From Schlesneria paludicola DSM 18645 (GTDB lineage: Bacteria > Planctomycetota > Planctomycetia > Planctomycetales > Planctomycetaceae): DNA of 64,000 nt. The notes under the pieces are model-generated. The model was not told the DNA's origin. It ran no database searches and saw only the letters and a list, made by a program, of their open reading frames with translations. The translations under genes were made by a program, and so were the position numbers. Every line of letters begins with the position of its first letter. Within the stretch, counting starts at the first letter, position 1. This document shows positions 1 to 64,000 of the stretch, in pieces. The stretch lies in assembly GCF_000255655.1 (NCBI RefSeq), contig NZ_JH636436.1, positions 654,985 to 718,984 on the forward strand, written 5' to 3'.

Positions 1-944
1 ATGCCAATGACCGACATGGTTCCGATGAGTGGCAGTCCGATTTCTCGGCAGGCATAAGGCAGCATCGGCAACAGCAGGCGCAGGAAACCGTATGTTCCCA
101 GTTTTAGCAACACACCGGCCAGCAAGACCGAACCTGCGGTGGGAGCTTCTACGTGGGCCAGTGGCAACCATGTGTGGAATGGGAACAGCGGTACCTTGAT
201 CATGAATCCGGCTGCGATCATCAGGAATAAGACGATCTGCGTCGAATCAGGTAGACCACCGGTCGCGAGAGCGGCCGCAAGGTCAGGAATGGCAAAGGGT
301 GTGGTCAGTGTGGGGTTCTTCTGAACAACAGTCACAACCAACGAGATCAACCCGAGCAGGGTGATCAAGCTGCCCGACAGCGTGTAGATAAAGAACTTGC
401 CAGCGGCGTAGCGACGCAACGGACCGCCCCAGATCCCGACCAGAAAGAACAAGGGGATGAGTGTGAATTCGAAGAACACATAGAACAACAAAATATCGAA
501 CGCACAGAAGACGCCGATCAGACCTGTTTCCAGAATCAGCAGGCAGGCATAGAACTCGGCCGCCCGTTCTTGAATCGCTGTCCAGGAAACCAGCACTGAC
601 GAGATGGTCAAGATCGTTGTCAACACGACCATGGCTAGACTGATGCCATCCAGCCCCAGGAAGAATTCGAACTTCACACCTGGACTATGGGGGCCTGCTT
701 GGGACAGGTCGAGCCAGGTGTGCCGCTGCACCATTTGAGGATGAACGGGTCCCCGTTCTGCAGCCGGGACGGCGGGCAGTTGGAGATACTGCGCGGCGAC
801 CGCCCACGAGACGAGGAATGTCGTAATCGTGGCAAGCAGTGCGACCCAACGGGCACGCTGGGCAGTGGCCTTGGGGTCAAGCAGCAGCAGCATGGCGGCT
901 GCGACTGCTGGCAGAAAAATCATGACGACTAACAAACTGGGCAT
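1..944 (-). CDS. nuoM: NADH-quinone oxidoreductase subunit M (N-terminal part; 3' end runs off window start)
   Basis: Manual minus-strand translation from the ATG at 944 gives a polytopic membrane protein ending ...FPFHTWLPLAHVEAPTAGSVLLAGVLLKLG (the FHTWLPxAH proton-pumping motif) and sits directly downstream of nuoL. Not in the ORF track because it is edge-truncated. Confidence 0.85.
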   Translation of the reverse strand, partial: MPSLLVVMIFLPAVAAAMLLLLDPKATAQRARWVALLATITTFLVSWAVAAQYLQLPAVPAAERGPVHPQMVQRHTWLDLSQAGPHSPGVKFEFFLGLDGISLAMVVLTTILTISSVLVSWTAIQERAAEFYACLLILETGLIGVFCAFDILLFYVFFEFTLIPLFFLVGIWGGPLRRYAAGKFFIYTLSGSLITLLGLISLVVTVVQKNPTLTTPFAIPDLAAALATGGLPDSTQIVLFLMIAAGFMIKVPLFPFHTWLPLAHVEAPTAGSVLLAGVLLKLGTYGFLRLLLPMLPYACREIGLPLIGTMSVIG

Positions 945-1017
945 CGAATCATACCTTTGCGGCGGAAAGCCGATTGCGGGCACAGGGAACGGATGACAGG
1001 CGTGGGTGTCGAACTCC

Positions 1018-3063
1018 TTACATCGTTCCCGCCAATGCTCGCAGCACCGAGATCAGGCAGACAATCAATCCGATCATCATGACGGTGCCATAATTCTGAA
1101 CCATTCCATTCTGAATCGGGCGGATGATGCTGCCGAATAGCCCGGGAATGAACCCGAAACAGTCGACGATCGTGTCAACCACCCAGCGGTCAAATAGTTC
1201 GCAGACGGTTGCAAACGCTCGCAATGGTCCTGCCACAAACTTGTAGCCGCACCAGTCGATATACAACCCTTCATGAGAGATATTGAAGCCCAGCGACATC
1301 CCACGCTTTAGGTTTTGCGGGATTCCCGGCGAAACCACGTAGAACAGGTACGCCACACCGATGCCACCCAGAGCCAGAATCGTACTGATTCCCATCATGA
1401 TGTAGTCTGGATCAAAGTGATGCGCTTCGGGCAGACCCGGTGTGTGATGCAGGTAATGGCCATAGAGCTCTGTCGGACCGGTGATGGCTCCGATGAACAA
1501 GGCTGCGATGGCGAGAATCGCCAATGGTCCTGCCATTGCGGGGGGCGCGTCGTGTGGATGATGTCCGGCTTCTTCCGGAAATTTCTCTTCACCCCAGAAC
1601 GTCATGAAGTAGGCGCGGAAGGTATAGAACGCGGTCATCAGCGAGGTCAGCAGCGCGACGCCAAGAACCATTTGATAGTACTGTCCACGTGTGGGATCTT
1701 GAGAGGCATCGACGAGGACAGCCAGGATTTCGTCCTTACTCCAAAAACCAGACAGCAGCGGAAATCCGGACAGGGCCAGAGCACCCGCCAGGAACGTCCA
1801 GTGGGTAATCGGCAACGCTTTCCGCAAACCGCTGAATCGCCGCATGTCGATCACATCGCCCATCGCGTGCATCACCGAACCGGCTGCCAGGAAGAGCACC
1901 GCCTTGAAGAAGGCATGCGTAAACATGTGGAACATGGCGAACGTCACAGCATGAGTCGCCAGGCCTTCGCCGCCGCCAGCGGCTCCCAATGCCATAAACA
2001 TGTAACCGAGCTGACTGACCGTCGAGTACGCGAGGACGCGTTTCAAGTCGTACTGGGTGAGCGCCGTGATTGCGGCGATCAAGGCCGTGGCAGCGCCGAT
2101 GATCGAGACAATCAACTGCACACTGGGGGCGTGTACGAAGAAGGGAGTGCAGCGGGCGACGAGATACACCCCGGCGGTCACCATGGTCGCGGCGTGGATT
2201 AAGGCGGAGACCGGGGTGGGGCCTTCCATCGCATCAGGCAACCAGACCTGCAGCGGGAACTGAGCGGACTTGCCCACGGCACCCACAAACAGCAGTGCGC
2301 AGATCGCGGTGAAGATGGTCGGTTGCGTTGCCACGATTCGATTGATGGCATCGGGTGATTCGAACAAGGTGCCGAAATCGAGTGTCCCAAACGTCAACCA
2401 GATCAGCAGAATTCCCAGAATAAACCCGAAGTCACCGATACGGTTGACGACAAAGGCTTTCTTGGCTGCTGCGGCCGCGCTTGGCTTATGGAACCAGAAC
2501 CCGATCAGCAGGTAGCTGCACAGCCCCACGGCTTCCCAGAAGACGAACATCATCAGGAAGTTGCCGGACAGGACCAGCATGCACATCGAGAAGACGAACA
2601 GGGACATCGCCGCGAAGAACCGGGGGTATCCGGGATCACCGGTCATGTAGCTGCTGGCGAAGATGGCAACCAGCAAGCTGACCGAAGTCACCATCGTCAA
2701 CATGAGGGCTGACATGGCGTCAGCACGCAAGATAATCGGAACATCGATCGTGCCAATCTTGATCCATTGGTAGACCGTTTTCACGATGGCGTGGCTGGCT
2801 TCGTGCTCTTCATGACCGAACCCGCTCGGCACCACCACGCTGAGGAGGTACAGCGACGCCGCAAACGAGATCGCCAGACCGAGCACCAGGGGGCGGTGAG
2901 CGTACTTGCGACGGATGACATGTCCGACCAGCACGATCCAGGCACACGCCAGCAGCGGTGCGGTGGGAATCAGCCAGATCACGTTCTCTTTAAGCCACTC
3001 TGTCACGGTCAACTCCGAATATTCGTTTGCCCATGGACCGTTCCACGGGGCTTCAATCGTCAA
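1018..3063 (-). CDS. nuoL: NADH-quinone oxidoreductase subunit L
   Basis: 681-aa polytopic membrane ORF with antiporter-like motifs (WLPDAMEGPTPVSALIHAATMVTAGVYL); position in the nuo operon. Confidence 0.9.
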   Translation of the reverse strand: MTIEAPWNGPWANEYSELTVTEWLKENVIWLIPTAPLLACAWIVLVGHVIRRKYAHRPLVLGLAISFAASLYLLSVVVPSGFGHEEHEASHAIVKTVYQWIKIGTIDVPIILRADAMSALMLTMVTSVSLLVAIFASSYMTGDPGYPRFFAAMSLFVFSMCMLVLSGNFLMMFVFWEAVGLCSYLLIGFWFHKPSAAAAAKKAFVVNRIGDFGFILGILLIWLTFGTLDFGTLFESPDAINRIVATQPTIFTAICALLFVGAVGKSAQFPLQVWLPDAMEGPTPVSALIHAATMVTAGVYLVARCTPFFVHAPSVQLIVSIIGAATALIAAITALTQYDLKRVLAYSTVSQLGYMFMALGAAGGGEGLATHAVTFAMFHMFTHAFFKAVLFLAAGSVMHAMGDVIDMRRFSGLRKALPITHWTFLAGALALSGFPLLSGFWSKDEILAVLVDASQDPTRGQYYQMVLGVALLTSLMTAFYTFRAYFMTFWGEEKFPEEAGHHPHDAPPAMAGPLAILAIAALFIGAITGPTELYGHYLHHTPGLPEAHHFDPDYIMMGISTILALGGIGVAYLFYVVSPGIPQNLKRGMSLGFNISHEGLYIDWCGYKFVAGPLRAFATVCELFDRWVVDTIVDCFGFIPGLFGSIIRPIQNGMVQNYGTVMMIGLIVCLISVLRALAGTM

Positions 3064-3118
3064 ACTTTGACTCGCTGACCCGCGATCAACAGTGTCGCGA
3101 GGTCACGCTGGCGTTTGG

Positions 3119-3562
3119 CTATGTCTTGGCCTGTGTCGGGCTGGGCGATTTTGGCATTCTTCCGGCCGGGGTCAGGTGTGGCAGATCCGCGTTCGGATCA
3201 GCAGGAGCCACGGTGGGGGATGCCACCCCGGAACCGGAGTACACTGGAAGATCGTCTTCACCCAGTTTGCCCCACAAGAACACGTCCAGCGACTTGCGAC
3301 GCTGGTAAAGCGACAGAATCATTGCGAGTGCCAATCCTGCCTCGCACGCAGCGACGGTCAGCACGAAGATCGTGAAGATCTGACCTTGTGGATTGTTGTG
3401 ATAGCGGCTGAAAGCGGTCAAATTGACCGAAACGCCATGCAGCATCAGTTCTGCTGAGAGCATGATCAGAATCAAGTTGCGACGCGTCAGGAAGCCGATC
3501 ATCCCCAGGATGAACAGCGTTGCGCCGATGATCAACTGATTTTCCAAAGCGGTGGTCGTCAT
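3119..3562 (-). CDS. nuoK: NADH-quinone oxidoreductase subunit K with Pro-rich C-terminal extension
   Basis: N-terminal ~100 aa match NuoK (LIIGATLFILGMIGFLTRRNLI...). There is a 4-bp ATGA overlap with nuoJ. A ~45-aa Pro/Ala-rich tail follows. Confidence 0.8.
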   Translation of the reverse strand: MTTTALENQLIIGATLFILGMIGFLTRRNLILIMLSAELMLHGVSVNLTAFSRYHNNPQGQIFTIFVLTVAACEAGLALAMILSLYQRRKSLDVFLWGKLGEDDLPVYSGSGVASPTVAPADPNADLPHLTPAGRMPKSPSPTQAKT

Positions 3563-4335
3563 AGTGTTCCTTGTGACCTCCGCGGTGCGAGTGCGATGGC
3601 GCCGATCGTGGCAATCAACAGCACCGTTCCGGCCAACTCGACAAAGTAGAGATAATCTCCGAATAGCGAACGTCCCAGGACTTTCAGTGAACCGATTTCG
3701 CGGGAGGTGTTTGTTTCGGTGTACGCGGCCTGGCTGAGCGGATTCGCCTCGATGGTGACGGGAACGGCGATGAACTGCCCGGATTGCGGTGCGTCATTCG
3801 TTGATTTGCCGTCGATCCCACCCCATTGCTGGAGGGTCAACAAGAGTGCCCCCAGCAGGACGAACGCACCGAACGATGCCACTCCTGGCTGGAATGGGTG
3901 GTTATCGTAACCGCCGCTGGACGCGGTTTGCTGGGCAAGCATGATCACGAACATAAACGTCACGATGATCGCACCGGCATAGACGATAATGGTCGTCGCC
4001 GCCAGAAAGGGGGCCGAGTTGATCAGGAACAGGCCACAAACCGCCAGGGTCACGATTGCGAACCACAAGGCCGAGTAGACGGGGTTGCGGTCGGTCACCA
4101 TCAACGTGGCACTGATGACTGCCGTCGCTGCAAAGACGAAAAACAGGGCGCTACGGATGAAGTCGCCCGTGGCGGGCAACAGCATGGGCTGGAGAGTCAG
4201 CAGGGCAGCCAGCCCTACGAGTCCACCAAGAATCCGCGGGCGATGCTTGCCTGCAGGCATCAGCAACCAAACGGCCAGCCAGCCCAATCCCAACGGGATC
4301 AGCAGCAGTCCGTTTTCTTTCAACCATTCCATCAC
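3559..4335 (-). CDS. nuoJ: NADH-quinone oxidoreductase subunit J
   Basis: 258-aa membrane ORF placed between nuoI and nuoK. Confidence 0.85.
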   Translation of the reverse strand: MMEWLKENGLLLIPLGLGWLAVWLLMPAGKHRPRILGGLVGLAALLTLQPMLLPATGDFIRSALFFVFAATAVISATLMVTDRNPVYSALWFAIVTLAVCGLFLINSAPFLAATTIIVYAGAIIVTFMFVIMLAQQTASSGGYDNHPFQPGVASFGAFVLLGALLLTLQQWGGIDGKSTNDAPQSGQFIAVPVTIEANPLSQAAYTETNTSREIGSLKVLGRSLFGDYLYFVELAGTVLLIATIGAIALAPRRSQGTL

Positions 4336-4424
4336 AATTCATTCCCGTCAGAAGCAACTAGTTGCAGGAATCAAAATGAATTCAGCAGCCGAGGTGTTTG
4401 AGCCGTCACGCTCATACCGAGTGG

Positions 4425-5072
4425 TTACTCAATCACTCCCGCCGTGGAAGACTTGGCCGCGCGGTCGTCTGTTTTGACAGACGTCGCAGGGCCTAGCGTA
4501 TGCAGTTCAACGAAATCACTGGCATGACCCAACTGGCCTTTGTGCGTCCGGATGGGGTTGTTGGGGGTGTCTTTGGTCTGGTCAAAGACGCTTAACAGTT
4601 TCTCTTTGTCGAACATCATTTCCTGGCGGGTCAACCCGACCAGATCGAAGATGTTGGTCAATTCGATGGAATCAACGGGACACGCTTCTTCGCACATCCC
4701 GCAGTAGATGCACTTCAGTTCGTCGATCACAAAGGATTTCGGGAACTTGTCGCGATCGGCCCAGTGAGGATCATCCTTCGGGGCATCCTGAGCGACGATG
4801 TCAATGCACCGAGCTGGGCATGCCGTGGCGCACATCATGCATGCCACGCATTTGACGCGACCTTTGTCGTCGCGATTCAAACGGTGTACGCCACGATAGT
4901 GTGTTGGCAGTGCCGGTTTTTGTTCTGGGTAGAATTCCGTGACGGGGTTGAAGTCCGTGACGTGATTTCCCGTCGTCCGCAAACCGTCGAAGACCGCGGG
5001 AAGGAATGTCGATTCCCAGAAGTTCATCGGCGGTTCTTCGACCCAGTCGACGTCTTTCGGATCAATGGCCAT
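4425..5072 (-). CDS. nuoI: NADH-quinone oxidoreductase subunit I (2x[4Fe-4S] ferredoxin)
   Basis: Two CxxCxxCxxxCP motifs (CIYCGMCEEACP, CVACMMCATACP). Confidence 0.9.
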   Translation of the reverse strand: MAIDPKDVDWVEEPPMNFWESTFLPAVFDGLRTTGNHVTDFNPVTEFYPEQKPALPTHYRGVHRLNRDDKGRVKCVACMMCATACPARCIDIVAQDAPKDDPHWADRDKFPKSFVIDELKCIYCGMCEEACPVDSIELTNIFDLVGLTRQEMMFDKEKLLSVFDQTKDTPNNPIRTHKGQLGHASDFVELHTLGPATSVKTDDRAAKSSTAGVIE

Positions 5073-5167
5073 GATTCGTCCTTATCGTTCTTAACTTCCG
5101 CTTGTCCGTGATCGTCACGCGTTGATGGCGTTTCTGAGAAGCAATGCGGAGTTCAGTTGTGCAATCT

Positions 5168-6382
5168 TCAGTGTGCGTGTGCGTGATGTCCGGCCGCTTC
5201 AACGGGTACTGCGGCCAAACGTCGTGCGAATGGACGTGTCGCCTGAGTGCCCATCAAGCCCGCGCCCAAAATTAGTCCCAAAGACATTGGCAAGAGCCAC
5301 CAGACGTTCAAATTGAATTGTTTGACGACCATCACAGTTACGACATTCAGCGTCGCCAACGGGATCATCACCTTCCAGGCAAGGCCCATCAGTTGATCGA
5401 ATCGGAAGCGAGGAATTGTCCATCGCAACATCTGAATCACGATGATGAAGGCGAACGACTTGGTCAGCAGAACGAGAACCTTAACCAGGGTTGAACCCAG
5501 ATAGTTACTGTTCGCTTCGGCGATGAATGGGAATTGCCAGCCACCGAAGAACAGGATGCTGGTCAGGAAGCTGATCGTGATGACGTGTGTGTATTCACCC
5601 AGGAAAAACAGACCCCATTTCATGGCGCTGTATTCGGTGTGCCAGCCACCGACGAGTTCTTGCTCACACTCTGACAAGTCAAACGGGAGACGCTGCGCTT
5701 CCGCCATGGCTGCGGTGAAAAAAAGAACGCACGCCAAAGGCTGAAACCAAATGTTCCAGCCAAAGATTCCTGCATTGGCCTGATGCAACAGGATCTTTTC
5801 GAGACTCATGGAATTGGTCAGCAGGGCGATACCAACCACCGACATTCCCAAGGGGATTTCGTAGCTGACCACTTGAGCGCTCGCCCGCATTGCACCAAGT
5901 GCGCTGTATTTATTGTTCGAGGCCCATCCACCGAGGATAACGCCGTACACGGCGAGGCTGCCGACTGCGAAAATGAAGATCAAACCCAGGTCAATCCCCG
6001 GGGCAATGATGAACGGAAATTGTCCGTCGGTCGAACTGAGGTTGTTTGGAACCGGTCCGAATGGCACAACGGCGAAAGCGAGCATCGTCGTGAATACTGA
6101 AATGCCCGGCGCAAGCAGAAACAAAACCTTGTTGACGTGACCCGGGATCACGTCTTCCTTGAGCAGCAGTTTGACCATGTCGGCGACGGGCTGAAGCAAA
6201 CCCCAGGGACCAACCCGGTTGGGGCCGATGCGGTCTTGCATCCACGCGGACAGCTTACGTTCGAGCAGAATCAGGTAGGAACACACGCCCAAATTGATGT
6301 TCATCACGATGGCAATCGTGAGCATCGGCATGACGAAGGGGCGAGCCCATTCCGGAAACCAGTTGATGAGTTGTTCAAGCAT
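5168..6382 (-). CDS. nuoH: NADH-quinone oxidoreductase subunit H
   Basis: 404-aa membrane ORF with NuoH/ND1-like sequence (LERKLSAWMQDRIGPNRVGP). Confidence 0.9.
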   Translation of the reverse strand: MLEQLINWFPEWARPFVMPMLTIAIVMNINLGVCSYLILLERKLSAWMQDRIGPNRVGPWGLLQPVADMVKLLLKEDVIPGHVNKVLFLLAPGISVFTTMLAFAVVPFGPVPNNLSSTDGQFPFIIAPGIDLGLIFIFAVGSLAVYGVILGGWASNNKYSALGAMRASAQVVSYEIPLGMSVVGIALLTNSMSLEKILLHQANAGIFGWNIWFQPLACVLFFTAAMAEAQRLPFDLSECEQELVGGWHTEYSAMKWGLFFLGEYTHVITISFLTSILFFGGWQFPFIAEANSNYLGSTLVKVLVLLTKSFAFIIVIQMLRWTIPRFRFDQLMGLAWKVMIPLATLNVVTVMVVKQFNLNVWWLLPMSLGLILGAGLMGTQATRPFARRLAAVPVEAAGHHAHAH

Positions 6383-6433
6383 GACGCGGATTGACTTGTC
6401 TTTAAAAAGGTTCCAAGGACAACATGCGGAACA

Positions 6434-8095
6434 TCAACCGACTGGTTGAAGTGTGGCCGCGCCGGTCGAGGATAACAACACTCCCTCTTCGGACAGATCG
6501 CCCACCTTGAGCGCTGCCAGTGCGGGGATTTCGCCCGCGATTTCCTGTCGTAACGTCGAGGCGTGGAACAAGCCATGGCGTCCGGCGAGTTCCATTAAAA
6601 TTCGTCCATCGGGCCGACTGAATTCCGGTCCACGCAATCCGCGATGAATGGCTTGTGCCAACCCAGCATGATTGACGAACGTACCATCTTTTTCGGCCCA
6701 GGCCGCCCCGGCGAGCACAAACTGAGCTTTGTCGCTTGCGGGTGTGGCGATCAGGTCTTGAACGATGAGCGTCTTCAGTTTGTCGAGCTTGCCGATGTCG
6801 GCTGCATCAATCCAGCCTTCAGGATCTCCACCCAGGACATACAGCGTGTCGATGCTGCCGCGGGTGACTTGTTCGAGAATTGCTGATTGCGTGACGACCT
6901 GTCCACCGAAATGCTTGAGGACGGCTTCGACACCGCGCTTGTTCGGGCACTTTTCGGCGCGGATCGTAAACTTCGTTGGCAGGACCGGTTTTCCGTGGAC
7001 GTCCTTCGGGTACAGGTCATCGCCTCCGACCATCCGAACGTGCCCCAGCCCCAATTTCACCTCGGGATTGATCGACTTCGCGTATTTCGCGAGCAGATAC
7101 GCTTCTTCAACGGTTGCCCACGGCGAGATCAGTACCGCCAGCTTGGATTTCGCCTGCTGCAAGGCGTTGCGGACGGCAGGCAGAATCGCATCCCAGTCTT
7201 TCGATGTGACCGTACCATTGGAACGTTGTTCAGGCGTCTTGAGCCGCTTGTCCGAATGGATGTACTTCCAGCCGAACCGACCTTCGTCACACATGAAGCT
7301 GCCCTGGGCCTGTGGATTTTCACGAGGCTTCAGGCGATACAGGACGTCTTCGTTCTGATCGACCGTGATGCTGCAACCGGTGCTGCAGTTTGGACAGACG
7401 CTGTTCTTCGACTTCAGCCACCAGACGCGCTGTTCGTAGAGGAAATCTTTGCTGCAGAGCGCACCCACCGGGCAAAGGTCGACAACATTACCAGCCAATT
7501 TGTTGTTACACGGTTCGCCGGGGAAGATGTCGATCTCTTCGTGCGTTCCGCGGCTGACGACCTGCATTTCGGCCGTGCCGCTGATCTCGCGCGTGAACCG
7601 CACGCAGCGCGTACACATGATGCAGCGATCGGTGAACAGAGTGATCTGATCGCCGATGTAATCTTTGTCCGGCTTGATGTTCTTAGGCTCTTGCAACCGG
7701 CTGTAACCGCGTCCGTACTTGTAGCTGTAGTCTTGCAAGCCGCATTCGCCAGCCTGATCGCAGACGGGGCAGTCGAGCGGGTGGTTCAGCAGCAGGTACT
7801 CAAGCGTCGCCTTCTGTGCGGCGAGCACCTTTTCACTGTTGGAAATCACGACCGTGCCATCTTTGACGGGAGTCTGACAACCGGGCAGCAGTTTGGGCTG
7901 CATGGCGATCGTGCCGTCCGGCTTTTTCTCGCCGACTTCGACCAGACACATGCGACAACTGGCGACGACCGATAGATCATGATGCCAGCAGTAGCTAGGG
8001 ATTTCGTCACCGGCCCTTTGAGCAGCCTGAATGCAGTTCAGTCGCTCGTTGGCACCAATCTCAACCGGCTTGTTGTTAACGATAACTGTGGGCAT
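6434..8095 (-). CDS. nuoG: NADH-quinone oxidoreductase subunit G (short, 553 aa)
   Basis: N-terminal 2Fe-2S and 4Fe-4S cysteine motifs (CWHHDLSVVASCRMCLVEV, CIMCTRCVRF). Shorter than enterobacterial NuoG. Confidence 0.85.
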   Translation of the reverse strand: MPTVIVNNKPVEIGANERLNCIQAAQRAGDEIPSYCWHHDLSVVASCRMCLVEVGEKKPDGTIAMQPKLLPGCQTPVKDGTVVISNSEKVLAAQKATLEYLLLNHPLDCPVCDQAGECGLQDYSYKYGRGYSRLQEPKNIKPDKDYIGDQITLFTDRCIMCTRCVRFTREISGTAEMQVVSRGTHEEIDIFPGEPCNNKLAGNVVDLCPVGALCSKDFLYEQRVWWLKSKNSVCPNCSTGCSITVDQNEDVLYRLKPRENPQAQGSFMCDEGRFGWKYIHSDKRLKTPEQRSNGTVTSKDWDAILPAVRNALQQAKSKLAVLISPWATVEEAYLLAKYAKSINPEVKLGLGHVRMVGGDDLYPKDVHGKPVLPTKFTIRAEKCPNKRGVEAVLKHFGGQVVTQSAILEQVTRGSIDTLYVLGGDPEGWIDAADIGKLDKLKTLIVQDLIATPASDKAQFVLAGAAWAEKDGTFVNHAGLAQAIHRGLRGPEFSRPDGRILMELAGRHGLFHASTLRQEIAGEIPALAALKVGDLSEEGVLLSSTGAATLQPVG

Positions 8096-8158
8096 AAGGC
8101 TTCAATGGCTTATCGTGGGATAGGGATGACTCAGAAGATCCAGTTGCAAGCAGGTTGC

Positions 8159-9553
8159 TCAGTGGACTTCCATCAATGCGTCTGAGGGTTTCACGGTTTT
8201 GCGTCCGGTGCGAATGTACTCTTCAAACTCGCCGCGGAACTTCTTGATCGCATTCTTGATCGGCCAGGCTGCTCCGTCGGACAGACCACAGATCGTGGTG
8301 CCGGGGATGATGCCCATCGACGAGGCGACTTCGACGAGAAGATCGAGGTCGCGCAGTTGGCCTTCGCCCATTCGAATTCGGGCGAGAATCTTGTGCATCC
8401 ATGCGGTTCCTTCACGGCAGGGCGTGCATTGGCCGCACGATTCATGCGCAAAGAAGCGAGCACAGTTGAACAGGACGTCGACCATGCTGGTCTCATCGTC
8501 GATCACGGTGATCGCCGCCGTGCCGAGACCCAGGCAGCCGGCCTTGCCGGGGCCGTTGAAATCGAGTGGAAGATCCAATTCTTCCGCAGAGAGAAAGCCC
8601 ATGCTGATTCCACCGGGAACGACCGCCTTGGCTTTGCGACCTTTCCAGACACCACCGGCATGCTTGTCGATCAATTCACGAGTTGTGATACCCATTGGCA
8701 GTTCAACACAACCCGGCTTATTGACGTGACCGCTGATGCAATACAGCTTGGGACCGTAGCTGCCGGCGTCGCGAGGATTGTTGGGGTCGGGCGGGACACC
8801 CAGACTCTTGAACCAGGCCGAACCGCGATCAAGAATTTGCTTGACGCATGCCATCGTTTCGATGTTGTTGACGATGGTGGGTTTTCGGAACAGCCCTTCG
8901 ATGGCGGGGAACGGAGGCTTGATTCGTGGCCAGGCGCGTTTGCCTTCGAGGCTTTCGATCAGTCCGGTTTCTTCACCACAGATATAGGCCGCCGCACCGC
9001 GATGCAGCACAACGTCGAGATCGAATCCGGTACCATGGATGTTCTTTCCGAACAGTCCCTTGGCATAGCATTCGTCGACGGCCTTCTGCAAGACGCGATA
9101 GCTGCGACCATACTCGTATCGCAGATAGATATAGGCCTTGTTCGATTTAATGGCGAAGCAACTGATCGCAATCCCTTCGAGGATCTGATGGGGATCTTCT
9201 TCCATCAGGATGCGATTGTTGAACGTGGCCGGTTCGGATTCATCCGCGTTGATGGCGAGATAGATCGGTCCGGCATGGTCCTTTGGCAGGAACGTCCATT
9301 TTAATCCGGTGGGAAATCCGGCCCCGCCGCGACCGCGCAGCCCCGAATCTTTCACCAGATTGATGACGTCGACCGGTGGCATCGCGAGCGCTTTCTTGAA
9401 GCCCTCGTAGCCGCCGTCACGCAGGTAAGTTTCCAGCGACGCACTGTCTGGTTTCCCGACGCGTGCCAAAAGTGTTGGTTCAAAGGTGGGCATATGTGTC
9501 TCGGAAGAAGCATGCACGGTTCGTATCAGAATCGCCGTCGATTCTGGTCGCAT
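8159..9553 (-). CDS. nuoF: NADH-quinone oxidoreductase subunit F
   Basis: FMN/NADH-binding motifs (GRGGAGFPTGLKW) and a C-terminal 4Fe-4S motif (ESCGQCTPCREG). Confidence 0.9.
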   Translation of the reverse strand: MRPESTAILIRTVHASSETHMPTFEPTLLARVGKPDSASLETYLRDGGYEGFKKALAMPPVDVINLVKDSGLRGRGGAGFPTGLKWTFLPKDHAGPIYLAINADESEPATFNNRILMEEDPHQILEGIAISCFAIKSNKAYIYLRYEYGRSYRVLQKAVDECYAKGLFGKNIHGTGFDLDVVLHRGAAAYICGEETGLIESLEGKRAWPRIKPPFPAIEGLFRKPTIVNNIETMACVKQILDRGSAWFKSLGVPPDPNNPRDAGSYGPKLYCISGHVNKPGCVELPMGITTRELIDKHAGGVWKGRKAKAVVPGGISMGFLSAEELDLPLDFNGPGKAGCLGLGTAAITVIDDETSMVDVLFNCARFFAHESCGQCTPCREGTAWMHKILARIRMGEGQLRDLDLLVEVASSMGIIPGTTICGLSDGAAWPIKNAIKKFRGEFEEYIRTGRKTVKPSDALMEVH

Positions 9554-9584
9554 CCGCTAGGCTTCCAACTCCTGAATTCGACTC

Positions 9585-10070
9585 TCACAAGGACTTCAAA
9601 AGTGCATCCGCCTTCTCGGGCGTGATGTTCATATGGGCTTCGTCATCGACCAGGATGCAGGGAGCGCCTTCGCAGGCACCCAGGCATTCGGCAAATTCCA
9701 TCGTGATTTTTCCATCCGCGGACGTTTGCCCAGGATGCACATGCAACTTCTCGCACATGTGTTGCAGCAATTCTTCACCGCCGCGCAACATGCAACTGAT
9801 GCTGCGGCAGACCCAGACGCGATGCTTTCCCAGCTTGTGCTTCTCGTCTTTGAAGAACTGGTAGAACGACATCGTGTCGTGGACTTCGGACGGGTGCAGT
9901 TCAAGCAGTTCCGCAATCTCACGGACAGCTTCGATCGAAACCGATCGCTGTGCGTCCTGCACCAAGTGCAGCGCTGGCAGGACGACGGCTCGCTTATTCG
10001 GGTACTTTGGGAATTGCGCCCGGATCTGGTCTCGCAATTCCTCGCTCAACACGCCCATCGTTTCTCTCAC
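9585..10070 (-). CDS. nuoE: NADH-quinone oxidoreductase subunit E
   Basis: 161-aa thioredoxin-like 2Fe-2S protein (CRSISCMLRG...CLGACEGAP). Confidence 0.9.
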   Translation of the reverse strand: MRETMGVLSEELRDQIRAQFPKYPNKRAVVLPALHLVQDAQRSVSIEAVREIAELLELHPSEVHDTMSFYQFFKDEKHKLGKHRVWVCRSISCMLRGGEELLQHMCEKLHVHPGQTSADGKITMEFAECLGACEGAPCILVDDEAHMNITPEKADALLKSL

Positions 10071-10165
10071 TTCACAACAAAACTTCAGTACTTTGCGCTG
10101 CGTCTGTCTTTTGCGCTGGTGGCCAGGGTGCCACGGAAATCTTCATGTCGTGGGCTGCGGCCCGG

Positions 10166-11386
10166 TTATCGATCCAACTCTGCGGCGATGATGTTCAAGC
10201 TCCCGAGAACCGCGACCACGTCGCTGAGCTGGTGGTTCTTGATGATCTGCGGGAACACCGAGAAGTGAACGTAGCTCGGGGGACGCGTTCGGGCGCGGTA
10301 CGAACGCGGCGAACCATCGCCGACGATGTAGTAGCCCAGTTCCCCGTTTGGCGATTCGGTTGCCGCGTAGATTTCTTCTTTCGGAGTCGGGAAGCCGCGG
10401 TTTGGCATCATGACTTCGAAGTGCTGAATCAAACCCTCGATGCTGCGGTAAACGGACGGCTTGGCGGGAATGACGGCTTTGCTGCCGGCGTCAACGTTCA
10501 CTGGGCCTTCGGGAATGTTCTCGATGCACTGCTCGATGATCTTGATGCTTTCGACCATTTCCTGCATTCGCACGAGATACCGTGCGTAGCAATCGCCGTC
10601 TTTCGCGGCGACGACTTTGAAGTCGAGGTCGGCATAGGCAAGGTAGGGCTCGTCCTTACGCAAGTCACGCAGCACACCACTGGCGCGGGCCAAGGGGCCT
10701 GTCACACCCATGTTGATGCAGTCTTCTGCGCTCAGATGGCCAATCCCTTTGACACGCTCGATGAAGATGCGGTTACGGGTGAGAAGGCGGTGCACTTCGG
10801 CATGGACGTCAGGGAAGCCTTTGACGAACGCCCGTACCTTGTCGACCCAGGCATTGTTGACATCAAACGCGACACCACCGACGCGAGTGTAGCTGGTGTG
10901 GAATCGCTGGCCCGAGGCGGTTTCAACGATGTCGTAGATGCGTTCACGCTGCTGGAAGAAATACAAGAACGCCGTGAAGCCGCCGAGGTCCAGTGCACAG
11001 GTTCCGGTGTTGAGCAGGTGATCCTGGATTCGCATCAGCTCGGCGAGAATTGTTCGCAGATACTTGCAGCGTGGAGTGATCTCGATCCCCAACAGCTTTT
11101 CGACGGCATGGTGCCACGAAATCTCGTTGTGCAGCGGCGAGATGTAGTTCATCCGGTCGACGATGGTGACGTACTGATTGAAGTCGAGGTGCTCACCCAG
11201 CTTTTCGAATCCTGAATGCAGGTATCCGATGTGGGGTACGGCATTGACGACCGTTTCACCGTCGAGCGTCAGGATCAGCCGCAACGTGGTGTGTGTGGCG
11301 GGGTGCTGCGGACCAAAGTTCAGCGTCCAGAGGTATTCCTTGTCTGGAGCGTCCATTTCGGCGAGATCAGATACTTCGAAAGGCAT
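10166..11386 (-). CDS. nuoD: NADH-quinone oxidoreductase subunit D
   Basis: 406-aa ORF with a NuoD/49-kDa-like sequence; separate from nuoC. Confidence 0.9.
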   Translation of the reverse strand: MPFEVSDLAEMDAPDKEYLWTLNFGPQHPATHTTLRLILTLDGETVVNAVPHIGYLHSGFEKLGEHLDFNQYVTIVDRMNYISPLHNEISWHHAVEKLLGIEITPRCKYLRTILAELMRIQDHLLNTGTCALDLGGFTAFLYFFQQRERIYDIVETASGQRFHTSYTRVGGVAFDVNNAWVDKVRAFVKGFPDVHAEVHRLLTRNRIFIERVKGIGHLSAEDCINMGVTGPLARASGVLRDLRKDEPYLAYADLDFKVVAAKDGDCYARYLVRMQEMVESIKIIEQCIENIPEGPVNVDAGSKAVIPAKPSVYRSIEGLIQHFEVMMPNRGFPTPKEEIYAATESPNGELGYYIVGDGSPRSYRARTRPPSYVHFSVFPQIIKNHQLSDVVAVLGSLNIIAAELDR

Positions 11387-11470
11387 AATCGTCTCTTGGA
11401 CGTGGAATTGTGATTGGAATCAGCTCGGCCGGGCGGTCAACGCGGCTCATCCATCGAAATCAAACGGAAA

Positions 11471-11965
11471 TCAGCTTTCGGCGCGCGTCAGCACCGGGAA
11501 ATTGTGTCGCTCGCCCAGTCCCTTGAGCGGATAGTCTTTTCGCAGCGGGTATGCGGTGAATTCATCGGGAGTCAGAATTCGTCGCAGATCGGGGTGTCCC
11601 GAGAACTTGATTCCGAACATGTCATAGACTTCACGTTCAAGCCAGTCGGCCGACTTCCACAGTGAATAGGCGGAAGGCAACACAGGGTCAGGATCGTTGA
11701 CGTGTGTCTTCAGGATCAGCCGTTCGCCCCTCGTGGTGCTGACCAGGACGTAAACGACACCGAAGCGATCCTTGGCGCCTTCGTATTCGAGGTAGTCGAC
11801 GGCGGTGACTTCCATCAACGTGTCGAACTGCAGGTCCTGCTTGAGATACGTCAGAATGTCGAGCAGATTCGCCGCTGGTACGGAAACGCGGTGATTGTCG
11901 CGAAACTGGCTGAAAGACAGTTCGGATTGCGGGAATCTGGATTTGAGAGAGTCTTCAGTGGGCAT
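11471..11965 (-). CDS. nuoC: NADH-quinone oxidoreductase subunit C
   Basis: 164-aa 30-kDa subunit-like ORF between nuoB and nuoD. Confidence 0.85.
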
Positions 11966-12067
11966 CGTGTGTCAACAGTCTTTTGAGCAAGAACACCGTT
12001 TTCGCAGTCCGCGTTCGTTGTGCACGAATCGCTTTCCGTGAGGTTGAACGATTCCGGGCGAAGATCG

Positions 12068-12643
12068 CTAGTTCAAGGCCACTAGCTTTTCGTTGGCCTC
12101 TCGAATTCGGATCAATTCGTCGAGGTCAAACGGAGTCGGCCCCATCGGTTGGGTCCGTTTACCGAATTCGGTCCCATTCAGCGTTCCACCATGCTTGATC
12201 TTGTCTTGCAAGGCGATGATCCCGGCCATCAATTGTTCAGGGCGGGGCGGGCAGCCTGGAACGTACAAATCGACCGGGATAAACCGATCGACGCCTTGAA
12301 CCACTGCGTAGGTGTCGAAGACACCGCCAGTACAGGCACATGCACCCATGCTGATGCACCATTTCGGCTCGGGCATCTGCATCCAGATTCGCTGCAACAC
12401 GGGCAACATTTTCATGGCTACGCGGCCAGCGACAATCATCAGGTCGCACTGGCGAGGACTGAATCGCATGACTTCCGCACCGAACCGCGCGAGGTCGAAT
12501 CGTGACGACGCTGTCGCCATCAATTCGATTCCACAGCAGGCCGTGGCAAATGGCATGGGCCACAAACTATTCGCGCGTGCCCAACTGGCTGCTGCGTCCA
12601 GCGTGGTCATAAAAACATTATCAGGAACGTCTTTCATCGCCAT
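12068..12643 (-). CDS. nuoB: NADH-quinone oxidoreductase subunit B
   Basis: CCGIELM...GACACTGG...CPPRP motifs of the 20-kDa/PSST subunit. Confidence 0.9.
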
Positions 12644-13029
12644 TTAAAGACCCCTTTTCGCCAGGCATACACATACGCGATGGCGAGTGTGGCCATGAAC
12701 ACGAGCATGATTCCGAACACAGTGCCCCGTAATTCCACCGGAACGCCCAAATGAGTGGCGGCTGATGGGTCTTCGAGATATGCGGAAACAGCCCACGGAT
12801 AAAGGAACAGCAGTTCCACGTCGAACACGAGGAACAGGATCGCTACCAGGTAAAATTTCACGTCAAAGGGCTGGCGGGCGTCACCAACGGGGTCCATCCC
12901 CGATTCATACGGCATCTGCTTGACAGCCGTTCTCTTACGGGGTCCCACAATATGAATGATGACCAGGTTCGTAATTACGAATCCGATCAGAACCCCGACA
13001 AACAGCAGTACGGGATACGAACTCTCCAT
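12634..13029 (-). CDS. nuoA: NADH-quinone oxidoreductase subunit A
   Basis: 131-aa 3-TM ORF (PYESGMDP...[23 protein letters not shown]); first gene of the operon. Confidence 0.9.
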
Positions 13030-13350
13030 GCGGTGTCAGCCTTTGAAACCTGAACAATTCGCCGTCAGCAGGATTGAAAACCATCTTCGTGATCGGTGGT
13101 CAATCTGCAACATTCACGCCACGTCCACTACCAAGCTCGGGATTCTAGGACCGGCTTCCACAAACTGCAACGCAACGTTGCGGGTCGGGGCGCCTGAACA
13201 CCGGGGCCGTTTTTGAGTTCCTTTTCGGACTCAAGGGGTGTAAGTCGCCGGTCGGAATCATGAAAATAACGAGCTCGCAAGGCGTTCGGAAATCCGTCAG
13301 CTTGATTTGGTTTTTCCGAAACCTTGCCTCGGTCAAGAGATCCAACCAAT

Positions 13351-14682
13351 TCAGGCCGCCCACTTGGCAAGACCTTCTTTTCTCAACGGCACACCAAGAT
13401 AAAACGCGGCGATGTCTCGAATCGCGTTTTCGGCAGAGAATCCATCTTCGGCAAAACGAATGCTTTCTTCTCGCCACATTGCGTGTGGTGTCGGCCATGC
13501 GTTCGCAGTTTCGGCAAACATCTCTGCAAAGTCCGAAGGCTCAAAACGGTTCATCCAGCGGATCGCGCGGCACGGTCGAAGTTGATTGTACGACTCAAGG
13601 TCAGACAGGATTGGAACCGCGCCGCATCCCAACGCTTGATACGTTGAAACAGACAGCATGTCAGTTTTTGGGACAGAAATCCCAAAGTCACTAAGCTTTA
13701 GCCACGCAGCGACTTCGGCGTGCGGGAGCATTCGTTCAATGAACGTGACTCGGTCACGGAATCGGCTTTGTTCGATGAGCTCGCGAACACCTTGCATATA
13801 GTCGGCTTGCGATTCACCACACAGCAGGACGAGGCGACCCTGGCCACCGCTGTCACAAAACTTGAAAAATCCTTGGATCACTTCGCGTGTGCGATAGTGA
13901 GGATGGGTTCGGCGATTGACCGTCCAGATCGGTTCGTTCAGCGGCAGTCCTGCTTTTTGGCGCAGATGGGCCCGTTCGATATCGCTGGCGCCGTGAAAGG
14001 TTTTGCCGTCGAGACCCAGATGAAAGCAATAAATCAGCTCCGGAGGGATTTCATATTGCTCGATCAAAATCTTCACGCATTCGGTGGAGGCGACCTGGAT
14101 CCGTTCTGCTCCCTGCAGAATCTGTCGCAGCAGCCAGCGATAGGCGAATCCGCGTTCGTGAGCACCGAACACTTCTGTGCCATAGACGCCAATAATGTAT
14201 CGTCGACCGCTCAGCCAGGCGGCAAATCCATTTCCGGAGGCACAGTGTGCGTGGAAGATCTCGTCCGACGACCGGGGTCCACGAAACCGCATGACCAGGC
14301 CGCTCAGCAGGTACCGTAACGACATGGGTGCCTTCTTGATCCACCGTGGCAGGATCGGGCGAATCGAGAAGCATTCGTTTTCAAAGGGTTCTACGGGATT
14401 TGCCGTTTCGATTTCGACGAAGGTCTGCGTCTGCGCGAACAGGGTTAGCCACTGTGCCACATGCACCGAGTCACCTGTCGCGATGAAACGGATGGTGCCG
14501 AGCGGCTGACCGGGCTGAAAACAGGTCAAGTCCTTGGCCAGTTCGTCCTCGCGTCGAATTTTCATCAGTCGTGCGAGTGCTTCATCGACGGGGGCCGCTG
14601 TGTTCATGGCAGATGCGTTGGGGGGCAAGTTTCCGGTCACTGACGCGTCCTCTTCACGCTGATTCATCTCAAATTCACGCAT
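13351..14682 (-). CDS. GT-B fold glycosyltransferase (family 1/4-like)
   Basis: GT1/GT4-like C-terminal region (SVPKTDMLSVSTYQALGCGAVPILSDLESY). Start set at the internal Met (MREFEM...). The upstream 56 codons of the longer ORF look non-coding. Confidence 0.65.
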   Translation of the reverse strand: MREFEMNQREEDASVTGNLPPNASAMNTAAPVDEALARLMKIRREDELAKDLTCFQPGQPLGTIRFIATGDSVHVAQWLTLFAQTQTFVEIETANPVEPFENECFSIRPILPRWIKKAPMSLRYLLSGLVMRFRGPRSSDEIFHAHCASGNGFAAWLSGRRYIIGVYGTEVFGAHERGFAYRWLLRQILQGAERIQVASTECVKILIEQYEIPPELIYCFHLGLDGKTFHGASDIERAHLRQKAGLPLNEPIWTVNRRTHPHYRTREVIQGFFKFCDSGGQGRLVLLCGESQADYMQGVRELIEQSRFRDRVTFIERMLPHAEVAAWLKLSDFGISVPKTDMLSVSTYQALGCGAVPILSDLESYNQLRPCRAIRWMNRFEPSDFAEMFAETANAWPTPHAMWREESIRFAEDGFSAENAIRDIAAFYLGVPLRKEGLAKWAA

Positions 14683-14728
14683 TTTTGCGGAGAAACAAAC
14701 AAATACGGTCGGGCGAGTGTGACGTGGT

Positions 14729-16057
14729 TCAAGCGGCAACTCGTCCGATCGGCCGCGGCATCGGCTTCTTGGATTGGGGCAACAGATTCTGAGTTGATAG
14801 GCGAGGTCGTCCTGCTGTGATGACGGCCCGAGATGACGACAGGCAGCCAAACAGGAGAAAGACCAGATTTCCGGTCAATGAAAATGTCAGATTGGGCTGA
14901 GTCAGATTACCGATCATCAGTCCGACGATCATTCCCTGCATCCCGCGCAGCAGATACCACGGTTCAGACTCGCTTCGCGCCCTGCGTTTGAGGCGTATGA
15001 TCGTGCTCAAGCCGCTGACGAGCAGGGCGAGGTAGAGCATCAGTCCCAGGGTTCCGCATTTGTGAAGCACTTCCAGATACTGTTGATGGGGAGTGTCGAA
15101 TTCGGAATACCGTGAGAACGATTCGAACATGTATCCGAAGACTGGTTTTTCGACCGCCAGTTCCAGTGCCAGTTGCCAGATGTCAAATCGCCCTGATGAT
15201 GGGTCTTCGCTTTCGGTGCTTCGTTCCAGACGCTGTTGGACTCGCTCTTCGAGCGTCGCCACAACCGCAGTGTCTTTTGCGATCGAGAACAGGCCGAAGC
15301 CAATGACGCTGAACACCATGATCGCGACGAAACACCCGGCCAAGACAGCCGTACGTCCTGTGGTGATCAGATAGATGATCGTTCCAAATAGGAGTACCAA
15401 TGTACTTGAACGTGACATTGATCCCAGGATCGTCAATGCCGTTCCGCCAGCGAGACACCAGCCTAATAATGGAAGAAAACGGTGTCGTGATGATTCGGCG
15501 GCAGCCAGAAGCAACGGGACCATTGCCGCATAGAAGCTCATCGGCGAATTGGGATATCCGCTCAGGTCCCACTCGTAGATCGACCTGCCCCACTCACCCG
15601 CCGGAAATTCAGGGCTCGTGATCGTGCAGCACATTGTCATGGCAGAGACGACTCCAAAGACCCAGCCGATGGTCTTGATGAACTCAAAGGGATCGATCCA
15701 GATTCCCAGCAATAGCCCCAAAACCACGAATCCGATTGGTTTGACGAGTTTGAACGCCGAATAGAGCCGGATCATTTCTCCGGTCATCCCCATTCCGATC
15801 CCCGCCAGAGTTGTGGCGTATGCGATGAACACAATGGCGATCAGGGGCGTCAAACGGTCGCCATGGACAACCTGCTTGGTATTTTTGGCGATCGACTTTG
15901 GTTGTGGCGTCCGCGCAAACAAGTAGAGAAACGGAACCAGCAAACAAAGGACGTCCGACAACATCAGTTCGATCGGTTTGTCGCCGACGGTTGCTGCGGT
16001 GGAATGAATGGGCCAGACAACAAACGTGCCGGCGATCCACAGTAAGACTGTCCTCAT
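14729..16057 (-). CDS. O-antigen ligase / polymerase (Wzy/WaaL-like) membrane protein
   Basis: 442-aa polytopic membrane ORF with an O-antigen-ligase-like periplasmic loop (HQQYLEVLHKCGTLGLMLYL). Confidence 0.6.
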   Translation of the reverse strand: MRTVLLWIAGTFVVWPIHSTAATVGDKPIELMLSDVLCLLVPFLYLFARTPQPKSIAKNTKQVVHGDRLTPLIAIVFIAYATTLAGIGMGMTGEMIRLYSAFKLVKPIGFVVLGLLLGIWIDPFEFIKTIGWVFGVVSAMTMCCTITSPEFPAGEWGRSIYEWDLSGYPNSPMSFYAAMVPLLLAAAESSRHRFLPLLGWCLAGGTALTILGSMSRSSTLVLLFGTIIYLITTGRTAVLAGCFVAIMVFSVIGFGLFSIAKDTAVVATLEERVQQRLERSTESEDPSSGRFDIWQLALELAVEKPVFGYMFESFSRYSEFDTPHQQYLEVLHKCGTLGLMLYLALLVSGLSTIIRLKRRARSESEPWYLLRGMQGMIVGLMIGNLTQPNLTFSLTGNLVFLLFGCLSSSRAVITAGRPRLSTQNLLPQSKKPMPRPIGRVAA

Positions 16058-17442
16058 TGTGGGACCTCACTCTTGATTTCAGGCGTCCGCGTCGAGATTT
16101 CAGGCGTTGATTGCCAGGCGGGGTGTTGTTGCAGGCTGACGCTGACCGCGATCGTCCAGACTAAGCTCGTCGCAATCTGGGCGAACCCGAGTCCCAGCAG
16201 CCCGTAGGGGCGGATCAACAGGAAGCTGATGGCCACGTTGACGACGGCACAAAGGCCCATGATCGCCAGGAGCGTTCGTTCGCGACCGGTCATCTGCAGG
16301 ACATAAGCCGACGTTCCAGAGAACGAGGCAATACAGGCCGAGATGAGAAGAGCGATAAGCACATGGTATCCAGGTTGATAGTCTCGTCCGATCAGCGTGA
16401 AGATCGTATCGCCAAAGCAGGCGACGCCGACCGCGACCGGTAAGGTAAATGCCACACACAAGGCTTGTCCTTGGACAACAAGTCGTCGCATCTCAGTGAA
16501 ACGGCCGGCGGCGTACAGGCTCGCAAATTGCGGTGCGATTACCAGACCCAGCGACTGGCTTCCCAGGATCGAAACATCGGCGAAACGTTCCATGGCGCTA
16601 TACAAACCTGCTGATTCGTGGGCGACCAAAGTCGCGCCGGCGATCGCGATGCTGATTCGGCTCTTCAAAACGACGAGTATTTCCGCAGCAAGGAATGCGA
16701 TGGCTACACGCGCCCACGCCAATCGGTCTGCGTCGTCGATGGCCTGGCCGTTCATCCGCCATGGAGATCGAAGGAGTGGTGATCTAAGGAAGAAGTACAG
16801 GACGAGGGCTGACATGCTCAGGATCGACACCAGATGCAACATCATGGCCGTCGAGGACGAAAGCGGTTTGGCGGGAGAAGATAACCACCACGTTGCGCCC
16901 GCCAGAACGAAGAGAATGACGGGCCAAAGTGCCGTGCTGATCTGGCTTTCAAACAGTCTTCCGGCACTCCGCAGGCTGGCTTCCTGGATCTGGCGGATCG
17001 AAAGCAGCGGGATCATGGCTGCTGCTGGCAACATGCAACTGGCGAGTTTGACGCCAATCGTATTCCAGTAGGTCAGGACCACCGCGCTGAAACCGAGTGA
17101 TACGAGGCCGGCCGCGATGACCGAGGCGAATGTGGAGTCTCGGATGATCGCGGCCCGCTTATTCAGTTCATTCTTCGCGGTGTATTCGGCGATATAACGC
17201 AGGACGGTATTGTCGATTCCCAGCTTGGCAAATACGCAAAGGATCTGAGCCCAGGCAAAGGCAAGCGAGTATTCGGCGAAACCGGCGGGGCCTAGGCTGC
17301 GTGCCAACACAATATGACTCAGCAGCAACCCGCCAGCGCCGAGGACGCGAATCGAGAGCGCTATGGCGCCGCTACGAGTGACTGACGCGGCTCGGCGTGT
17401 CGTCCTTGTCGCCGATACTGGAACCGAGCAAGTCGCACTCAT
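16054..17442 (-). CDS. Wzx-type polysaccharide flippase (MOP superfamily)
   Basis: Polytopic membrane C-terminal 462 aa. Start set at the internal Met (MSATCSVP...). The upstream 144 codons are Arg/Pro-rich and overlap the divergent gene. Confidence 0.65.
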   Translation of the reverse strand: MSATCSVPVSATRTTRRAASVTRSGAIALSIRVLGAGGLLLSHIVLARSLGPAGFAEYSLAFAWAQILCVFAKLGIDNTVLRYIAEYTAKNELNKRAAIIRDSTFASVIAAGLVSLGFSAVVLTYWNTIGVKLASCMLPAAAMIPLLSIRQIQEASLRSAGRLFESQISTALWPVILFVLAGATWWLSSPAKPLSSSTAMMLHLVSILSMSALVLYFFLRSPLLRSPWRMNGQAIDDADRLAWARVAIAFLAAEILVVLKSRISIAIAGATLVAHESAGLYSAMERFADVSILGSQSLGLVIAPQFASLYAAGRFTEMRRLVVQGQALCVAFTLPVAVGVACFGDTIFTLIGRDYQPGYHVLIALLISACIASFSGTSAYVLQMTGRERTLLAIMGLCAVVNVAISFLLIRPYGLLGLGFAQIATSLVWTIAVSVSLQQHPAWQSTPEISTRTPEIKSEVPQ

Positions 17443-17777
17443 AAATGTTTCGCATCTCGAAAAATATCGGGTGTAGGACCTGCCATGAAGTTGGTTCCGC
17501 TGTATCGCGTCAGGGGCGATTTGAGTCAGGGGCCTCTGACAACTTGTTCCGTCGCCTCGAAAGATCTGCCCTGTGGTTCGGAGTGCGGGCGGAATCTCAA
17601 CCAAAATTACGGGACTGTCAATCCCGGATTGGCCCGGCTCAGGCTCGCCGGACGGCGTGTCACGTGTTCCGTCATGAACAGGGGAAAACTGGACTTGTCG
17701 CGGGGGAAGGGTACTTCTATATCTTGCCTGGCAGCGCTCAACTCGGATTGCTTTCTTTTGATGAGTGAATCGCACGG

Positions 17778-20030
17778 ATGCGACAAATTCTCCAGTCTCT
17801 TTCGACGGGCCAAACGGAACTGGTCGAGGTTCCATGTCCAGCGGTCTCATCGGGCCAGCTCTTGATCCAGTCACGGATCAGTCTGGTCTCGGCCGGAACG
17901 GAACGGATGTTGGTCGAGTTTGGCAAAGCGAATTTGCTCGAAAAGATCCGGCAACAACCAGATCGAGTCCGTCAGGTTCTCGACAAGGTGAAAACAGACG
18001 GACTGTTGCCGACCATGGCGGCGGTGAAAAACAAGCTCGATCAGCCGATTCCGTTGGGATATTGCAACGTCGGAACGGTGGTCGAAGTCGGTGCCGGGGT
18101 CGACGGCTTTCAATGCGGTGATCGTGTTGTCAGCAACGGCCCGCACGCCGAAATGGTCTGCGTGCCGAAGAATCTCTGCGCACGGATTCCTGACGATGTG
18201 ACGGACGAAGCGGCCGCCTTCACGGTTCTGGGGTCGATTGGATTGCAGGGCGTTCGGCTCGCTCAACCGACGCTCGGCGAGGCATTCGTTGTGTCGGGTT
18301 TGGGTTTGATTGGATTGATCACCGTCCAGTTGCTGCGTGCTCACGGCTGTCGCGTGCTGGGTTTAGATTTCTCGACAGCGCGGCTTGAGTTGGCTGAAAA
18401 AATGGGGGCCGAAACCTTCAATTTGAATCACGGAGATCCCGCTGCGGCCGCACACAAATTCTCGCGTGGCCGCGGCGTCGACGGCGTCTTGATCACGGCA
18501 TCGACAGACAGCGATGAACCTGTGCACCATGCGGCGCAAATGTGTCGACGACGTGGTCGCATCGTCCTGGTCGGTGTCGTTGGGATGAAGTTGTCGCGTA
18601 CGGATTTCTACGAGAAAGAGCTTTCGTTTCAGGTGTCGTGTTCGTATGGGCCTGGTCGATATGACGAGAGCTACGAGCAGCGTGGCATCGACTATCCGGC
18701 GGGCTACGTGCGTTGGACGGAGCAGCGAAACTTCGAGGCGATGCTCGACATGATGTCGACGGGATCCATTGATCCTACTGTGCTCGTGACGCATCGATTC
18801 GCGGTCGAATCGGCTGTCGGGGCGTATGATCTGATTTCGAGTAAGCAGCCGTCGTTGGGTGTGTTGCTTGAGTATCCTCGCGCAGCGGAAGTCAAAACGC
18901 TGCGCGAGCAGACGGTTCGTCTGCATCGGCTCGAGCCACTGCGTTCAAAATCTCAGGCACGATCAGCAATGCCACGGGTCGCGGTGATTGGAGCGGGGAA
19001 CTATGCGTCGCAGGTATTGATCCCCGCGTTCAAAAAGTGTGGGGCGACGTTGGCGTGTGTTGCCTCACGGAACGGACTGACCGCTTCCCATGCCGCGCGG
19101 AAGTTTGGATTTGAACGAGCCACCAGCGATTTGGAATCCGTCATGACGGATTCGAGCATCGACGCTATTGTCGTTGCGACGCGACACGACAGTCATGCCA
19201 GTCTTGCCCAACGTGCCCTGGCGGCAGGCAAGCATGTCTTTGTCGAAAAGCCGTTGGCTTTGAATGTTGCGGATTTGGCAAGCGTGCTGGCTGTGTACCA
19301 GCAGGCTAGCGCAGACCATTCGGCAATCGCACCAATTCTGACGGTGGGTTTCAACCGCCGATTTGCCCCGCAAATTCAGCGAATGAAATCACTCCTCCGT
19401 GAGCTGCACGAGCCAAAGTCGTTCGTCATGACCGTCAACGCAGGTTCGATCCCGGCCGGACACTGGGTTCACGACCCGCATGCCGGCGGCGGTCGCATCG
19501 TGGGCGAAGGATGCCACTTTATCGACCTGCTGCGGTTCTTGTGCGGAAGTCCGATCGTGGCGGTTCAGGCGACAACATTCGGTCGGGAAGCCGCGGTTGC
19601 AATTCGTGATGACAAAATGACGATCACGCTGTCATTTGCCGACGGGTCATTCGGCACGGTGCATTATCTAGCGAATGGGCATCGTTCGGTCTCGAAGGAA
19701 CGGTTGGAAGTTTTCTGTGCTGGCCGAGTCATTCAACTGGATAATTTCCGGCGGATGACGGCCGTCGGATGGAAATCGTTCCGCAAGATGAATCTCTGGC
19801 AGCAGGATAAAGGGCATGTCGATGAAGTTCGGGCATTTTTGAAAGCGATTTCAGAAGGTGGTCCGCTGCCAATTCCTTTGGAAGAACTGAATGAAGTCAC
19901 CCGTGCGTCATTTGATGCGGTTGTTGCCGCCCAGTCGAACCAAGTGGTTCACAGTCAGGACGTCTCCAGCGAACAGACGTTGCCCTTTTGTGCCGTTGGC
20001 GCAAATGCCCCGCTCGTGCAGACCGCGTAA
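17778..20030 (+). CDS. Bi-domain oxidoreductase (Zn-dependent alcohol dehydrogenase/MDR N-domain fused to Gfo/Idh/MocA C-domain)
   Basis: N-terminal half has MDR features (GHEMVCVP-like, GLGLIGL Rossmann). C-terminal half begins RVAVIGAGNYASQ...EKPLALN, typical of Gfo/Idh/MocA. Confidence 0.75.
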   Translation: MRQILQSLSTGQTELVEVPCPAVSSGQLLIQSRISLVSAGTERMLVEFGKANLLEKIRQQPDRVRQVLDKVKTDGLLPTMAAVKNKLDQPIPLGYCNVGTVVEVGAGVDGFQCGDRVVSNGPHAEMVCVPKNLCARIPDDVTDEAAAFTVLGSIGLQGVRLAQPTLGEAFVVSGLGLIGLITVQLLRAHGCRVLGLDFSTARLELAEKMGAETFNLNHGDPAAAAHKFSRGRGVDGVLITASTDSDEPVHHAAQMCRRRGRIVLVGVVGMKLSRTDFYEKELSFQVSCSYGPGRYDESYEQRGIDYPAGYVRWTEQRNFEAMLDMMSTGSIDPTVLVTHRFAVESAVGAYDLISSKQPSLGVLLEYPRAAEVKTLREQTVRLHRLEPLRSKSQARSAMPRVAVIGAGNYASQVLIPAFKKCGATLACVASRNGLTASHAARKFGFERATSDLESVMTDSSIDAIVVATRHDSHASLAQRALAAGKHVFVEKPLALNVADLASVLAVYQQASADHSAIAPILTVGFNRRFAPQIQRMKSLLRELHEPKSFVMTVNAGSIPAGHWVHDPHAGGGRIVGEGCHFIDLLRFLCGSPIVAVQATTFGREAAVAIRDDKMTITLSFADGSFGTVHYLANGHRSVSKERLEVFCAGRVIQLDNFRRMTAVGWKSFRKMNLWQQDKGHVDEVRAFLKAISEGGPLPIPLEELNEVTRASFDAVVAAQSNQVVHSQDVSSEQTLPFCAVGANAPLVQTA

Positions 20031-20036
20031 GCGACG

Positions 20037-20070
20037 CGACTGAACGAGCGAAACGTCAATCGTTCAGTCG
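20037..20070 (+). terminator. 11-bp perfect inverted repeat (cgactgaacga/tcgttcagtcg) just after the stop of the bi-domain oxidoreductase gene
   Basis: Hairpin without a T-run; either a terminator or a regulatory palindrome upstream of glnA. Confidence 0.3.
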
Positions 20071-20178
20071 ATGACGTGCGAATAGAACTGTTTTCGGGGC
20101 GTGGCTGTCGCCTGTGACGATCGTCGCGAGGCGATTCGAGCGATTGACCGGTAAAGGCTGGGGCGACAACTTGCTCTG

Positions 20179-20194
20179 CGGCATCCGGTTTGCA
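20179..20194 (+). promoter_or_regulatory. Putative sigma54 (-24/-12) promoter for glnA
   Basis: cGGCATccggtTTGCAta with GG-N10-GC spacing, ~65 bp upstream of the glnA start. Confidence 0.35.
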
Positions 20195-20260
20195 TATCGT
20201 GGCGTGACAACGATTGTCAGATGAGTAAACCCCGCGAACGCTCTGCGGAGATTCCCCCAC

Positions 20261-21682
20261 GTGCATGTGATGACCCCTCGTGAAGTTTTGGCTCTGTGTC
20301 GGCAGAAAGATCTGCGGGCCGTCGACCTACGGTTCATGGATTTTCCCGGTACACAGAAGCATTTCACCGTCCCCGTGACGGCCCTGACCGAAAAAAGTTT
20401 CGAAGAAGGGTTCAGCTTCGACGGTTCGTCCATCCGCGGATGGCAGTCGATCAACGAGAGCGACATGCTGGTTGTTCCCGCATCTGGAACGGCCTTTGTT
20501 GACCCGTTCATGACGCAAACTTTGGTCATGACCTGCAATATTCAAGACCCGATTACGCGTGAAGACTATGCCAAAGATCCGCGCAATGTTGCCCGCAAAG
20601 CAGAAAACTACATGAAGTTGACGGGGCTTGCGGATACGGCCAATTTCGGGCCCGAGGCCGAGTTTTTTGTCTTCGACGACGTGCGTTTTGATCAGAATGA
20701 GCACGAAGCGTACTACCACGTTGACAGTATTGAAGGTCAATGGAATCGTGGCCGTCACGAAGCTTCCGGCAATTCAGGCTACAAAATCCGCCACAAAGAA
20801 GGGTATTTTCCCGTTCCGCCGACGGATACGCTGCAGGGGGTTCGCACGGAAATGATGCTGACGCTGCAGGATTGCGGCGTCGAAGTGGAAGCCCAGCACC
20901 ACGAGGTCGCGACGGGGGGGCAGTGCGAAATCGACATGAAGTACGCGCCGCTTGTGCAAACGGCGGATAATCTGCTGCTCTACAAATACATTGTCAAAAA
21001 TGTGGCAGCACGGCACGGAAAATCAGCAACCTTCATGCCCAAGCCACTCTGGAACGACAATGGGTCCGGTCTGCACCTGCACTTCTCGCTCTGGAAAAAT
21101 GGGGCAAACCTCTTCGCCGGGTCGGGGTACGCCGGGCTTTCGGATATTGCGCTGCACGCCTTGGGCGGAATCCTGAAGCACGCACCCGCGTTGATGGCGA
21201 TTTGCTGCCCGACGACGAACAGTTACAAACGGTTGGTTCCGGGATTTGAGGCCCCGATCAATCTCACCTACAGCAGCCGCAATCGGTCGGCCGCGATCCG
21301 AATTCCCGTTCATACTCCGACACCGGAAAGTAAACGATTTGAGTTCCGCTGCCCGGATTCGTCATCGAACGGCTATCTCGCGATGGCGGCAATGCTGATG
21401 GCGGCGATCGATGGGATTCAGCGTCGAATTGACCCGGGCCGTCCGCTGGATAAAGACATCTATGATTTGGCGCCCGAAGAGCTGAAAGATGTTCCCAAAA
21501 CTCCCGCGTCGCTCGAGGAATCACTCGCTGCATTGCGGAAGGACCACGAATTTCTGCTGCGTGGCGATGTCTTCACGGAAGACGTCATCGATACTTGGAT
21601 CTGGTACAAGACCGAAAAAGAAGTCGAAGCCCTTCGTCAGCGTCCGCATCCGTATGAATTTGCGATGTACTACGATATCTGA
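20261..21682 (+). CDS. glnA: Glutamine synthetase type I
   Basis: 473-aa ORF with GS-I sequence features (DLRFMDFPG..., GSGLHLHFSLW, NSYKRLVPGFEAP). Confidence 0.9.
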   Translation: MHVMTPREVLALCRQKDLRAVDLRFMDFPGTQKHFTVPVTALTEKSFEEGFSFDGSSIRGWQSINESDMLVVPASGTAFVDPFMTQTLVMTCNIQDPITREDYAKDPRNVARKAENYMKLTGLADTANFGPEAEFFVFDDVRFDQNEHEAYYHVDSIEGQWNRGRHEASGNSGYKIRHKEGYFPVPPTDTLQGVRTEMMLTLQDCGVEVEAQHHEVATGGQCEIDMKYAPLVQTADNLLLYKYIVKNVAARHGKSATFMPKPLWNDNGSGLHLHFSLWKNGANLFAGSGYAGLSDIALHALGGILKHAPALMAICCPTTNSYKRLVPGFEAPINLTYSSRNRSAAIRIPVHTPTPESKRFEFRCPDSSSNGYLAMAAMLMAAIDGIQRRIDPGRPLDKDIYDLAPEELKDVPKTPASLEESLAALRKDHEFLLRGDVFTEDVIDTWIWYKTEKEVEALRQRPHPYEFAMYYDI

Positions 21683-21730
21683 TGCGACACGAGCGGCATT
21701 CGCGTGAAATCCGCGTCTCGTTTGCCGTCG

Positions 21731-22561
21731 TTACTTGATCGTGAATGCCGGGCCAGCCTCGTTTCGCTCGACGCTGGTTACTTCGTTCATCGTTGAGCCT
21801 GCGAATCGTTCGACAGGAGCGATGATGCTCACGGTGATTTGTCCCGTCGCGCCGTTCTTCAGCACGCCCGCATGAACGGCAACGGCGGCGAGATTGCTGT
21901 CGAGAGCGTAAGGGCCTGTTCCAATGACCGCCCCCGCATCGGCCTTTCCGGTCAGCGTGAAGGTCAACGTCTCCTTGAGCTTGTCCTTATATTCCGTCAG
22001 GTTTGCAGGAGCCATTTTCGGTGCGTTTGCGGTGGCGTTCTTGGGATCTCCCTCCTTCGGGGGCGTTCCTGAAGTGGCCATTGCACCACCGCTTGTTGAG
22101 CCGAGCTCTTGCGGGGTGAGAAAACCATCGCCGTTCTTGTCGAGCTTGCGAAACTCGGCGAACTTCGCCCGATCCCACTCGTAGAGACCGATCTGACCAT
22201 CGCCGTTCTTATCGAGTGAGCGATAGGCCTCGGGAAGTGCCGCCGTCCGAGAACGACGGGTCGCAGTGGCCTCACCGATATAGTACAGCTCGTCCGGGCG
22301 AACATCGTCCGTTTCCGAGCCGTCCTCAATCCACACAATCTTCAGCATTTTATTCGCTTTGATTTCGCGGATTTCGACGAGGTAATTCTTCTTCTTTCCG
22401 TTGGCGTCGGGGTAAACCCCCACCAGCTTGGATCCAACCACCAGCTTGGCCTCAGCTTCAACTTGCTTGCCTGCGATCAAATTCACCGGCGTTTCCGCTC
22501 TCGCAGTCGAAACGCCGGCGAATAACATCAGCAAGAAACAGATGAGCCAACGGGTTTTCAT
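21731..22561 (-). CDS. Secreted protein with two EF-hand-like Ca-binding loops and a C-terminal LCCL domain
   Basis: Signal peptide (MKTRWLICFLLMLFAGVSTARA). Two DKNGDG loops. LCCL signature (TGKADAGAVIGTGPYALDSNLAAVAVHAGVLKNG). Confidence 0.6.
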   Translation of the reverse strand: MKTRWLICFLLMLFAGVSTARAETPVNLIAGKQVEAEAKLVVGSKLVGVYPDANGKKKNYLVEIREIKANKMLKIVWIEDGSETDDVRPDELYYIGEATATRRSRTAALPEAYRSLDKNGDGQIGLYEWDRAKFAEFRKLDKNGDGFLTPQELGSTSGGAMATSGTPPKEGDPKNATANAPKMAPANLTEYKDKLKETLTFTLTGKADAGAVIGTGPYALDSNLAAVAVHAGVLKNGATGQITVSIIAPVERFAGSTMNEVTSVERNEAGPAFTIK

Positions 22562-22589
22562 GGCGGTCCCCAGTCTGCCTCGGTCGTAT

Positions 22590-24176
22590 TCAACCGATGA
22601 TGGACGGATCAGTTTCTGGAACCAGATCGCTATCGGGATTAAACCATTCCTCTTTGTACTCGATCCGCTTCTTGTGCTTCATTGCCAGGTTGGATGTGAG
22701 GGCCATGATGGCATCCTTCATGCCTTGCTTGCCTGGGCAACGAAGTACTTTCTCACCTTGCTCCGGATTGCTGCCGAAGTTTCGGATGCAGAATGCGAAG
22801 TGTTCCATTTCTTCGGTATAGCCGCGGCTGACCTTGCCGACATCAGCGGTGGAAGCGGCCTTGGTGGGAGCGATGCTGGCGCTGGCTGCCAGGACCGGTT
22901 GACCGTCACTTCCGTCGATCGCATACAGTCGCTGGTCGATGCCACCCTTGGACGAGCCCGTGGCTTCTTTGTAGAGCATCGCTTCCAGTTCTTGCTTCAT
23001 GATCAGTGTCCCACGACTGCCGAAGACCGTCTCGCCGTACGGCTCGCTACGGTTCGTGCTGATCGAAGAGTAGGTCACGATGCAGACGTCATTCTTATCG
23101 TCTGCGTAATGAGGACCTGGGAACTCAAAAGTCATGTAGACGTGATCGTCGATATCGCGGTCATCAGCTTGCTGTTCGGGTGATCCGATCCCTTTCACGC
23201 CGTAATAGTTTTTGCCGCCATAGCCATAGCAGGCGATTGGCTGAACCTTGTTTAAGAAGATGCTGGCTGCGTCGAGTTGGTGGCTTCCCAATTCGGCCAT
23301 CAGCCCCCCACCGGTGTTGTTGTACAACCGCCAGTTCACCAACCGCTCCATCGATGGATAGCCGAATTCGCTCGCGAGGAACTTGTCGAGATCGGTCACA
23401 CCCTTTTCCTTGGCGTGTGCCAGCAAACCCTCGATGTCCTGCTTGAATTTGCGTCCAAATGATTCGGCGGTGTAACCACCTGGTCGCCAGCTATCGCTGC
23501 CGGGGAAGCTGTTGTTGCGGTGCCACTGGGCGCGGATGAATTTCAAATCACCGAGCATCCCTTTGCGGATCATGGTGTTCGCATTTTCATACAGCACGTT
23601 GTAGTGGCGCTGATGACCCACTGCGAGCAGTTTCTTTTCCTGCTTCGCAACCCGGATCATCTCTTTACACTGCATGACGGTGTGTGCCATCAGCTTTTCG
23701 GTCAGCACATGCTTGCCTGCTTTCAAGCAATCGATGGCGACCTGAGCGTGTTGGCACAAAGGCACAGCGATCACGACCGCTTCGATTTCCGGATGCTTCG
23801 AAAGCAGCTCGTGGTGATCGCGGTAGAGTTCCACCTTCTTTGCCGTTGCGGCACCGAGCTTGCGGTTGAGACCCCAGCGAATTTCGTCGCCGTCGCCTTG
23901 CAAAGCGCGAACTCGGTTTTTGGCTCGCAGGTCTGCGATCGCCACGATCTGCATGTATGCAGGTGGATGTTGCGTCAGCAAGACCGAACCTTCGTCGCCA
24001 GTTCCGATAAAGCCGACCTTGATCGGGTCTCCAGTCAATGCCCCATACCCGAAGTAGGTCGCACCGAGTGTTGCGGTCACGGCGGCGGCACCGGTCAGGA
24101 ATTCGCGCCGTGTGAAGGCAACGGCTTCATTAAAGTTCTCTTTGCCCAGACGTTCTTGTTCTGGTGTGAGTTGCAT
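22590..24176 (-). CDS. Tat-exported Gfo/Idh/MocA family oxidoreductase
   Basis: Start placed at the ATG with a GAGGAG Shine-Dalgarno 7 nt upstream. Twin-arginine signal ([17 protein letters not shown]). Rossmann [11 protein letters not shown]... Confidence 0.75.
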
Positions 24177-24289
24177 GAAAGTCTCCTCGTGTCGATTCGT
24201 CGATACTTGAATTTTAGTCGAAAGTTCTTGGTTGCTGGTGCCAATTTCCGTGGAAATTGCCGTTCCGTTGCGAATCGGAGAACGCTGAA

Positions 24290-25525
24290 CTATTTCGGTC
24301 GGCGGACGCGATGAATCAATGCCGAAATGATGGCGTCGATTCCGAACCACTTACCGCTTGGCAGGGCCGCGATCGCTAGCAAGGCGATCATTTCGACCAG
24401 CACTTTGTTTACGATCAAGTTGTGTTCAATACTCGGGATCTCTTGCACGCCGGGCCATGGTGGCATCGCCATGTAGAACATCATGAGCAGTCCGGCACCG
24501 CCGATGGCCGATAATCGCGTGAATAGTCCAACCATCAGCAGCAGGCCAAAGATCGTCAGCCCCCACATCGTTTGGCTATTAATGCGCTGCATGGGGGACG
24601 GGGCAGGTGGTACTGGCCCGAGTGCGAGTTGTTGCTCACCCAATATCTTGCTCGCATCGTCGAAGAGGTCTTTTTCTAAGGCTTGGACGGGGCCCACAAG
24701 ATTACGGCGTGTCTTTTGCAAATCACTCCATTGGCGTTCGAGGTGATCCCATTCGAACTTCGTTTTCGCTTCGGCGTACTTTTCTTCGTATTGCTTAATT
24801 TGTTCTTTGTAGTATTCGACTTCTCCCACCATCACGACCAGTTCTTGACCGTCGTCACCCTTCGCTTTTTGAACGATGCCAACGCGCTCGGGATCACCTT
24901 TCAACATGGCGGCCAAACGCTCGCGATACGACAATTTTGATGACTGACGTGCGACGTCGTTGACGGCCTTGATGACTGGGTCAAATCCAGCCTTATCAGT
25001 GGCCGCTTTTTGAGCGTCTTTGATGACTTCCAACAGCTTGGCTTGCTCGGTTGGCAGCAAGTGCAATTTGCCATCAATGGTCAGCTTCTTCGTCGCGGCA
25101 TCGTACTTGATTGCATCTTTGGCAATTCCCGCGGACTTGATCGCTTCGCTCAGATCGAATCCGGCAGGCAGTTCCGGTACGACAACGCTGAACCCGTTCG
25201 GACTTCCATCCAGCAATCGATCAAGTGCCGTGGCTTCGACGCCATAGTGGGCGACAAATCGGTCGCGCCAGCCGTCCCACTTGGCCGACATTGACTCATA
25301 GTCCAGCCACGACAGATCGTTCGGGTCTCCGGTCATATTGCGAAACGCGGTTCGCATCGGGCCGGTGGAGTTCTTGAGGTACCCTTCGGCTGTCCATGGT
25401 GCGGCCGTGCTTTGAGTGTTGAGTTTCCACAACCCTTCGTAGAGCAAATGCCAGCCAATGGAGACCCGTAACACCACCAACAAGGCTACCGCGAGCCAGG
25501 GAATCTTGCGCAAGTCTGACGGCAC
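24290..25525 (-). CDS. Membrane protein with DoxX-like N-terminal TM segments and a large central soluble (coiled-coil-rich) domain
   Basis: N-terminus [17 protein letters not shown] resembles DoxX. C-terminal TM helices. No further assignment. Confidence 0.45.
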
Positions 25526-25549
25526 TCGGAATCTCTTTCAGATGAAGAC

Positions 25550-26659
25550 TCAGGTCGCAAACCACCTCTCGCGAGGCATGTTGTACAGGATCGGTTCTAG
25601 TGTCTGACCCTGCTTGGGCAGCGGAAAAAAGATCGCGCCCACGGAAGTCGGCAGATTATCACAACATTGCAGACTCTTTTCGACTCCCAATACGAAAAAA
25701 GCGGTAGAAAGCGCATCGGCCATCGCCGCTTCCGGCGCAATGACGCTGACGGAAAGCAGTGTTTCCACGGGCCAGCCGGTTCGCGGATCAAGGATATGCC
25801 CGTAACGTTTTCCTTCATGACGGAACCATTGTACCGCCGTGCCGCTCGTGCCGATCGCCGCATCTTTGAGCAGTAGCGTCGCAAATGGTTTGTCCGGCAA
25901 CAGTGGATTTCTCAGCCCAATCGGCCAACCGTCGTGACCGGCATGACTTCCCTGTGCGCGAATGCTGCTCCGCCCGCCATGAACGAGCCAATTTTCCACT
26001 CCGCCCTCGAGAAGTCGAAGTCCTGCCTGATCGACGGCGTAGCCTTTTCCAATGGCTCCCAGATTGAACGACATTCCTTCACAGGGAAACGCAATCGTCT
26101 GATCTGTTTGGTCAAATTGAACTTTCGTCACGCCGCACTGTGGAAGCGTGGTTGCAATTTCGTCCTCTGTGGGGATGCGAAATTCCTGACGGCAACGACG
26201 CCAGAGATTGATCAATGCGCCCGACGCCGGATCAAACGCCTGCTCTGTCTGATCGCAGAGTGCGCGTCCCATTTCGAGCAGCGAATACAATTCCTGCTGA
26301 ACGAACACCGGTTCTTGGGCCGCCCGCCGGTTCAAATCGCTCAGAGTGCTGTCGGTGCGATAGACGGAAAGTTGCTGTTCCAATTCATGGACCAGATCGA
26401 GGGCGCACGAGGCGGCATCGATCTGGTCAGCGGAATTGCTGGGGTTGAGCATGACGTCAAAGTCGCACGCCATGGCGGTTGTGCGCAGCATCAACGTCGG
26501 TCCTCGCGATGGAGCAGGGACCGACGTCAGATCATCCGCCAGTTGTTCGCCCACTCGTCCCGCCGCGTCGCGAATGGCGCGAATGGCGCGACCGGTCAAA
26601 AAATCTCGGCGGTTCGGAGCGGATTCAGACATGTTGGGCGATCGACCGTTCCAGCGCAT
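25550..26659 (-). CDS. apbE: FAD:protein FMN transferase (ApbE family), Tat-exported
   Basis: RRDFLTGRA Tat motif. ApbE motif (NLGAIGKGYAVD). Start is either 26659 or the Met at 26632. Confidence 0.8.
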   Translation of the reverse strand: MRWNGRSPNMSESAPNRRDFLTGRAIRAIRDAAGRVGEQLADDLTSVPAPSRGPTLMLRTTAMACDFDVMLNPSNSADQIDAASCALDLVHELEQQLSVYRTDSTLSDLNRRAAQEPVFVQQELYSLLEMGRALCDQTEQAFDPASGALINLWRRCRQEFRIPTEDEIATTLPQCGVTKVQFDQTDQTIAFPCEGMSFNLGAIGKGYAVDQAGLRLLEGGVENWLVHGGRSSIRAQGSHAGHDGWPIGLRNPLLPDKPFATLLLKDAAIGTSGTAVQWFRHEGKRYGHILDPRTGWPVETLLSVSVIAPEAAMADALSTAFFVLGVEKSLQCCDNLPTSVGAIFFPLPKQGQTLEPILYNMPRERWFAT

Positions 26660-26716
26660 TCATCTCAAGGTGTGTTGCCGGAACGCCTCGATGGTCATTC
26701 ATGACTTGCGACCTCG

Positions 26717-28015
26717 TTACAGCGACCAACCCGCACGGTATTCACGTTTCAGGAACTGATCCGCCTCGGGCGAATCGGTCTTGAGCGCTTGTGCATCCCA
26801 GAGGATTGGTTTTCCGGCACGGTAGCTGACATTGCCCAGCAGGACGGCTTCAGTCAGGGTTCCCCCATATTCGAAGTGGGACGAGGTCGATCCCTTGGTG
26901 CGAATGGCCGTCAGCCATTCTGCGTGGTGTCCGGCGACGGATTCGGCGATCCAGGGCTTTACAGGTGCTGCCGTTTTTCCTTCCTGCATGAACAGATTGT
27001 TCGTGCCATAGTCCGAGATCAATCGACCGTTCGGCCCTTCGAAGAGCACGGCTGAGTTTTTCTTGTAGGACTCGGCTCCTTCTGGCATCCAACCGCCGTG
27101 ATACCAGGTCAAATGGACGGGCGGTTGATCGCCGCGTGCTGGAAATTTGTAGTCGACCTTCATCAGGTTGGGACACTCGTTGTCGCCGTTGTGCCCCTTT
27201 TCGCCCGTGGCCGACACGGATGTCGGAGCCCCAAGTTCCAGAGCCCAGAACGCCAGGTCCATGTAGTGACAGCCCAAGTCCGCCAGGGTGCCACCGCCGA
27301 AATCCCACCAGAAACGCCAGTTGAAGTGGAAATGGGCCTCGCTGAATGGCCGATACGGCGCGGGTCCGATCCATTGATCGTAATGAACGTAGGATGGCGG
27401 TTCGCTGGTCTTCACGGCGGGAAACGATCGTACTGGTGCGCCGACCCAGACATGCACGCGTTCGACAGGACCGATTGTTCCCGCGCGGATTGTTTCAACG
27501 ACCCGGCGATAGTTCGACCCGGCATGGATCTGGTTGCCCATTTGCGTCGGTACTCGAGCTGCAGCATTCAGCTTGCGGATTTGACGTGCTTCCCAGACCG
27601 AGTGCGTCAAGGGTTTCTCACAGTAAACCGGCAGGCCTTTCTTCAGCGCTGCGGCTGCGACAAACGCGTGGACATGGTCGGGCGTACTGCAGACGACGCC
27701 GTCGAGCCCCGGCACTTCGAGTGCTTCGCGAAAGTCGAAGACCCGCTTGGCCTGCGGGATTTTTTCGCCAGCGGCTTCGAGACGTTTGTCATCAATATCG
27801 CATAGCACGACGATGTTTTCGTGCGAAACACCGTTCAGATTGGCGGCACCGCGGTCGGCGACGCCGATCACAGCCAGATTCAGTTTCTCGTTGGCGCTGC
27901 GAGCTTCCTTCGCTTGCGCAACCGTTGGCCACGCCAGAACGCCCGCGGCGGTCGCTGCTGTTCCGGCTTTCACAGCGGCTTCAAGGAATTCACGACGGCT
28001 GAGACCCTGGGTCAT
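26717..28015 (-). CDS. Tat-exported Gfo/Idh/MocA family oxidoreductase
   Basis: SRREFLEAAVKAGTAATAAG Tat signal. LNLAVIGVADRG Rossmann. EKPLTHS motif. Confidence 0.8.
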   Translation of the reverse strand: MTQGLSRREFLEAAVKAGTAATAAGVLAWPTVAQAKEARSANEKLNLAVIGVADRGAANLNGVSHENIVVLCDIDDKRLEAAGEKIPQAKRVFDFREALEVPGLDGVVCSTPDHVHAFVAAAALKKGLPVYCEKPLTHSVWEARQIRKLNAAARVPTQMGNQIHAGSNYRRVVETIRAGTIGPVERVHVWVGAPVRSFPAVKTSEPPSYVHYDQWIGPAPYRPFSEAHFHFNWRFWWDFGGGTLADLGCHYMDLAFWALELGAPTSVSATGEKGHNGDNECPNLMKVDYKFPARGDQPPVHLTWYHGGWMPEGAESYKKNSAVLFEGPNGRLISDYGTNNLFMQEGKTAAPVKPWIAESVAGHHAEWLTAIRTKGSTSSHFEYGGTLTEAVLLGNVSYRAGKPILWDAQALKTDSPEADQFLKREYRAGWSL

Positions 28016-28225
28016 GACAAACTTCCCGGCAAATGTGTGAATGAATCGACCTCAATGGTCCTAGGCAACCGGCGCAGGCTGCGTCCGGTCAATAGACCAT
28101 CCAATACGTCTGCCTGCAAGCGACTGGCTGTTCGGTATTGAGTCCCACAGAAATCTGTCACTCGAAAACTGAATCTCCGCAACAGAGGGCCGAAGCGGTA
28201 TTTCGATCAACGGCGTGCGTGATGG

Positions 28226-28693
28226 TCACAGGTCGTCGTGATTGACAGAATGTCCGTTTTTCGACGCGTGGTAGCGGCGAATTTCTTCTTCTAGTTCTCG
28301 GCGTTCGTGTCGCAGATTGGCCCGTGCGACGGCGGTGTACGCGAATGTCGACAGCCAGTCCCCGAGCGCCATCAGTACCATCCACAGGACGAGTACGAAG
28401 ACGCACCCGACCCAAACGAAAAACAGCATCGGTCTTCGGATGAAGACTTGATCAAGTTGATCTCCGATCGGAATCATCAGGCCGATCGTGCCTAGCATAA
28501 CACTGACCTGCATCCGCCGACGAAATTGTCGGTCTGCGTGCAGGCGGGCCGAATCGTCATTTTCGACAACTTCATCCAGCGACCGACGCGAACGCCAGAC
28601 GAAGACTCCCATCACAATTGCGCACGCGACGAGCAGCCCGCCAAAGAGGAGCGCTGGCAGCGTGGTGGCGTCGATTCGTATCGGTAGAGGCAT
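28226..28693 (-). CDS. Hypothetical small membrane protein
   Basis: Two or three predicted TM helices. Start set at the internal Met (MPLPIRID...). No recognisable family. Confidence 0.35.
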   Translation of the reverse strand: MPLPIRIDATTLPALLFGGLLVACAIVMGVFVWRSRRSLDEVVENDDSARLHADRQFRRRMQVSVMLGTIGLMIPIGDQLDQVFIRRPMLFFVWVGCVFVLVLWMVLMALGDWLSTFAYTAVARANLRHERRELEEEIRRYHASKNGHSVNHDDL

Positions 28694-28876
28694 GATGCAG
28701 AAATAATACTGATCTCGCGGACCAGTTCCCACCGCGTGATCGATCAGGGGGCCGGTTGAGATTCGTCGACACAGTCTCCAATGCGATGGCATGCCGCTTT
28801 GACCCATGCAAGACCGCTACGGGCGCATTTCTGAAGCTCATTTCGAGCGACTGGCATCGGAGTTTGTTACACAGTC

Positions 28877-29362
28877 TCATCCGCCAATTTCGGCCAATTT
28901 TTCCGCGACTTCCTCAACGTGTCCATCGACTTTGACTTTCGGCCAGACTGCGGCAATTTTGCCCTGCTTGTCGATCAAGAACGTGGCGCGCTGGATTCCC
29001 ATCGACTTCTTGCCGTACATGTTCTTCTCGACCCAGACTCCATATTTTTCCGCGACAGCATGGTCTTCGTCGGCGAGCAGAGGAAATGGCAACGAGAATT
29101 TTTCTGCGAATTTTTGATGCGAATCGACCGTATCCGTACTCAATCCCAGCACGGCGGTCTCAGCCGACTGGAACTGCCCGATCGTGTCACGAAATCCGCA
29201 GGCTTCTTTGGTACAGCCGGGCGTGTCGTCGCGAGGATAGAAGTACAGCACGATATTCTGCTTGCCTTTGAACTGGCTCAGTTTCGCTCGGCCCTGGGGA
29301 AATGCGGGAAGGTCAAACGCAGGGGCCTTATCACCCACGGCCGGCATCGAAATTTCGGTCAT
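28877..29362 (-). CDS. bcp: Thiol peroxidase Bcp (peroxiredoxin)
   Basis: Start has GGAGAG 5 nt upstream. MTEISMPAVGDKAPAF...PGCTKEAC peroxidatic-Cys motif. Confidence 0.85.
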   Translation of the reverse strand: MTEISMPAVGDKAPAFDLPAFPQGRAKLSQFKGKQNIVLYFYPRDDTPGCTKEACGFRDTIGQFQSAETAVLGLSTDTVDSHQKFAEKFSLPFPLLADEDHAVAEKYGVWVEKNMYGKKSMGIQRATFLIDKQGKIAAVWPKVKVDGHVEEVAEKLAEIGG

Positions 29363-29643
29363 GTTGTCTCTCCAGATTGGCTTTTCGTTGTGGTTTTGCT
29401 GTGTCGTGACAGTTTTATCGGATCTGAGCGGAATTGACGGGATCATTATTTCGAGCCGAGTTGATTTGACCAGCCTGTTGAATTCACGATGCTGGCTCGA
29501 TCGAGTCTCGAAAGCCATGGGCACGCGCTGATCCATGAGGTTGCTGATTTCGACAGCAGGTTGGCCAGCGCCGGCAACGCTTCATCAGATACACTTCCGA
29601 CTTCTTCGTCCGAACGACCCGCGAAACGGTACCCTCTCAAACG

Positions 29644-30414
29644 ATGATTGTGATTCCAGTTCTTGACGTGCTGAATGGTCAGGTTGTTCGTGGAGTTGCC
29701 GGACGCCGATCGGACTATCGTCCGATCATCAGTCGACTGTCGCCCAGGACCGATCCTGTCAGCGTTGCGCAATCGCTTCGCGACTCGTTCGGTTTCAAAG
29801 TCTTCTATGTCGCAGATTTGGATGGAATTCTGCATGGTCTGCCCAATTTGACGCTCTATCGACAGCTCTCTGATCTCGGTTTGGAAACGCTGGTCGATGG
29901 CGGGGTATGTGACGTCGACGGTGCGACGACGCTCATCAATGCCGGGGCCACACGTATCATTGTTGGGCTTGAGACTTGTCGTTCACCGGATGCGTTGGCG
30001 CAACTGGTCGCTGCCTTTCCGGATCTGATCTTCAGTCTTGATCTTCAGCAAGGAGTTCCTCGCCGAGCGATCGATTCCGTCGGGTGGTATGACGACGCCA
30101 CCAGAATCGCGAATCAAATCAGCGCAGCCAAAATACGTTCGATTCTGGTGCTTGATCTGGCGGACGTGGGAACCGGCACAGGCGGTTCAACCGATAAGCT
30201 TTGCCGTCGAATTCGAACAGAATTTCCCGAGATCAGCGTGATTACCGGGGGCGGCGTTCGGGGGGCAGGTGACCTGCGCCGTTTACATCGTATTGGCGCG
30301 AATCAGGTTCTCGTCGCGTCGGCATTGCACGACGGTCGACTCACCCGTGAGGAACTGGCTGAGATTCAGAACGACGTCGACAAAGTGGGATCGGATAACG
30401 CGTTGGGATCTTGA
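29644..30414 (+). CDS. HisA/HisF-family TIM-barrel protein
   Basis: MIVIPVLDVLNGQVVRGV... and a C-terminal GGGVRGAGD phosphate-binding motif typical of HisA/HisF. Confidence 0.6.
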   Translation: MIVIPVLDVLNGQVVRGVAGRRSDYRPIISRLSPRTDPVSVAQSLRDSFGFKVFYVADLDGILHGLPNLTLYRQLSDLGLETLVDGGVCDVDGATTLINAGATRIIVGLETCRSPDALAQLVAAFPDLIFSLDLQQGVPRRAIDSVGWYDDATRIANQISAAKIRSILVLDLADVGTGTGGSTDKLCRRIRTEFPEISVITGGGVRGAGDLRRLHRIGANQVLVASALHDGRLTREELAEIQNDVDKVGSDNALGS

Positions 30415-30872
30415 GTGAGCGAGTTCGGATCAGTCGAGGCGAATTTCTTTTTCGAAGATTTTCGCTTCTTGGATGACGAGAGGTCGTAATCGCTTGGGTC
30501 AAAATTCGTGAGATGTCCGTCGCGGAAAAACAGAATCACGCTATAGCCTTCGTTATCCGGGCCCCACGTGAAGGCATTGTCTGTGGATTGGACTCCCTCT
30601 GATCTCATCCGACCCGTTTCGGTCGTGTATTCACCCGGTTCACCGATCGCGGCTTCGACTTCACGTAAGCTCATAGTGTTTTGAACGTTATTAGCGACGA
30701 GCCAATAGAGTGACTCGTGATTTCGTTCCGCAGAAAATCTCTCGCGATGGACGCGTTGAGCTTCCAGTCTGGCAGGATCGGGCTTGACGTATGCGTCCAA
30801 CCCCGGCACACCCGCGTTATGTAGAGTCTCGCAGCCGATGCAGACCAGAAGGGCTGAGATCGAAAGACTCAT
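30366..30872 (-). CDS. Hypothetical lipoprotein
   Basis: Lipobox LLVCIGC after a signal peptide. Low-complexity Ser/Lys tail. Converges on and overlaps the 3' end of the previous gene. Confidence 0.4.
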   Translation of the reverse strand: MSLSISALLVCIGCETLHNAGVPGLDAYVKPDPARLEAQRVHRERFSAERNHESLYWLVANNVQNTMSLREVEAAIGEPGEYTTETGRMRSEGVQSTDNAFTWGPDNEGYSVILFFRDGHLTNFDPSDYDLSSSKKRKSSKKKFASTDPNSLTQDPNALSDPTLSTSF

Positions 30873-31057
30873 CGAAACATTTAAAAAACGATACTGGAAC
30901 ATACAGACCGCCCCTCGGAACAAAAGCAGATCGGGGCGAAAGTTATGACAGACTGCAAAATTGATCCAGACCGACTTGTTTCTTCGCAGGCTTGACCAAG
31001 GCCGTTTGGGCTTTTATTGTTAGCACTCTCCAGCCCCGAAACCGGGGCGAATGACCG

Positions 31058-31131
31058 GGACGATTAGCTCAGTTGGTTAGAGCGCCACGTTGACATCGTG
31101 GAGGTCGTTGGTTCGAGTCCAATATCGTCCA
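31058..31131 (+). tRNA. tRNA-Val (anticodon GAC)
   Basis: Canonical cloverleaf: GGACGAT/ATCGTCC acceptor, GCTC-AGTTGGTTAG-AGCG D-arm, anticodon loop TTGACAT, T-loop TTCGAGT, discriminator A. Confidence 0.85.
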
Positions 31132-31447
31132 CTTATCACAACTTGATGCTGGCTCGTAATTTACGATTGCCCATCAGGTGAAGAAAGAGGGCCAAAGCGG
31201 GTTGCTACCCTAGTTTTGACCCTGATCGGCCCTGCGGCGTGAAAGTTTGTCGTTCATCGGACCCTGTTGCAGGGTGGCGCATCCGCGAGGAATCTGAAAA
31301 GTCCTCAACCTCTCTCTTCTCCTGCCTGAATTCCGCCAAACAGCAGGCTCGCGTCAAGATTGACGTCAGATCAACTGACAAAACGACGATCCCCGTGGAG
31401 CCGCAGGACTGCCCCACGGGGATTCGTGTTTGAGGAAAATGAAACGT

Positions 31448-32644
31448 TCACAACAGATTGACCACTTTGTCGGCGAGTCCCTTATCACCAAGGATGATAT
31501 TGAGCTTTCCGGCCGAAGCGATCTTTTCCAAGACTTCCAACTCGCGCAATCGCATCAGTGTCGGGCTGTCCGCCAGCAGTTTGGCCGTGTTGGCCTGGCT
31601 GCGGATCGCCGCTGTCTCTTCGCGTCGTGCGATCAAGTTCGCCTCGGCAGCCTTGTGAGCTTCCGTGACCTTGTTCATCAGATCCTTCATATCACCCGGC
31701 AGGATCACATCCCGGATACCGACCGAGGCGATCTCCAGTCCCAGTTCACCCGCTCGACGTCGGATGTTGTCCTGGATCTCCTTCGCGACAGCATCCTTGT
31801 CCGTCAGGAAAGCATCGAGTTCGCGCGCTCCCACCACGCCTCGCAGCACGAGCTGCGTGTCGCGGTACAGAGCCTGTCGCACATCGTCGGTCTGGCTGAC
31901 GGCCTTGCGAGCATCAACCACCTTGTAGGTCACGACAGCGTTCAGTCGCAAAGTGACTTTGTCGGCCGTCATGATCTCCTGACCACCAACGTCGACGATG
32001 GTTTCCCGCAGGTCAACTTCAACCAGCTTGGCTTCGGCCGTACCTTTCCAGAACGCGTACTCACCCGGAGCAAGCGAGTCGACATAGCGACCGTCGATGA
32101 AAAGCACGCCCACGTGATCACGCTGGACCGAGCCAACATCCAGGACACGGTTGGCCAGCGCCGAGCGGACAATCACCTTGAACTGTTCGTGCTCAAAGCG
32201 GACCGGTTGAATATCGATGATCTCGACGCGGACTTGCTTCTGGCCCGTCCAGCAGGCGTGCTGACCTGCTGGCAAGACTTGACTGAACCGGTTCTCGATC
32301 CAGACCAATGCTCGCTCGTTGTCCTTCAGGTCCAGGACCACGGCGCGCTCGGCGAGCGCACCAGACTTGATCATCAAGTCCAACTTCTCGTGAACGAGCC
32401 ACGGCTCACGCTGCGACACGACGTCGACACGGACTTTGCCGAATGGATCAAAGAACCAGTGAGCACCAGCCGTGAGCAGGCCTTGAAACTCACCGTCGCG
32501 GAACAACAAGCCCATTTCGTAGGTACGAATCTTGAAACGCTTCAACAGAATCACGGCAGACCTCCTTTCTGGAGGATCAATCAACGGAAGGCATTCTTGG
32601 CCTCGGGAATTCAATCGCTTTGACGATTTAGACGACAAAGACAC
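31448..32644 (-). CDS. SPFH/band-7 (slipin-like) domain protein
   Basis: RFKIRTYEMGLLFRDGEF start typical of slipin-like proteins; coiled-coil C-terminus. Confidence 0.8.
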   Translation of the reverse strand: MSLSSKSSKRLNSRGQECLPLIDPPERRSAVILLKRFKIRTYEMGLLFRDGEFQGLLTAGAHWFFDPFGKVRVDVVSQREPWLVHEKLDLMIKSGALAERAVVLDLKDNERALVWIENRFSQVLPAGQHACWTGQKQVRVEIIDIQPVRFEHEQFKVIVRSALANRVLDVGSVQRDHVGVLFIDGRYVDSLAPGEYAFWKGTAEAKLVEVDLRETIVDVGGQEIMTADKVTLRLNAVVTYKVVDARKAVSQTDDVRQALYRDTQLVLRGVVGARELDAFLTDKDAVAKEIQDNIRRRAGELGLEIASVGIRDVILPGDMKDLMNKVTEAHKAAEANLIARREETAAIRSQANTAKLLADSPTLMRLRELEVLEKIASAGKLNIILGDKGLADKVVNLL

Positions 32645-32958
32645 CCGCAGAAGGTGAAGCGTTCGCGGATCACACCAGAAAACACGGAGAGACGTTTGAG
32701 CCGTGGTCTGGCTCGGCGTCGAAGCGTGGCAAAGTTAGCCTTCATCCTGAAGCGAACCTCAAGATCCATCAGCCAACCCGTTCACGCACCGTTGCCGAAC
32801 AAGCGCCGCGGCGGAATCCACATCCTGCAAGGTGTCTTCTCATGCTGCCATCGACGCGGCGAACCACGTCGATGGCCAATCCTACAAGCGTTCACCTCCT
32901 TTGGGCTTCGTGGTCGAGCAGGTCTTTCGACCTATTCGTGGAGTCGGTTATGAGCCGA

Positions 32959-33030
32959 CGTGCTGTACGGGAGTCGAACCCGTGACTGCCAGATTCTCAG
33001 TCTGGTGCTCTACCTCTGAGCTAACGTCAC
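32959..33030 (-). tRNA. tRNA-like gene, anticodon GAG (leucine-type anticodon) but class-I length; acceptor stem with two internal mismatches (possible pseudogene)
   Basis: Good D-arm (GCTC-AGAGGTA-GAGC), anticodon arm (CCAGA-CTGAGAA-TCTGG) and T-arm (ACGGG-TTCGACT-CCCGT). Acceptor GTGACGT vs ACAGCAC has A·G and C·A mismatches. 5-nt variable region. Confidence 0.35.
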
Positions 33031-33134
33031 CAATGACTTCCGGTCAGAACCCATGTTCGGAACAGTCGGAGCAAAACTCTTTCGAGTGCCCCGACCGCCG
33101 CTGGACGGATGACATCAATGCTTTCAATCCAAAG

Positions 33135-33206
33135 AGACACCGGTGGGAGTCGAACCCACTGGATGCGGCTTTGCAGGCCGCCGCCACGCCGTGTGACATC
33201 AGCGTC
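33135..33206 (-). tRNA. tRNA-Cys (GCA)
   Basis: Anticodon arm GCGGC-CTGCAAA-GCCGC; T-loop TTCGACT; acceptor pairs with G·U wobbles; U73 discriminator as in tRNA-Cys. Confidence 0.55.
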
Positions 33207-33216
33207 ATTCAGTCAG

Positions 33217-33287
33217 TGTCCCTGCCAGGAGTTGAACCTGGTCTACGACCTTCGCAGGGTCGCGTGCATCCACCACACTCCAAGGAC
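33217..33287 (-). tRNA. tRNA-Arg (GCG)
   Basis: Acceptor GTCCTTG/CAGGGAC; D-stem GTGT/GCAC; anticodon loop CTGCGAA; T-loop TTCAACT; discriminator A. Confidence 0.6.
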
Positions 33288-33360
33288 AAAATATTGGTTC
33301 TCTCACTCAACGCGAGAACGACCTTCGATGACAAAACATTTGTGATCGCGCACTAAAAAA

Positions 33361-33431
33361 TACCCCACCGAGGAATCGAACCTCGCCCGACTGCTTCGAA
33401 GGCAGCCATGCATCCTTCACACTCGCAGGGC
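33361..33431 (-). tRNA. tRNA-Arg (TCG)
   Basis: Anticodon loop CTTCGAA; T-arm CGAGG-TTCGATT-CCTCG; acceptor pairs with three G·U wobbles. Confidence 0.5.
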
Positions 33432-33441
33432 ATATTTTCAT

Positions 33442-33513
33442 TCTCCCGACCTGGACTCGAACCAGGGCCTGGACCTTCGGAGAGTCCAATGCATTCCGCT
33501 ACAACATCGGGAC
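33442..33513 (-). tRNA. tRNA-Arg (CCG), G1·G72 mismatch
   Basis: Anticodon arm GGACT-CTCCGAA-GGTCC; T-arm CCTGG-TTCGAGT-CCAGG; first acceptor pair unpaired. Confidence 0.45.
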
Positions 33514-33599
33514 AAACAGGGCCGACGACTGGATTCGCACCAGCATGATTCCGCTTACAAGGCGGACGCCTTTCTCGATCGAGCCACGTCGGCAGTCAG

Positions 33600-33670
33600 C
33601 ACGAGCGCGAGGATTCGAACCCCATCCAGCAGTTTTGGAGGCTGCCCGCTCTCCCAGGAGCATCACTCGT
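33600..33670 (-). tRNA. tRNA-Trp (CCA)
   Basis: Anticodon loop CTCCAAA (as in E. coli tRNA-Trp); acceptor ACGAGTG/CGCTCGT; T-loop TTCGAAT; discriminator G. Confidence 0.5.
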
Positions 33671-33754
33671 GTGTTGCGTCCGCAAGGCGGGCACGAAAAA
33701 CATCGCGCGAACGATGAACCCATTCGTAACCCGTCTCGCGACGCGCATGAAAAA

Positions 33755-34402
33755 TCATTCATCCAATTCCACGGTCCAGTACGCCTCACTGAGGAACTTG
33801 GACCAGCTTCCGATCCGAACATCGTGCTGAGCATAGAGCGGTTTCCAGGTTGGACGTGTCGGCACCTTCTGCAACGGCATGTGTGCTTCAGCGGGTGTAC
33901 GATCGGCTTTGCGCAGGTTGCATTCCAGACACGCCAAAACACAGTTCTCCCAGACGCTGGTCCCACCTCGAGATCGAGGCAACACGTGATCGATCGTTAG
34001 GTCTTCTGTTCTGAGACACTCATGGCGCGGGCTGCGTTCGGCCTGTGAATCCCGATTGTCCACGCCGATGAAGCGGCTATGCCGCCCACAGTACTGACAG
34101 GTGTATCGATCTCGTTTGTAGATGTTTCGGCGACTGAATGTGACCGTGTTTGTGGGAACCCGGTCATATTCGGTCAGGGTGATCACCTCCGGCACGCGAA
34201 TCCGAGACGTCACCGACTGGACGAACAGTTCATCGTCCTGTGGGATTCGCTTCGCCCAATCAGCCCAGGTGTGCTGCTGAAAGTCAGCCGGATCGACGAT
34301 TCGTGCCCGTTCCGCAGCCACCAGCGTCAATGAACGTGCCACCGAGGCCACACCCACCGGCTGCCAGTTCCGGTTCAGTACCAGAGTCTGTCGACTCAAC
34401 AT
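33755..34402 (-). CDS. HNH endonuclease (McrA-like)
   Basis: HNH motif (YTCQYCG...IDHVLPRSRGGTSVWENCVLACLECNLRK). Start set at the internal Met (MLSRQTLVLN) so it does not overlap tRNA-His. Confidence 0.7.
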   Translation of the reverse strand: MLSRQTLVLNRNWQPVGVASVARSLTLVAAERARIVDPADFQQHTWADWAKRIPQDDELFVQSVTSRIRVPEVITLTEYDRVPTNTVTFSRRNIYKRDRYTCQYCGRHSRFIGVDNRDSQAERSPRHECLRTEDLTIDHVLPRSRGGTSVWENCVLACLECNLRKADRTPAEAHMPLQKVPTRPTWKPLYAQHDVRIGSWSKFLSEAYWTVELDE

Positions 34403-34434
34403 CGCCACCACGATTTTCTCTTTCTTATGAAAAG

Positions 34435-34509
34435 GGTGTTCGAACGGGATTGAACCGTCACCTTCGGCTTCACAGGCCGACATGCAGAAACCACTACACC
34501 ACGAACACC
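34435..34509 (-). tRNA. tRNA-His (GTG) with encoded G-1
   Basis: Anticodon arm TCGGC-CTGTGAA-GCCGA; acceptor GTGTTCG/CGAACAC; an extra 5' G (G-1) opposite the C73 discriminator, the hallmark of tRNA-His. Confidence 0.7.
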
Positions 34510-34510
34510 G

Positions 34511-34616
34511 CGCCTTCGCGCGAGAAAGTAGACAGTAGAGAGTTGAAAGTAGAACTGGTTCGCGACGCGTCTTGTCTACTCTCTACTTTCAATCAACTAC
34601 TTTCTCGCGCAGCGTG
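34511..34616. repeat. Palindromic spacer repeat family A, copy 1 (begins 2 nt upstream of the tRNA-His 5' end)
   Basis: cgccttcgcgcgagaaagtag...ctactttctcgcgcagcg with ~14-bp outer inverted repeats; related copies at 36741-36838 and 38998-39110. Confidence 0.55.
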
Positions 34617-34706
34617 CGGAAGGAGCGGGAGTTGAACCCGCAAGGCACATTAAAAATGCTCGACCGGCTTCCAACCGGTTCCCGTCACCATTCGGGTTGC
34701 CCTTCC
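34617..34706 (-). tRNA. tRNA-Ser (GGA), class II
   Basis: Anticodon arm ACCGG-TTGGAAG-CCGGT; long variable arm; T-arm GCGGG-TTCAACT-CCCGC; discriminator G. Confidence 0.55.
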
Positions 34707-34719
34707 GTTTTGACTTCAA

Positions 34720-34791
34720 TACCTCGACCAGGAATCGAACCCAGAACTCCCCGTTAGAAGCGGAGCATGATTTCTATTTCACCATCGAGGC
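34720..34791 (-). tRNA. tRNA-Arg (TCT)
   Basis: Acceptor GCCTCGA/TCGAGGT; anticodon arm CTCCG-CTTCTAA-CGGGG; T-loop TTCGATT; discriminator A. Confidence 0.6.
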
Positions 34792-34801
34792 CAAAAACAA
34801 G

Positions 34802-34889
34802 CGGAAGGCAAGGGATTCGAACCCTCATCTCCCGTGAGGGAGAGTCGCGTTAGCAGTGCGGTCCGGCCAACCGTATCCGGCTACCTTCC
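34802..34889 (-). tRNA. tRNA-Ser (GCT), class II, weak anticodon stem
   Basis: Anticodon loop CTGCTAA; variable arm CTCCC-TCAC-GGGAG; T-arm GAGGG-TTCGAAT-CCCTT; discriminator G; anticodon stem has terminal mismatches. Confidence 0.5.
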
Positions 34890-34927
34890 AATATCGAAAA
34901 GTTGAAATGCGTTTGCGCGGCATGGTC

Positions 34928-35416
34928 TCATCGCCGTTTCACGCCAGGATCGGCGAAATGTTCAATTCTTGTATGCCGTCCCGTTTCAATGTCCGCGAAG
35001 ACGTAATTCTCCGACGCGACCGGTGACCCAGCCATCCTCCGGAAAATGCCGATCTGCCCCAAGTGCAGCATCGCGTCCGCAAACGGACCTTGCAGCAGGT
35101 CCTCTTCATTGACATCGCGAATTGAAGACTCGTTGAGAAGTGACGCGTCAAGCTTTGCTAGGATCTCGAAGTAACCAAACACTTCGGCATTCCATGCCAA
35201 CATAGGCGGCTCAGTGGATTCATAGGGAACCATGAACGAATGCGCGTAGATGAGCACACCTCTCATGTGATTGAGAATCTCGCGTGGGCTTCGAACAGAT
35301 TCTGAGGGCCGGAAGTCTGCGATTTCCGGTGGCATATTCCTGAGCACATTGGCTCCGCGATATGCCAGCGCCGACAGAAAGTGCCGCAGCATGTATCTCT
35401 TCGTCGTTGTTTCCAT
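34928..35416 (-). CDS. DinB/YfiT-like four-helix-bundle protein (hypothetical)
   Basis: Start has GGAGAT 5 nt upstream (METTTKRYMLRHF...). DinB_2-like size and His spacing. Weak assignment. Confidence 0.45.
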   Translation of the reverse strand: METTTKRYMLRHFLSALAYRGANVLRNMPPEIADFRPSESVRSPREILNHMRGVLIYAHSFMVPYESTEPPMLAWNAEVFGYFEILAKLDASLLNESSIRDVNEEDLLQGPFADAMLHLGQIGIFRRMAGSPVASENYVFADIETGRHTRIEHFADPGVKRR

Positions 35417-35589
35417 CGTTATCTCCAATTGTTCCCAACGATTCGCCAAAGCGGCCTGTGAACATACTGAGTCGATTGATCCCCAATAGCGTTGAACCAT
35501 CAGTTCCAGCATGTCAGGTTGATGTCGTACTGATTGATCATGACGTCATGATCAATCGAATAACGAAATCTGAGACCTCAATCCAGAAG

Positions 35590-36254
35590 TTATTCCCAGT
35601 ATTGCTCCCACTTGTCGCCGTAAGATTCCTTGAGGCGTTCTAGGTAGACATAAGTCTTGATCTTGCCCATTTGCAAATCGCGGCCGCTTCGTCCTGATTT
35701 GCAAATGACACCCTCGGTGACACCGTATTTCCCGCAACGAACATCTTCGGCGAATGCCCCGGTGAACTTGCCACGGTGAACTTGCCACGGTACACGATTC
35801 GTGCAATCGGAAGATGTCCGAACCGTTCTACGAATTCGAAAGGCCCGAGTAGGTCTTCGTCACGTGCGACATCAAACATGACCAATCGCTTGACATCATC
35901 AAATTTATGTCGCCCAGCGAATGAATTCGCTCCGAGGTATTCAGCAAATGCAGTGAACCCTTGAACTGTGCTTTCCGAGGCCAATTCACTGAACGTGTGG
36001 GCCAAGGACGCGGACAATGTTTGACGAAAAACTTCCATCGCATCCGATAGCTCAGGGTGATCGTGACGAAACAGTTCCTCGCCGCGATCATCAATATTGA
36101 ACTCATCGCGTCGCGTTCCAAACGCATGCCAGCCGAAGTCCCGATCCCAACGGAAATGCAAATTCGTTCCGTCGTATTTTTCGAAAGCTATGCACTCGGT
36201 GAACGGGAAGTCTTTAGTGTTCGGAATCTTGCGGTAATGTAGCGCGGAGGGCAT
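35590..36254 (-). pseudogene. Rnl2-family ATP-dependent RNA ligase (nucleotidyltransferase domain), apparently frameshifted by a 14-bp tandem duplication at 35761-35788
   Basis: Motif I EKYDGTNLHF (cf. T4 Rnl2 EKIHGTNF), motif III-like AFAEYLG, motif IV LVMFDV and RGKF are in the annotated 204-aa frame (35640-36254). Motif V EGVICKSG appears only in the frame restored by deleting one 14-nt unit, which then runs to TAA at 35590. Confidence 0.5.
35761..35788. repeat. Perfect 14-bp tandem duplication (ggtgaacttgccac x2) inside the RNA-ligase coding region
   Basis: Direct reading of the sequence; the unit length is not a multiple of 3. Confidence 0.9.
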
Positions 36255-36343
36255 GGAGGAATCCTGGCTATCGACCTGATCGCTTTTCCTGTTTGCGTAC
36301 TTGGCCGTCTACTTTCACGGTCGGGTGCCTGCCCTGTCTGCAG

Positions 36344-36428
36344 TGACCAAGGGGAGAGTCGAACTCCCAAGCCCACGAGGGGCACGACGTTCTGAGCGTC
36401 GCGTGTCTACCAGTTGCACCACTTGGCC
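36344..36428 (-). tRNA. tRNA-Leu (CAG), canonical class II
   Basis: 3-bp D-stem with 11-nt loop containing GGTAGA; anticodon arm CGACG-CTCAGAA-CGTCG; 16-nt variable arm (GCCC-CTCGT-GGGC); discriminator A. Confidence 0.7.
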
Positions 36429-36436
36429 ATAATCAG

Positions 36437-36509
36437 TGACCCGTGCGGGATTTGAACCCGCGTTGCCGGCATGAGGGGCCAGCATCCTGAACCGCTAGAA
36501 GAACGGGCC
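36437..36509 (-). tRNA. tRNA-like gene with atypical anticodon loop CCCTCAT (C33; anticodon CTC/Glu-like or CAT-like)
   Basis: Good acceptor (GGCCCGT/ACGGGTC), T-arm GCGGG-TTCAAAT-CCCGC, 6-bp anticodon stem; identity unresolved. Confidence 0.35.
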
Positions 36510-36519
36510 GTTGTTCGAG

Positions 36520-36600
36520 TGCGTCGGGCAGGAGTTGAACCTGCACTGCACGAGGCGGGTGGGTTACAGCCACTTGGGCACGCCAATGCCCAGCCGACGC
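36520..36600 (-). tRNA. tRNA-Tyr (GTA), class II
   Basis: Acceptor GCGTCGG/CCGACGC perfect; D-stem GGGC/GCCC; anticodon loop CTGTAAC; 13-nt variable arm; discriminator A. Confidence 0.65.
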
Positions 36601-36664
36601 ATTCTAATTCGCGCTCACGAATATCTTGCAAACGGGTGTCGTTCGCGCGATGCACGTGAGCGAG

Positions 36665-36739
36665 TAACACGGGTGGGAGTCGAACCCACAGACCACGAAG
36701 GTTTGAGCTTCGCCGCTTTGCCGGATTGCGTACCGTGCC
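36665..36739 (-). tRNA. tRNA with CAA (leucine-type) anticodon, Leu-like D-arm but short variable region (class I length, 75 nt)
   Basis: Anticodon arm CGAAG-CTCAAAC-CTTCG perfect; D-stem CGC/GCG with 11-nt loop; variable region only 6 nt; discriminator A. Confidence 0.5.
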
Positions 36740-36740
36740 G

Positions 36741-36838
36741 CGCCTTCTGCGAGAGAGTAAAAGGTTGAAAGTCGCAAGTAGACAAGAATGGATCCGTCTA
36801 CTCTCAACTCACTACCACCTACTTTCTCGCGCAGCGTA
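36741..36838. repeat. Palindromic spacer repeat family A, copy 2 (fills the spacer between two tRNAs)
   Basis: cgccttctgcgagagagta...ctactttctcgcgcagcgtagc; shares the termini of copy 1. Confidence 0.55.
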
Positions 36839-36839
36839 G

Positions 36840-36913
36840 CGTCCTCGATGGGATTTGAACCCACGTCTCCACCGTGACAGGATGGAGAGCATTCCAGGCT
36901 GCTCCGCGAGGAC
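36840..36913 (-). tRNA. tRNA-Asp (GTC)
   Basis: Acceptor GTCCTCG/CGAGGAC perfect; D-arm GAGC/GCTC; anticodon loop CTGTCAC; discriminator G. Confidence 0.7.
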
Positions 36914-37034
36914 TTTTTCACGCGCGATCAAGATGGGAATGGAAATCAGTGTCGACCGCGCGTTGATAATTAACTCACCTCCCAACGCGCGAGTGACTGG
37001 GTCTGCGCAACCCATCACCGACGCGCACTAAACG

Positions 37035-37108
37035 TAGCTCAGGTGGGAGTCGAACCCACAGCATCCCTGGTTCTAAGCCAAGGTGGTCTGCCGATTGCCT
37101 ACCGAGCC
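37035..37108 (-). tRNA. tRNA with TAG (leucine-type) anticodon and short variable region; weak D-stem
   Basis: Anticodon arm CTTGG-CTTAGAA-CCAGG; T-arm GTGGG-TTCGACT-CCCAC; 6-nt variable region; discriminator A. Confidence 0.45.
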
Positions 37109-37121
37109 ATGTCTTGTTTGA

Positions 37122-37194
37122 TGCCCAGAGCGGGATTTGAACCCGCAAACACTCGATCTTAAGTCGAGTCACTCACACGTTGGCGTACCTGGGC
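37122..37194 (-). tRNA. tRNA with TAA (leucine-type) anticodon and 5-nt variable region (73 nt)
   Basis: Acceptor GCCCAGG/TCTGGGC; 3-bp D-stem plus 10-nt loop; anticodon arm CTCGA-CTTAAGA-TCGAG perfect; T-arm GCGGG-TTCAAAT-CCCGC; discriminator A. Confidence 0.5.
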
Positions 37195-37206
37195 ATGTCA
37201 TCGAAG

Positions 37207-37278
37207 TAATCCCGGATGGACTCGAACCATCGTTACCTGGGTGTAGGCCAGGCGTCGTCGCCGCTGGACCACGGGATC
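37207..37278 (-). tRNA. tRNA-Val (TAC) with C33
   Basis: Anticodon arm CCTGG-CCTACAC-CCAGG (position 33 is C); T-arm GATGG-TTCGAGT-CCATC; discriminator A. Confidence 0.5.
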
Positions 37279-37288
37279 AAATAAAAAA

Positions 37289-37359
37289 TGGACTTATCGG
37301 GAATCGCACCCGAATTTTTGGTTTGCAGGACCGATGTCTTCCTGTTGGACCATGAGCCC
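37289..37359 (-). pseudogene. Degenerate tRNA-like element (non-canonical T-loop TGCGATT, acceptor and anticodon-stem mismatches; loop CCTGCAA)
   Basis: Only partial cloverleaf complementarity. Confidence 0.25.
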
Positions 37360-37379
37360 GATTGTTCGTCGCCAGCGAG

Positions 37380-37465
37380 CGGAAGCCGTGGGGCTCGAAC
37401 CCACAAGCGGGATGTTCCCGCCGCCTGTTTTCAAGACAGGTTCCTCATCCGGCCGGATGACTTCC
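37380..37465 (-). tRNA. tRNA-Ser (TGA), class II
   Basis: Acceptor GGAAGTC/GGCTTCC; anticodon arm CCTGT-CTTGAAA-ACAGG; variable arm GCGGG-AACAT-CCCGC; discriminator G. Confidence 0.6.
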
Positions 37466-37477
37466 GTAATCTGTAAA

Positions 37478-37551
37478 TTGTGGGAGTTGGAATCGAACCA
37501 ACGCCTCCGGGTTCAGAGCCCAGCATCGCCACCAGCAGCGACTATCCCGCA
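37478..37551 (-). tRNA. tRNA-Gln (CTG)
   Basis: U1-A72 first pair as in tRNA-Gln; D-stem GTCG/CGAT; anticodon arm CTGGG-CTCTGAA-CCCGG; one C3·A70 mismatch. Confidence 0.55.
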
Positions 37552-37627
37552 ATGAATTTGATTGAGACAAGACACTCGTACTTTCCAAGGGTTCGTGTGC
37601 TACCGTGGTTCTCGGTAAACTGATGGA

Positions 37628-38101
37628 ATGGATGTGAACTGTGCCAAGCAGATGTTCTTTGCCTACGACGGGTCGCGTTTCTACATGTCGCGAAACGGAG
37701 ATGAGGACAAATACGCTCAGATGCAGGTCCCAGCATCGATCGAAGCACAATGGTTGGATGAGTTGACATCTCGCAAACTCGATCAACTCATTTCTTCGGC
37801 AAATTGGATGGTTGTACATTTTCTCCTTCATCATTCCGACTTCCGCCAATTGGACCGACTCGCCGCAGCTGCGCCATTGGGAACTCTTCAGGAGAAATGT
37901 GCATTTCTTGAGGAACTCCTAAAATATGTACAGCAATGTTGTGGAGCATATGAGTCCAGTCGTCTCGCTAACGTTTGCGATTCAATTCTTCGAGATGCAT
38001 TCACGTTGCGAAAGCGGGCTCGGGCGAAGAATTCCCTTGCTCGAATTGAACGCCTCGTCGAGAACGCCGAAAAGTTTGTCGCGACGTTGCTCTCAGATTG
38101 A
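37628..38101 (+). CDS. Hypothetical protein (157 aa) in a lower-GC segment inside the tRNA array
   Basis: Intact ORF on the opposite strand to the array with no overlap with tRNAs; no recognisable motif. Confidence 0.4.
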   Translation: MDVNCAKQMFFAYDGSRFYMSRNGDEDKYAQMQVPASIEAQWLDELTSRKLDQLISSANWMVVHFLLHHSDFRQLDRLAAAAPLGTLQEKCAFLEELLKYVQQCCGAYESSRLANVCDSILRDAFTLRKRARAKNSLARIERLVENAEKFVATLLSD

Positions 38102-38104
38102 TGA

Positions 38105-38178
38105 ATTGCGGGGGCAGGAATCGAACCTGCGCCTCCGGGGTCAAAGCCCAGCATCGCTGCCAACAGCGACTACCCCGC
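38105..38178 (-). tRNA. tRNA-Gln (TTG)
   Basis: Acceptor TGCGGGG/CCCCGCA perfect with U1-A72; anticodon arm CTGGG-CTTTGAC-CCCGG; T-arm GCAGG-TTCGATT-CCTGC. Confidence 0.7.
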
Positions 38179-38185
38179 AATGGAA

Positions 38186-38257
38186 GAGGGACGGGTGGGA
38201 CTCGAACCCACGCGCTGGTGCTTAACAAACACCTGCTCTGCCGCTGAGCTACCGACC
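38186..38257 (-). tRNA. tRNA-Asn (GTT), T4·T69 acceptor mismatch
   Basis: D-arm GCTC-AGCGGCA-GAGC; anticodon arm GGTGT-TTGTTAA-GCACC; T-arm GTGGG-TTCGAGT-CCCAC. Confidence 0.55.
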
Positions 38258-38264
38258 CAATCGA

Positions 38265-38336
38265 GAGTGCCCTGCGGGAATCGAACCCGCCTGTCCAACT
38301 TGGAAGGCTGGCACCTCTGCCGATCGGTCAAGGGCA
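38265..38336 (-). tRNA. tRNA-Gly (TCC)
   Basis: Acceptor GTGCCCT/AGGGCAC perfect; anticodon arm CCAGC-CTTCCAA-GTTGG; U73 discriminator. Confidence 0.65.
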
Positions 38337-38359
38337 CATATTCTTTCCTCAAGTCGGAA

Positions 38360-38491
38360 GCCGTGGGACTCGAACCCACAATCCCGATTCTCGGGACACC
38401 TGCTTTCGAGCGTTGTACATCTATCGCGGCTTCAGCCTTCATCCTCGCTTTCGCTCGGCCGCAGGCCTTGCTTCCAGCCGGATGACTTCCA
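38360..38491 (-). tRNA. tRNA-Ser(CGA)-like gene with a ~50-nt insertion between anticodon-stem position 31 and the loop (intron-like or disrupted)
   Basis: Ends match tRNA-Ser(TGA) at 37380-37465 (GGAAGTCATCC... / ...GTGGGTTCGAGTCCCACGGCTTCCG). Stem CCTGC/GCAGG encloses the 50-nt insert followed by a canonical loop CTCGAAA. Variable arm TCCCG-AGAAT-CGGGA intact. Confidence 0.3.
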
Positions 38492-38634
38492 TTCGTGTTA
38501 AGGCTGCGGCGACAGGAATCGAACCATCAACCGAAGCCGCTGGCCGAATAGGTCAGTTGAAGGCGAAGGGCGATAGTCTTTCAAATCCGAGTCGCCTGCC
38601 CGTACCAACACGGACTCCACCGCAATTTATATCA

Positions 38635-38708
38635 GTCAGCGCGGTCGGATTTGAACCGACGATCTCGTGGTCCCAAGCCACGCGGATTTCCATGCTTTCC
38701 CACACGCT
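38635..38708 (-). tRNA. tRNA-Pro (TGG)
   Basis: C1-G72 first pair and A73, typical of tRNA-Pro; anticodon arm CGTGG-CTTGGGA-CCACG; T-arm GTCGG-TTCAAAT-CCGAC. Confidence 0.7.
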
Positions 38709-38768
38709 GACAATCGTTCATCGCGGATCGACCTTCGTTGTCATCAAGGATCGTCCACGCGAACAAAA

Positions 38769-38839
38769 AAGCACCCAGCGGGAGTTGAACCCGCACCTCC
38801 GCCTTGGCGAGACGGTACGCTGCCGCTACGTCATGGGTG
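38769..38839 (-). tRNA. tRNA-Gly (GCC) with C33
   Basis: Acceptor GCACCCA/TGGGTGC perfect; D-stem ACGT/GCGT; anticodon loop TCGCCAA; U73. Confidence 0.5.
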
Positions 38840-38923
38840 CATGCATTCCTGGCCGAATTGTTAAAGACCTATTCGCAACGCGCGATTGGCCAAGTTTGTG
38901 AACTCGCTTCATCGCGCATGAAA

Positions 38924-38995
38924 AAGCACCGGGTGGGACTCGAACCCACGTTGCCGTATTACGGGTGCGGTGTCTTGGCCGCTAAACGACCAGTG
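38924..38995 (-). tRNA. tRNA-Thr (CGT) with C33
   Basis: Acceptor GCACTGG/CCGGTGC; D-stem GTTT/AGAC; anticodon arm CCGCA-CCCGTAA-TACGG (one mismatch); T-arm GTGGG-TTCGAGT-CCCAC. Confidence 0.45.
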
Positions 38996-38997
38996 CA

Positions 38998-39110
38998 GCG
39001 CCTTCGGCGAGAAAGTAGAGAGTGGAAAGTCGTGAGTGGACAAGAACCGATCCGTCTACTTTCCACTCTCTACGGACTATTCTCTCTGTCCCGGCACGCC
39101 GGGACAGAGA
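38998..39110. repeat. Palindromic spacer repeat family A, copy 3, plus a 13-bp hairpin (ctctctgtcccgg/ccgggacagagag) that overlaps the 3' end of tRNA-Lys(CTT)
   Basis: cgccttcggcgagaaagtagagagtggaaagt...actttccactctctac has a perfect 16-bp inverted repeat. It starts 3 nt upstream of the 5' end of the preceding tRNA. Confidence 0.55.
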
Positions 39111-39179
39111 GACCAGACGGACTTGAACCGTCACTTGCTCGGGTAAGAACCGAGTGTGCTGCCACTAACACCTTGATCC
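39107..39179 (-). tRNA. tRNA-Lys (CTT)
   Basis: D-stem GTGT/GCAC; anticodon arm CTCGG-TTCTTAC-CCGAG perfect; T-arm GACGG-TTCAAGT-CCGTC; acceptor with two G·U wobbles. Confidence 0.6.
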
Positions 39180-39196
39180 CGTAATCCTTCGTTCAG

Positions 39197-39268
39197 TTAG
39201 GCCTGGGCGGAGTTGAACCGTCGTCTGGCCCTTATAAGGAGCCTGCTCTCATCGTTGAGCTACAGGCC
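39197..39268 (-). tRNA. tRNA-Ile (TAT)
   Basis: Canonical D-arm GCTC-AACGATGA-GAGC; anticodon arm GGCTC-CTTATAA-GGGCC; A73. Confidence 0.55.
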
Positions 39269-39277
39269 CAGTAATCA

Positions 39278-39349
39278 ATGGGGCCGGAGGGATTCGAACC
39301 CCCACCGGGCAGATTAAAAGTCTGCTGTGCTGCAGTTACACCACGACCC
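39278..39349 (-). tRNA. tRNA-Lys (TTT)
   Basis: Acceptor GGGGTCG/CGGCCCC; anticodon arm GCAGA-CTTTTAA-TCTGC perfect; T-loop TTCGAAT; A73. Confidence 0.65.
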
Positions 39350-39410
39350 CGGATGAGGACGTGGTTCCATTTGTTCGTGAGGTCTCGATCCATAATCTGC
39401 ACCTTGTTCA

Positions 39411-39481
39411 ATCGCTTGGAGTGGAGTTGAACCACCGCTGTCGCCGTATCAGAACGACGTGCTTCCGTTACACCACCAAGC
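39411..39481 (-). tRNA. tRNA-Ile (GAT)
   Basis: Acceptor CGCTTGG/CCAAGCG perfect; anticodon loop CTGATAC; T-arm GGTGG-TTCAACT-CCACT; A73. Confidence 0.6.
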
Positions 39482-39623
39482 GGAGTCGGGATGGTCAGAA
39501 TCGAACTGACTGTGTTCAACTACCGCGGCCCGGCCTTCATCCTCGCTATTCGCTCGGCGTCATTCCTTACTTCTCAGCTACCAGCCCGGAAATGACAGAA
39601 CTTTGACTTCGTCAAAACGAAGA

Positions 39624-39659
39624 AGCCCGGTGTCCTTTGCGTGACACCGGGCTCTTTTG
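39624..39659. terminator. GC-rich hairpin (11-bp stem agcccggtgtc/gacaccgggct) followed by a T-run; reads as a terminator in both orientations
   Basis: Perfect inverted repeat with cttttg on the plus strand and tcttcgttttg on the minus strand; lies at the upstream (minus-sense) edge of the tRNA array. Confidence 0.4.
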
Positions 39660-40153
39660 AAAAAGCTTGCGGAGGCTTAGGGCCGATGTCACGAGCGCAG
39701 GGGATACGAGGATCTTTCGCTTCGCAAACCTGTATTCCCCGGAATACTGGCAAGATGTTGCCGAATCTGGGTATGCACGGGTTGCGTACCGAAGAGGTTC
39801 GCCGGTATGGCAAACCGCCTCGTATCGCTCTGTCTGCAATCGGACATCAGCTGTGAAAACATCATAATCCGCAAGACCTTTGAAATTGTTTCTTCCTGAA
39901 ACTGCCGGTCAGAGCGATGAACGCCATCGCTGTTGCATTCTTAGATGCGCGAGCGCAGCAATAAGTTCGCGGGAAACTTCAAAAATCAATACGAATCTTG
40001 GGTGAGGGTGCGAGCGAATGGGAGGCTTCAAATCTGAACTGAAACGGCGGCGAATTCGTCTCGAGCGTCCCCAATATCTCGTTGCCTCAGCAGGTTGCGA
40101 AGGAAGACGTAGACAAGCCAGCCAAAACAGACGGGCTGCTTCACAAGGAACTC

Positions 40154-41161
40154 TTAAGCCCAGATGCCAATCGGCTGACCTTTTTTGTAGTTCAAGAACG
40201 CTTGCAGCGAAACACGCGGACCGCCCTTAAAAGGGATCACAGCGTGGGGCCTGCCTGTGTTGATGATGACGGCATCACCACTTTTGAGCTCGATTCGAAT
40301 GGGGGGCGGAAGAAGCTTTTGGAAACGTAGCTGCAATTCTTCGTTCTGATAATTCGATTCAAGGAAAAAGTGTTTGACGGAATGCCAATGACCGATTGCT
40401 TCATGCATCGTGGTGATTTGAGGATTCCACAGATAGAGATGACCACCAATTTCGGGTTGCTTCAGGTACACATTCAACGAGAACTGGCCCGAATTGCTAC
40501 TGAGCAGTGGTGAACTATCCACATGGCACCCCAATGACGTTTCCGTAACGGTCTCAGTATTGTCGTACATCACCCGCACAAGCCCGGGTGACATTTTACA
40601 GCCCTTATAACGGGCAACAGTCATGCCATCATCCCATAGCTCATCGACCATGATGCGAAATTTGTCATAGGGAGAAACGTACGGCGCCGCCATGCTTCGT
40701 AGTTTCTCGGATGTTGAGATGGCGTTTTGAAAGTAGCGATGCCAGCTTTCGTCGCTCTTATTGGCCATACTGAATGGCTCGCCAAAGACATTGACATCAC
40801 TGGGTTTGAACTCGGTTTTCAGATCGTAGATATTCCAGTTCTCAAGTTTTTCTTTCAGGATGTTTGTCGTCATCCGTTCGCAGACTTCAGCCGTGCAGAA
40901 CGCGGGAAGGTGAATTGCCAGAATGCGATTAGTAAATAAATCTCGCAGCAATTCCGATGACAGCCGGTCCGTTTTGACAATTCCGGACCCATCCGAGGGC
41001 ATCGTTTTCCCGGCAGTCAGTTGTTCCATCGGCCAGAGCAAGCACTTCATGATAGGGGTGCGAAGGATTCGTCCGATCAATGGAATGGTGCTAGCTGGTC
41101 GCGGAGGAACTTTCATGATGCTCATCGTCGATCGATTCTTTCGGGCTTCAGTCCGCGCCAC
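40154..41161 (-). CDS. 2OG-Fe(II) oxygenase-like protein (hypothetical) in an AT-rich segment
   Basis: HxD...H...RxS-like arrangement (LGCHVDSS, GRPHAVIPF, RVSLQAF). Codon usage and GC differ from the flanks. Start uncertain. Confidence 0.45.
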   Translation of the reverse strand: MARTEARKNRSTMSIMKVPPRPASTIPLIGRILRTPIMKCLLWPMEQLTAGKTMPSDGSGIVKTDRLSSELLRDLFTNRILAIHLPAFCTAEVCERMTTNILKEKLENWNIYDLKTEFKPSDVNVFGEPFSMANKSDESWHRYFQNAISTSEKLRSMAAPYVSPYDKFRIMVDELWDDGMTVARYKGCKMSPGLVRVMYDNTETVTETSLGCHVDSSPLLSSNSGQFSLNVYLKQPEIGGHLYLWNPQITTMHEAIGHWHSVKHFFLESNYQNEELQLRFQKLLPPPIRIELKSGDAVIINTGRPHAVIPFKGGPRVSLQAFLNYKKGQPIGIWA

Positions 41162-41388
41162 TGCGCGGATGGTTGCGGACTCAATTTGTTGATGGGGCGA
41201 AGTTTATGGCAAAGGAAGTGAAAATCAAGGCTGTGCAGACGGACAGTCTGTCGCGCTCTCTCGATTCCCGGTTCGTCGAGACTTCCCGAAACCATCTGCA
41301 ATGAAGCCAGAATTCGTGGGCTCTCTCGCGAGATTGTTAAGTGTGTCCAGCGATGTTCTTGGGGCGCGATGTCACAGAGGGATCTTCG

Positions 41389-41527
41389 CGGTAACCGTTC
41401 ACAGTCTCAGCAGAGGGGGGGGGCAGGAATATTTACGCGGTTCAATCGGAATCCCACAGTGCATCGACTGGGGTAAGCCTTCCCTTAGCTGCGGGAAAAT
41501 GAGCCAGTCCTCGGCCTGTGAACGCTG
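41389..41527. repeat. MITE-like element copy 1 (left TIR ggtaaccgttcacag; right TIR degraded)
   Basis: ~85-90% identical to 56842-56977 and, inverted, to 43009-43148. Confidence 0.6.
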
Positions 41528-41796
41528 ACATCGTCGCATCCACGAATCAGAAGGCCCGAATGAGAGATGCTTTCGGACACCCGCAGCCATAGCGAATGTG
41601 CGTGCGAGAGAATTTGAGTCGTGCTGACGATTGACTCGTCGCGAAGATGAACGGCGATGTCCCATTCGTTGGGGCTCATCGCGTCGATGTTTTGTGCCGG
41701 GCAGCTTGCGACCAATTATTCAAAAGGCTCGAACTTCTAGAGGATGCCGTGTATTTGAATCCGCTCGCACGTGACCATCGCCACCTACCGCGAATA

Positions 41797-42489
41797 CTAG
41801 ACAACTACCAGGCGCTCCGAGCGTTCGGCGCTTCTTAATTCCAGAAATTCAAGCCATTGATTCATTCCCAAACCCGTCTTCGCCGAAAGTTCGAGAATCC
41901 TCATGCCGGGTCGAACAGCCTGAACGCTCGCGTAAGCCGCTTCTCGATCGAACTCTGTCACGGTTGCGAGTTCGATTTTGGTGATGATCGCCACATCGGC
42001 GGTGTTGAAGATGGTGGGATACTTCCGCGGTTTGTCTTCCCCCTCAGTCACGGAAAACAGGACGAGCCGCATTTCTTCGCCCAAGTCGTATGTTGCAGGG
42101 CAGACCAGATTGCCGACGTTTTCAATAAATAGAAAGTCGAGTTCGTCCAGGTTCCAGCCCACAAGTGCGTCGCTCACCATCTTGGCTTCGAGATGGCAAA
42201 CGGAACCGGTGATGATCTGCCGAATCGGGACACCCGCGCGTTCCAGTCGCCGGGCGTCATTCTCGGTTGCCAGATCACCCACGAGTGCGGCACAGCGATA
42301 CCGTTCGCGCAGCATTGTCAGGGTTCGTTCGAGAAAGAGCGTCTTTCCCGTGCCAGGGCTTGAAACCAGACTGACCACGAAGACTCCGTTGTTGTGAAAA
42401 CGCTGCCTGAGTAGTCGCGCATCGTTGTCGTTGGCCTTAAGGACCTGGGTTCTTACCTCGACCATTCGAGTTGTCGTCGGGAGGCTCAT
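41797..42489 (-). CDS. hypB: Hydrogenase nickel-incorporation GTPase HypB
   Basis: P-loop GTGKT plus CH motif of HypB. Start set at the ATG overlapping the hypA stop (ATGA). The longer ORF N-terminus overlaps hypA. Confidence 0.85.
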   Translation of the reverse strand: MSLPTTTRMVEVRTQVLKANDNDARLLRQRFHNNGVFVVSLVSSPGTGKTLFLERTLTMLRERYRCAALVGDLATENDARRLERAGVPIRQIITGSVCHLEAKMVSDALVGWNLDELDFLFIENVGNLVCPATYDLGEEMRLVLFSVTEGEDKPRKYPTIFNTADVAIITKIELATVTEFDREAAYASVQAVRPGMRILELSAKTGLGMNQWLEFLELRSAERSERLVVV

Positions 42490-42833
42490 GACTCGATCTC
42501 CATTGCAACGATTTCCAGTTCGCGCCCACAGACGACATCTCCGCATGGTGTCCCGCATTCGGGGCAGCACAAGTCCTGGAAGCAGGGCAATTCGCGTTCG
42601 GTGTCGCAGACATGACATCGTACGCGCAGGGGGACTTCTTCGACGACCAATTCGACCTTTGAGAATGGCGACATTTCTCGGGCCAAGTCGAACGCGGATA
42701 TCAGCGCCTGCTTGATTACTCCCGACAGGGGGCCCAGTTTCAAGTAGATCGATTTGATCTCCGCGCCGCCGCGGCGGTCCGATTCTTCACCGGCAATATC
42801 GAGAATACTCATCGCCAGAGACAGTTCGTGCAT
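42486..42833 (-). CDS. hypA: Hydrogenase maturation Ni-metallochaperone HypA
   Basis: MHELSLAMSILDI... N-terminus and CxxC-x12-CxxC zinc finger. Confidence 0.85.
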   Translation of the reverse strand: MHELSLAMSILDIAGEESDRRGGAEIKSIYLKLGPLSGVIKQALISAFDLAREMSPFSKVELVVEEVPLRVRCHVCDTERELPCFQDLCCPECGTPCGDVVCGRELEIVAMEIES

Positions 42834-43008
42834 TCGAGTATCGTCCTATGACATTTCGCTGATACGGATATAGCGCGCCAAACCAGGAAACTCTGCGAAC
42901 ATGCAAACCAGAACCCAGAGGAGAATGAAAACTCCGAGTACAATAGCAAAGATGTCTTCGGCGATGGCCATGATGACTTTCATCGTGCGTACCCCTTTTC
43001 ACATTGTG

Positions 43009-43148
43009 TGGTAACAGTTCACAGGCTGGGAACTGGCTCATTTTCCCGCGGTATAAGGAAGGCTTAGCCCAGTCGATGCACTGTGGATTCCAATTGAACC
43101 GGGAAATTGTGCTTGTCCCGCTCACTTTGGGCTGTGAACGGTGACCAT
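43009..43148. repeat. MITE-like element copy 2 (inverted; TIRs ggtaacagttcacag / ctgtgaacggtgacc)
   Basis: Covers the last ~28 codons and the stop of the hydrogenase maturation protease gene. Confidence 0.6.
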
Positions 43149-43696
43149 TGTGTGATCAGATCGTTTGTTGGCGGCACGTTATCCGTGGTCTCGTCGGTGA
43201 CAACTGGCATTCGTGCATAGACTTCGTTCGTGAGCAGCGCAATTTGATGGATTGCACCTTCGATTGCCGTTTGGACGGTTGGAGTTAATCCCATCTTGCC
43301 TTCGTGTTCATCGCCAAGGTCTTCCGGCTCGCACCCGACCAGCAGAATTCGACCTGGGGTTCCGCCGAATGCCCGTACCATCCGCAATACATTCAGCGGG
43401 TGCATGCTGTGCGCATCGAGAATCGAATCGGCTTCGTCAATATCATGCAGATCGAGTTCCATCGTGTAGACCGTGCCGGGAGTGCCACCTTGTGGCGTGG
43501 CGTCGACCAGGATTGTCGTCTCAATTCCATCCATCAGTGCGTATGCCAGATCCATGCCTCGAATGCCGTAATCGATCACACTGACGCCGCTTGGCCATGT
43601 TTGACGTTGTAGACGTTGGACAACTTCGCAGCCGAAGGCGTCGTCTCCACGGAAGATGTTTCCAATTCCCGCGATCAACAGGTGTCGCAACATCAT
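43064..43696 (-). CDS. [NiFe]-hydrogenase maturation endopeptidase (HybD/HupD family)
   Basis: GIGNIFRGDDAFG N-terminus and His/Asp metal ligands; the C-terminal ~28 aa are encoded by the MITE-like repeat. Confidence 0.85.
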   Translation of the reverse strand: MMLRHLLIAGIGNIFRGDDAFGCEVVQRLQRQTWPSGVSVIDYGIRGMDLAYALMDGIETTILVDATPQGGTPGTVYTMELDLHDIDEADSILDAHSMHPLNVLRMVRAFGGTPGRILLVGCEPEDLGDEHEGKMGLTPTVQTAIEGAIHQIALLTNEVYARMPVVTDETTDNVPPTNDLITQWSPFTAQSERDKHNFPVQLESTVHRLG

Positions 43697-44076
43697 GGGC
43701 TCTCCTGTTGATTGTCGGGCAAACGCATCGGTTCAACTTCCTCTGTCGAAAAGAAGAATCGGTGGCCAGGTTTCCTCAAGAATCCCAAATCGCGACCGGG
43801 GTCATCGTCCAGGACGACTGCCAGATGAATCTGACCTTCGAAGTCCTGTTCAATGGCTTCGATCGTGGCCACCTTTTTCTGAAACGCGAGGTCCATGATG
43901 TCTCCTCGTTTTTTTGGCCAAAGGCGGACCTTGTCGCTCACCCTCAAATCGACTCCAAATACGCGAACACTTTCAAGTCGCGTTTCGACATCCAGTTCGG
44001 GCCAGGGAAAGTCCTCCATCATCGTTTTAAGACTCACTTTCTTTCGTTGCGTCGAATTCCTCTTCGAACCAATCAA
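43693..44076 (-). CDS. Hypothetical protein in the hydrogenase locus
   Basis: 127-aa ORF, translationally coupled (overlapping stop/start) with its neighbours; no family recognised. Confidence 0.4.
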   Translation of the reverse strand: MIGSKRNSTQRKKVSLKTMMEDFPWPELDVETRLESVRVFGVDLRVSDKVRLWPKKRGDIMDLAFQKKVATIEAIEQDFEGQIHLAVVLDDDPGRDLGFLRKPGHRFFFSTEEVEPMRLPDNQQESP

Positions 44077-45125
44077 GCTTGTTCGCGTGTCATTCCTCGA
44101 AGCGCGCCATGCAACTTTTCGAAGTGCTCCTGGGGTAACCCCTCTGCGCGTTCCAAAAGCCTTCGTGCTTGTTCATCAACGCATCGCATTTCTCGCTGCT
44201 CTCCGGGCGTCAACGTCATGACTCGAAGCATGAGCATTTCGTCGATTTCCGTTGCGTCGAAAAAGTCACCCGGACTTTCCTGTGCAATTTGGGGATAGTC
44301 ATACAGAATGATGGGTGAGGCCAGTATCGTTTGTCGCGACTTGTTCTCGCCGACAAGCACAGGCCAACAACCTCGCTGCTGACAGGTCGCTGCGGCATCG
44401 GCCAATTCCAACGGTGGCTCCAGCAGTGAAACAAATTCTCCATCGCTGACCGTCAATACAGCATGCGTCGAGGCCAATGACGAGAGAAGGACTTGGTCAC
44501 GAGTTGACGAGTTCGCTTCAGGCAGCGATGTCTCATTGTGGATGACGACTCGCAGCCGATAGACCTGGCCCTCAAGGCGAGTGGCACTGACCACGACGGT
44601 TCCACGAAGTTCCTTCTGCGTCCGTTGGACCCATCCCAAAGGTTGCAATGACTGTTCGCAGATCTCTTCCGTCGTCGAGTTCGGCCCGAATCGGAAACGA
44701 AGTACATGTGTCGTGTCACAAAGTTCTTCAATGCACAGTTCGAGCGAGTCGACCTCGCGCTCCTCTGCCTCCTGCCAGGTCTGATAGCGATGCCCATTGA
44801 CTTCGAGGCACTCAACGGGCCGCGATGATCGTGGCGAGATCGCCTGGTCGGGTGAATCGCGATGGACAAATTCTTCGACTTGACGCTGAAGCAAATGCAG
44901 AAAACGCGTTCGGACTCTTATCGAAGCGAACCTTTCCTGTAACAGGCATTCCACCTGCATCGTCCAGGACTCGGTCCCCGCTTGGGCCTGGCTGTAGGCT
45001 TGCGGTACAAGGACGCCAAAGTTGAACCTTTGTCGATTTTTCACTGCCGACGCCCGATAGGGGTACAGTAGATAGCCTTCGTAGAGTATGGATTGTGCGA
45101 TTCGATCAACGAGCGGTTGAGTCAT
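44073..45125 (-). CDS. Hypothetical hydrogenase-associated protein
   Basis: Start set at the ATG overlapping the upstream stop (ATGA); conserved-looking but unassigned. Confidence 0.45.
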   Translation of the reverse strand: MTQPLVDRIAQSILYEGYLLYPYRASAVKNRQRFNFGVLVPQAYSQAQAGTESWTMQVECLLQERFASIRVRTRFLHLLQRQVEEFVHRDSPDQAISPRSSRPVECLEVNGHRYQTWQEAEEREVDSLELCIEELCDTTHVLRFRFGPNSTTEEICEQSLQPLGWVQRTQKELRGTVVVSATRLEGQVYRLRVVIHNETSLPEANSSTRDQVLLSSLASTHAVLTVSDGEFVSLLEPPLELADAAATCQQRGCWPVLVGENKSRQTILASPIILYDYPQIAQESPGDFFDATEIDEMLMLRVMTLTPGEQREMRCVDEQARRLLERAEGLPQEHFEKLHGALRGMTREQA

Positions 45126-45769
45126 GTCGGCACCTCCAATGCGGTGGATGCCAGAAGACGTTGCAATGTCTCGTCCCAAGTGGGAATTCCTTGATGACAT
45201 TTGAATCTGTAGAGTTGATCGAACACATCGTGTCTCAGGCAAAGCCAGGCGGAATTGGGGTAGTAGAATTCCATCATCTGCTTCCAGGTCGAAACGGGCA
45301 GTCGATATCGAGCTTCCTTCGACCAGGGGATTTGGGTCACTTGCAGCATGCCCGTCTCTTGCCGGTAGAAAATTGAGCCACTGAACAGCAGCAAAAGTGG
45401 GATATCTCCTTGCTCCAGGCCATAGAAATACTTGGTTGCGGCAACGTTGAAGTCGTATGTGCAGGGGATTTGAACGTCAACCAGAACCTCACGCTGGAAC
45501 GGCGGGACGAGTGTGCTGACACGTGTCCAATGCATGCTGCGAAGTGTCTCACCCCAGCGATCGGCGGCACCGAACAGGTCAATCAGATTCGTTTGTTCAT
45601 TCTGGGTGTAGGCCCGCCGATTGGATTCGATTTGGATTTGACATTGCAAATTCACATTCTGGATGGACTGCGATACTCCGCCCTTGATACGGAGTTTTAG
45701 GATGAGGGTCGGTACGACCGCGTGTTCAAGTGACGTTGCATCCTCGACATGGAATTCAAGATCCGACAT
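45122..45769 (-). CDS. Hypothetical hydrogenase-associated protein
   Basis: ORF in the coupled gene string between the NifU-like gene and the protease; start uncertain. Confidence 0.4.
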   Translation of the reverse strand: MSDLEFHVEDATSLEHAVVPTLILKLRIKGGVSQSIQNVNLQCQIQIESNRRAYTQNEQTNLIDLFGAADRWGETLRSMHWTRVSTLVPPFQREVLVDVQIPCTYDFNVAATKYFYGLEQGDIPLLLLFSGSIFYRQETGMLQVTQIPWSKEARYRLPVSTWKQMMEFYYPNSAWLCLRHDVFDQLYRFKCHQGIPTWDETLQRLLASTALEVPT

Positions 45770-46439
45770 GACCGGGCCTCCGATCAGGGGTCGCCCGTTG
45801 TCCGAGAGAATCGAAGAACTCACGCACGCGATTCCAGACGTTTGTACCTCCCGAAAGGCCACGCCAGTGCAGTCTCAGTATGCCCGCGAGTTTATAGCAC
45901 TCGTCGATGGGCGTGATGAAATACTCATCGACCAAGAAGCCGGCACGGATACCCATCCGATTGACCAGCAACGCTTCCACGTCGGGTTGCAGCGAATTGA
46001 GTGGCTTACAATTTCGAATGAGCTCCTGCCATTTCTCAAAATTCAGCAGTGATTCCACGGGCCCCGCTGGACTGGGATACAGGACCATTGTTTTGGCTGC
46101 GGAGCTGTCAAAAAAGAAGAAGGCCAAATTGATGGGGATCATCAGGCCGTCCCAGTCGGCATCCGGAATTTGAAAGTCTCGCAATTGATGAATGTCGCGT
46201 GGAACTCGGCGATACTTCATCTCTGCCGCACCCGAGAACAGCAGTGCGCAGGCCGTACACGAACACAGCAGGTGTCGGTTTTTCGGATCGAGCAGATGAT
46301 CATGTTCGGATGGCAATTGCAGGCCACAGAGCTCGCAACGTCGGACGTCGGCGGGGCGCGGCTTGGTGAAGCTTCGCAATGTCGCGAATGTCTTTCGGAA
46401 CGATGCTTCAGGGATGCGGACTTGTGGCGAAGTGGTCAT
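45756..46439 (-). CDS. Cys-rich hypothetical protein (CELCG...CSCTAC motif)
   Basis: Start at the ATGA overlap with the upstream NifU-like gene; possible metal-binding accessory protein. Confidence 0.45.
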   Translation of the reverse strand: MTTSPQVRIPEASFRKTFATLRSFTKPRPADVRRCELCGLQLPSEHDHLLDPKNRHLLCSCTACALLFSGAAEMKYRRVPRDIHQLRDFQIPDADWDGLMIPINLAFFFFDSSAAKTMVLYPSPAGPVESLLNFEKWQELIRNCKPLNSLQPDVEALLVNRMGIRAGFLVDEYFITPIDECYKLAGILRLHWRGLSGGTNVWNRVREFFDSLGQRATPDRRPGHVGS

Positions 46440-47308
46440 GGTGACACCGCCAATGCGATGCGTGTTTTTCCGCCTGACTGAAGCAAAGGCAGCGGTTCCA
46501 GGTGCAGGGCGGGTAGATCGAGGCAGCGCCCTGCTCGCATGACGTCGAACTGGGTTCCGCAATCTGGACACGAAAGCACACTGCCCGAAAGAGTGCCCGT
46601 TTTCAGCGAGTTTCCGCAGTGTGAGCAACCGTTTTGATAGGCGTAAAGACCCGTGTTCAAACGTAGAAATAACACGCTTTGATCGTGCAGGTCGCGCGTG
46701 TCGACTTCTCCGTCGGCCAGGTCATGTAAGCCCGCGATTTCCTCCCACTGCATTGCCGAAGCCGCATCGGCGGCATGCTCGAACGATTCGAGCGGAATGA
46801 ATCCGGGCAATGAGGCGGGAACGACACCCTCGACTTCCAGACCCAGAACATCAGGAGCATGTTCACTGATCGCTTCTTCGATCGCCATCTTGAGTGTCAT
46901 CGCGGACGACGGGCAGCCGTGACAACTTCCTTGGAGCTGCAGCCGGACAAGTCCTTCGTCGATTTCCAAGAGTTCGACATTTCCGCCATGCGACTTCAGG
47001 TAGGGTCGAACCTGCTCCAGAGCTCGTCCCACGCGCGTCACCAGATCGACAGGATGCAATTCGTGCAGAAGTAACAATCCCGCAACCAGTTGGTCCTCGG
47101 CAAGTCGCAGGATGGCCCCTTCGCTGGTGGCGATCTGCTGTGTCACGATCTTCAACAAACGCTCTAAACCAGTGCGGTGCAGTTCCATCACCAATTGCAC
47201 CAACTCGGTGGCGGTATCACGAACCTCCTCATCCGCGAGATGATCGAGGCGTGCGACAAGCGTGTCGATCATCTCAAGCCTCGTGTGCAACGTTGCCTGT
47301 TCGGTCAT
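46436..47308 (-). CDS. NifU-like Fe-S cluster assembly domain protein with C-terminal Cys-rich module
   Basis: NifU C-terminal domain signature (LKSHGGNVELLEIDEGLVRLQLQGSCHGCPSS) plus CSHCG...CPDCG. Confidence 0.65.
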   Translation of the reverse strand: MTEQATLHTRLEMIDTLVARLDHLADEEVRDTATELVQLVMELHRTGLERLLKIVTQQIATSEGAILRLAEDQLVAGLLLLHELHPVDLVTRVGRALEQVRPYLKSHGGNVELLEIDEGLVRLQLQGSCHGCPSSAMTLKMAIEEAISEHAPDVLGLEVEGVVPASLPGFIPLESFEHAADAASAMQWEEIAGLHDLADGEVDTRDLHDQSVLFLRLNTGLYAYQNGCSHCGNSLKTGTLSGSVLSCPDCGTQFDVMRAGRCLDLPALHLEPLPLLQSGGKTRIALAVSP

Positions 47309-47418
47309 GTCTGGTTGCCCCTTTTCATGAAACGGGAACGAAGCGACAAATCAACCGTTCTGGTCGAAAGAAGCGTGGATGACGCCGTGTCGTCAACGGC
47401 ACCCGATCGCGTTGTGGG

Positions 47419-49224
47419 TCACGTCTGTTGAAAATGCTGTCCGAACATCGGCGAATGATTCAGGTCCAGGTGCTTTCCATTTCCCAAATACATATGCACT
47501 CCGCATGGCAGGCAAGGATCGAAACTTCGGACAGCGCGCATGATGTCGATCCCTTTGAAATTTTCCGGTCCGTTTTCTTCGAAGATGGGTGTGTTCTGGA
47601 CCGCGTCTTCATACGGGCCGGGAGTTCCATAGATATCTCGTGGATTCGCATTCCAGGGCGTTGGAGGATACGGGTGATAGTTCGCAATCTTTCGGCCGCG
47701 GATCACGACGTGGTGCGACAAGACACCGCGAACGGCCTCGTGGAATCCGCATCCGATGGCCTCATCGGGGACTTTGAACTCTGTCCAGGTCTTGGTTCGA
47801 CCCACGTGCAATTCCTTCATCGCCTTTTCGGCAAAATAAAGTGCGCATCCTGCGGCATAGGCCTGAAAATAGGTACGGGCACGATCGCGTTCAATCGCGT
47901 TGCTCCACTGGGGAATCTTCCATTCGAATTCGACTTCCGGCTTGGTTGCCGTTTTCGGCAGGTAAATCTTGACGCTGGTCCCCGTCGACTTCACGTATCC
48001 GATATCCACTTTGCCAGCCAATGCTGTGGCCCAGAATCGAGCGATCGGTCCGCCGCCAGTATCCAATGCCAGGTAGTCGCCGGTGCGTTTGTCGAACCAA
48101 CGCGGGCACATGACCCAGGTGTAGTTTCCGTTGAAATCTCGCTTCTGTGGTTTCGGGATTGTTGTCTGATTCCAGGGGTGACGCTGATCCACCGGGTTGC
48201 CCAGCGGGTCTTGTTTGACAAACGTCTCTTTGTCTTCCCAGTCCTCATAGTAAGAGCTGCCGAGTAAGATTCGTATGCCGAGATTGATGTCCACGAGATC
48301 CGTCGTGACAAGTTTTCCGTCGACGACAATGCCTGGCGTGACGAACATCTGGTTGCCCCAGTCATTCATCCGCTTGTACGTATAGTCACAATGGTCGGGG
48401 TCTTGAAAAGATCCCCAGCAGCCCAGCAGGATTCGTCGGCGTCCCACTTCCTCATAACCGGGCAGTGCCTGGTACCAGAAGTCGAAGAGATCGTCGTGTA
48501 GCGGCAGGCATTTTTTCATGAACTCGACATATCGCATCAAACGCACGATGTAGTCGGTGAAAAGCTGAACCGTTGGAACCGTTCCGACGCCGCCGGGATA
48601 CAGTGTGGAAGGGTGAACGTGGCGACCTTCCATCAGGCAGAACATTTCGCGGGTGTAGCGGCTGACCAGTAATGTTTCGCGGTAGAATTCTCCTGTAAAT
48701 GGATTCAGAGCGCGCATGATGTCGGCGATCGTTTTGAATCCATGGTCCGCGGCATGAGGCGCTTCCGTCTTCTCTGCGAGCGCCAGGACACCAGGGTTCG
48801 TTTCGCGAACCATTTGTTCGCAGAAGTCGACCCCAACCAGATTATCCTGGAAAATGTTGTGGTCGAACATGTACTCGGCGGCCTCACCCAGGTTGACGAT
48901 CCATTCGGCAATCGCGGGCGGCCGTACTCCAAAAGCCATGTTCTGGGCATAGTTTGCACAACAAGCGTGATTGTCGCCGCAGATGCCGCAAATGCGGCTG
49001 GTGATAAAGTGCGCGTCGCGCGGATCTTTGCCTTTCATGAAGACGCTGTATCCGCGAAAGATCGACGATGTGCTGAAGCATTCAGCGACCTTTCGATTGC
49101 CGAAGTCGATCTTGGTGAAGATTCCCAAGCTACCCACGATGCGCGTAATTGGGTCCCAATTCATCTCAACGAGATTGCTGCCTTCCGCGCGATTTCGTTT
49201 CCTTGGCTCGACGGTTGTGGCCAT
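47419..49224 (-). CDS. [NiFe]-hydrogenase large subunit, group 1h/5-type signatures
   Basis: AGGAG 8 nt upstream of the chosen ATG. L1 motif TSRICGICGDNH and L2 motif SFDPCLPCGVH. Confidence 0.9.
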   Translation of the reverse strand: MATTVEPRKRNRAEGSNLVEMNWDPITRIVGSLGIFTKIDFGNRKVAECFSTSSIFRGYSVFMKGKDPRDAHFITSRICGICGDNHACCANYAQNMAFGVRPPAIAEWIVNLGEAAEYMFDHNIFQDNLVGVDFCEQMVRETNPGVLALAEKTEAPHAADHGFKTIADIMRALNPFTGEFYRETLLVSRYTREMFCLMEGRHVHPSTLYPGGVGTVPTVQLFTDYIVRLMRYVEFMKKCLPLHDDLFDFWYQALPGYEEVGRRRILLGCWGSFQDPDHCDYTYKRMNDWGNQMFVTPGIVVDGKLVTTDLVDINLGIRILLGSSYYEDWEDKETFVKQDPLGNPVDQRHPWNQTTIPKPQKRDFNGNYTWVMCPRWFDKRTGDYLALDTGGGPIARFWATALAGKVDIGYVKSTGTSVKIYLPKTATKPEVEFEWKIPQWSNAIERDRARTYFQAYAAGCALYFAEKAMKELHVGRTKTWTEFKVPDEAIGCGFHEAVRGVLSHHVVIRGRKIANYHPYPPTPWNANPRDIYGTPGPYEDAVQNTPIFEENGPENFKGIDIMRAVRSFDPCLPCGVHMYLGNGKHLDLNHSPMFGQHFQQT

Positions 49225-49333
49225 GAACGGACTCCTGTGAAGCAAGCAGAACTTGATTGGAGATTTCAGTGCATCGCGAAATGTTTGGACCACGATCGTG
49301 GTCTGTCATGTTTCGAAGAGGAACGTTTTGCAG

Positions 49334-50395
49334 CTACTTCGACTTGACGTATTTGCTCTGATAGCCCGTCGTCAGCGTCGGTTGGTTATGTCGCCACTTT
49401 GGTTCTTTGTTGAGTTTCCGCTGCGTCATCCGGCGTAATGGCGTGATGATCTTGCCGTAAAACTTCGATGCCAAAGTCGAGACTCGTGCGCCTGGTGGCT
49501 CGTCCATAAAGGGCATGAACTTGTCAGGAAAACCGGGCATTGTGCAGCCGATGCAAATTCCCCCCACGTTCGGACAACCTCCGATGCCGGCCATCCAACC
49601 TCGTTTCGGGACATTGCAGTTCACGACGGGGCCCCAGCAGCCGAGTTTGACCAGGCACTTGGGTGATCCATATTCCGATGCGAAGTCCGACTGTTCGTAA
49701 TAACCCGCTCGATCGCAGCCTTCGTGAACCGTGCGCTCGAACAGCCATTTCGGTCGTAACGCTTCGTCAAGCGGGATCATGGGGGCCAGACCCGCGACCT
49801 GGTACAACAGGTACAGCAGTGTTTCCATGAAATTGTCGGGCTGGACGGGACATCCCGGCACGTTGACGATCGGAAGTCCGGACTTCGACTTCCAGTCCCA
49901 GCCCAGGTAATCTGCGACACCCATGGCACCCGTCGGATTGCCAGCCATGGCATGAATTCCACCGTAGGTCGCACATGTACCAGCACAGACAACGGCCACG
50001 GCTTTGGGGGCGAGCCGGTCAATCCATTCGTTGGTGGTAATCGGTTGGCCTGTTTTTGAGTCGGTTCCCAGTGCCGCCCAGTAGCCTTCGGACTTAATCT
50101 TTTCGTTGGGAATCGATCCTTCGAGGACCAGTACGAAAGGATCAAGTTCTCCGCGAGCGGCCTGATGCCAGTACTTCATGAAGTCGTCTCCGACCTCATA
50201 GGCAATGACGGGGTTGTGAACATGGACTTTGGGCAAGCCTGGAATGGCCCCCAAGACAATGTTCTCAATACTGGGTTGGCTGGCGGCCGTGATCGAGACA
50301 GAATCGCCATCGCAACTTAGTCCCGTTGTCATCCAGACGATATGAATTTCTGCAATGTCTGGTTTTCGCTTGGCTTGGATCGCGGGTGAGGGCAT
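49334..50395 (-). CDS. [NiFe]-hydrogenase small subunit (no Tat signal)
   Basis: Proximal, medial and distal Fe-S cluster Cys motifs (GLSCDGDS, CAGTCATYGG, CPNVGGICIGC); no RRxFxK leader. Confidence 0.9.
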   Translation of the reverse strand: MPSPAIQAKRKPDIAEIHIVWMTTGLSCDGDSVSITAASQPSIENIVLGAIPGLPKVHVHNPVIAYEVGDDFMKYWHQAARGELDPFVLVLEGSIPNEKIKSEGYWAALGTDSKTGQPITTNEWIDRLAPKAVAVVCAGTCATYGGIHAMAGNPTGAMGVADYLGWDWKSKSGLPIVNVPGCPVQPDNFMETLLYLLYQVAGLAPMIPLDEALRPKWLFERTVHEGCDRAGYYEQSDFASEYGSPKCLVKLGCWGPVVNCNVPKRGWMAGIGGCPNVGGICIGCTMPGFPDKFMPFMDEPPGARVSTLASKFYGKIITPLRRMTQRKLNKEPKWRHNQPTLTTGYQSKYVKSK

Positions 50396-50713
50396 TCGAA
50401 ATTCTCCTTCTAAGCGGCTTTAGGCCTGGCTAGATCCATCACATTTTTCAGACAACCCCCTTGTTGATTCGAAGTGGGGCGATCGTTTGGACCGCGACGG
50501 CGATTTGCAGCAAGGACGCAAATACGAAGCTCCTGCCGCGTTTTAGATGGGGCAACAGCGCAGGGTATGGCCGAAATCTGCCAACCTGACGCGGTGGGAT
50601 TGAGGGATCTTGTTTGCCATGTCTTGATGCCGTCCGGCTGACTGCACCGCCTGCTGTCTCCGCCCCAGGATCGGCGGGGGTTCGAGCGAACGATGATGCA
50701 GCATGAGTCGCCA

Positions 50714-51799
50714 TCAGCAAATCCTTGGCAGCTGTTCCCCGGCTAGCATTGTCACAACTCGCTCGCCGCCGATCATCGATTTCAGCACAACGATGCCGGG
50801 GTGATCAGAGACAATTTCGCCAATCGCGACGGCGTTCTTCCCCAGTCGATTGCTGCGCATCACTTGCAACAGGCCCTCAGCCGCATCTGCAGGGACGACC
50901 GCGACGAGCTTGCCTTCATTGGCAACATAGAGGGGGTCGAGGCCCAGCATTTCGCAGGCACCGCGGACTTCGCGGCGTATCGGCAGGCGGGACTCCCACA
51001 GTTTGACGCCGACGCCCGACGCATCCGCCAGTTCATTCAGTGTGCTGGAAACGCCACCCCGGGTCGGGTCACGCATGCAGCGAATTTTAGGGCAGGCCTT
51101 GAGCATCGCTTCGGTCAGTGCATTCAATGGCGCAGAATCGCTTTCCAGTACCGTTTCGAACTCAATTCCTTCTCGTTGCGACATAATGGTTACGCCATGA
51201 TCGCCGATTGTCCCAGAGATCAGTACCTGGTCACCAGGACGGGCATTGTGAATCGACAATGAACGACCTTCTGGAATCCAACCGATTCCCGAAGTGGTGA
51301 TGAAGACCTGATCGCCTTTGCCACGATTCACGACCTTGGTGTCACCTGTGACAAGGGTGACTCCCGCGTCTTTGCACGCGGTGCGCATGGAGGCCACGAT
51401 GCGTCGCAAATCCTCAATCAGCAAGCCTTCTTCCAGGATGAAGGCGGCAGAGAGGAATTGCGGAATTGCTCCTCCTACGGCCAAATCATTCACGGTGCCA
51501 TGTACGGCCAGCGTTCCGATGTCGCCGCCCGGGAAGAAGAGCGGTTGCACGACGAAGGAGTCGGTTGTGAAAGCCAGGCGGGGGATCAGATGGCTGTTGG
51601 ATCTGATCCAGCCAGACAGATCGAGCGTCGCTTGATCCTCAAGTGCCGCGAGGACGGGATTGTCCCACTCTTGCAGAAACGTATTTCGGATCAAATCGGC
51701 CGACATTGTCCCGCCACTACCGTGTCCCAAGAGGACCCGGTCAGATTTGCTGATGGGACGAGGGCAGCTCAATTGCCCAATGTTGATGGCGCCGGGCAT
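50714..51799 (-). CDS. hypE: Hydrogenase maturation factor HypE
   Basis: AIR-synthase-like fold with C-terminal PRIC (HypE Cys-terminus). Confidence 0.9.
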   Translation of the reverse strand: MPGAINIGQLSCPRPISKSDRVLLGHGSGGTMSADLIRNTFLQEWDNPVLAALEDQATLDLSGWIRSNSHLIPRLAFTTDSFVVQPLFFPGGDIGTLAVHGTVNDLAVGGAIPQFLSAAFILEEGLLIEDLRRIVASMRTACKDAGVTLVTGDTKVVNRGKGDQVFITTSGIGWIPEGRSLSIHNARPGDQVLISGTIGDHGVTIMSQREGIEFETVLESDSAPLNALTEAMLKACPKIRCMRDPTRGGVSSTLNELADASGVGVKLWESRLPIRREVRGACEMLGLDPLYVANEGKLVAVVPADAAEGLLQVMRSNRLGKNAVAIGEIVSDHPGIVVLKSMIGGERVVTMLAGEQLPRIC

Positions 51800-51865
51800 A
51801 CCGTTCCTATCAGAAATTCAGTGCCGCACTCAAAACCAAGTGGGATGGGCTCGACCAACCCTCAT

Positions 51866-52981
51866 TTAGATTTCTGAACCCGCGGCAACGGGATGCCGCA
51901 ATCGCCCATAGTTGTAGTAAGCCGCGCAGGCACCTTCAGACGACACCATGGTGGCTCCCAAAGGATGTTCGGGCGTGCATGATTTGCAGAACGCCTGGCA
52001 TTGATGAGGCTTTCTAATACCTTGCAAAATCAAACCGCTGATACATTGTTCCGATTCGTGGACCGTGACCTGTTGAACATTGAATCTCGTTTCGGCATCG
52101 AACTGTTGATACGGTTCGGTCAGGCGGTAGCCGCTCAAGGGAATTTCGCCGATTCCGCGCCATTTGCGATCGCAGACTTCGAATACTTGGTGAATCAGTT
52201 CAATGGCACGTGGGCTTCCGTCACGGCGGACCGCGCGTGAGTATTGATTGCCGACGCCGACTTGCCTCCGTTCGAGCATGCAGACGCACTCGTAGATTCC
52301 TTCAAGAAGATCAAGTGGCTCGAAGCCTGTGACCACGATCGGAATCTGAAACCGTTCGGCGATTGGGACGTATTCTTCCAACCCCATTACGGCACATACG
52401 TGCCCTGCGCCAAGAAAGCCCTGAACTCGGTTGTCGAGTGACGAAAGGATGGCGGACATTGCCGGGGGAACGAGTACATGAGAGACCAGCACCGCGAAAT
52501 TGCTCAGTTTTCGCTTCTTGGCCTGCGCAACGGCCATGGCATTTGCTGGCGCGGTGGTTTCAAACCCGACCGCAAAGAAGACCACGACGCGATGTGGGTT
52601 TTGCTCGGCAATCTTCAGGCAATCGAGTGGCGAATACACAATCCTGACATCAGCACCCGTCGCTTTGATGGCAAAGAGGTCAGACTGGCTACCCGGCACT
52701 CGCAACATGTCTCCGAACGAGCAAAATATGACATCCGACCGCGTCGCAATCGCGATCGCCTTGTCAATCAGTTCAAGCGGTGTGACGCAGACCGGACAAC
52801 CCGGCCCGTGCACCAGTTCAACGCCATTCGGCAGTAGTTCATCGATTCCATATTTCACAATTGTATGTGTTTGCCCGCCGCACACCTCCATGATCGTCCA
52901 GGGGCGAGTGACGACGCGAGAGATAGCGGTTATCAATTGCTTTGCCGCGACGGGATCACGGTATTCATCTTGAAATCTCAT
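51866..52981 (-). CDS. hypD: Hydrogenase maturation factor HypD
   Basis: [13 protein letters not shown] and CxxC...C Fe-S motifs. Confidence 0.9.
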
Positions 52982-52990
52982 GGTTGCCTT

Positions 52991-53284
52991 TCACGAGATT
53001 CTGGCGCGGAATGAGTCGCGATCGTCTGCGACGAACGTTTCACCGTGACTTAGTTCCTGCAGATCATCCATTTCCTTCAGGAACTGAAAGACTCGCTGTG
53101 CCTCATCGGCGTCGATGACTTGTAACGAAAAGCCGACATGCACAATCACGAAATCTCCAATCTGGGCTTCGGGTGTGTGTTGCAGGCAGACACGCTTGAA
53201 CACGCCGCCAAAGTCGACTTTCGCCATCAACATGTCGTGTTCAGAATAGGTCTCGATGACCTCGCCGGGAATGCCGAGGCACAT
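52991..53284 (-). CDS. hypC: Hydrogenase assembly chaperone HypC
   Basis: MCLGIPGEV N-terminus. Confidence 0.85.
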   Translation of the reverse strand: MCLGIPGEVIETYSEHDMLMAKVDFGGVFKRVCLQHTPEAQIGDFVIVHVGFSLQVIDADEAQRVFQFLKEMDDLQELSHGETFVADDRDSFRARIS

Positions 53285-53298
53285 GACGACTCCCTCTG

Positions 53299-55644
53299 TT
53301 ACGGACCAGGATATGATGCCGCCGCGACGGCCAACTGACCCAGACTGATTCCGCCGTCGTTACAAGGAACGAGATGTTGGCGATAAACCTTGAAGCCATC
53401 TTTCGACAACTGTTGCGCCACTTCGATGGAGAGCAAGGAGTTCATGAAGACTCCGCCACTCAGGACGACTTGCTCGAGCGCGAACTCAGTTCGCAGCTTA
53501 TGACAGATGCGTTTCGTCACGTCCGTGATTGTGGAATGAAAACGTCTGGCAATCAATTCCCTTTCAGCAAAATCAGAAATATCTTGAAGAATCGCTCGAA
53601 TCAATGGGCGTGTGTCGATGCTGAAGCACGTTCGCCTATTCAGATCAAGTTCCATATCAAGTTCGAATGGATACGCGTGATCTGGTGAGGCTTGGCTTGC
53701 GAGTAATTCCAATTCCACGGCCGCCTGCCCTTCGAAGGTGACCGTGGTTCGTATTCCTAATAGCGCTGCGACCGCATCGAACAAACGCCCCATGCTTGAC
53801 GTTAACGGGGTGTTGAATCGGCGACTCACCATTTGGTAAATCGTTCTTGCCGCGTCGTGCCCGACGTGTTCGATCAGGGCAGGCGATTGGCAGTCGGCAT
53901 CGATCAAGTGAGCCATCGCGCTGCGCCAGGGCTCGCGAATGGCCGCGTCTCCACCCGGAAGCCCGACATAACGCAGGTGAGCAAAACGTTCAAAGCCTTG
54001 ATAGTCGGCGACCAGGAATTCTCCTCCCCAAATATGCCCATCAGTTCCGTAACCGGTTCCGTCGAAGGCAACGCCAATCACGGGCCCCGATAATGAATGC
54101 TCGGCCATACAACTGGCGATATGTGCGTGGTGATGTTGCACGGCCAGTAACCGAAGAGACTGTTCGGCGGCACGGCGCCGTGCGTACGTGGTCGAGGCAT
54201 AATCGGGATGCAGATCATGCACGACGCAGGCAGGGCGTGTTTCGAAGACTGCTTCAAAGAGCCCGATGTCGCGTTCAAACGCTTCGAACGCACTGAAGTG
54301 ATTCAGGTCTCCCAGATGATGACTCAGAACGGCACGCTTCTCATGACCTAATGCAAAGGTCGACTTGAGCTGCCCCCCGACGGCGAGGGTCGGCAGGGCG
54401 AGGGCAATCGGCAGCGATAATGGTTCCGGTGCGTAACCTCGAGATCGCCTCAGAAGCGTTTCAACACCGTCGATCGATCGAACGACGGAATCGTCGCATC
54501 GAACGTGGATCGAACGATCGTGGGCGAGGACGAGATCTACGATGTTTTCGAGCCTGGCGATTGCATCGTCGTCGTCGTAGGCGATTGGTTCGTCCGCACG
54601 ATTGCCACTGGTCATCACCAGAATTGAGGACTCGACAGCACTCAACAAGAGATGATGCAACGGCGTATAGGGGAGCATCATTCCGAGATTAAGGCTGCTC
54701 GGGGCAATCGACGGGGCGACGGTTTCCGCGCGATCATCTTGACGAGTTCGCAATAGTACAATCGGCCGGCGCGGCGATCGAAGTAGTGCGGCTTCCGCTG
54801 AGTCGACCTCACAGTAGCGTCGAGCTTCATCGACGCTGTCGACCATCAGCGCGAACGGCTTTTGATCACGGTGTTTCCGGCGTCTGAGTTCGGAGACCGC
54901 AGAGTTGTTGCGAGCGTCACAGACGAGGTGATAGCCGCCCAGCCCTTTCAAGGCACCAATCTTTCCGTTCCGGATCGCCGCTACGAAATCGCAGACTGGG
55001 TCCGTAGTTTCGATTGGCTGGCCTGTGTTCGTCAGAAGTCGCAATCGTGGGCCGCAGGCCGGGCATGCAATCGGTTGAGCATGGAATCGACGATCGGCCG
55101 GATTGACGTATTCGCGTCGGCAATCCGCACACATTGTGAAGATGGCCATGGTTGTTCGCAGGCGATCATACGGAGCTCCGCGGATGATCGTCAGGCGCGG
55201 GCCACAGTTCGTGCAGTTGACGAATGGATACAGATATCTTCGGTCACTTGGATCAAAGAGTTCTCGGACACAATCGGCACAGGTGGCAACATCGGGTGAG
55301 ATCGAGATTGCCGATGGAACTTCGCTGTCGATGCTTTCCTTGATCTGAAAATCGACGTCGCCGAGAAGCGGCAGCGAACGCGATTCAACCGACTCGATTC
55401 GTGCCAGCGGCGGGGCGCCACTTGTGAGCATGATCGAGAACTCCACGACCGATTCGGGAAGGCCTTCGATTTCAACATGCACCATCCCGGATTGGTTTCG
55501 CACGAAACCCACGAGTCCCAAGTCGGTCGCGATCCGATGTACGAAGGGCCGAAACCCAACGCCCTGAACGATCCCTCGCACGAGAAAAGCGCGGCGTTCG
55601 CACGTCGTCTGTGGGATGCCAAGACTAGGACGTTTCACGGACAT
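53299..55644 (-). CDS. hypF: Carbamoyltransferase HypF
   Basis: Acylphosphatase domain (VQGVGFRPFV), two CxxC-x18-CxxC zinc fingers, YrdC and Kae1-like domains. Confidence 0.9.
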   Translation of the reverse strand: MSVKRPSLGIPQTTCERRAFLVRGIVQGVGFRPFVHRIATDLGLVGFVRNQSGMVHVEIEGLPESVVEFSIMLTSGAPPLARIESVESRSLPLLGDVDFQIKESIDSEVPSAISISPDVATCADCVRELFDPSDRRYLYPFVNCTNCGPRLTIIRGAPYDRLRTTMAIFTMCADCRREYVNPADRRFHAQPIACPACGPRLRLLTNTGQPIETTDPVCDFVAAIRNGKIGALKGLGGYHLVCDARNNSAVSELRRRKHRDQKPFALMVDSVDEARRYCEVDSAEAALLRSPRRPIVLLRTRQDDRAETVAPSIAPSSLNLGMMLPYTPLHHLLLSAVESSILVMTSGNRADEPIAYDDDDAIARLENIVDLVLAHDRSIHVRCDDSVVRSIDGVETLLRRSRGYAPEPLSLPIALALPTLAVGGQLKSTFALGHEKRAVLSHHLGDLNHFSAFEAFERDIGLFEAVFETRPACVVHDLHPDYASTTYARRRAAEQSLRLLAVQHHHAHIASCMAEHSLSGPVIGVAFDGTGYGTDGHIWGGEFLVADYQGFERFAHLRYVGLPGGDAAIREPWRSAMAHLIDADCQSPALIEHVGHDAARTIYQMVSRRFNTPLTSSMGRLFDAVAALLGIRTTVTFEGQAAVELELLASQASPDHAYPFELDMELDLNRRTCFSIDTRPLIRAILQDISDFAERELIARRFHSTITDVTKRICHKLRTEFALEQVVLSGGVFMNSLLSIEVAQQLSKDGFKVYRQHLVPCNDGGISLGQLAVAAASYPGP

Positions 55645-55883
55645 CCGGTCACTTGTCTCCGATCGAGTTTATTCTGAATCTCGCGGGTAGCGTATCACGA
55701 AACGAAGGGCTCTCGGAATCGGACAATCGCCTTTTTCTTCGTGCGTATGTGATGTGCATGTGACGGATGATTCGATGGCAAGTTAATATCACGTTGTCGA
55801 CGTCATATTCCGGGCGCGATTCGATTTCTGGATTTGCCGTTGTGCGTCGAGTGTCGGCTTGCCACTTCCATGGAGCATCAATA

Positions 55884-56750
55884 ATGATCACACGTAGGAT
55901 GTTCGCCACGGTGTTTGTCGTCACACTGTGGTCTGTGATGGGAGTTGACTCTTCCTCACCGTTACGAGCGCAAGAGTCAGAGGGTCTGAGCGATTCCATC
56001 ATGCAAATGACGCTGGGACGCGTCGTTTCGGGTGATGTCCAGGTGCTTGATTTGACTTATTCCTTGAATGAGAAGACCCCGTTTTGGCCGGGCGACGATT
56101 ATCAGCCATTTCAATTGCGCACAATTGCGACCTTGGAAAAGAACGGCGTTTCATCCAAAGCATTTTCGATGCCCGAACATTTTGGAACGCATATCGATGC
56201 GCCATGCCATTTTGAAAAAGGAACACCGACTGTCGACGAGATAGCGATCGGCGATTTGTTCGCACCCGGTGTCGTGATCGACGTCACTGTTCAGGCGGAA
56301 GCGAATGCCGACTATCGCTTGTCTGTCGACGATCTATCGGCCTGGGAAACACGTCATGGACGAATTCCGGATCGTGCCGTCGTCTTTCTGAAGACGGGTT
56401 GGAGCCGCTTCTGGAATAGCAACGCCCGCTATCGAAACCAGGATCTCCATGGGACAATGCATTTCCCGGGTTTCTCAGAGGAATCGGCTCGGTGGTTACT
56501 GAAAGAGCGCGATGTTCGTGGGGTGGGAATCGACACACTGAGCATTGATCATGGACCTTCAAAAAACTTCATCGTCCATCATGTGATCAATGGCGCGGGT
56601 CGTTACGGTCTTGAGAACGTGGCGGATTTGGACATGCTTCCCCCGCGAGATTTCATTCTGATCGTGGCTCCCATCAAGATCACGTCCGGCACTGGCGGGC
56701 CGACGCGACTCTTTGCTGTCCTGCCTTTGCGAAAGCCTTTGGCTGAATAA
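55884..56750 (+). CDS. Secreted cyclase-family protein (kynurenine formamidase-like)
   Basis: Start set at the internal Met with a signal peptide (MITRRMFATVFVVTLWSVMG). HFGTHIDAPCHF metal-binding motif. Confidence 0.7.
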   Translation: MITRRMFATVFVVTLWSVMGVDSSSPLRAQESEGLSDSIMQMTLGRVVSGDVQVLDLTYSLNEKTPFWPGDDYQPFQLRTIATLEKNGVSSKAFSMPEHFGTHIDAPCHFEKGTPTVDEIAIGDLFAPGVVIDVTVQAEANADYRLSVDDLSAWETRHGRIPDRAVVFLKTGWSRFWNSNARYRNQDLHGTMHFPGFSEESARWLLKERDVRGVGIDTLSIDHGPSKNFIVHHVINGAGRYGLENVADLDMLPPRDFILIVAPIKITSGTGGPTRLFAVLPLRKPLAE

Positions 56751-56841
56751 GATCAATCTGCAAATTGAATCAATTTGGTTGATTTCCCGGCGCTGATTCA
56801 TAGTTTGCAGATTCGGAGCAGGCGTAGTTGTGACTTGATGT

Positions 56842-56977
56842 GGTAACCGTTTACAGTCCGAAGAGAGGGGGGCAGGCACATTTTCCCGGTTGATTGGAAC
56901 CCACAGCGCATCGACGAGGGTAATCCTTCCCTTTACGCGGGGAAATGAGCCAGTCCCCGGCCTGTGAACGGTTACCG
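56842..56977. repeat. MITE-like element copy 3 (intact 15-bp TIRs ggtaaccgtttacag / ctgtgaacggttacc)
   Basis: Intergenic; best-preserved copy of the family. Confidence 0.65.
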
Positions 56978-57180
56978 TGACGTGATCAATCGCCGAGCTT
57001 GCCCAAAGCAATGTGTTCGTTGACTCCAATTGCTGTATGCCGTTCAATCTAAGTTGAATCTGAGGCACGTCACAGATCTGGTCAACGACTGTTGGATTCC
57101 GATGGCGTCTTTGTTCTGATGTGAATCAGCTATTTTCAGATTGATTCAGTCGATTTGATCGAGCTTGTGCGAGGGTTTCG

Positions 57181-59109
57181 ATGCGTGATCGCCTGCGAAT
57201 TATCGTCATTTCATGCGTGATGATAATGATCGCTTTGGGAGTTGTGGGATCGCTCTATCAGTCGATGCCACAAAGGCCGACAGCAAGCAAGTCACCGGCA
57301 GGCACGGCGGCTAGGGGCAAGTTTCGCCATCAGAATTTCGAGAAATATACGCTGTGGTGGGACCAGATTCCGGAGCGACTGCGAAAAGAAGGCTGTCCTC
57401 CCGGGACTCAGGCCAATATTCATCCCCAAGACTACGCTGGCCCGGAAGCCTGTAAAAACTGTCACAAGAAGCAGTACGAGTCGTGGTCAAAGCATCCGCA
57501 CCGTTGGATGAACTCACTTGTTGAGAATACGACTGTCCGCGGCAATTTCAATGATCATCGGATGTCGTACCTCGGTGGTGATGTGACGTTCTACAAAGCG
57601 GCCGATACTTATCGCATGCGTCTGGAACGAGACGACGTCCGTCGGGAATTCGTGGTTCAACAAACGATCGGATCTCGCTACTTCCAGTATTACGTCGGCA
57701 AGCAGCTTGAGGGACCTGAGCCGTCCGATCATCCGCTCTATTTCGAAGACCATGTTCTGCCATTGGGGTATTGGTTGGATCGTGAAGAGTGGGTGCCGAC
57801 CGTACATATCGGCGAAGAGTTCCGCGAGGGAGAAAGGCCTGATCCGTTTGTGCAACGACCTGCATATTCAGGCAATCTCACGGAGTATGCCGATAAGACG
57901 ATCGACTTGTATCGCAGTCAATGTAACTTTTGTCACACCACATTCGCCATTGGTGATATGTTTGTGCGTTTCCAGCGAACTTTCGGTCGGCACATCCCGG
58001 TGCAGCTTGACGTCTCGTTATCGGAATATGTGCAGAGCTCGCGGCCGGAAATGTGGCCCGAAGGACGCAAGCCGTATGACATGGCCGACGAGGAATTCGC
58101 GAAGATCCTTCAAGAATTCCACGGACTCGATGCGAGAAAGCACGCGGTTACTTTGGGGATCAGTTGTGAAGCATGTCATCTGGGGGCGAAAGACCATGCG
58201 GAAGGACGGTTGAAGAGACCCAGGTTCTTTCCGACAGGTTCTGAAGTGGTCACGCGTACGACGACATTGACCTGCGATCTCGGACGAACTCATGACAACG
58301 TAAACTGGGCCTGCGGACGCTGTCACGCTGGCGAAAGGCCGCAGTATGCCAATGGAACCTCGACCTGGAATTCGACGGAATACTCCGACGCCATGCGAGG
58401 TAGTTGCTATTCTCAATTGACCTGTATCAAGTGTCACGATCCACACGAGTCCATTGGTCAAGAATGGTCTCAGACCCCAGCCAAAGACGACGCAAGTTGT
58501 CTGAGCTGCCATCAGAAGTTTGAAGCGGAGACAGCCCGCATCGCACATACACATCATCCGCTGGATCATGAGGGTTCACGGTGTATGAACTGTCACATGC
58601 CGCGGATCAATGAGGGCCTTCAGGAAGTCGTGCGTACGCATACTATCTTCTCGCCGACGAATCGCGTCATGATTGAGACGAATCAGTTGAACGCGTGTAA
58701 CCTTTGTCACCCAGAGCAACCAATCGACTGGACGTTGACGCATTTGAAGAGATGGTATGGCACGACGTTTCAGCAACGAGCGATCGACACGAGTTATCCG
58801 AATCGGAATCTGCCGGTGGCAATTGGTTGGCTGAAGAGTGATCGTGAAGCGGTTCGATTGGTTGCCGCGGATGCGATCACCAGGACCGATGCCCGCTGGG
58901 CGCTACCCGACCTGATTGGTGCACTGGATGATCCGTTCATACTCAATCGCCAGTTCGCTCGAATCGGACTGGAGAAAATGCTGAAGGTGAAGCTGAGCGA
59001 TTTTGGTTACCAGTTTTATCAGTCGCGAGACGAGCGGGTTGTTCCATTGCGAAAAATGAAGGAACAACTCATCCCTGCTACAGTCGACGTCGATGCGGAA
59101 CGCCGCTAG
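57181..59109 (+). CDS. Multihaem cytochrome c (8 CxxCH) with N-terminal membrane anchor and HEAT-like C-terminus
   Basis: Eight CxxCH motifs (CKNCH, CNFCH, CEACH, CGRCH, CIKCH, CLSCH, CMNCH, CNLCH); N-terminal TM helix. Confidence 0.8.
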   Translation: MRDRLRIIVISCVMIMIALGVVGSLYQSMPQRPTASKSPAGTAARGKFRHQNFEKYTLWWDQIPERLRKEGCPPGTQANIHPQDYAGPEACKNCHKKQYESWSKHPHRWMNSLVENTTVRGNFNDHRMSYLGGDVTFYKAADTYRMRLERDDVRREFVVQQTIGSRYFQYYVGKQLEGPEPSDHPLYFEDHVLPLGYWLDREEWVPTVHIGEEFREGERPDPFVQRPAYSGNLTEYADKTIDLYRSQCNFCHTTFAIGDMFVRFQRTFGRHIPVQLDVSLSEYVQSSRPEMWPEGRKPYDMADEEFAKILQEFHGLDARKHAVTLGISCEACHLGAKDHAEGRLKRPRFFPTGSEVVTRTTTLTCDLGRTHDNVNWACGRCHAGERPQYANGTSTWNSTEYSDAMRGSCYSQLTCIKCHDPHESIGQEWSQTPAKDDASCLSCHQKFEAETARIAHTHHPLDHEGSRCMNCHMPRINEGLQEVVRTHTIFSPTNRVMIETNQLNACNLCHPEQPIDWTLTHLKRWYGTTFQQRAIDTSYPNRNLPVAIGWLKSDREAVRLVAADAITRTDARWALPDLIGALDDPFILNRQFARIGLEKMLKVKLSDFGYQFYQSRDERVVPLRKMKEQLIPATVDVDAERR

Positions 59110-59172
59110 TTCCGAGTTTCTCAGATCGGTTCTGACGTTGGTCTCTGCGGAGGGCGGATGCCACTTCAGCGG

Positions 59173-60381
59173 TCACGCTCCTTGAAAGAGTTCCAAGCCC
59201 TCAAACGGTCCTCCCAGGATCTTGTGTGACGGAATCTTGAACCATTGTTCGAGGATGCTTGCATAGACTTGGCGGAAGTCTGTTTGCACTCTCAGATCAC
59301 CATCCTCCAAGTCGGTCAGCGATGGCGTGAGGCCGACGAGGCCACCTTTGACGGGCATCCCGGCGACGAAGACCGGGCCGGCGGTGCCATGATCTGTCCC
59401 CTCAGAGTCATTTTCGGTGACACGTCGACCGAACTCGCTGAACGCCAGAACGACGACTCGATCGTCGAGCTTCGCCGCACGCAAATCCTCCAGAAACGCT
59501 TGCAGGCTTGTTGAGAACTCGCGAAGCAGACGTCCATGCGTATTGAGCTGTGAGGAATGCGTGTCGTAACCGGATTGAATGGCATAGAACACTCGGGCGG
59601 GTGAATTTCCTTGAATGAGCTGCGAGACCAATTTCAGCTGTGAGGCCAGCTTGCTGTCCGGATATTTCGCGGTTTTTGTGTTGTCGGATTGGCTTCGCCT
59701 GACAAACGCGTCCGCATTGTGGAGGGTGGACGCAACCTGGCGGGCGGCAAAGTCTCGCAAGGTTGCGTCATTGGATGTCGTCACCAGCGGGTGCGTGTTC
59801 AACGCGTCCAGGTCCAGCACAAGATCCGCCGAGTCTTTCATCGAAATTGCGGTGGACCGCTTGCCCCATAGGGCCAGCGGTGTTTCCTGTTCGCCGACAT
59901 GAACCGCATCAGCCGCGGGGATCTCAGACGTTGTGTTCACCGACATGTCCAGAGCTCGACCGAGCCACCCATCTTCGCTCAGTCGCAGTTCATCGCGATA
60001 GCCACTTTCCCAAATTCGCATGCTCGTGAAATGAGATCGATCCGGGTTGGGATAGCCAACACCTTGCACGATCGAGAGTCGTCCGTCTCTAAACAGTTCT
60101 GCTGCCGCTTTCATCTCATGATGAAGTGCGACCTGATCGCTGAGTTTGTGCAAATCATCTGTCTTCAGCCGCAGTTTCGATCGAACGCGGGCATAGGCGT
60201 CATCCTGGTACGGGACGACGGTATTGATGCCATCGTTGCCGCCGTCCATTTGAATCACGACCAGCACCGGGGCATCCTTGGTTGGCCCCGCTGCGAGTGC
60301 GGTGCGATTGAAAATACTGGGAACCCAGGGCGAGAGCGTGATCAGCGAGCTGGTCTTGAGGAAGCTACGTCGTGAAAGCAT
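59173..60381 (-). CDS. DUF1501 (sulfatase-like) domain protein, Tat signal
   Basis: MLSRRSFLKTSSLITL twin-arginine leader; DUF1501-like length and content. Confidence 0.75.
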   Translation of the reverse strand: MLSRRSFLKTSSLITLSPWVPSIFNRTALAAGPTKDAPVLVVIQMDGGNDGINTVVPYQDDAYARVRSKLRLKTDDLHKLSDQVALHHEMKAAAELFRDGRLSIVQGVGYPNPDRSHFTSMRIWESGYRDELRLSEDGWLGRALDMSVNTTSEIPAADAVHVGEQETPLALWGKRSTAISMKDSADLVLDLDALNTHPLVTTSNDATLRDFAARQVASTLHNADAFVRRSQSDNTKTAKYPDSKLASQLKLVSQLIQGNSPARVFYAIQSGYDTHSSQLNTHGRLLREFSTSLQAFLEDLRAAKLDDRVVVLAFSEFGRRVTENDSEGTDHGTAGPVFVAGMPVKGGLVGLTPSLTDLEDGDLRVQTDFRQVYASILEQWFKIPSHKILGGPFEGLELFQGA

Positions 60382-60426
60382 GGTCCGTCTTCCTTTGTGA
60401 TGATTCGGAGTTCGATGAGCAGGCCG

Positions 60427-61803
60427 TCATGCCTGGTAGTGAACCGCATGCGAGAGCAGCAGCGCAGTGGCCAGGGACAGGGGGGTGGTCGACTTCGCTT
60501 CGTGGGCCGTCCTCGCGACTTCGACGATGATCGAAGGTTCGGCATGGCCCCAAAACAACTGGGCGAGCCACGCCGTGCCGTTTTCCAAATCAGCGCTCTG
60601 CCCATGTTGTCGGCACAGTTCGGTCAAGCGAATCTCGCGAGCGGGATTCCAAAGCGCCCCGGCAATCAGGGCGGCGGCAAAATTGGATCGAGCGACGATC
60701 ATGCTGGACGCCAACCAACTGCGGCCCTCTTTCCAGCCACCGACGTTGGGGGGATAGAACAGGTCTTGTCCGATGCGTGTGGTCCAGTCGGCCAGCATCA
60801 GCGTGTTGACGCCAGATTTGTCGAGTTCCAGTGACCGCATGGCGCCCACCACAAATTCAACAGGTCCAAGGACCCTACTGTGCAATTGGGACGCCGAAAA
60901 GAATGTCTCTGAACGGACCACTTTGTCCACAGCCCAATCAATATCAAGCTGACGGAAACGCAGACCGTCGGCGAGTTGCTGGATCGCCGCTGCGGGGGCA
61001 GGCTCGCCTAGAAAGATCTGGCCGATTCGCCATGCCAGCCTCTGGGCCGTTGCAGGTTGTTGAAGCAGAATCTGCAGGACGTCATCGCCCCCGAATGAGC
61101 CGCTGACATTCAGCACCCGTTTGACACCCTCGTCATGGCGCGAGCTGCGATTCACAAAGTGATCGCGAGTCACTCCCCAGCCGGTCAGCGCACGGGCGAC
61201 GTCTTTGACGTCGTCTTCCGTGTAATTTCCGACGCCCAACGTGAAGAGCTCCATCAACTCACGGGCTAGATTTTCGTTTGGTCTTCCTTTGTTGTTCGAA
61301 TCGGCGTCGAGCCAGACGAGAAGGGCGGGATGTTTGACAACGGCACAGAGTAAATCCCCGAACCGTCCGCGCCCGCGCTGGCGAAACAGTTCGTTCTGTT
61401 CGCTCATCAGTGTCAGGTCGTTCACTTTGCGATTACTGGTGGCGAAATGGTTGTGCCACATCAGCGTCAGTCGCTCGGTGAGCGGATCGGGTGAGGTCAA
61501 CATTTGATAGAGCCACCACGCTTTCAAGCGGGCGGGTGAATCCGAGCGCGTTGCCGCATTCAACAAGGTCTCGGTAACGGTCGTGCGCTCCGGTGTGTTC
61601 GTTGAGCGGACGTCGTTCAGAATCCGATCGATTGCGGCTTTGGGGCCTGCTTGCAGGTCGCGCTGCAATTCCGGCCAACTCGCCGAGAATCCGGTACGAC
61701 GGTGAAGATGCACCACACGCTCCAAGTTCCACGGCAATTCGGGCGAAGGCACGTACGGTTTCCAGAGAGAAGCGTCCACCGTCGTTGAGAGTGAGTCTGT
61801 CAT
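60427..61803 (-). CDS. DUF1800-family protein (usual partner of DUF1501)
   Basis: 458-aa ORF immediately upstream of, and co-oriented with, the DUF1501 gene; assignment by context and length. Confidence 0.55.
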   Translation of the reverse strand: MTDSLSTTVDASLWKPYVPSPELPWNLERVVHLHRRTGFSASWPELQRDLQAGPKAAIDRILNDVRSTNTPERTTVTETLLNAATRSDSPARLKAWWLYQMLTSPDPLTERLTLMWHNHFATSNRKVNDLTLMSEQNELFRQRGRGRFGDLLCAVVKHPALLVWLDADSNNKGRPNENLARELMELFTLGVGNYTEDDVKDVARALTGWGVTRDHFVNRSSRHDEGVKRVLNVSGSFGGDDVLQILLQQPATAQRLAWRIGQIFLGEPAPAAAIQQLADGLRFRQLDIDWAVDKVVRSETFFSASQLHSRVLGPVEFVVGAMRSLELDKSGVNTLMLADWTTRIGQDLFYPPNVGGWKEGRSWLASSMIVARSNFAAALIAGALWNPAREIRLTELCRQHGQSADLENGTAWLAQLFWGHAEPSIIVEVARTAHEAKSTTPLSLATALLLSHAVHYQA

Positions 61804-62114
61804 GATTGAGGACTAACCTCTTGGGATGATCGATCGCGAGCCCCGTAGCACAGCCACTCTGTCCTGGCAGGCTCACCAGCATCGAGGGCTGGATTGTTGG
61901 CCTGCGCCCAACGAATTCATCAACGTGCCAATTCCGATTTGAATCTTCACTGGCGGCCTCTTGCAATCATGGGGACTGCTTCCGCACAGGTTCGAGACCG
62001 CCATCGTTTCTTGAATATCGAGGCGCCTGTCCGCTTTATTTGAACTGGCCAACAGTCGATTCGCGGATTGTCTCCAGACCGATAAGACCCGTTCTGCACA
62101 CCGAGCCGCTTTGG

Positions 62115-63953
62115 TCATCCACCTTTCGTGCCGGGGGCAGATCTCATCTGTTCTTTGAACTTTTCAGTAAAGGTTTTTTCATCGGCGATGCGAATATCGC
62201 CCAGATCAAGGACTTCACCCGCCTTCACTTTAATGACCACATCCAATGGTGCATAAATCTGTTTGCTGAGGTCTTTGCCTTCGCGGGAAAGCACGCGAAT
62301 GCGGTATTCTTGACCGGGGATCAGGTGCTTCAGTTCGAAGCGGCCTTGCGAGTCATTGAACAAGTTGGATCGATGTCGTCTGAAGTCGCCTGGTGGAAGA
62401 GGTGGTGCCTGGAGTGATTGTCGCATCTCGCCGTTCGAATCGTCTCGTCTTGGAGTCCAGCTCAGCAGTTGCAGATTGGGAATCGGATCATTGTGTTCGT
62501 CCACAATGCGTCCTGTCGCATTTCCCGCAGGTGCTAGTTTCACGACAAGGGGACTCGTCACCGGTCCCGTTATAAGGATTTGTGCCGCGAGTGACTTCTC
62601 GCGATCGAAGAACGCCACAGTTCGCGGGACTGCGGCGTCATAGCCGAGGATTTCAAACTGTCCGTCAGGATCCACCTGATCCCAGGCCGCGGCAAACTCT
62701 TTAATCTTTCCGCTGTACGCTGCGGTTGAAAGCGGCTTGCCTGATTCATCAACGACATGCCCCTTCAAGTTATTTCCTGCATCCAAGGTCAGGTCGAGTT
62801 GGATTTCATGCTGATCCAGCGACGGGTCGATCTCTTTGACGAAGTGGAAACTGGATGGCATGCAATAGGATGGTCGAGTTTCAAAATACGGGACTTCCGA
62901 GGAAGCTTTCTTACCCGTTTTGATCGTGTCCGCTCCTGCACCGCGCGGATACTTCTGATGCTGCTCTGCCTGAAAAGCAATGATGCCAGGTCCGGGTGCG
63001 ACGACAAGCCGGAATCGTCCTTGGTTGTCGGCTCGTAGCGATTGCCGTTCGTCGACCTGGCCGCGTTCCCCCGCTTTGTTGTCCCGGAACGTGAATGGTT
63101 CGAAATGGCCCGCCAAACCTTCTCCCGATTGCTTGTCGGTGACGCGTCCCGTAATCCAAACACCCGGTTGCAATTCAAAATCCACCTTCAGTGGATCTGC
63201 GGAGGCTGTCGTCTTGGTCTGCTTGCTGGTTGAGAGATAGGCTCGGTCCGAAGGGGAAATGACACCAATTCGGTTGTCCGCTCCAATTGGCATTCCTTCC
63301 AGTCGAAAACGTCCTTCCGAATCGGCCACAGTTCGAACGAAATCCTGGCCCCATCCGTTGATCGGGTGACCGTGTCGCTTTTGACTGAGGACGACTGCAC
63401 CCGGGATCGGCTGTTTCGAGATTTTGTCGACGATGGTGCCCACGATTGGCTGGGAGGGCCCTGCCACATGGATCAACTGACTCGGGTGATAAAGTTCCTT
63501 CCTCATATCTCCGCGGGCCCATTCATTCGGCATCTCGATCGGTTTGCCAGGTTGAGTTCTGGCGTAGATCAAGTCGGATTGAATGCCGGGGCCTTCGATC
63601 AAGAGTTGGACGATTCGATCGCGCCCAATTCCACGCAACACAAATTTGCCTTGTGCATCGGTGAGCCCCGGCGTGATGAGGGAACGGACTTGAGGGCCGT
63701 TCATTTGTTTTGAAAGAGCTTGATTCGTGGAATAGAAATCGGCGCGTTCTTCGGTGGTCTTCTTTTGCCACTCCTCCAAGCGTTCGTCCGCGCCCGTCCT
63801 GGCTTGAATCAACAGGACCTTGGCACCGACCACTGGCTGGCCGTCGATATTCAGGATTTGACCTTCGATCGGTTGGTCGTCGGGTTTCAATTGGAGTGGT
63901 TGGCCCGCCGACTCGAGCACTTTCAATTGGGCTTCCCGATACGGATCAGGCAA
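62115..63953 (-). CDS. Protein with repeated carboxypeptidase-regulatory-like (CarboxypepD_reg) domains
   Basis: At least five G-x-[IV]-x-D-x-x-G-x-P-[IV]-x-[GN]-A motifs. The N-terminus is near the window end, so the start is uncertain. Confidence 0.55.
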   Translation of the reverse strand: MPDPYREAQLKVLESAGQPLQLKPDDQPIEGQILNIDGQPVVGAKVLLIQARTGADERLEEWQKKTTEERADFYSTNQALSKQMNGPQVRSLITPGLTDAQGKFVLRGIGRDRIVQLLIEGPGIQSDLIYARTQPGKPIEMPNEWARGDMRKELYHPSQLIHVAGPSQPIVGTIVDKISKQPIPGAVVLSQKRHGHPINGWGQDFVRTVADSEGRFRLEGMPIGADNRIGVISPSDRAYLSTSKQTKTTASADPLKVDFELQPGVWITGRVTDKQSGEGLAGHFEPFTFRDNKAGERGQVDERQSLRADNQGRFRLVVAPGPGIIAFQAEQHQKYPRGAGADTIKTGKKASSEVPYFETRPSYCMPSSFHFVKEIDPSLDQHEIQLDLTLDAGNNLKGHVVDESGKPLSTAAYSGKIKEFAAAWDQVDPDGQFEILGYDAAVPRTVAFFDREKSLAAQILITGPVTSPLVVKLAPAGNATGRIVDEHNDPIPNLQLLSWTPRRDDSNGEMRQSLQAPPLPPGDFRRHRSNLFNDSQGRFELKHLIPGQEYRIRVLSREGKDLSKQIYAPLDVVIKVKAGEVLDLGDIRIADEKTFTEKFKEQMRSAPGTKGG

Positions 63954-64000
63954 ATTCGCCGCGAGTTTCCGGAGTTCGTTGACCGCTGATCCACTCGTTT

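Follow-up and report, generated by a model that had tools for sequence, protein, structure and literature searches.

Correia elements of Neisseria give rise to hairpin RNA that is cut by RNase III, an enzyme that needs a long uninterrupted duplex, and the STRR sequences of cyanobacteria consist of tandem 7-nt units in non-coding DNA. REPs are palindromes of 20–40 bp with an unpaired 5' GTAG, and GTAG-tagged REPs are known from the PVC superphylum (PMC3733652). Long tRNA arrays (L-arrays) are known from Planctomycetes (PMC8421152, PMC4758250), and a term search of these two papers found no mention of hairpins, palindromes, spacers or stem-loops. In Anabaena, repeats of the trn operon and its HNH gene are bound by the ribbon-helix-helix repressor TrcR; these short direct repeats overlap the -10 box and control L-array, HNH, RtcB, GNAT and slipin genes (PMC8421152, PMC10272220). 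Here, three hairpin repeats in an L-array of Schlesneria paludicola are described. As judged by sequence comparison, they look like tolerated insertions and not tRNA-specific signals, because related genomes carry the repeats elsewhere or lack them.

Three related hairpins fill spacers of a long tRNA array

The window analysed is a 64-kb stretch of the S. paludicola DSM 18645 genome. Its L-array (Table 1), with an embedded HNH gene, matches the orthologous arrays L142, L140, L141, L062 and L143 of other Planctomycetota in gene order. With the flanking tRNAs called by ARAGORN, the spacers Ser(GGA)->His, Asp->Leu(CAA) and Lys(CTT)->Thr(CGT) were found to be occupied over their whole length (minus strand, the tRNA sense: 34509–34615, 36740–36838 and 38997–39106) by three related imperfect palindromes of 99–110 nt, named family A, all three at the places given in the original prediction. 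Folding of the minus-sense transcripts, which that prediction had proposed, gave one long hairpin per copy with energies of -44.6 to -51.4 kcal/mol (z = -4.3 to -5.7), equalled by 0 of 200 shuffles. The terminal 20-nt pattern TACTYTCTCGC-N1-2-GAAGGCGC matched three times in the 64 kb and never in 100 shuffles. Within the window, a covariance model of the family matched these three copies only, at 83–89 bits, and no Rfam family was found for them at E<=1. The copies have neither coding capacity nor protein assignment.

Each copy ends with the block GAAGGCGC, which stops 0–1 nt ahead of position +1 of the downstream tRNA (before G-1 in tRNA-His), closer than the predicted gap of 2–3 nt. The start pattern attributed to all three copies is exact in copy 3, but copy 1 is one base longer and copy 2 reads gagagagta. 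The inverted repeat quoted as an example, which lies in copy 3, is exact, with 16/16 pairing arms, and the whole spacer of this copy folds at -51.4 kcal/mol (z -4.58). This copy also has the GC hairpin that had been noted on its upstream side, although the arms (39081–39095 / 39098–39112) are 15 nt and not 13, and about 5 nt of the end of tRNA-Lys(CTT) are overlapped instead of 3. Comparable small hairpins lie directly 3' of the upstream tRNA in L117, L062 and L143.

Table 1. Coordinates in the window of the family A copies, their host array and neighbouring genes
Feature	Position	Strand	Remarks
Family A copy 1	34510..34615	-	Ser(GGA)->His spacer; -45.6 kcal/mol, z -4.35; 83.1 bits
Family A copy 2	36740..36838	-	Asp->Leu(CAA) spacer; z -5.70; 89.2 bits
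Family A copy 3, core hairpin and GAAGGCGC terminus	38997..39090	-	Most of Lys(CTT)->Thr(CGT) spacer; 84.9 bits
Short GC-rich hairpin, upstream side of copy 3	39081..39112	-	15/15 arms, 2 nt between
tRNA array hosting the copies	32959..39482	-	30 tRNAs (ARAGORN) and two further Rfam tRNA matches
tRNA-His	34434..34508	-	Directly downstream of copy 1; HNH endonuclease gene next
tRNA-Leu(CAA)	36664..36739	-	5' end touches copy 2 GAAGGCGC terminus, zero bases between
tRNA-Thr(CGT)	38925..38996	-	5' end 1 nt past copy 3 GAAGGCGC terminus
HNH endonuclease ORF	33755-34483		Embedded in array; HNH Pfam matches; P0001, 218 aa, 100% identity
ORF without assignment	34928-35512		Embedded in array
RNA-ligase-like ORF (weak)	35640-36254		Embedded in array

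The hairpins are built from inverted heptad modules

The unit of the family is a module in which a GC clamp, either GCGCCTTCGGCGAG or CGCTGCGCGAG, precedes a tandem tract of four or five purine-rich, degenerate heptads (AGTNGRR / YYCNACT), and a hairpin of about 90 nt results from two modules facing each other across a loop of 11–21 nt. Copy 1 thus reads, in tRNA sense, (A)CGCTGCGCGAG, purine heptad arm, 21-nt loop, pyrimidine arm and CTCGCGCGAAGGCGC. The loop CAAGAAnnGATCCG is common to copies 2 and 3, and a similar one occurs in L117. The heptad periodicity is reflected in a lag-7 autocorrelation of 0.55, the maximum in shuffles being 0.39.

Such tandem heptads might, by analogy with the TrcR repeats, bind a protein that regulates the array, either as operators or as sites that overlap a promoter. 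A GTAG core is common to the TrcR site TGTAGTAT and the heptads, the heptad TACTYT fits TANNNT at 14–16 nt ahead of the tRNA 5' end, and the neighbourhood is similar, with the HNH and RNA-ligase-like ORFs, a SPFH/slipin gene and, in L138, a GNAT gene. However, the GTAG resemblance is short, the 7-nt period differs from the helical repeat of DNA, and a scan of 32.5–40.5 kb reported no sigma-70-like promoter on the tRNA strand and no convincing -35 element. Moreover, TrcR is reported from cyanobacteria only (PMC10272220), the ORFs recognised near the array include none of the ribbon-helix-helix type, and the putative sites are missing from orthologous arrays and have counterparts at the 3' ends of unrelated genes. 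Regulation through these heptads is improbable.

Occupancy differs among orthologous arrays

The Asp->Leu(CAA) junction, 99 nt long here and filled by an orthologous copy in L117, is empty in L142, L141, L140 and L062, where it measures 6–7 nt, and the Lys(CTT)->Thr(CGT) junction, 110 nt long here, is empty (10–12 nt) in L142, L140 and L062. The slot of copy 1 holds tRNA-Arg(CCT) in L142 and L140, and an unrelated 104-nt hairpin in L141. Hairpins resembling family A are found at other junctions, namely Glu->Leu(CAG) in both L117 and L141, and Phe->Glu, Lys->Ile, Ser->Ala and Leu->Met in L062; a degenerate relative lies at Lys->Thr in L143, and a copy in L142 lies upstream of the array. Comparison of filled and empty junctions showed no target-site duplication, the short spacers looking replaced and not split; the only possible duplication, a CG(A)CGAAC-like match at the Ser->Ala site of L062, is uncertain. 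At filled sites the GC-rich, partly paired GAAGGCGC leader stands in for the A/T-rich leaders of empty ones. Copies are only 54–78% identical and do not cluster by genome, and their comparison gave no sign of a recent burst. At some sites, gene-order-linked inheritance followed by loss may hold.

Array copies with recognisable termini share one orientation relative to the tRNAs, in approximately four independent cases. This uniformity would also fit a function at the RNA level, in which the co-transcribed hairpins would give RNase III a point of entry, stop 3'-5' exonucleases or insulate folding, aiding the maturation or stability of particular tRNAs; we consider this unlikely. In its favour, all copies lie in the transcribed orientation of the array with asymmetric termini of the same polarity, and their 14–16 uninterrupted pairs fit RNase III. 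Family A hairpins are on average about 3.6 kcal/mol more stable as tRNA-sense RNA (copy 2, -44.6 versus -34.8 kcal/mol antisense), and 11 hairpins contain 40 G-U pairs in sense versus 25 in antisense. Yet this strand bias is weak, is reversed in the GGATGAA family and could be the product of transcription-linked C-to-T mutation, and covariation is absent, with a term of +2.26 and double changes in only 3 of 26 pairs. Selection acting on the RNA strand is weakly supported. In addition, the GAAGGCGC leader does not look optimised for RNase P, and some family members follow protein genes or consist of one arm only. The same tRNA pairs are only 6–12 nt apart in four related arrays, and the hairpin is therefore dispensable. 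The original suggestion that the hairpins act in processing or as promoters is thus unlikely to hold in the sense of a required signal, and they may have an accessory RNA-level role.

Relatives also occur away from tRNA genes

A search with the terminus pattern in public genomes and metagenomes yielded eight true relative loci, of which L062 and L117 adjoin a tRNA. The remaining six (L052, L102, L053, L115, L125 and L135) have no called tRNA in the stretch examined. The predicted targeting of tRNA boundaries thus does not hold as a family property, and copies unassociated with tRNA ends, named in advance as an argument against it, were partly what was found. At the non-tRNA sites, the terminus GCGCCTTCGGCGAG and a purine-rich arm either follow a protein gene or lie within its 3' end. 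In L125 the module lies 4 nt past a stop codon, and in L115 it provides the final codons of an ORF together with its stop codon. The 64-kb window has three copies, and one 8-kb locus of a Schlesneria MAG (L102) has three modules; further module loci are L052, L135/L144 and L053. The boundary of the element does not change between the tRNA and non-tRNA settings, flanks diverging right after GAAGGCGC. Inverted doublets were seen within arrays and, in L142, upstream of one, and singlets in L052, L102, L115, L135, L053 and L062. Because non-tRNA members are mostly single arms and not hairpins, the hairpin may be an array-specific form.

A local origin was also considered, in which heptad tracts would grow by slippage and be made palindromic by intrastrand template switching, recurrently in permissive spacers. 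The divergence of the copies and the lack of target duplications at filled versus empty sites agree with such events, as do several unrelated heptad or octad families with the same architecture (GGATGAA and GAGTCTT in L062, GAGGAGTC in L115). But identical 14-nt GC clamps with similar arms are found at unlinked loci in different genera, including one Phycisphaerales genome, and therefore indicate copying from a common source. Together with the loops common to copies 2 and 3 and L117, this makes a purely local origin very doubtful.

Discussion

On balance, the explanation given here a little more credence than its negation is that the copies belong to a non-autonomous palindromic repeat family, MITE/REP-like, that colonised spacers of the array. 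Small mobile elements were one option of the original prediction, and presence or absence at conserved junctions and members elsewhere make it the better supported one. From their occupancy, the elements would have entered the spacers of the chromosomal long array after gene order was fixed, and tRNA-Arg(CCT) would have been lost or displaced in one such event. Transcription presumably yields a polycistronic precursor that includes the hairpins, and each tRNA would be cut out exactly at its ends by RNase P and, because CCA is not encoded, an RNase Z-type enzyme; inserts that spare the tRNA bodies would therefore go as spacer RNA, and the excised long duplex would suit RNase III as a natural substrate. 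Only insertions placed exactly between the ends of two tRNAs would survive selection, which alone would explain why the copies abut these ends.

The elements could have been copied by a Y1/RayT-like transposase, by another enzyme or through recombination. Among the loci examined, no autonomous partner, which in MITEs shares the termini of the element, came to light, and we know of no insertion sequence related to family A. One module lies on the 5' side of a truncated RayT-like pseudogene (L135/L144, a single locus), where a link to RayT-like transposases may exist; two full-length RayT-like genes that were examined have inverted repeats of other kinds at their flanks and lack these modules there. 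S. paludicola encodes RayT-like fragments. Far more speculatively, and with little probability, the clamp-plus-heptad module may be the recognition unit of a new planctomycetal copying system, for example insertion-bearing RayT-like Y1 transposases, that would place hairpins at single-stranded DNA with structure, the ends of tRNA genes for instance, and drive cassette-like turnover of arrays, including exact tRNA replacement. Insertion-bearing RayT-like Y1 transposases are common in Planctomycetota, and copy 1 in the tRNA-Arg(CCT) slot is the example cited for exact replacement of a tRNA gene.

If colonisation is the correct reading, long tRNA arrays would be both gene stores and permissive landing sites for hairpin repeats, and the neutralisation of inserts by precise tRNA end processing would offer a simple rule for repeats abutting tRNA ends and a caution against taking them for processing or promoter signals. 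To the short list of non-autonomous elements described in bacteria the repeats would add an undescribed architecture, a GC clamp with inverted heptad tracts, common to classes of Planctomycetota, and they would provide markers to trace the rapid turnover of L-arrays. If a regulator binds the heptads instead, or RNase III is guided by them, they would give a handle on stress-linked array control outside cyanobacteria.

Other classes of element were checked. The termini CGCTGCGCGAG / GAAGGCGC lack the R''/R' cores (RYYYAAC ... GTTRRRY) of integron attC sites, and the ORFs of the window that were scanned include no integrase. Intrinsic terminators were rejected, as the scan reported none at the three elements and a tRNA directly follows each hairpin with no U tract.

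The host locus resembles L-arrays with linked HNH genes in its 30 or so dense tRNA genes, embedded HNH gene and RNA-repair-type neighbours, a likeness that describes the locus and not the repeats. With STRRs the repeats share tandem 7-nt units in non-coding DNA, but here the units are degenerate, number four or five, are paired with an inverted copy, are capped by a conserved GC clamp and belong to another phylum. Like REPs and REPINs, one module occurs as singlets and inverted doublets, the doublet being a hairpin of about 100 nt, with no target duplication, positions downstream of genes and GTAG tetranucleotides. REPs themselves reach tens to hundreds of copies per genome and flank the genes of RAYT tyrosine transposases. 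A REP unit proper, a self-palindrome with unpaired 5' GTAG, is ruled out, since a single purine-rich arm cannot self-pair: only the 11-nt clamp CGCC-TTC-GGCG does so, and the GTAGs lie inside paired arms. As in MITEs (50–500 bp), the 99–110 nt copies are short and non-coding, have terminal inverted repeats (CGCTGCGCGAG / CTCGC-N-GAAGGCGC, leaving a small asymmetric bulge), and are dispersed with empty orthologous sites; junctions filled here and empty elsewhere lack the MITE target-site duplication. From the Correia elements of Neisseria and the enterobacterial ERIC/IRU sequences they likewise differ in showing no such duplication, and in having hosts in Planctomycetota, many single-arm members, and arms made up of degenerate heptads in tandem, with a purine/pyrimidine asymmetry between the strands. 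They nevertheless share with them the form of non-coding imperfect palindromes of about 100 nt, dispersed between genes, variable in their occupancy of orthologous sites and probably transcribed with adjoining genes into hairpin RNA.

Family A palindromes in the spacers of a tRNA array

The array, in which ARAGORN called 30 tRNAs, with two more matched by Rfam in the same region, contains three related imperfect palindromes, the copies of family A, each occupying one spacer. In tRNA sense (minus strand), the 5' half of a copy runs from the 3' end of the upstream tRNA through (A)CGCTGCGCGAG and a purine-rich arm to the loop, and the 3' half comprises a pyrimidine-rich arm, CTCGC-N1-2-GAAGGCGC, 0-1 nt and the 5' end of the downstream tRNA; copy 3 carries a separate GC hairpin in place of (A)CGCTGCGCGAG. 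Hairpins were detected by gapped self-alignment and with a covariance model. The 20-nt terminal pattern occurred 3 times in the window and 0 times in 100 shuffles, the covariance model of family A recovered copies 1-3 only within the 64 kb, and folding in minus sense gave one long hairpin for every filled spacer (z -4.3 to -5.7). The three copies are well above chance expectation, and these results confirmed the original observation of related palindromes at array spacers. The copies do adjoin tRNA 5' ends, as had been proposed, at a distance of 0-1 nt and not 2-3 nt; the GC hairpin described for copy 3 is also present, with arms of 15 nt instead of 13 and an overlap of ~5 nt instead of 3 with tRNA-Lys. 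The hairpins had no Rfam match at gathering threshold or E<=1.

The arms consist of degenerate tandem heptads, AGTNGRR in the purine arm and YYCNACT in the other, with a mean lag-7 autocorrelation of 0.55 versus 0.33 (maximum 0.39) in shuffles. A module is a GC clamp followed by 4-5 heptads, and two modules in inverted orientation make up a hairpin. The same plan was found in other hairpin families, built on GGATGAA and GAGTCTT units in L062, an array from a Planctomycetales MAG, and on an 8-nt unit in L115, a locus without called tRNAs. The two L062 families, GGATGAA and GAGTCTT/GAGGCTT, fill many spacers of that array, with loops conserved inside each family. One L115 hairpin, of the unit GAGGAGTC, lies in frame in a small pilin-like ORF, and a second is located between genes. 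An integron attC site, a protelomerase site and a terminator were each rejected on sequence grounds; no sigma-70-like promoter and no terminator were predicted at the elements.

Features of the window and of related loci
Feature	Sequence	Position	Remark
tRNA array	window	~32.96-39.48 kb	minus strand
Additional tRNA matches	window	37289-37359, 33361-33431	Rfam
Family A copy 1	window	34509-34615	Ser(GGA)->His spacer, 107 nt
Family A copy 2	window	36740-36838	Asp->Leu(CAA) spacer, 99 nt
Family A copy 3	window	38997-39106	Lys(CTT)->Thr(CGT) spacer, 110 nt
HNH gene	window	33755-34483	in array
RNA-ligase-like ORF	window	35640-36254	weak match
SPFH/Band 7 (slipin) gene	window	31448-32644	beside array
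GNAT gene	L138	10718-11248	a relative
Ro60/TROVE-family gene	L140	9493-11130
Terminator-like hairpin	window; L142; L062	39623-39654 (minus); ~1370-1410; ~2790-2830
~45-nt motif in tRNA-like sequences	window; L141	38338-38634, 39483-39625 (minus); 863-993, 1339-1464, 3013-3077
Length-conserved spacers	window	38841-38924, 38710-38769, 36601-36663, 39351-39411	~84-94, 60-64, 63-64, 58-61 nt
Leu(TAG)->Asp insert	window	36914-37033	120 nt
Near-perfect palindrome	window	35521-35570	between two ORFs
Heptad-arm hairpins (GGATGAA, GAGTCTT/GAGGCTT)	L062	4751-4849, 4922-5007, 5596-5709, 5863-5959, 7855-7934
8-nt-unit hairpins	L115	414-490, 231-303	first in ORF 308-676
RayT-flanking repeats	L153; L154	~4900-4915, ~6415-6430; ~4900-4915, ~6405-6420

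Occupancy in orthologous arrays

Orthologous arrays were chosen by identical tRNA order, through terminus-pattern scans and HNH orthologues; they comprised L062, L117 (a metagenome contig) and, via the HNH orthologues, L140, L141, L142 and L143. The slot of copy 2 (Asp->Leu(CAA)) is filled in L117 and measures 6-7 nt in L142, L141, L140 and L062, and that of copy 3 (Lys(CTT)->Thr(CGT)) is only 10-12 nt long in L142, L140 and L062. The slot of copy 1 (Ser(GGA)->His) is taken by tRNA-Arg(CCT) in L142 and L140, and L141 has a 104-nt hairpin there that is unrelated. Hairpins resembling family A were found at Glu->Leu(CAG) in both L117 and L141 and at Phe->Glu, Lys->Ile, Ser->Ala and Leu->Met in L062. 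A degenerate one occurs in L143, and L142 and L140 have nearly none within the array, one being located upstream of the L142 array. Judging from junction gaps and junction sequences, the hairpins come and go as whole units, and expression of any particular tRNA pair does not depend on one. Comparison of the window's junction sequences with those of the orthologous arrays revealed no apparent target-site duplication; the few spacer bases of the short junctions appear replaced at filled sites.

Relatives away from tRNAs and a candidate mobilizing enzyme

Terminus-pattern scans of public genomes and metagenomes, which are blind to context, yielded mostly chance matches in coding DNA, together with 8 true relative loci. 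Two of these lie in tRNA arrays (L062, L117) and six are without a called tRNA in the stretch examined (L052, L102, L125, L115, L135, L053). L052 and L102 belong to one Schlesneria MAG, L102 with three modules in 8 kb; L135 has strain variants (L144-L149), and L053, from a Phycisphaerales MAG, shows both clamp types in direct order. The element begins 4 nt past a stop codon in L125 and provides the final codons and stop of an ORF in L115. In all contexts the flanks diverge immediately outside GCGCCTTC; therefore, the element has the same end beside a tRNA and beside a protein gene. Members outside arrays are mostly single arms. Family A is not tied to tRNAs, and the proposed targeting of tRNA boundaries was not supported for the family as a whole. 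On viral contigs the terminus pattern gave a single chance match, lacking both hairpin and tRNA. The copies did not group by genome, as would be expected after a recent spread. Literature searches found no description of planctomycete hairpin repeats or of heptad repeats in tRNA arrays.

At L135/L144 a 5'-truncated gene is closely preceded by a single module. Homologues of this gene contain an HUH motif (SNHFHL); one of them matches the NCBIfam family 'REP-associated tyrosine transposase' (E 3e-9) and another is annotated RayT by its source. S. paludicola has two RayT-like fragments, and two full-length RayT-like relatives elsewhere have inverted repeats of another kind at their flanks, not family A modules. 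In L153 and L154, from another planctomycete metagenome, RayT-like genes lie between inverted repeats GGGGACACAGC...GCTGTGTCCCC ~1.5 kb apart, the arrangement described for some RAYTs. A connection between RayT and family A is a lead, not a finding.

With slightly better than even confidence, family A is a non-autonomous family of dispersed palindromic repeats which has come to occupy spacers of a long tRNA array. Given variable occupancy and members away from tRNAs, the mobile-type repeat envisaged originally is the best explanation. The repeats would be tolerated in the array because tRNA end processing removes them, and would abut tRNA ends because of selection for intact tRNAs. The data show that family A exists, how it is built, that its occupancy varies and that members lie away from tRNAs; we infer its co-transcription with the array, its excision, its sensitivity to RNase III and the way copies are made. 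Its single modules and inverted pairs resemble the relation of REP singlets to REPIN doublets. The REP definition nevertheless excludes family A, whose single arms are not palindromic and whose GTAGs are paired.

Possible RNA-level or operator function

Eleven family-A hairpins were more stable in tRNA sense by 3.6 kcal/mol on average, with 40 G-U pairs versus 25 in the opposite sense. The strand bias of the GGATGAA family is reversed relative to family A, family A showed no covariation by which an RNA function could be told from a DNA one, and mutation bias could be an alternative source of the stability trend. Evidence for an RNA-level role of family A is weak. By analogy, the heptads might instead serve as operator for a regulator of the array: they are repeated, share a GTAG core with the site TGTAGTAT of TrcR, the ribbon-helix-helix repressor of the Anabaena L-array, and have a gene neighbourhood similar to the TrcR regulon. 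However, such sites are missing from orthologous arrays and occur at 3' ends of unrelated genes, and the array ORFs included no recognisable ribbon-helix-helix protein or other regulator.

Other elements of the array

A ~45-nt motif (GCCGAGCGA[A/AT]AGCGAGGATGAAGGC...CGCGGTAGT) was observed inside tRNA-like sequences. In the one at 39483-39625, a 5' part matching tRNA-Phe of L142 and L062 is followed by the motif and then by a T-arm and 3' end unable to pair with the 5' end. Such sequences resemble tRNA genes that are chimeric or disrupted. Four spacers are near-constant in length across most orthologous arrays sharing the junction, some with conserved GCGCG-stem hairpins; unlike family A, they may be conserved functional elements. 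The Leu(TAG)->Asp spacer contains two GC-rich hairpins and measures 9-13 nt in L142, L140 and L062; its insert is another lineage-specific one, of a different family. Gapped self-alignment also revealed a near-perfect palindrome (GTACTGATTGATCATGACGTCATGATCAATC...) between two array-embedded ORFs. The upstream boundary of the array is marked by a terminator-like hairpin (AGCCCGGTGTC...GACACCGGGCT plus T-rich tail), which is conserved in three arrays immediately 5' of the first tRNA-Phe(-like) gene.

Genomic neighbourhood and comparison with L-arrays

The large ORFs of the window encode chromosomal housekeeping functions, namely complex I (Nuo), NiFe hydrogenase, HypF and glutamine synthetase. 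A phage origin of the locus was rejected given the chromosomal Nuo, hydrogenase and Hyp genes; BLAST of the array against phage matched single tRNA genes only. The related tRNA array of L140 is followed, a few kb downstream, by a Ro60/TROVE-family gene; because the partners of Ro60 are tRNA-like Y RNAs, a Y-RNA-like gene might be nearby.

The array-embedded HNH endonuclease shows 100% identity to a protein of Schlesneria paludicola. L-arrays, long tRNA arrays with a linked HNH gene, are known from several phyla, including Planctomycetes (PMC8421152; PMC4758250), and the window array has the same make-up, HNH gene included. In Anabaena, the TrcR regulon associated with the L-array consists of HNH, RNA ligase, GNAT and slipin genes (PMC10272220). 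The genes in or beside the window array, with the GNAT gene of L138, parallel this set, a likeness which suggests that the planctomycete array is part of the same stress-linked system as the Anabaena L-array.

Follow-up and report, generated by a model that had tools for sequence, protein, structure and literature searches.

A 14-bp tandem duplication frameshifts a predicted stand-alone RNA ligase gene inside a planctomycete tRNA array

Introduction

In phage T4, tRNA repair relies on the RNA ligase Rnl1 together with Pnkp, and not on Rnl2. Motif I of the ATP-dependent ligases has been defined previously (PMC1807946, PMC7261155), and motif IIIa consists of an aromatic residue and an Asp (PMC1807946). 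Motifs IV and V are essential in the characterised ligases, and in DraRnl motif IV reads EGVVV, with a Glu that is essential, and globally so (PMC1807946).

Genes for RNA repair have also been associated with long tRNA arrays (L-arrays), which spread horizontally and whose properties are described in PMC4758250 and PMC8421152. In the former, an array unit comprises at least 20 tRNA genes at a density of at least two per kb. According to the latter, Planctomycetes are among the phyla listed with L-arrays, HNH homing endonucleases are typical companions of the arrays, and the associated RNA-repair genes include that for RtcB (PMC8421152). The L-array of Anabaena is inducible by sub-lethal chloramphenicol.

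Here we analyse a 64-kb stretch of DNA (hereafter the window) in which a broken gene with the features of an RNA ligase lies among tRNA genes. We propose, with a probability of roughly 0.7, that this is a stand-alone ATP-dependent RNA-ligase-like gene of ~216 aa in an L-array, frameshifted by a very recent 14-bp slippage duplication.

Results

The minus strand of the window carries 30 co-oriented tRNA genes identified by ARAGORN between 32959 and 39482 (6.5 kb). One further tRNA gene (37289-37359) was found by Rfam only, for a density of ~4.7 genes per kb. An L-array is expected to hold at least 20 co-oriented genes at two or more per kb, and both values are exceeded here. The ligase gene thus lies inside a tRNA array, as the first-pass annotation of this DNA had stated, flanked by tRNA-Leu(cag) (36343-36428) and tRNA-Ser(gct) (34801-34889). 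The array also contains an HNH endonuclease gene (33755-34483, minus strand; Pfam HNH PF01844, E = 3.7e-13) and, directly downstream of the ligase gene, a 162-aa ORF without a Pfam family (34928-35416, minus strand), which matches a Schlesneria paludicola protein at 100% identity. A homologue of this ORF is named 'DinB superfamily protein' in one source; the other arrays that carry a ligase lack the ORF, whose relatives at 85-87% identity lie outside arrays. Promoter-like sites numbered one against four expected, and terminator-like sites nine against 7.8 expected. The setting is a bacterial chromosome, that of a planctomycete and apparently of Schlesneria paludicola, and not a phage: a phage origin was rejected on two grounds, the full-length Pfam matches of housekeeping and hydrogenase-maturation genes in the window and the location of the homologues on planctomycete chromosomes.

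As sequenced, the ligase ORF (35640-36254, minus strand) encodes 204 aa, of which residues 1-160 are true ligase and residues 161-204 an out-of-frame tail. In the alignment the sequence departs from the family consensus right after YRGKFT, i.e. past T160, and at this point the DNA holds two perfect tandem copies of GGTGAACTTGCCAC (35761-35788, read on the plus strand). When one of the two units is deleted, a minus-strand ORF of 216 codons plus TAA results (35590-36254), which runs from the ATG at 36254-36252 to the stop at 35592-35590. The 14-bp tandem duplication after codon 160 therefore shifts the frame of the ligase gene, and the first-pass annotation was correct both in its coordinates for the duplication and in its expectation that removal of one unit would restore a conserved C-terminus ending at 35590, its '~220 aa' being 216. 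Consistently, tblastn of three intact homologues (P0001, P0002 and P0014) matched the window in each case as two segments, one covering residues 1-162 (frame -3, 36254-35769) and the other residues 154-216 (frame -2, 35781-35593), which overlap so that residues 154-162 of the homologue are matched twice. The frame of the second segment holds no ORF of at least 30 aa, so that motif IV has no start codon ahead of it in that frame, and a split-protein reading was rejected on this ground.

The period-14 identity extends beyond the two units, from 35760 to 35791, with 35760-35777 matching 35774-35791 over 18 nt. In the single-copy ancestor, the 14-mer was therefore flanked by a direct repeat of 4 nt (coding strand, ACCG), and this microhomology points to replication slippage as the origin of the duplication. 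TRF scores the repeat (35755-35791, period 14, 2.6 copies) at 67, the highest in the window, and the 64 kb contain no other perfect tandem duplication whose unit measures 10-40 nt. By comparison, 20 shuffles together yielded a single match among units of 10-20 nt, and the uniform expectation for a 14-mer tandem duplication is 2.4e-4 per window.

Judged by its motifs and its predicted fold, the repaired protein would be an ATP-dependent RNA-ligase adenylyltransferase domain, with the nucleotidyltransferase domain only. Residue conservation was called on an alignment of 32 sequences, and all motif coordinates refer to the minus strand. Motif I (F24-EKYDGTN-31, 36162-36185) has the classical KxDG form (E25-K26-Y-D-G-T-N31), with K26 predicted to be adenylylated and with K26, Y27, G29 and N31 invariant. 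In motif III (F103-AEYLG-108, 35931-35948), F103, E105 and G108 are invariant, and in motif IIIa (F127-D128 within LVMFDV, 35871-35876) D128 is invariant and F127 at least 90% conserved. These three motifs are in frame as sequenced and are kept in the encoded product. Motifs IV (E176-GVIC-180, 35701-35715; E176, G177, V178 and C180 invariant) and V (K193-I-K195, 35656-35664; both Lys invariant) are out of frame and lost from it, and only in the repaired reading do motifs III, IIIa, IV and V follow one another in order, all of them invariant or nearly so. Motifs I and III had been named correctly in the first-pass annotation; LVMFDV, which it had taken for motif IV, is motif IIIa, and EGVIC, its motif V, is motif IV (PMC1807946). 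With EGVIC as motif IV and K193-I-K195 as motif V, the frameshift removes two essential motifs rather than one.

The same picture emerges from family comparisons, which bear out the original assignment to the nucleotidyltransferases of the RNA ligase superfamily. In all, 791 homologues of ~214 aa match 98-100% of the length of the repaired ORF at 55-64% identity, hundreds of stand-alone proteins of this size aligning end to end at 50-64%, and nearly all family representatives measure 195-225 aa. Against Pfam RNA_ligase (PF09414), the ORF as sequenced scores 19.1 bits over profile positions 2-131, whereas the repaired protein reaches position 160 out of 171 with 26.7 bits (E = 7.2e-6), just short of the gathering threshold of 27 bits. 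In addition, many homologues carry a precomputed PF09414 match, and PHROG 548 ('RNA ligase') matches the protein. No match to the ligase was found in NCBIfam or among plasmid sequences, and phmmer and a family profile gave no meaningful sequence match in the PDB. The AF2 model of the repaired protein is a single domain of high confidence (pLDDT 94.5, pTM 0.90), and its best Foldseek matches are T4 Rnl2, TbREL1, T4 Rnl1, NgrRnl and MthRnl. With the exception of 3qwu (deposited under the name of a putative ATP-dependent DNA ligase), Foldseek PDB matches 1-23 (E <= 2.5e-4) are all RNA ligases; the weaker matches are nearly all DNA ligases. The ligase belongs to an uncharacterised clade of nucleotidyltransferase-domain-only proteins within the PF09414 superfamily, for which no biochemically characterised member was found in the PDB, NCBIfam or the literature searched.

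This clade comprises 648 representatives of 50%-identity clusters from Planctomycetota, Cyanobacteria, Chloroflexota, Armatimonadota and huge phages. The homologues of huge phages and of jumbo phage XacN1 are distant, with 30-35% identity, and one of them lies 2-5 kb from nine tRNA genes. At 108 out of 120 homologous loci the gene gives a single uninterrupted full-length match, including all four other array-embedded copies, and the remaining 12 are mostly cut by contig ends or are distant phage copies. The four sister arrays (L001, L038, L089 and L101) are planctomycete arrays in which an intact ligase gene shares the strand of the tRNAs and occupies the same position in their order. Their ligase ORFs have flanking tRNAs within 3-30 nt, and in three of the four the stop codon stands 3 nt ahead of the next tRNA. 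Most of the family is found elsewhere: ~110 out of 115 loci have no tRNA array nearby, and in a simple NJ tree the array-embedded ligases are not monophyletic. When the neighbours lying within 4 kb at 89 loci were clustered all against all, no conserved partner gene emerged, the only signal being the synteny of closely related Microcoleus genomes, and no kinase, phosphatase, Hen1 or RtcB partner was present among these neighbours.

The lesion is very recent, as had been suggested, since the out-of-frame part has kept 25 out of 27 positions of at least 90% conservation, compared with 56 out of 60 for the part still in frame. The out-of-frame part averages 64% identity to homologues and the in-frame part 55%, and across the C-terminal 56 codons every feature is still intact in the other frame.

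Discussion

Among the alternatives to the proposed reading, a sequencing, assembly or cloning artefact is the most serious, though we consider it improbable. The organism would then have an intact ligase gene with a single 14-mer. That the sequence downstream of the shift shows no decay at all agrees equally well with an artefact and with a very recent mutation. Moreover, no independent sequence of the locus was found in the collections searched: the junction pattern, with one or two copies of the 14-mer, is absent from the genome, metagenome and viral contig collections, and no exact products of the ligase as sequenced, of the neighbouring ORF or of HisF were found in the collections looked up. 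The nearest relatives of the ligase share 63-64% identity, none being closer in the collections searched, and the best full-length identity in a metagenome scan was 58%. However, a clean 14-bp duplication with a bracketing microhomology of 4 nt is the mark that polymerase slippage leaves in vivo, and the usual errors of sequencing platforms are homopolymer indels or collapsed repeats. Furthermore, the other genes of the 64 kb show no sign of breakage, ~20 of them having full-length Pfam matches, and the ORFs tile the window tidily with 90% coverage, by which general assembly sloppiness was rejected. DUF6084, DUF5947 and NifU-Rieske, whose ORFs overlap at 44-47 kb, are separate genes and not fragments.

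It would be tempting to infer that the copy number of the 14-mer toggles the ligase ON and OFF by slipped-strand mispairing, often enough to be of use, since slippage could in principle undo a tandem duplication exactly and the frame beyond it has stayed perfect. Such a contingency switch, one of the options raised in the first-pass annotation, found no support and seems very unlikely here: the unit is long and present just twice, and at 108 homologous loci a single frame runs through the site. Known contingency loci have many copies of units of 1-7 nt.

Slightly less credible still is recoding, in which a hairpin-aided -1 slip at G_GGA_AAT (35733-35727) would produce a 221-aa protein with motifs IV and V. 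The heptamer does stand in the X_XXY_YYZ register in the shifted frame, and it is followed by a perfect 12-bp inverted repeat (hairpin 35707-35668) that is unique to the Schlesneria copy among 111 homologues. However, such a heptamer is expected by chance 0.16 times in 44 codons, the spacer between heptamer and hairpin is ~17-20 nt and not 5-9, the z-score of the hairpin fold is only -1.8 to -2.4, and neither element is conserved among relatives, so that the combination of heptamer, strong structure at 5-9 nt and conservation by which programmed -1 frameshifting is recognised is lacking. Because the heptamer is in register only through the duplication, the arrangement cannot have evolved for frameshifting. 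In addition, the 221-aa product would swap the conserved residues 161-171 (among them G161, F163, V167, R168 and G170) for unrelated sequence.

The least probable reading, that the 204-aa product is a functional truncated protein such as an ATP-binding or regulatory remnant, can point to motifs I, III and IIIa in residues 1-160, but it is hard to reconcile with a 44-residue tail that matches nothing in the family, with the global essentiality of the motif IV Glu in DraRnl (PMC1807946), with the high conservation retained along the out-of-frame sequence, and with an architecture seen in none of the 108 complete copies.

In our reading, the sequenced strain probably carries the duplication as a real allele, which would have arisen when replication slipped between two ACCG tetranucleotides spaced 14 nt from each other. 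The gene would then be an ordinary one-hit pseudogene, potentially revertible, or the duplication an allele of the sequenced culture. Since the Glu of motif IV and the Lys of motif V are essential in characterised ligases, the truncated product should be unable to complete ligation.

As for the intact enzyme, we infer that it is made from a poly-tRNA transcript: in the sister arrays tRNAs stand within 3-30 nt on either side of the ORF, so that their processing would set the mRNA free. The enzyme would seal broken RNA with 3'-OH and 5'-phosphate ends through the classic three-step lysyl-AMP pathway. The substrate of sealing is most plausibly tRNA, and a role in tRNA repair is plausible. More tentatively, the ligase might be a dedicated, tRNA-punctuated part of a planctomycete L-array lineage, transcribed with the poly-tRNA, released by RNase P and RNase Z, and acting on tRNAs of the array or of the housekeeping set in translational stress. 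If so, it would add a seventh to the architectures of ATP-dependent RNA ligases, one without a flanking domain, and the Schlesneria copy would be a fresh natural knock-out of a gene dispensable in culture.

Taken alone, the finding is routine annotation, a freshly frameshifted gene to be flagged as a pseudogene or checked against reads. The wider by-product is modest: an adenylyltransferase-domain-only clade occupies a fixed position, between tRNAs, in at least five planctomycete L-arrays. Alongside the published associations of RtcB and HNH with L-arrays (PMC8421152), an ATP-dependent ligase would thereby join the RNA-repair genes that travel with supernumerary tRNA sets. The ligase also offers a compact enzyme for biochemistry, with the Schlesneria allele as a natural null.

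How the ligase relates to known systems can be considered first at the level of the protein. T4 RNA ligase 2 and Trypanosoma brucei REL1 (PDB 2hvr and 1xdn) are the best Foldseek matches (E = 7e-7 and 8e-7) and share with it PF09414 and the motif order I, Ia, III, IIIa, IV, V, but sequence identity is only 15-18% and the TM-score 0.54-0.60. An isolated Rnl2 nucleotidyltransferase domain is not known to carry out the full ligation reaction, which counts against the proposed function of a domain-only protein. Rnl2 has a defining C-terminal domain (PMC7261155), which the single-domain 216-aa ligase lacks, and motif I is KxHG in Rnl2 and DraRnl (PMC1807946), whereas here it is KYDG. The name 'Rnl2 family', as first given to this gene, would therefore be apt in the loose PF09414 sense and not in the strict one. 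The likeness to the Rnl5 enzymes DraRnl and NgrRnl (PDB 5cot) is comparable, with a TM-score of 0.61-0.63, and in DraRnl as in our ligase motif IV begins EGV and the protein ends ~30-40 residues later (PMC1807946). However, Rnl5 enzymes have an N-terminal OB module of ~125 aa (PMC7261155), and the present ligase begins ~25 residues before motif I.

At the level of the locus, the tRNA repair system of phage T4, in which Rnl1 and Pnkp counter the PrrC anticodon nuclease, likewise combines an ATP-dependent RNA ligase with tRNA genes. Our ligase differs in lying on a bacterial chromosome and in that no end-healing kinase or phosphatase was found linked to it in the window or in the homologue neighbourhoods; of the proposed tRNA repair as in T4, the location in a tRNA array stands, while the analogy itself is loose. 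The L-arrays with linked HNH endonuclease and RtcB ligase genes, such as the Anabaena trn operon (PMC8421152), are also similar: here too, co-oriented tRNA genes (at least 30, at ~4.7 per kb) come with an embedded HNH gene and a nearby RNA ligase gene. The ligase described here lies inside the array at a conserved position, a kind of gene not mentioned in the passages of PMC8421152 consulted, and, whereas the L-array ligase reported there is the GTP-dependent RtcB, it is of the ATP-dependent, lysyl-AMP type.

A 14-bp tandem duplication shifts the frame of the array ligase

The coding (minus) strand of the ligase gene in the tRNA array reads ...ATC GTG TAC CGT GGC AAG TTC ACC GTG GCA AGT TCA CCG GGG..., with two tandem copies of GGTGAACTTGCCAC at 35761-35774 and 35775-35788 on the plus strand. 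Period-14 identity spans 35760-35791, and therefore ACCG flanked the 14-mer at both ends in the presumed single-copy ancestor, which is the usual substrate of slipped-strand duplication. The array formed by the duplication has the top TRF score of the window, and no second perfect tandem duplication with units of 10-40 nt exists anywhere in the 64 kb; 20 shuffled controls together gave one, for units of 10-20 nt, and the uniform expectation for a 14-mer tandem duplication is 2.4e-4 per 64-kb window. The ORF as sequenced (35640-36254) encodes 204 aa, and removal of one unit gives 216 codons ending in a TAA at 35592-35590. The sequence, TRF and the ORF recovered on removal all agree with the first-pass annotation, which had placed a tandem duplication and a change of frame at this position.

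In a protein alignment of the family that includes both versions, the protein as sequenced matches the consensus through ..YRGKFT(160) and diverges completely beyond, whereas the repaired protein past the shift (GAFAEDVRCGKYGVTEGVICK...KIKT...WEQYWE) is consensus-like to its final residue. Searched by tblastn with intact homologues, the window is matched in two segments, in frames -3 and -2, with residues 154-162 in both. The two frames also separate against Pfam RNA_ligase (PF09414; gathering threshold 27 bits): the protein as sequenced scores 19.1 bits and stops at profile position 131 (positions 2-131), and the repaired protein scores 26.7 bits and reaches position 160 (positions 2-160 of 171). 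The claim that the gene is thrown out of frame at the duplication, and that removing a unit restores a conserved C-terminus to the TAA at 35590, is thus borne out.

Six motifs are named in such ligases, I, Ia, III, IIIa, IV and V (PMC7261155); motif IIIa pairs an aromatic residue with a following Asp, the DraRnl version of motif IV is EGVVV, and motif V consists of one or more lysines a short way past motif IV (PMC1807946). In the present family, motif I (K26 in EKYDGTN), motif III (E105 in FAEYLG), motif IV (E176 in EGVIC) and motif V (K193 and K195 in KIK) are invariant, as is D128 of motif IIIa (F127-D128 in LVMFDV), where F127 is at least 90% conserved. Under the published nomenclature the segments called IV and V at first pass are IIIa and IV. 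The lesion is worse for this relabeling, because motifs IV and V both lie downstream of the shift. Since in DraRnl every reaction step requires the motif IV Glu, and sealing depends strictly on the motif V Lys (PMC1807946), we infer that the product as encoded would be unable to ligate. A two-piece enzyme was ruled out, as no start codon precedes motif IV in the C-terminal frame.

A recent mutation or an artefact

Conservation was scored at positions where 31 homologues agree to at least 90%. Downstream of the shift, 25 of 27 such positions are kept in the out-of-frame reading (the two changes, A to S and F to Y, are conservative), and 56 of 60 are kept upstream; identity to homologues averages 64% for the downstream part and 55% for the upstream part. 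Nothing here indicates that selection was relaxed after the shift; the duplication is either very recent on an evolutionary scale or else not biological at all. The lesion had been called recent, and the lack of decay in the tail agrees with this, although an artefact would fit equally.

We put the odds of a real mutation over an artefact at about three to one, because of the replication-slippage microhomology and because other genes in the window are unbroken: approximately 20 of them give full-length domain matches, and long ORFs, unfragmented, cover 90% of the sequence. A sequencing or assembly error that doubled the 14-mer is the main rival and, in our judgment, an unlikely one. Among 120 homologous loci, 108 give a single uninterrupted full-length match, and the other 12 are mostly contig-end cuts or distant phage copies. 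Sporadic inactivation is seen elsewhere in the family, as a few copies look inactivated: the ligase of L031, from a Chamaesiphon MAG (3189-3839), is interrupted by an in-frame stop within its conserved GLHK segment, and the matches at two further loci (L115 and L118) end mid-contig.

Of the readings offered at first pass (recent pseudogene, switch or artefact), a one-hit pseudogene is thus favored, and contingency or slippage regulation is unsupported: a switch set by the copy number of the 14-mer is very improbable, as the 14-mer is present in two copies only. Recoding by ribosomal frameshift is likewise very improbable, for although one heptamer G_GGA_AAT (35733-35727) lies in the slippery register of the shifted frame with a perfect 12-bp hairpin (35707-35668) downstream, 0.16 such heptamers are expected by chance, the hairpin begins ~17-20 nt past the heptamer (too long a spacer) with a modest fold z-score, the register was created only by the duplication, and the product would have conserved residues 161-171 replaced. 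The finding itself is probably an ordinary single-hit pseudogene.

The hairpin sequence is a feature in its own right: a perfect 12-bp inverted repeat (35668-35707, CATTTGCAAATC...GATTTGCAAATG, 16-nt loop) between motifs IV and V of the ligase CDS. The longest inverted repeats in the same region of 111 homologues are 4-10 bp, so that the 12-bp repeat is unique to the window copy, and perfect copies of the palindrome ATTTGCAAAT in the window are limited to its two arms.

A stand-alone ligase family

The repaired protein matched 791 proteins, and the best 120 of these are nearly all 212-222 aa long, with 98-100% query coverage and 54-64% identity. When an intact homologue from a tRNA array served as the query and no filter was applied, the search matched 648 cluster representatives (50% identity) at E <= 1e-3 and 381 at E <= 1e-10, nearly all of them 195-225 aa long; a stand-alone architecture is therefore the rule in this family. 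PHROG 548 'RNA ligase' is a further match, NCBIfam has no model for the ligase, and PDB sequences were matched neither by its sequence nor by a 32-sequence profile. An AlphaFold2 model built from a 32-sequence alignment has a pLDDT of 94.5 and a pTM of 0.90. Its best Foldseek matches in the PDB (E 7e-7 to 1e-4, TM-scores 0.5 to 0.63, identities 12 to 18%) are T4 Rnl2, T. brucei REL1, T4 Rnl1, Naegleria NgrRnl, an Aquifex protein deposited as a putative ATP-dependent DNA ligase, and archaeal MthRnl, with DNA ligases ranking lower. The confident model and this ranking point to the adenylyltransferase domain of ATP-dependent ligases, nearest to RNA ligases.

Motifs and predicted fold thus place the ligase in the PF09414 superfamily, and it is predicted to work like a classic ATP-dependent RNA ligase. 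The narrower label 'Rnl2-family' does not stand in the strict sense, because each of the families Rnl1-Rnl6 is defined by its own flanking domain (PMC7261155), whereas the present ligase has none and so falls outside the definition of Rnl2 and of every other.

The tRNA array and its surroundings

The window is bacterial chromosome, from a genus placed in Planctomycetaceae, and carries genes for HisF, AhpC, a Band-7 protein and polysaccharide synthesis, as well as a NiFe-hydrogenase gene with its maturation cluster. The NiFe-hydrogenase region (41797-51799, minus strand), just past the array, has full-length Pfam matches to HypB/CobW-like, HycI protease, DUF6084, DUF5947, NifU-Rieske and the large subunit. 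ARAGORN finds 30 tRNA genes on the minus strand at 32959-39482; Rfam finds one more at 37289-37359, and Trp(cca) (33599-33670) and Leu(caa) (36664-36739) fall below its gathering score and may be degenerate members. A strong terminator-like hairpin (39623-39654, minus strand; 12 pairs, 8 G-C, then a T-rich tail) lies ~140 nt upstream of the first tRNA; it is the probable terminator of the gene ahead of the array and so the probable 5' limit of the array transcription unit.

Four of the five array 'tRNA-Leu' genes are just 72-76 nt long (32959-33030, 36664-36739, 37034-37108 and 37120-37195), forming cloverleaves with a short variable loop in place of the long variable arm normal in bacterial tRNA-Leu, which only Leu(cag) (36343-36428, 86 nt) has. 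Leu tRNAs of 73-77 nt also occur in all four of the other ligase-bearing arrays described below.

Directly downstream of the ligase is a minus-strand ORF of 162 aa (34928-35416) that has no Pfam or NCBIfam match and is absent from the other ligase-bearing arrays. A hypothetical protein of Schlesneria paludicola, encoded on a 1.06-Mb contig, matches its product with 100% identity over 162 aa, and UniRef names a Gimesia homologue 'DinB superfamily protein'. An HNH endonuclease gene (33755-34483, minus strand; Pfam HNH E = 3.7e-13) lies between tRNA-His and tRNA-Trp, and its product has weak NCBIfam similarity to the HNH domains of IscB and Cas9.

Recurrent but patchy linkage of ligase and array

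GTDB genomes, metagenomes and exact look-ups supplied ~115 homologous ligase loci, most of which are not close to any tRNA genes. Four are array-embedded, namely L001 (on a 7.8-Mb planctomycete contig), L038, L089 and L101, and in these the ligase is intact, lies on the tRNA strand and occupies the same position within tRNA orders that resemble one another. A composite of the four reads ..Asp-(Leu)-Tyr-Glu(ctc)-Leu(cag)-(Met)-Leu(gag) before the ligase and Val(gac)-Thr(ggt)-Ala.. / Ser(gct)-Arg(tct)-Ser(gga)-His-Thr(tgt)-Arg-Arg(gcg)-Cys after it; the window reads ..Asp-Leu(caa)-Tyr-Glu(ctc)-Leu(cag) before and [162-aa ORF]-Ser(gct)-Arg(tct)-Ser(gga)-His-[HNH]-Trp-Thr(tgt)-Arg-Arg(gcg)-Cys-Leu(gag) after. 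Same-anticodon tRNAs across arrays are mostly 76-92% identical (range 59-92%; Leu(gag) only about 60%), and unrelated tRNAs inside the window average 60% (maximum 68%); the cross-array similarity could come partly from shared phylogeny. In L001, L038 and L101 the ligase stops 3 nt ahead of the next tRNA and starts ~10-30 nt from the previous one, packing that suggests that the poly-tRNA transcript includes the ORF.

The ligases of the window, L001 and L089 belong, in an NJ tree, to a seven-member clade whose other four copies are not array-embedded, and L038 and L101 lie outside it; ligase and array are thus associated repeatedly, but patchily. Among the neighbors of the ligase, no further gene is conserved across the family. 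L001 has a TROVE/Ro60 + vWA gene, for an RNA quality-control protein, ~1.8 kb downstream of the array (13644-15254). In L089 a DUF4291 gene (473-1069; PF14124, E = 1.8e-70) lies in the array directly upstream of the ligase; DUF4291 is predicted to be ADP-ribosyltransferase-like, with RNA 2'-phosphotransferase genes reported adjacent in about 10% of cases. Full-length homologues of 30-35% identity occur in four huge-phage genomes (485-642 kb), LR756511 (L087) and LR756502 (L088) being huge phages, and in the jumbo Xanthomonas phage XacN1 (L086), whose copy, ORF354, is annotated merely as a hypothetical protein. The LR756502 copy is 2-5 kb downstream of nine tRNA genes.

Possible function and relation to known arrays

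An intact ligase would be co-expressed with the array tRNAs; the Anabaena array is switched on by translational stress (PMC8421152). The enzyme would seal RNA breaks with 3'-OH and 5'-PO4 ends via K26-AMP. Anticodon nucleases cut to give 2',3'-cyclic phosphate and 5'-OH ends, which would first have to be healed, and no end-healing activity is linked to the ligase gene. S. paludicola is cited as encoding, elsewhere in its genome, Pnkp of the Pnkp-Hen1 system (PMC3675462), which could supply end healing as well as a redundant ligase, and this redundancy may explain the tolerated loss of the array ligase. For the suggestion of counter-defence as in T4 we find nothing specific here in support.

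The array is a tRNA array unit under the published definition (PMC4758250). L-arrays are described as long, horizontally spreading and supernumerary, with Planctomycetes among the phyla reported, and as having, typically, a linked HNH homing endonuclease and, in cyanobacteria, also a linked RNA ligase gene, rtcB (PMC8421152). The window array fits a typical L-array, its HNH gene matching the homing endonuclease companion. RNA-repair genes travelling with L-arrays are thus already a published theme, and the portion of PMC8421152 consulted makes no mention of an ATP-dependent ligase embedded in them; judged against that text, an ATP-dependent ligase inside an L-array is a mildly new variation on a known theme.

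Follow-up and report, generated by a model that had tools for sequence, protein, structure and literature searches.

A dense tRNA gene array in Schlesneria paludicola

The window, by which we mean the whole stretch of 64,000 nucleotides of Schlesneria paludicola DSM 18645 analysed here, carries on its minus strand a long tRNA gene array (L-array, or tRNA array unit; Table 1). The array comprises 30 genes called by ARAGORN, two further Rfam matches and remnants, which corresponds to about 32–33 genes in 6.5 kb of a single strand, that is, at least 20 genes at a density of at least 2 per kb. None of them encodes CCA. Embedded among them are an HNH homing-type endonuclease, whose homologues sit inside the array in 36 of the loci that we fetched, and an open reading frame (ORF) of the RNA-ligase family, which is array-embedded only in the window and in the loci L003 and L120 (L numbers are our own handles). 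An exact look-up of the product of this ORF returned no record; it looks truncated because its homologues have roughly 214 amino acids and the coverage of the ORF is only 76–79%. The array ends in a tRNA-like element that is followed by an SPFH/Band-7 gene, a linkage repeated in at least eight loci.

Table 1 Features of the tRNA array and its surroundings, in window coordinates
Feature	Position	Strand	Length and evidence
tRNA-Val(GAC), canonical, stand-alone	31058-31132	plus	71.2 bits, best tRNA score of the window
SPFH/Band-7 gene	31448-32644	minus	PF01145, E 1.9e-27
Long tRNA gene array	32959-39482	minus	ARAGORN and Rfam
Array-terminal tRNA-like element ('Leu(GAG)')	32959-33030	minus	72 nt; ARAGORN, Rfam RF00005
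Further Rfam tRNA match	33361-33431		Rfam
HNH homing-type endonuclease	33755-34483	minus	PF01844, E 3.7e-13; phrog_16726, E 1.7e-34
RNA-ligase family ORF	35640-36254	minus	within array
Truncated remnant of short-arm tRNA-Leu(GAG), 5′ half	36240-36306	minus	covariance model match, 20.5 bits, E 1.4e-4
Class II tRNA-Leu(CAG)	36344-36428	minus	85 nt, arm 15-16 nt; ARAGORN and Rfam RF00005
Putative type I tRNA-Leu(CAA)	36665-36739	minus	75 nt; ARAGORN and Rfam RF00005
Putative type I tRNA-Leu(UAG)	37035-37108	minus	74 nt; ARAGORN and Rfam RF00005
Putative type I tRNA-Leu(UAA)	37122-37194	minus	73 nt; ARAGORN and Rfam RF00005
Further Rfam tRNA match	37289-37359		Rfam
tRNA-Ile(UAU)	39196-39270		array member

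The array is flanked by housekeeping genes (hydrogenase maturation, HisF-like, peroxiredoxin), and the stand-alone tRNA-Val(GAC), probably a housekeeping gene as well, points its 3′ end towards the island. We found neither an att-like repeat of this 3′ end in the window nor an integrase in the array flanks within it; a promoter scan gave no sigma-70-like promoter on the array strand, and blastn of the array against plasmids gave a single irrelevant match.

Gene order is common to the window, L003, the viral contig L010 and roughly 110 planctomycete loci, and the flanks vary from genome to genome. In our genome scan, about 110 of the 120 matches were from Planctomycetota, with the array present in the genomes of more than 100 species of the phylum, and phages bear full sets of the unusual leucine tRNAs described below (all five anticodons in the phage locus L007). 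The tRNA genes of S. paludicola number 77, compared to 54 in a related strain (PMC10923784). Like the published L-arrays (PMC8421152), the array has more than 20 co-oriented, dense and probably supernumerary tRNA genes, a homing-type endonuclease, an association with RNA ligase, a patchy distribution and phage relatives, and planctomycetes are among the phyla that carry L-arrays. It differs from them in its own conserved gene order, its terminal tRNA-like element and its linked SPFH gene, and the published accounts report no short-arm Leu feature. Kim et al. (PLoS One 2016, PMC4807772), who included S. paludicola DSM 18645 in their study, almost certainly described this very element as 'degenerate tRNA gene clusters', which carry tRNA-Ile(UAU), as the array does; in planctomycetes, UAU is the sole anticodon exclusive to these clusters (PMC4807772 supplement). 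From its sequence, the array is best read as a supernumerary, horizontally acquired L-array of a type shared with large phages.

Leucine tRNA genes with a short variable arm

The long arm of canonical class II tRNA-Leu (over 10 nt and stem-forming) is found in the window only in the CAG gene, which the first-pass annotation had correctly set apart as such and which has G9, A73 and A37; CAG is also the only Leu isoacceptor that usually retains the long arm in such arrays. Four other genes, with the anticodons CAA, UAG, UAA and GAG, had been described as having Leu-type anticodons but short variable regions, and ARAGORN and RF00005 agree with this description, both on the lengths and on variable regions of 5–6 nt (RF00005 scores of 41–63 bits for these genes and Leu(CAG), E values of 5e-6 to 3e-12). 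The anticodon and T stems are perfect (5/5 each in all four genes), A73 in CAA, UAG and UAA and G73 in GAG are as reported, and a hidden long arm appears neither in the ARAGORN and Rfam calls nor in ViennaRNA refolds. A Leu-like D arm, also proposed for the group, is present in CAA and UAA (3-bp stem, 10–11-nt loop), irregular in UAG, whose stem has only two Watson–Crick pairs, and absent from GAG (4-bp stem, 7-nt loop).

The CAA, UAG and UAA genes all combine U8, A14 and A73 with a variable loop that ends in U and a 7-nt anticodon loop with U33 (CUCAAAC, CUUAGAA and CUUAAGA, respectively). Leu(CAA), with a 6-nt variable region and U8-A9, has a D arm with the stem CGC/GCG and an 11-nt loop that includes G18G19, and its acceptor stem starts with G1.U72 and G2.U71 pairs. 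Leu(UAG) has the subfamily signature 'TAGGCAAT..AGACCAC / GATGCU'; its D stem is irregular, the two pairs lying within a conserved GGC...ACC motif, and its anticodon stem is lengthened by an additional 26:44-type C-G pair. It carries A37 and lacks the G37 (m1G37 site) of CUN decoders; Leu(UAA) carries G37. ARAGORN adds one pair to the ends of Leu(UAA), and the Rfam boundaries, which we adopt, yield A73. Its D loop, CAACGUGUGA, is without G18G19, so that this gene may be weakened; the L003 orthologue retains GG.

Minimum free energy (MFE) folding with ViennaRNA was uninformative, with unremarkable z-scores and no cloverleaf for the UAG and GAG sequences alone, and the structural case therefore rests on covariation. 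Our alignment brings the genes of the window together with short-arm Leu tRNAs of Thalassoglobus, of two phages in GenBank and of some 25 contigs in IMG/VR, 44 different sequences in all. Cloverleaf pairing holds in 95.5% of the cells of this alignment, with compensatory (two-sided) changes at 20 of the 21 pairs, and the covariation score is 0.83, compared to 0.20 in shuffles (0 of 500 reach 0.83) and no more than 0.16 when the partners are slid. Every sequence has T8, A14 and A73, and position 3:70 is always a C-G, U-A or G-C pair; neither G3:U70 nor a long arm occurs in any of the 44. This cloverleaf with its short arm is genuine and has been maintained in evolution; it is a product of neither chance nor decay.

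The same design recurs in a census of 120 loci, selected by a pattern that demands one short-arm Leu-type gene, which holds 269 short-arm and 64 long-arm Leu tRNAs. Among the former, A73 is present in 263, U8 in 267 and A9 in 260, U48 closes the variable region in 268 and the acceptor stem is fully paired (7/7) in 249; among the latter, 61 of 64 have G9. Ser and Tyr tRNAs of the same census are short-armed in 1 case against 146 long and 2 against 46, respectively. Only Leu, among the three long-arm isotypes, drops the arm in these arrays, a pattern that matches which synthetases require a long arm. Most CUN decoders of the arrays have A37 rather than the usual G37.

This tRNA body is tied almost exclusively to the five Leu anticodons. 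A profile with the anticodon masked reaches at least 40 bits in 232 tRNAs, 228 of them with Leu anticodons, and the remaining four are derivatives of Leu genes; one example of such a rare non-Leu derivative is an AAA anticodon on the same body in Thalassoglobus neptunius (L126). Bodies can be nearly identical while the Leu anticodons differ, as in the viral Leu(UAA) of L007, which is 89% identical to the UAG gene of the window. On our short-arm Leu covariance model, CM R1, members score 71–80 bits (Leu(CAA), a training member, 80.4; Leu(UAA) 71.5), compared to 53.1 for the class II Leu(CAG), the top non-member; Leu(UAA) scores 39.9 bits on an anticodon-blind hidden Markov model (HMM). The D arm by itself was rejected as a Leu marker, since phage tRNAs whose anticodons are GUU, UAU or of Ser type share the form 'TACGC..AAGCG'. 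When Leu(CAA) was compared with E. coli genomes by blastn, no tRNA of any isotype matched, so that this search provides no isotype evidence.

Relatives in public and phage genomes, for which the first-pass annotation had advised a search, do exist. Leu(CAA) is 86% identical to its Thalassoglobus orthologue and 75–79% identical to genes of viral contig L010 and the tRNA-Leu(caa) of Gordonia phage Boopy, and Leu(UAG) is 91% identical to Leu(tag) of L003, 87% to that of L010 and 78–81% to tRNA-Leu of Microbacterium phages. The annotated tRNA-Leu of the Gordonia phages Boopy, Forza and Sixama and the Microbacterium phages Big4 and A3Wally are 74–78 nt long, cover CAA, UAA, UAG, CAG and GAG, have window-like D-arm motifs, A73 and U48, and are 75–81% identical to the window genes; these phages infect Actinobacteria, and their records label the genes by anticodon only, without comment or experiment. 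Single-copy tRNA-Leu(CAA) genes of actinomycetes (L130 from Actinopolymorpha alba, L098 and L145) share the D-arm pattern of the window genes but encode a complete or partial CCA, unlike the array genes. The idea of a short-arm Leu isoacceptor family fits CAA, UAG and UAA, through covariation and the Leu-tied body, but not GAG, and the family is not new to databases.

A terminal tRNA-like element and the remnant of Leu(GAG)

Grouping the GAG gene with the other three does not hold. By its sequence features, it is a separate tRNA-like element at the array end, outside the short-arm Leu family: only five of seven acceptor-stem pairs form, with two adjacent mismatches, MFE folding does not yield a cloverleaf, and its scores are 39.3 bits on CM R1 (13th in the window), compared to 71–80 for members, and a background-level 15.1 bits with the anticodon-blind HMM. 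Its 13 positional orthologues carry 11 different anticodon triplets (AAU and AUG twice each, and GUG, GUU, GUA, UUG, CGU, GAG, AUC, AGG and UCG). An origin by mutation from tRNA-His, Thr or Phe was considered and rejected: the nearest sequences in blast are of mixed isotypes, and the positional orthologues give a better explanation. For E. coli LeuRS, G73 acts as an antideterminant (PMC9976931), and the element is probably not aminoacylated. The earlier suggestion of decoys or non-decoders is a fair description of this element only, and not of CAA, UAG and UAA.

The true short-arm Leu(GAG) of the array survives as a truncated remnant next to the class II gene, at the position predicted by the consensus array order. 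This 5′ half aligns to L003 (9907-9985) and to the Leu(gag) of L010; its loop reads UCGAUAG through mutation, and in place of the 3′ half stands the start of the RNA-ligase ORF. Arrays related to that of the window have four or five short-arm Leu isoacceptors, compared to three here.

Charging, decoding and alternative readings

We consider it likely that the CAA, UAG and UAA genes encode type I isoacceptors of tRNA-Leu, as parts of a supernumerary, horizontally acquired L-array in the S. paludicola chromosome. The host LeuRS would charge their tRNAs with leucine through A73 and the D-arm/core, as we infer because bacterial LeuRS ignores the anticodon and the long arm and reads A73, U8:A14, 15:48 and the D/T-loop corner. 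The charged tRNAs would then decode UUG, CUA/CUG and UUA/UUG, respectively, as leucine, and could serve as back-up or alternative isodecoders upon array expression; the L-array of Anabaena is induced under translational stress (PMC8421152). In E. coli, Leu identity lies in A73, A15-U48 and G18G19, not in the anticodon or the long arm, and a minimal arm-less tRNA-Leu remains chargeable (PMC9976931). Animal mitochondrial and engineered arm-less E. coli tRNA-Leu are likewise leucylated without the long arm, via A73, A14 and the tRNA corner (PMC9976931), but the former have a dedicated LeuRS, the latter are artificial and neither is homologous to the family beyond general tRNA ancestry.

A natural counterpart is found in Streptomyces coelicolor, whose type I tRNA-Leu(CAA) (Fan et al., NAR 2019, PMC6614811) likewise combines a Leu anticodon with a 5-nt variable loop and exists alongside class II tRNA-Leu in a host that has one LeuRS; U8:A14 matters for its charging. 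Its variable loop, as published, is ACAGC, compared to CCAGU, AAAGU and ACAGU in the family. It is a lone chromosomal housekeeping isoacceptor, limited to CAA, whereas the window has three in a probably mobile, supernumerary array of another phylum; and whereas leucylation by S. coelicolor LeuRS is demonstrated for the Streptomyces tRNA, for the window genes it would follow by analogy. Neither E. coli LeuRS nor one Streptomyces LeuRS charges type I tRNA-Leu (PMC6614811), and charging is therefore host-dependent. G18G19 matter for E. coli LeuRS (PMC9976931) but not when S. coelicolor LeuRS charges its type I tRNA (PMC6614811).

Several observations sit uneasily with functional type I isoacceptors: the irregular D stem of the UAG subfamily, A37 in most CUN decoders, the UAA gene without G18G19 and the partial decay of the window array described below.

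It is unlikely, in our view, that these genes are decaying relics whose short arm is a deletion in disused pseudogenes. Planctomycete clusters were called degenerate on low Cove scores, their atypical tRNAs being taken as degraded with no mention of variable arms (Kim et al., PMC4807772), L-arrays are poorly transcribed where studied (PMC8421152), and the window copy is itself partly decayed, with its truncated Leu(GAG) and ligase, two tRNAs disrupted by insertions and four, including Leu(UAA), without G18G19. However, the short-arm design makes up 269 of the 333 Leu genes over the 120 loci and extends to phages, its acceptor stems and A73 are kept in nearly all cases (249 and 263 of 269), its anticodons are confined to the Leu box, arm loss is accompanied by a coordinated change from G9 to A9, and Ser and Tyr tRNAs hold on to their arms. 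The compensatory changes at 20 of 21 pairs argue for a maintained design.

Less probable still is a main role outside decoding, in which the tRNAs would protect against anticodon nucleases or toxins that target tRNAs, as decoys or as replacements, with the short arm evading factors that recognise class II tRNAs. Such a role would agree with the wide view of tRNA arrays as putative anti-defence elements (PMC12803027, PMC11555353), with the HNH gene in the array (36 loci) and the embedded RNA-ligase ORF (window, L003 and L120 only), with phages that have complete short-arm Leu sets, as in L007 with its five anticodons, and with A37 in place of G37 in the CUN decoders. Our analysis, however, identified no toxin or nuclease that singles out class II tRNA-Leu, and replacement tRNAs also need charging and decoding, so that this reading overlaps with type I isoacceptors rather than excluding them.

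Charging with another amino acid, which would recode or mistranslate UUR/CUN codons as the first-pass annotation had entertained, is highly improbable: the bodies are atypical, LeuRS charging is deduced by us, and rare derivatives such as that of T. neptunius put a non-Leu anticodon on the same body, but the alanine identity pair G3:U70 occurs in 0 of 44 sequences, the long arm of serine identity is absent, most other synthetases require their own anticodon bases (PMC9976931) and the array encodes no synthetase gene. Leu codons of the hydrogenase maturation gene hypF behave as Leu, their sites being mostly Leu in 119 homologues (CTA 0.92, CTC 0.80, CTG 0.66, TTG 0.87) and accounting for 4 of 41 mismatches in conserved columns, near their 10% codon share. 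We see no sign of recoding. Two conserved Pro columns of HypF had raised CUU-to-Pro recoding as a candidate, which we rejected, as the closest relatives have Leu or His there.

Building on the preferred reading of type I isoacceptors, one may speculate, at rather long odds, that arm loss is an adaptive design of phage and mobile tRNA sets rather than neutral shortening, in which A9 and A37 accompany the short arm and the Leu tRNAs would be kept chargeable by LeuRS but hidden from host factors that recognise class II tRNA-Leu, such as defence nucleases or toxins, or from G37-dependent modification. The array could then sustain Leu decoding during an attack on the tRNA-Leu of the host, and the terminal element, whose anticodon loop varies freely, could be a companion decoy or a processing element.

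Our literature searches turned up no paper that explicitly describes tRNA-Leu with a short arm in phages or in arrays. To our knowledge, one Streptomyces isoacceptor is the sole biochemical exception to long-arm tRNA-Leu on record. A 2023 review of tRNA identity has the long arm in tRNA-Leu everywhere but in animal mitochondria (PMC9976931). The tRNAs at this locus belong to a known but little-documented kind, in planctomycete clusters and L-arrays that have already been described (PMC4807772, PMC8421152). For annotation, short-arm genes of this kind should be entered as tRNA-Leu and not as pseudogenes, and the terminal 'tRNA' should not be entered as a decoder, whatever its anticodon. What the family adds is whole sets of short-arm Leu tRNAs, kept by selection in a probably mobile array of more than 100 planctomycete species and in large phages, and the cultivated Schlesneria paludicola, Stieleria magnilauensis and Rubripirellula obstinata make the range of LeuRS, the Leu-only loss of the arm and the purpose of the array testable.

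Short-arm leucine tRNAs and their relatives

The first-pass annotation had reported four tRNAs with leucine anticodons (CAA, UAG, UAA and GAG) and short variable regions; ARAGORN recovered all four at the coordinates given, and the tRNA-Leu(CAG) described alongside them is indeed a normal class II gene. All four have a variable region of 5-6 nt and carry U33 in an anticodon loop of 7 nt; as described, their anticodon and T stems are perfect (5/5 pairs each). Refolding revealed no hidden long arm. The Leu-like D arm (3-bp stem, 10-11-nt loop) ascribed to all four does not extend to the GAG gene, which has a 4-bp stem and a 7-nt loop, and the UAG D stem is irregular, with two Watson-Crick pairs. 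The GAG gene carries G73, as noted earlier, and two adjacent mismatches in its acceptor stem.

Features of the window array and of related loci (window coordinates unless a locus is named)
Feature	Position	Strand	Remark
tRNA-Val(GAC), canonical	31058-31132	+	beyond SPFH gene, 3' end towards island
SPFH/Band-7 gene	31448-32644	-	after array end
tRNA GAG	32959-33030	-	72 nt, short variable region
tRNA (Rfam)	33361-33431
HNH endonuclease ORF	33755-34483	-	inside array
Hairpin element	34509-34616	-
tRNA-Arg(UCU)	34720-34791		G18G19 lost
RNA-ligase family ORF	35640-36254	-	inside array, likely truncated
Leu(GAG) remnant	36240-36306		5' half only, abutting RNA-ligase ORF start
tRNA-Leu(CAG)	36344-36428	-	normal class II
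tRNA CAA	36665-36739	-	75 nt, short variable region
Hairpin element	36740-36838	-
tRNA UAG	37035-37108	-	74 nt, short variable region
tRNA UAA	37122-37194	-	73 nt, short variable region; G18G19 lost
tRNA (Rfam)	37289-37359
Two tRNA remnants	38338-38634	-	broken by large insertions
Hairpin element	38997-39106	-
tRNA-Ile(UAU)	39196-39270	-	same place in related arrays; G18G19 lost
tRNA-Lys(UUU)	39279-39350		G18G19 lost
Terminal element, L003	11648-11719
Terminal element, L084	4442-4511
Terminal element, L101	6207-6278
Terminal element, L158	4237-4308
Terminal element, L054	245-312
Terminal element, L055	5264-5335
Long-arm GUU tRNA, L010	1640-1729

The homologues that the annotation had proposed seeking in public and phage genomes were found in Gordonia and Microbacterium phages, IMG/VR contigs and planctomycetes. 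By blastn against phages, the CAA gene matches a 75-nt tRNA-Leu(caa) of Gordonia phages and the UAG gene a 74-nt tRNA-Leu of Microbacterium phages, both within phage tRNA arrays that each hold several short-arm Leu genes. Pattern scans of IMG/VR yielded further relatives; on one 226-kb IMG/VR contig all five Leu anticodons are short-arm. The gene order of the window array recurs on a 94-kb viral contig (L010), where serine recombinases and a phage-family topoisomerase-like gene adjoin the array. In a Thalassoglobus genome (L003) the array is syntenic with that of the window; its Leu genes UAA, UAG, CAA and GAG are short-arm, and CAG is long-arm. Scanning 185,579 species genomes with the family pattern gave at least 120 matching loci; about 110 of the 120 matches listed are Planctomycetota, spanning all major orders and including the cultivated genera Stieleria, Rubripirellula, Rhodopirellula, Singulisphaera and Thalassoglobus. 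In most matches listed the gene order is conserved, an 8-kb slice holding as many as 43 tRNA genes, and identity to the window array is about 80% for the closest of them.

Judged by its sequences, the short-arm Leu family as a whole is under selection. In an alignment of 44 distinct members, scored on a cloverleaf with a short variable region, 95.5% of cells are paired and both sides change in 20 of 21 pairs, giving a covariation score of 0.83 compared to 0.20 when shuffled (0/500 reach 0.83) and at most 0.16 with slid partners. We further compared arm lengths over 2,112 tRNAs in the 120 genome loci listed, which were chosen for one family member, so that absolute frequencies are biased while the other genes per locus are unselected. 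Short and long arms number 86 and 4 for Leu CAA, 61 and 2 for GAG, 50 and 0 for UAA, 46 and 2 for UAG and 26 and 56 for CAG, against 1 and 146 for Ser and 2 and 46 for Tyr. Among the 269 short-arm Leu tRNAs of this census, A73 is present in 263, U8 in 267 and A9 in 260, the variable region ends in U48 in 268, and the acceptor stem pairs 7/7 in 249. The long-arm Leu tRNAs have G9 instead (61/64); where the arm is lost, the core of the tRNA has therefore changed in a coordinated way.

The GAG gene and the array-terminal element

Three readings had been offered, namely Leu isoacceptors, recoding tRNAs and decoys. An isoacceptor family fits CAA, UAG and UAA and leaves out the GAG gene: on the family model it reaches 39 bits and ranks 13th in the window, and its 15 bits on the family profile with anticodons masked are background. 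Its nearest relatives are the last elements of other arrays. A profile search gave 13 members of this terminal element, each on the array strand 100-180 nt downstream of tRNA-Cys or tRNA-Arg(GCG), and an SPFH gene follows wherever the fetched locus extends beyond the array end (at least 8 loci). The 13 share a conserved D arm, anticodon stem, T arm and 3' ACCAAC; the anticodon loop varies in nearly every genome (AAU, GUG, GUU, GUA, UUG, AUG, CGU, GAG, AUC, AGG and UCG), position 33 is sometimes not U, and hand-checked members form 3-5 of 7 acceptor pairs. Because its loop varies and its acceptor pairs poorly, this tRNA-like element is not constrained as a decoder; it may serve in 3'-end processing or stability, as an att-like site or as a decoy. 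In arrays of this type the true short-arm Leu(GAG) lies between Leu(CAG)/Met and Val(GAC), and a remnant of it survives in the window.

Amino acid identity

We infer that the short-arm tRNAs are charged with leucine by LeuRS. Bacterial LeuRS, SerRS and AlaRS recognise their tRNAs independently of the anticodon, and since the family has neither G3:U70 (absent from all 44 aligned members) nor a long arm, LeuRS is what remains. Profile and covariance models support a predicted Leu body. When the anticodons of both profile and targets are masked, 228 of the 232 genome tRNAs scoring at least 40 bits in the loci listed carry Leu anticodons, the four exceptions being visible Leu-gene derivatives; on the family covariance model, the best non-member in the window is the long-arm Leu(CAG), at 53 bits. 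The arm is lost only in the class II isotype whose synthetase needs no arm (Leu, not Ser or Tyr), which points in the same direction.

In E. coli, Leu identity lies in A73, A15-U48 and G18G19, in neither the anticodon nor the arm, and arm-less tRNA-Leu constructs remain chargeable (PMC9976931). A natural type I tRNA-Leu(CAA) is charged by S. coelicolor LeuRS, with the number of variable-loop nucleotides and U8:A14 mattering and G18G19 not; the Streptomyces type I tRNA is not charged by E. coli LeuRS or by one Streptomyces LeuRS (PMC6614811). Single-copy tRNA-Leu(CAA) genes of actinomycetes fit the same pattern as the window genes. Two further features temper the case for Leu charging and decoding: most CUN-decoding array Leu tRNAs in the window and the listed loci L047-L166 (planctomycete-dominated) have A37 (long-arm CAG included, 62/64) in place of G37, the m1G37 site of canonical bacterial CUN decoders, and the D arm of the window UAA gene lacks G18G19.

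Recoding of CUN/UUR codons finds no hint in the window HypF gene compared with 119 homologues, a weak, one-protein test: the Leu fraction in homologues is 0.92 at CTA, 0.80 at CTC, 0.66 at CTG and 0.87 at TTG, the rarer TTA and CTT fall at variable sites, and Leu codons account for 4 of 41 conserved-column mismatches, near their 10% codon share. A CTT-to-Pro reading, suggested by two sites opposite conserved Pro, was rejected, as the closest relatives have Leu or His there.

Several variants occur in related loci. In Thalassoglobus neptunius (L126), a 76-nt tRNA called Phe(aaa) is an orthologue of short-arm Leu(CAA) whose body, apart from the anticodon AAA, is that of a typical Leu tRNA (54.6 bits with the anticodon-masked profile); if LeuRS charges it, Leu would be placed at Phe codons. 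In five planctomycete loci (L099, L100, L124, L059 and L067), bodies of Leu(UAG/UAA) type have a conserved anticodon-loop insert (CUCGGGCACCG...GGUCGC) of about 20 nt, and ARAGORN reports them as 93-97 nt tRNAs with odd anticodons; the insert could be a mini-intron, or mark an inactivated or regulated form. Several viral contigs (L009, L010, L014, L017, L022, L031, L035, L037, L039, L043 and L045), and also locus L048, encode tRNAs that at 88-94 nt are as long as class II and combine a long variable arm with the Asn anticodon GUU, G73 and a common TACGC..AAGCG D arm. A long-arm 'Asn' tRNA is unusual, and these could be Ser-identity bodies.

The window array and its state

ARAGORN finds 31 tRNA genes in the window, 30 of them on the minus strand at 32959-39482, and Rfam contributes two more. 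Ordinary chromosome flanks the array, with genes for NiFe hydrogenase, HypF, hydrogenase maturation, a HisF-like protein, peroxiredoxin and GFO/IDH/MocA oxidoreductases; the HypF product matches that of Schlesneria paludicola at 100% identity. In its anatomy this is a long tRNA array (L-array), a class marked by many co-oriented supernumerary tRNA genes, horizontal spread and a linked homing endonuclease, and in Anabaena by a co-regulated RNA ligase and induction under translational stress (PMC8421152); the window array likewise combines many co-oriented tRNA genes, an endonuclease and an RNA-ligase ORF. Planctomycete 'degenerate tRNA gene clusters' bearing tRNA-Ile(UAU), whose anticodon alone is reported to be exclusive to them, were described in 2016 with S. 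paludicola among the genomes studied (Kim et al. 2016, PMC4807772). The 77 tRNA genes of S. paludicola, against 54 in a related strain, would fit a full housekeeping set plus the array.

In at least 8 genomes the SPFH gene is linked to the end of the array. Farther out lies a canonical tRNA whose 3' end is directed towards the island (Val-GAC in the window, Asn-GUU in L088), an arrangement that fits past integration at tRNA genes; neither an att repeat nor an integrase was found around the window array. Three copies of an element of about 100 nt lie between tRNA genes, each folding into a hairpin that is long and near-perfect (-45 to -51 kcal/mol, z -4.6 to -5.7); such hairpins could serve in processing or termination, or the element could be a small mobile repeat.

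Compared with the consensus gene order, the window array lacks the Phe-Glu-Pro start and the Met-Leu(GAG)-Val-Thr-Ala block. Of the two interrupted remnants, one resembles Ser(CGA) and has an insertion of about 60 nt following its D arm, and the other is Gln-like. Four tRNAs have lost the G18G19 present in L003 or L010 orthologues, which suggests relaxed constraint on this copy. The RNA-ligase ORF, whose homologues are planctomycete only, covers just 76-79% or so of 214-aa homologues; a frameshift or truncation is likely, because a tandem duplication (GAACTTGCCACGGT x2) lies near 35760-35790, close to the end of the similarity. Missing blocks, disrupted remnants, G18G19 losses and the shortened ligase ORF thus mark the window copy as partly eroded, though the short-arm family overall is under selection.

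Type I tRNA-Leu of Streptomyces, L-arrays and planctomycete tRNA clusters, and annotated phage tRNA-Leu genes were already known; our literature search found no paper that describes sets of short-arm Leu tRNAs in phages or arrays, or their prevalence and conservation in Planctomycetota. The CAA, UAG and UAA genes are genuine members of a maintained type I tRNA-Leu family, carried on a known kind of mobile tRNA array.
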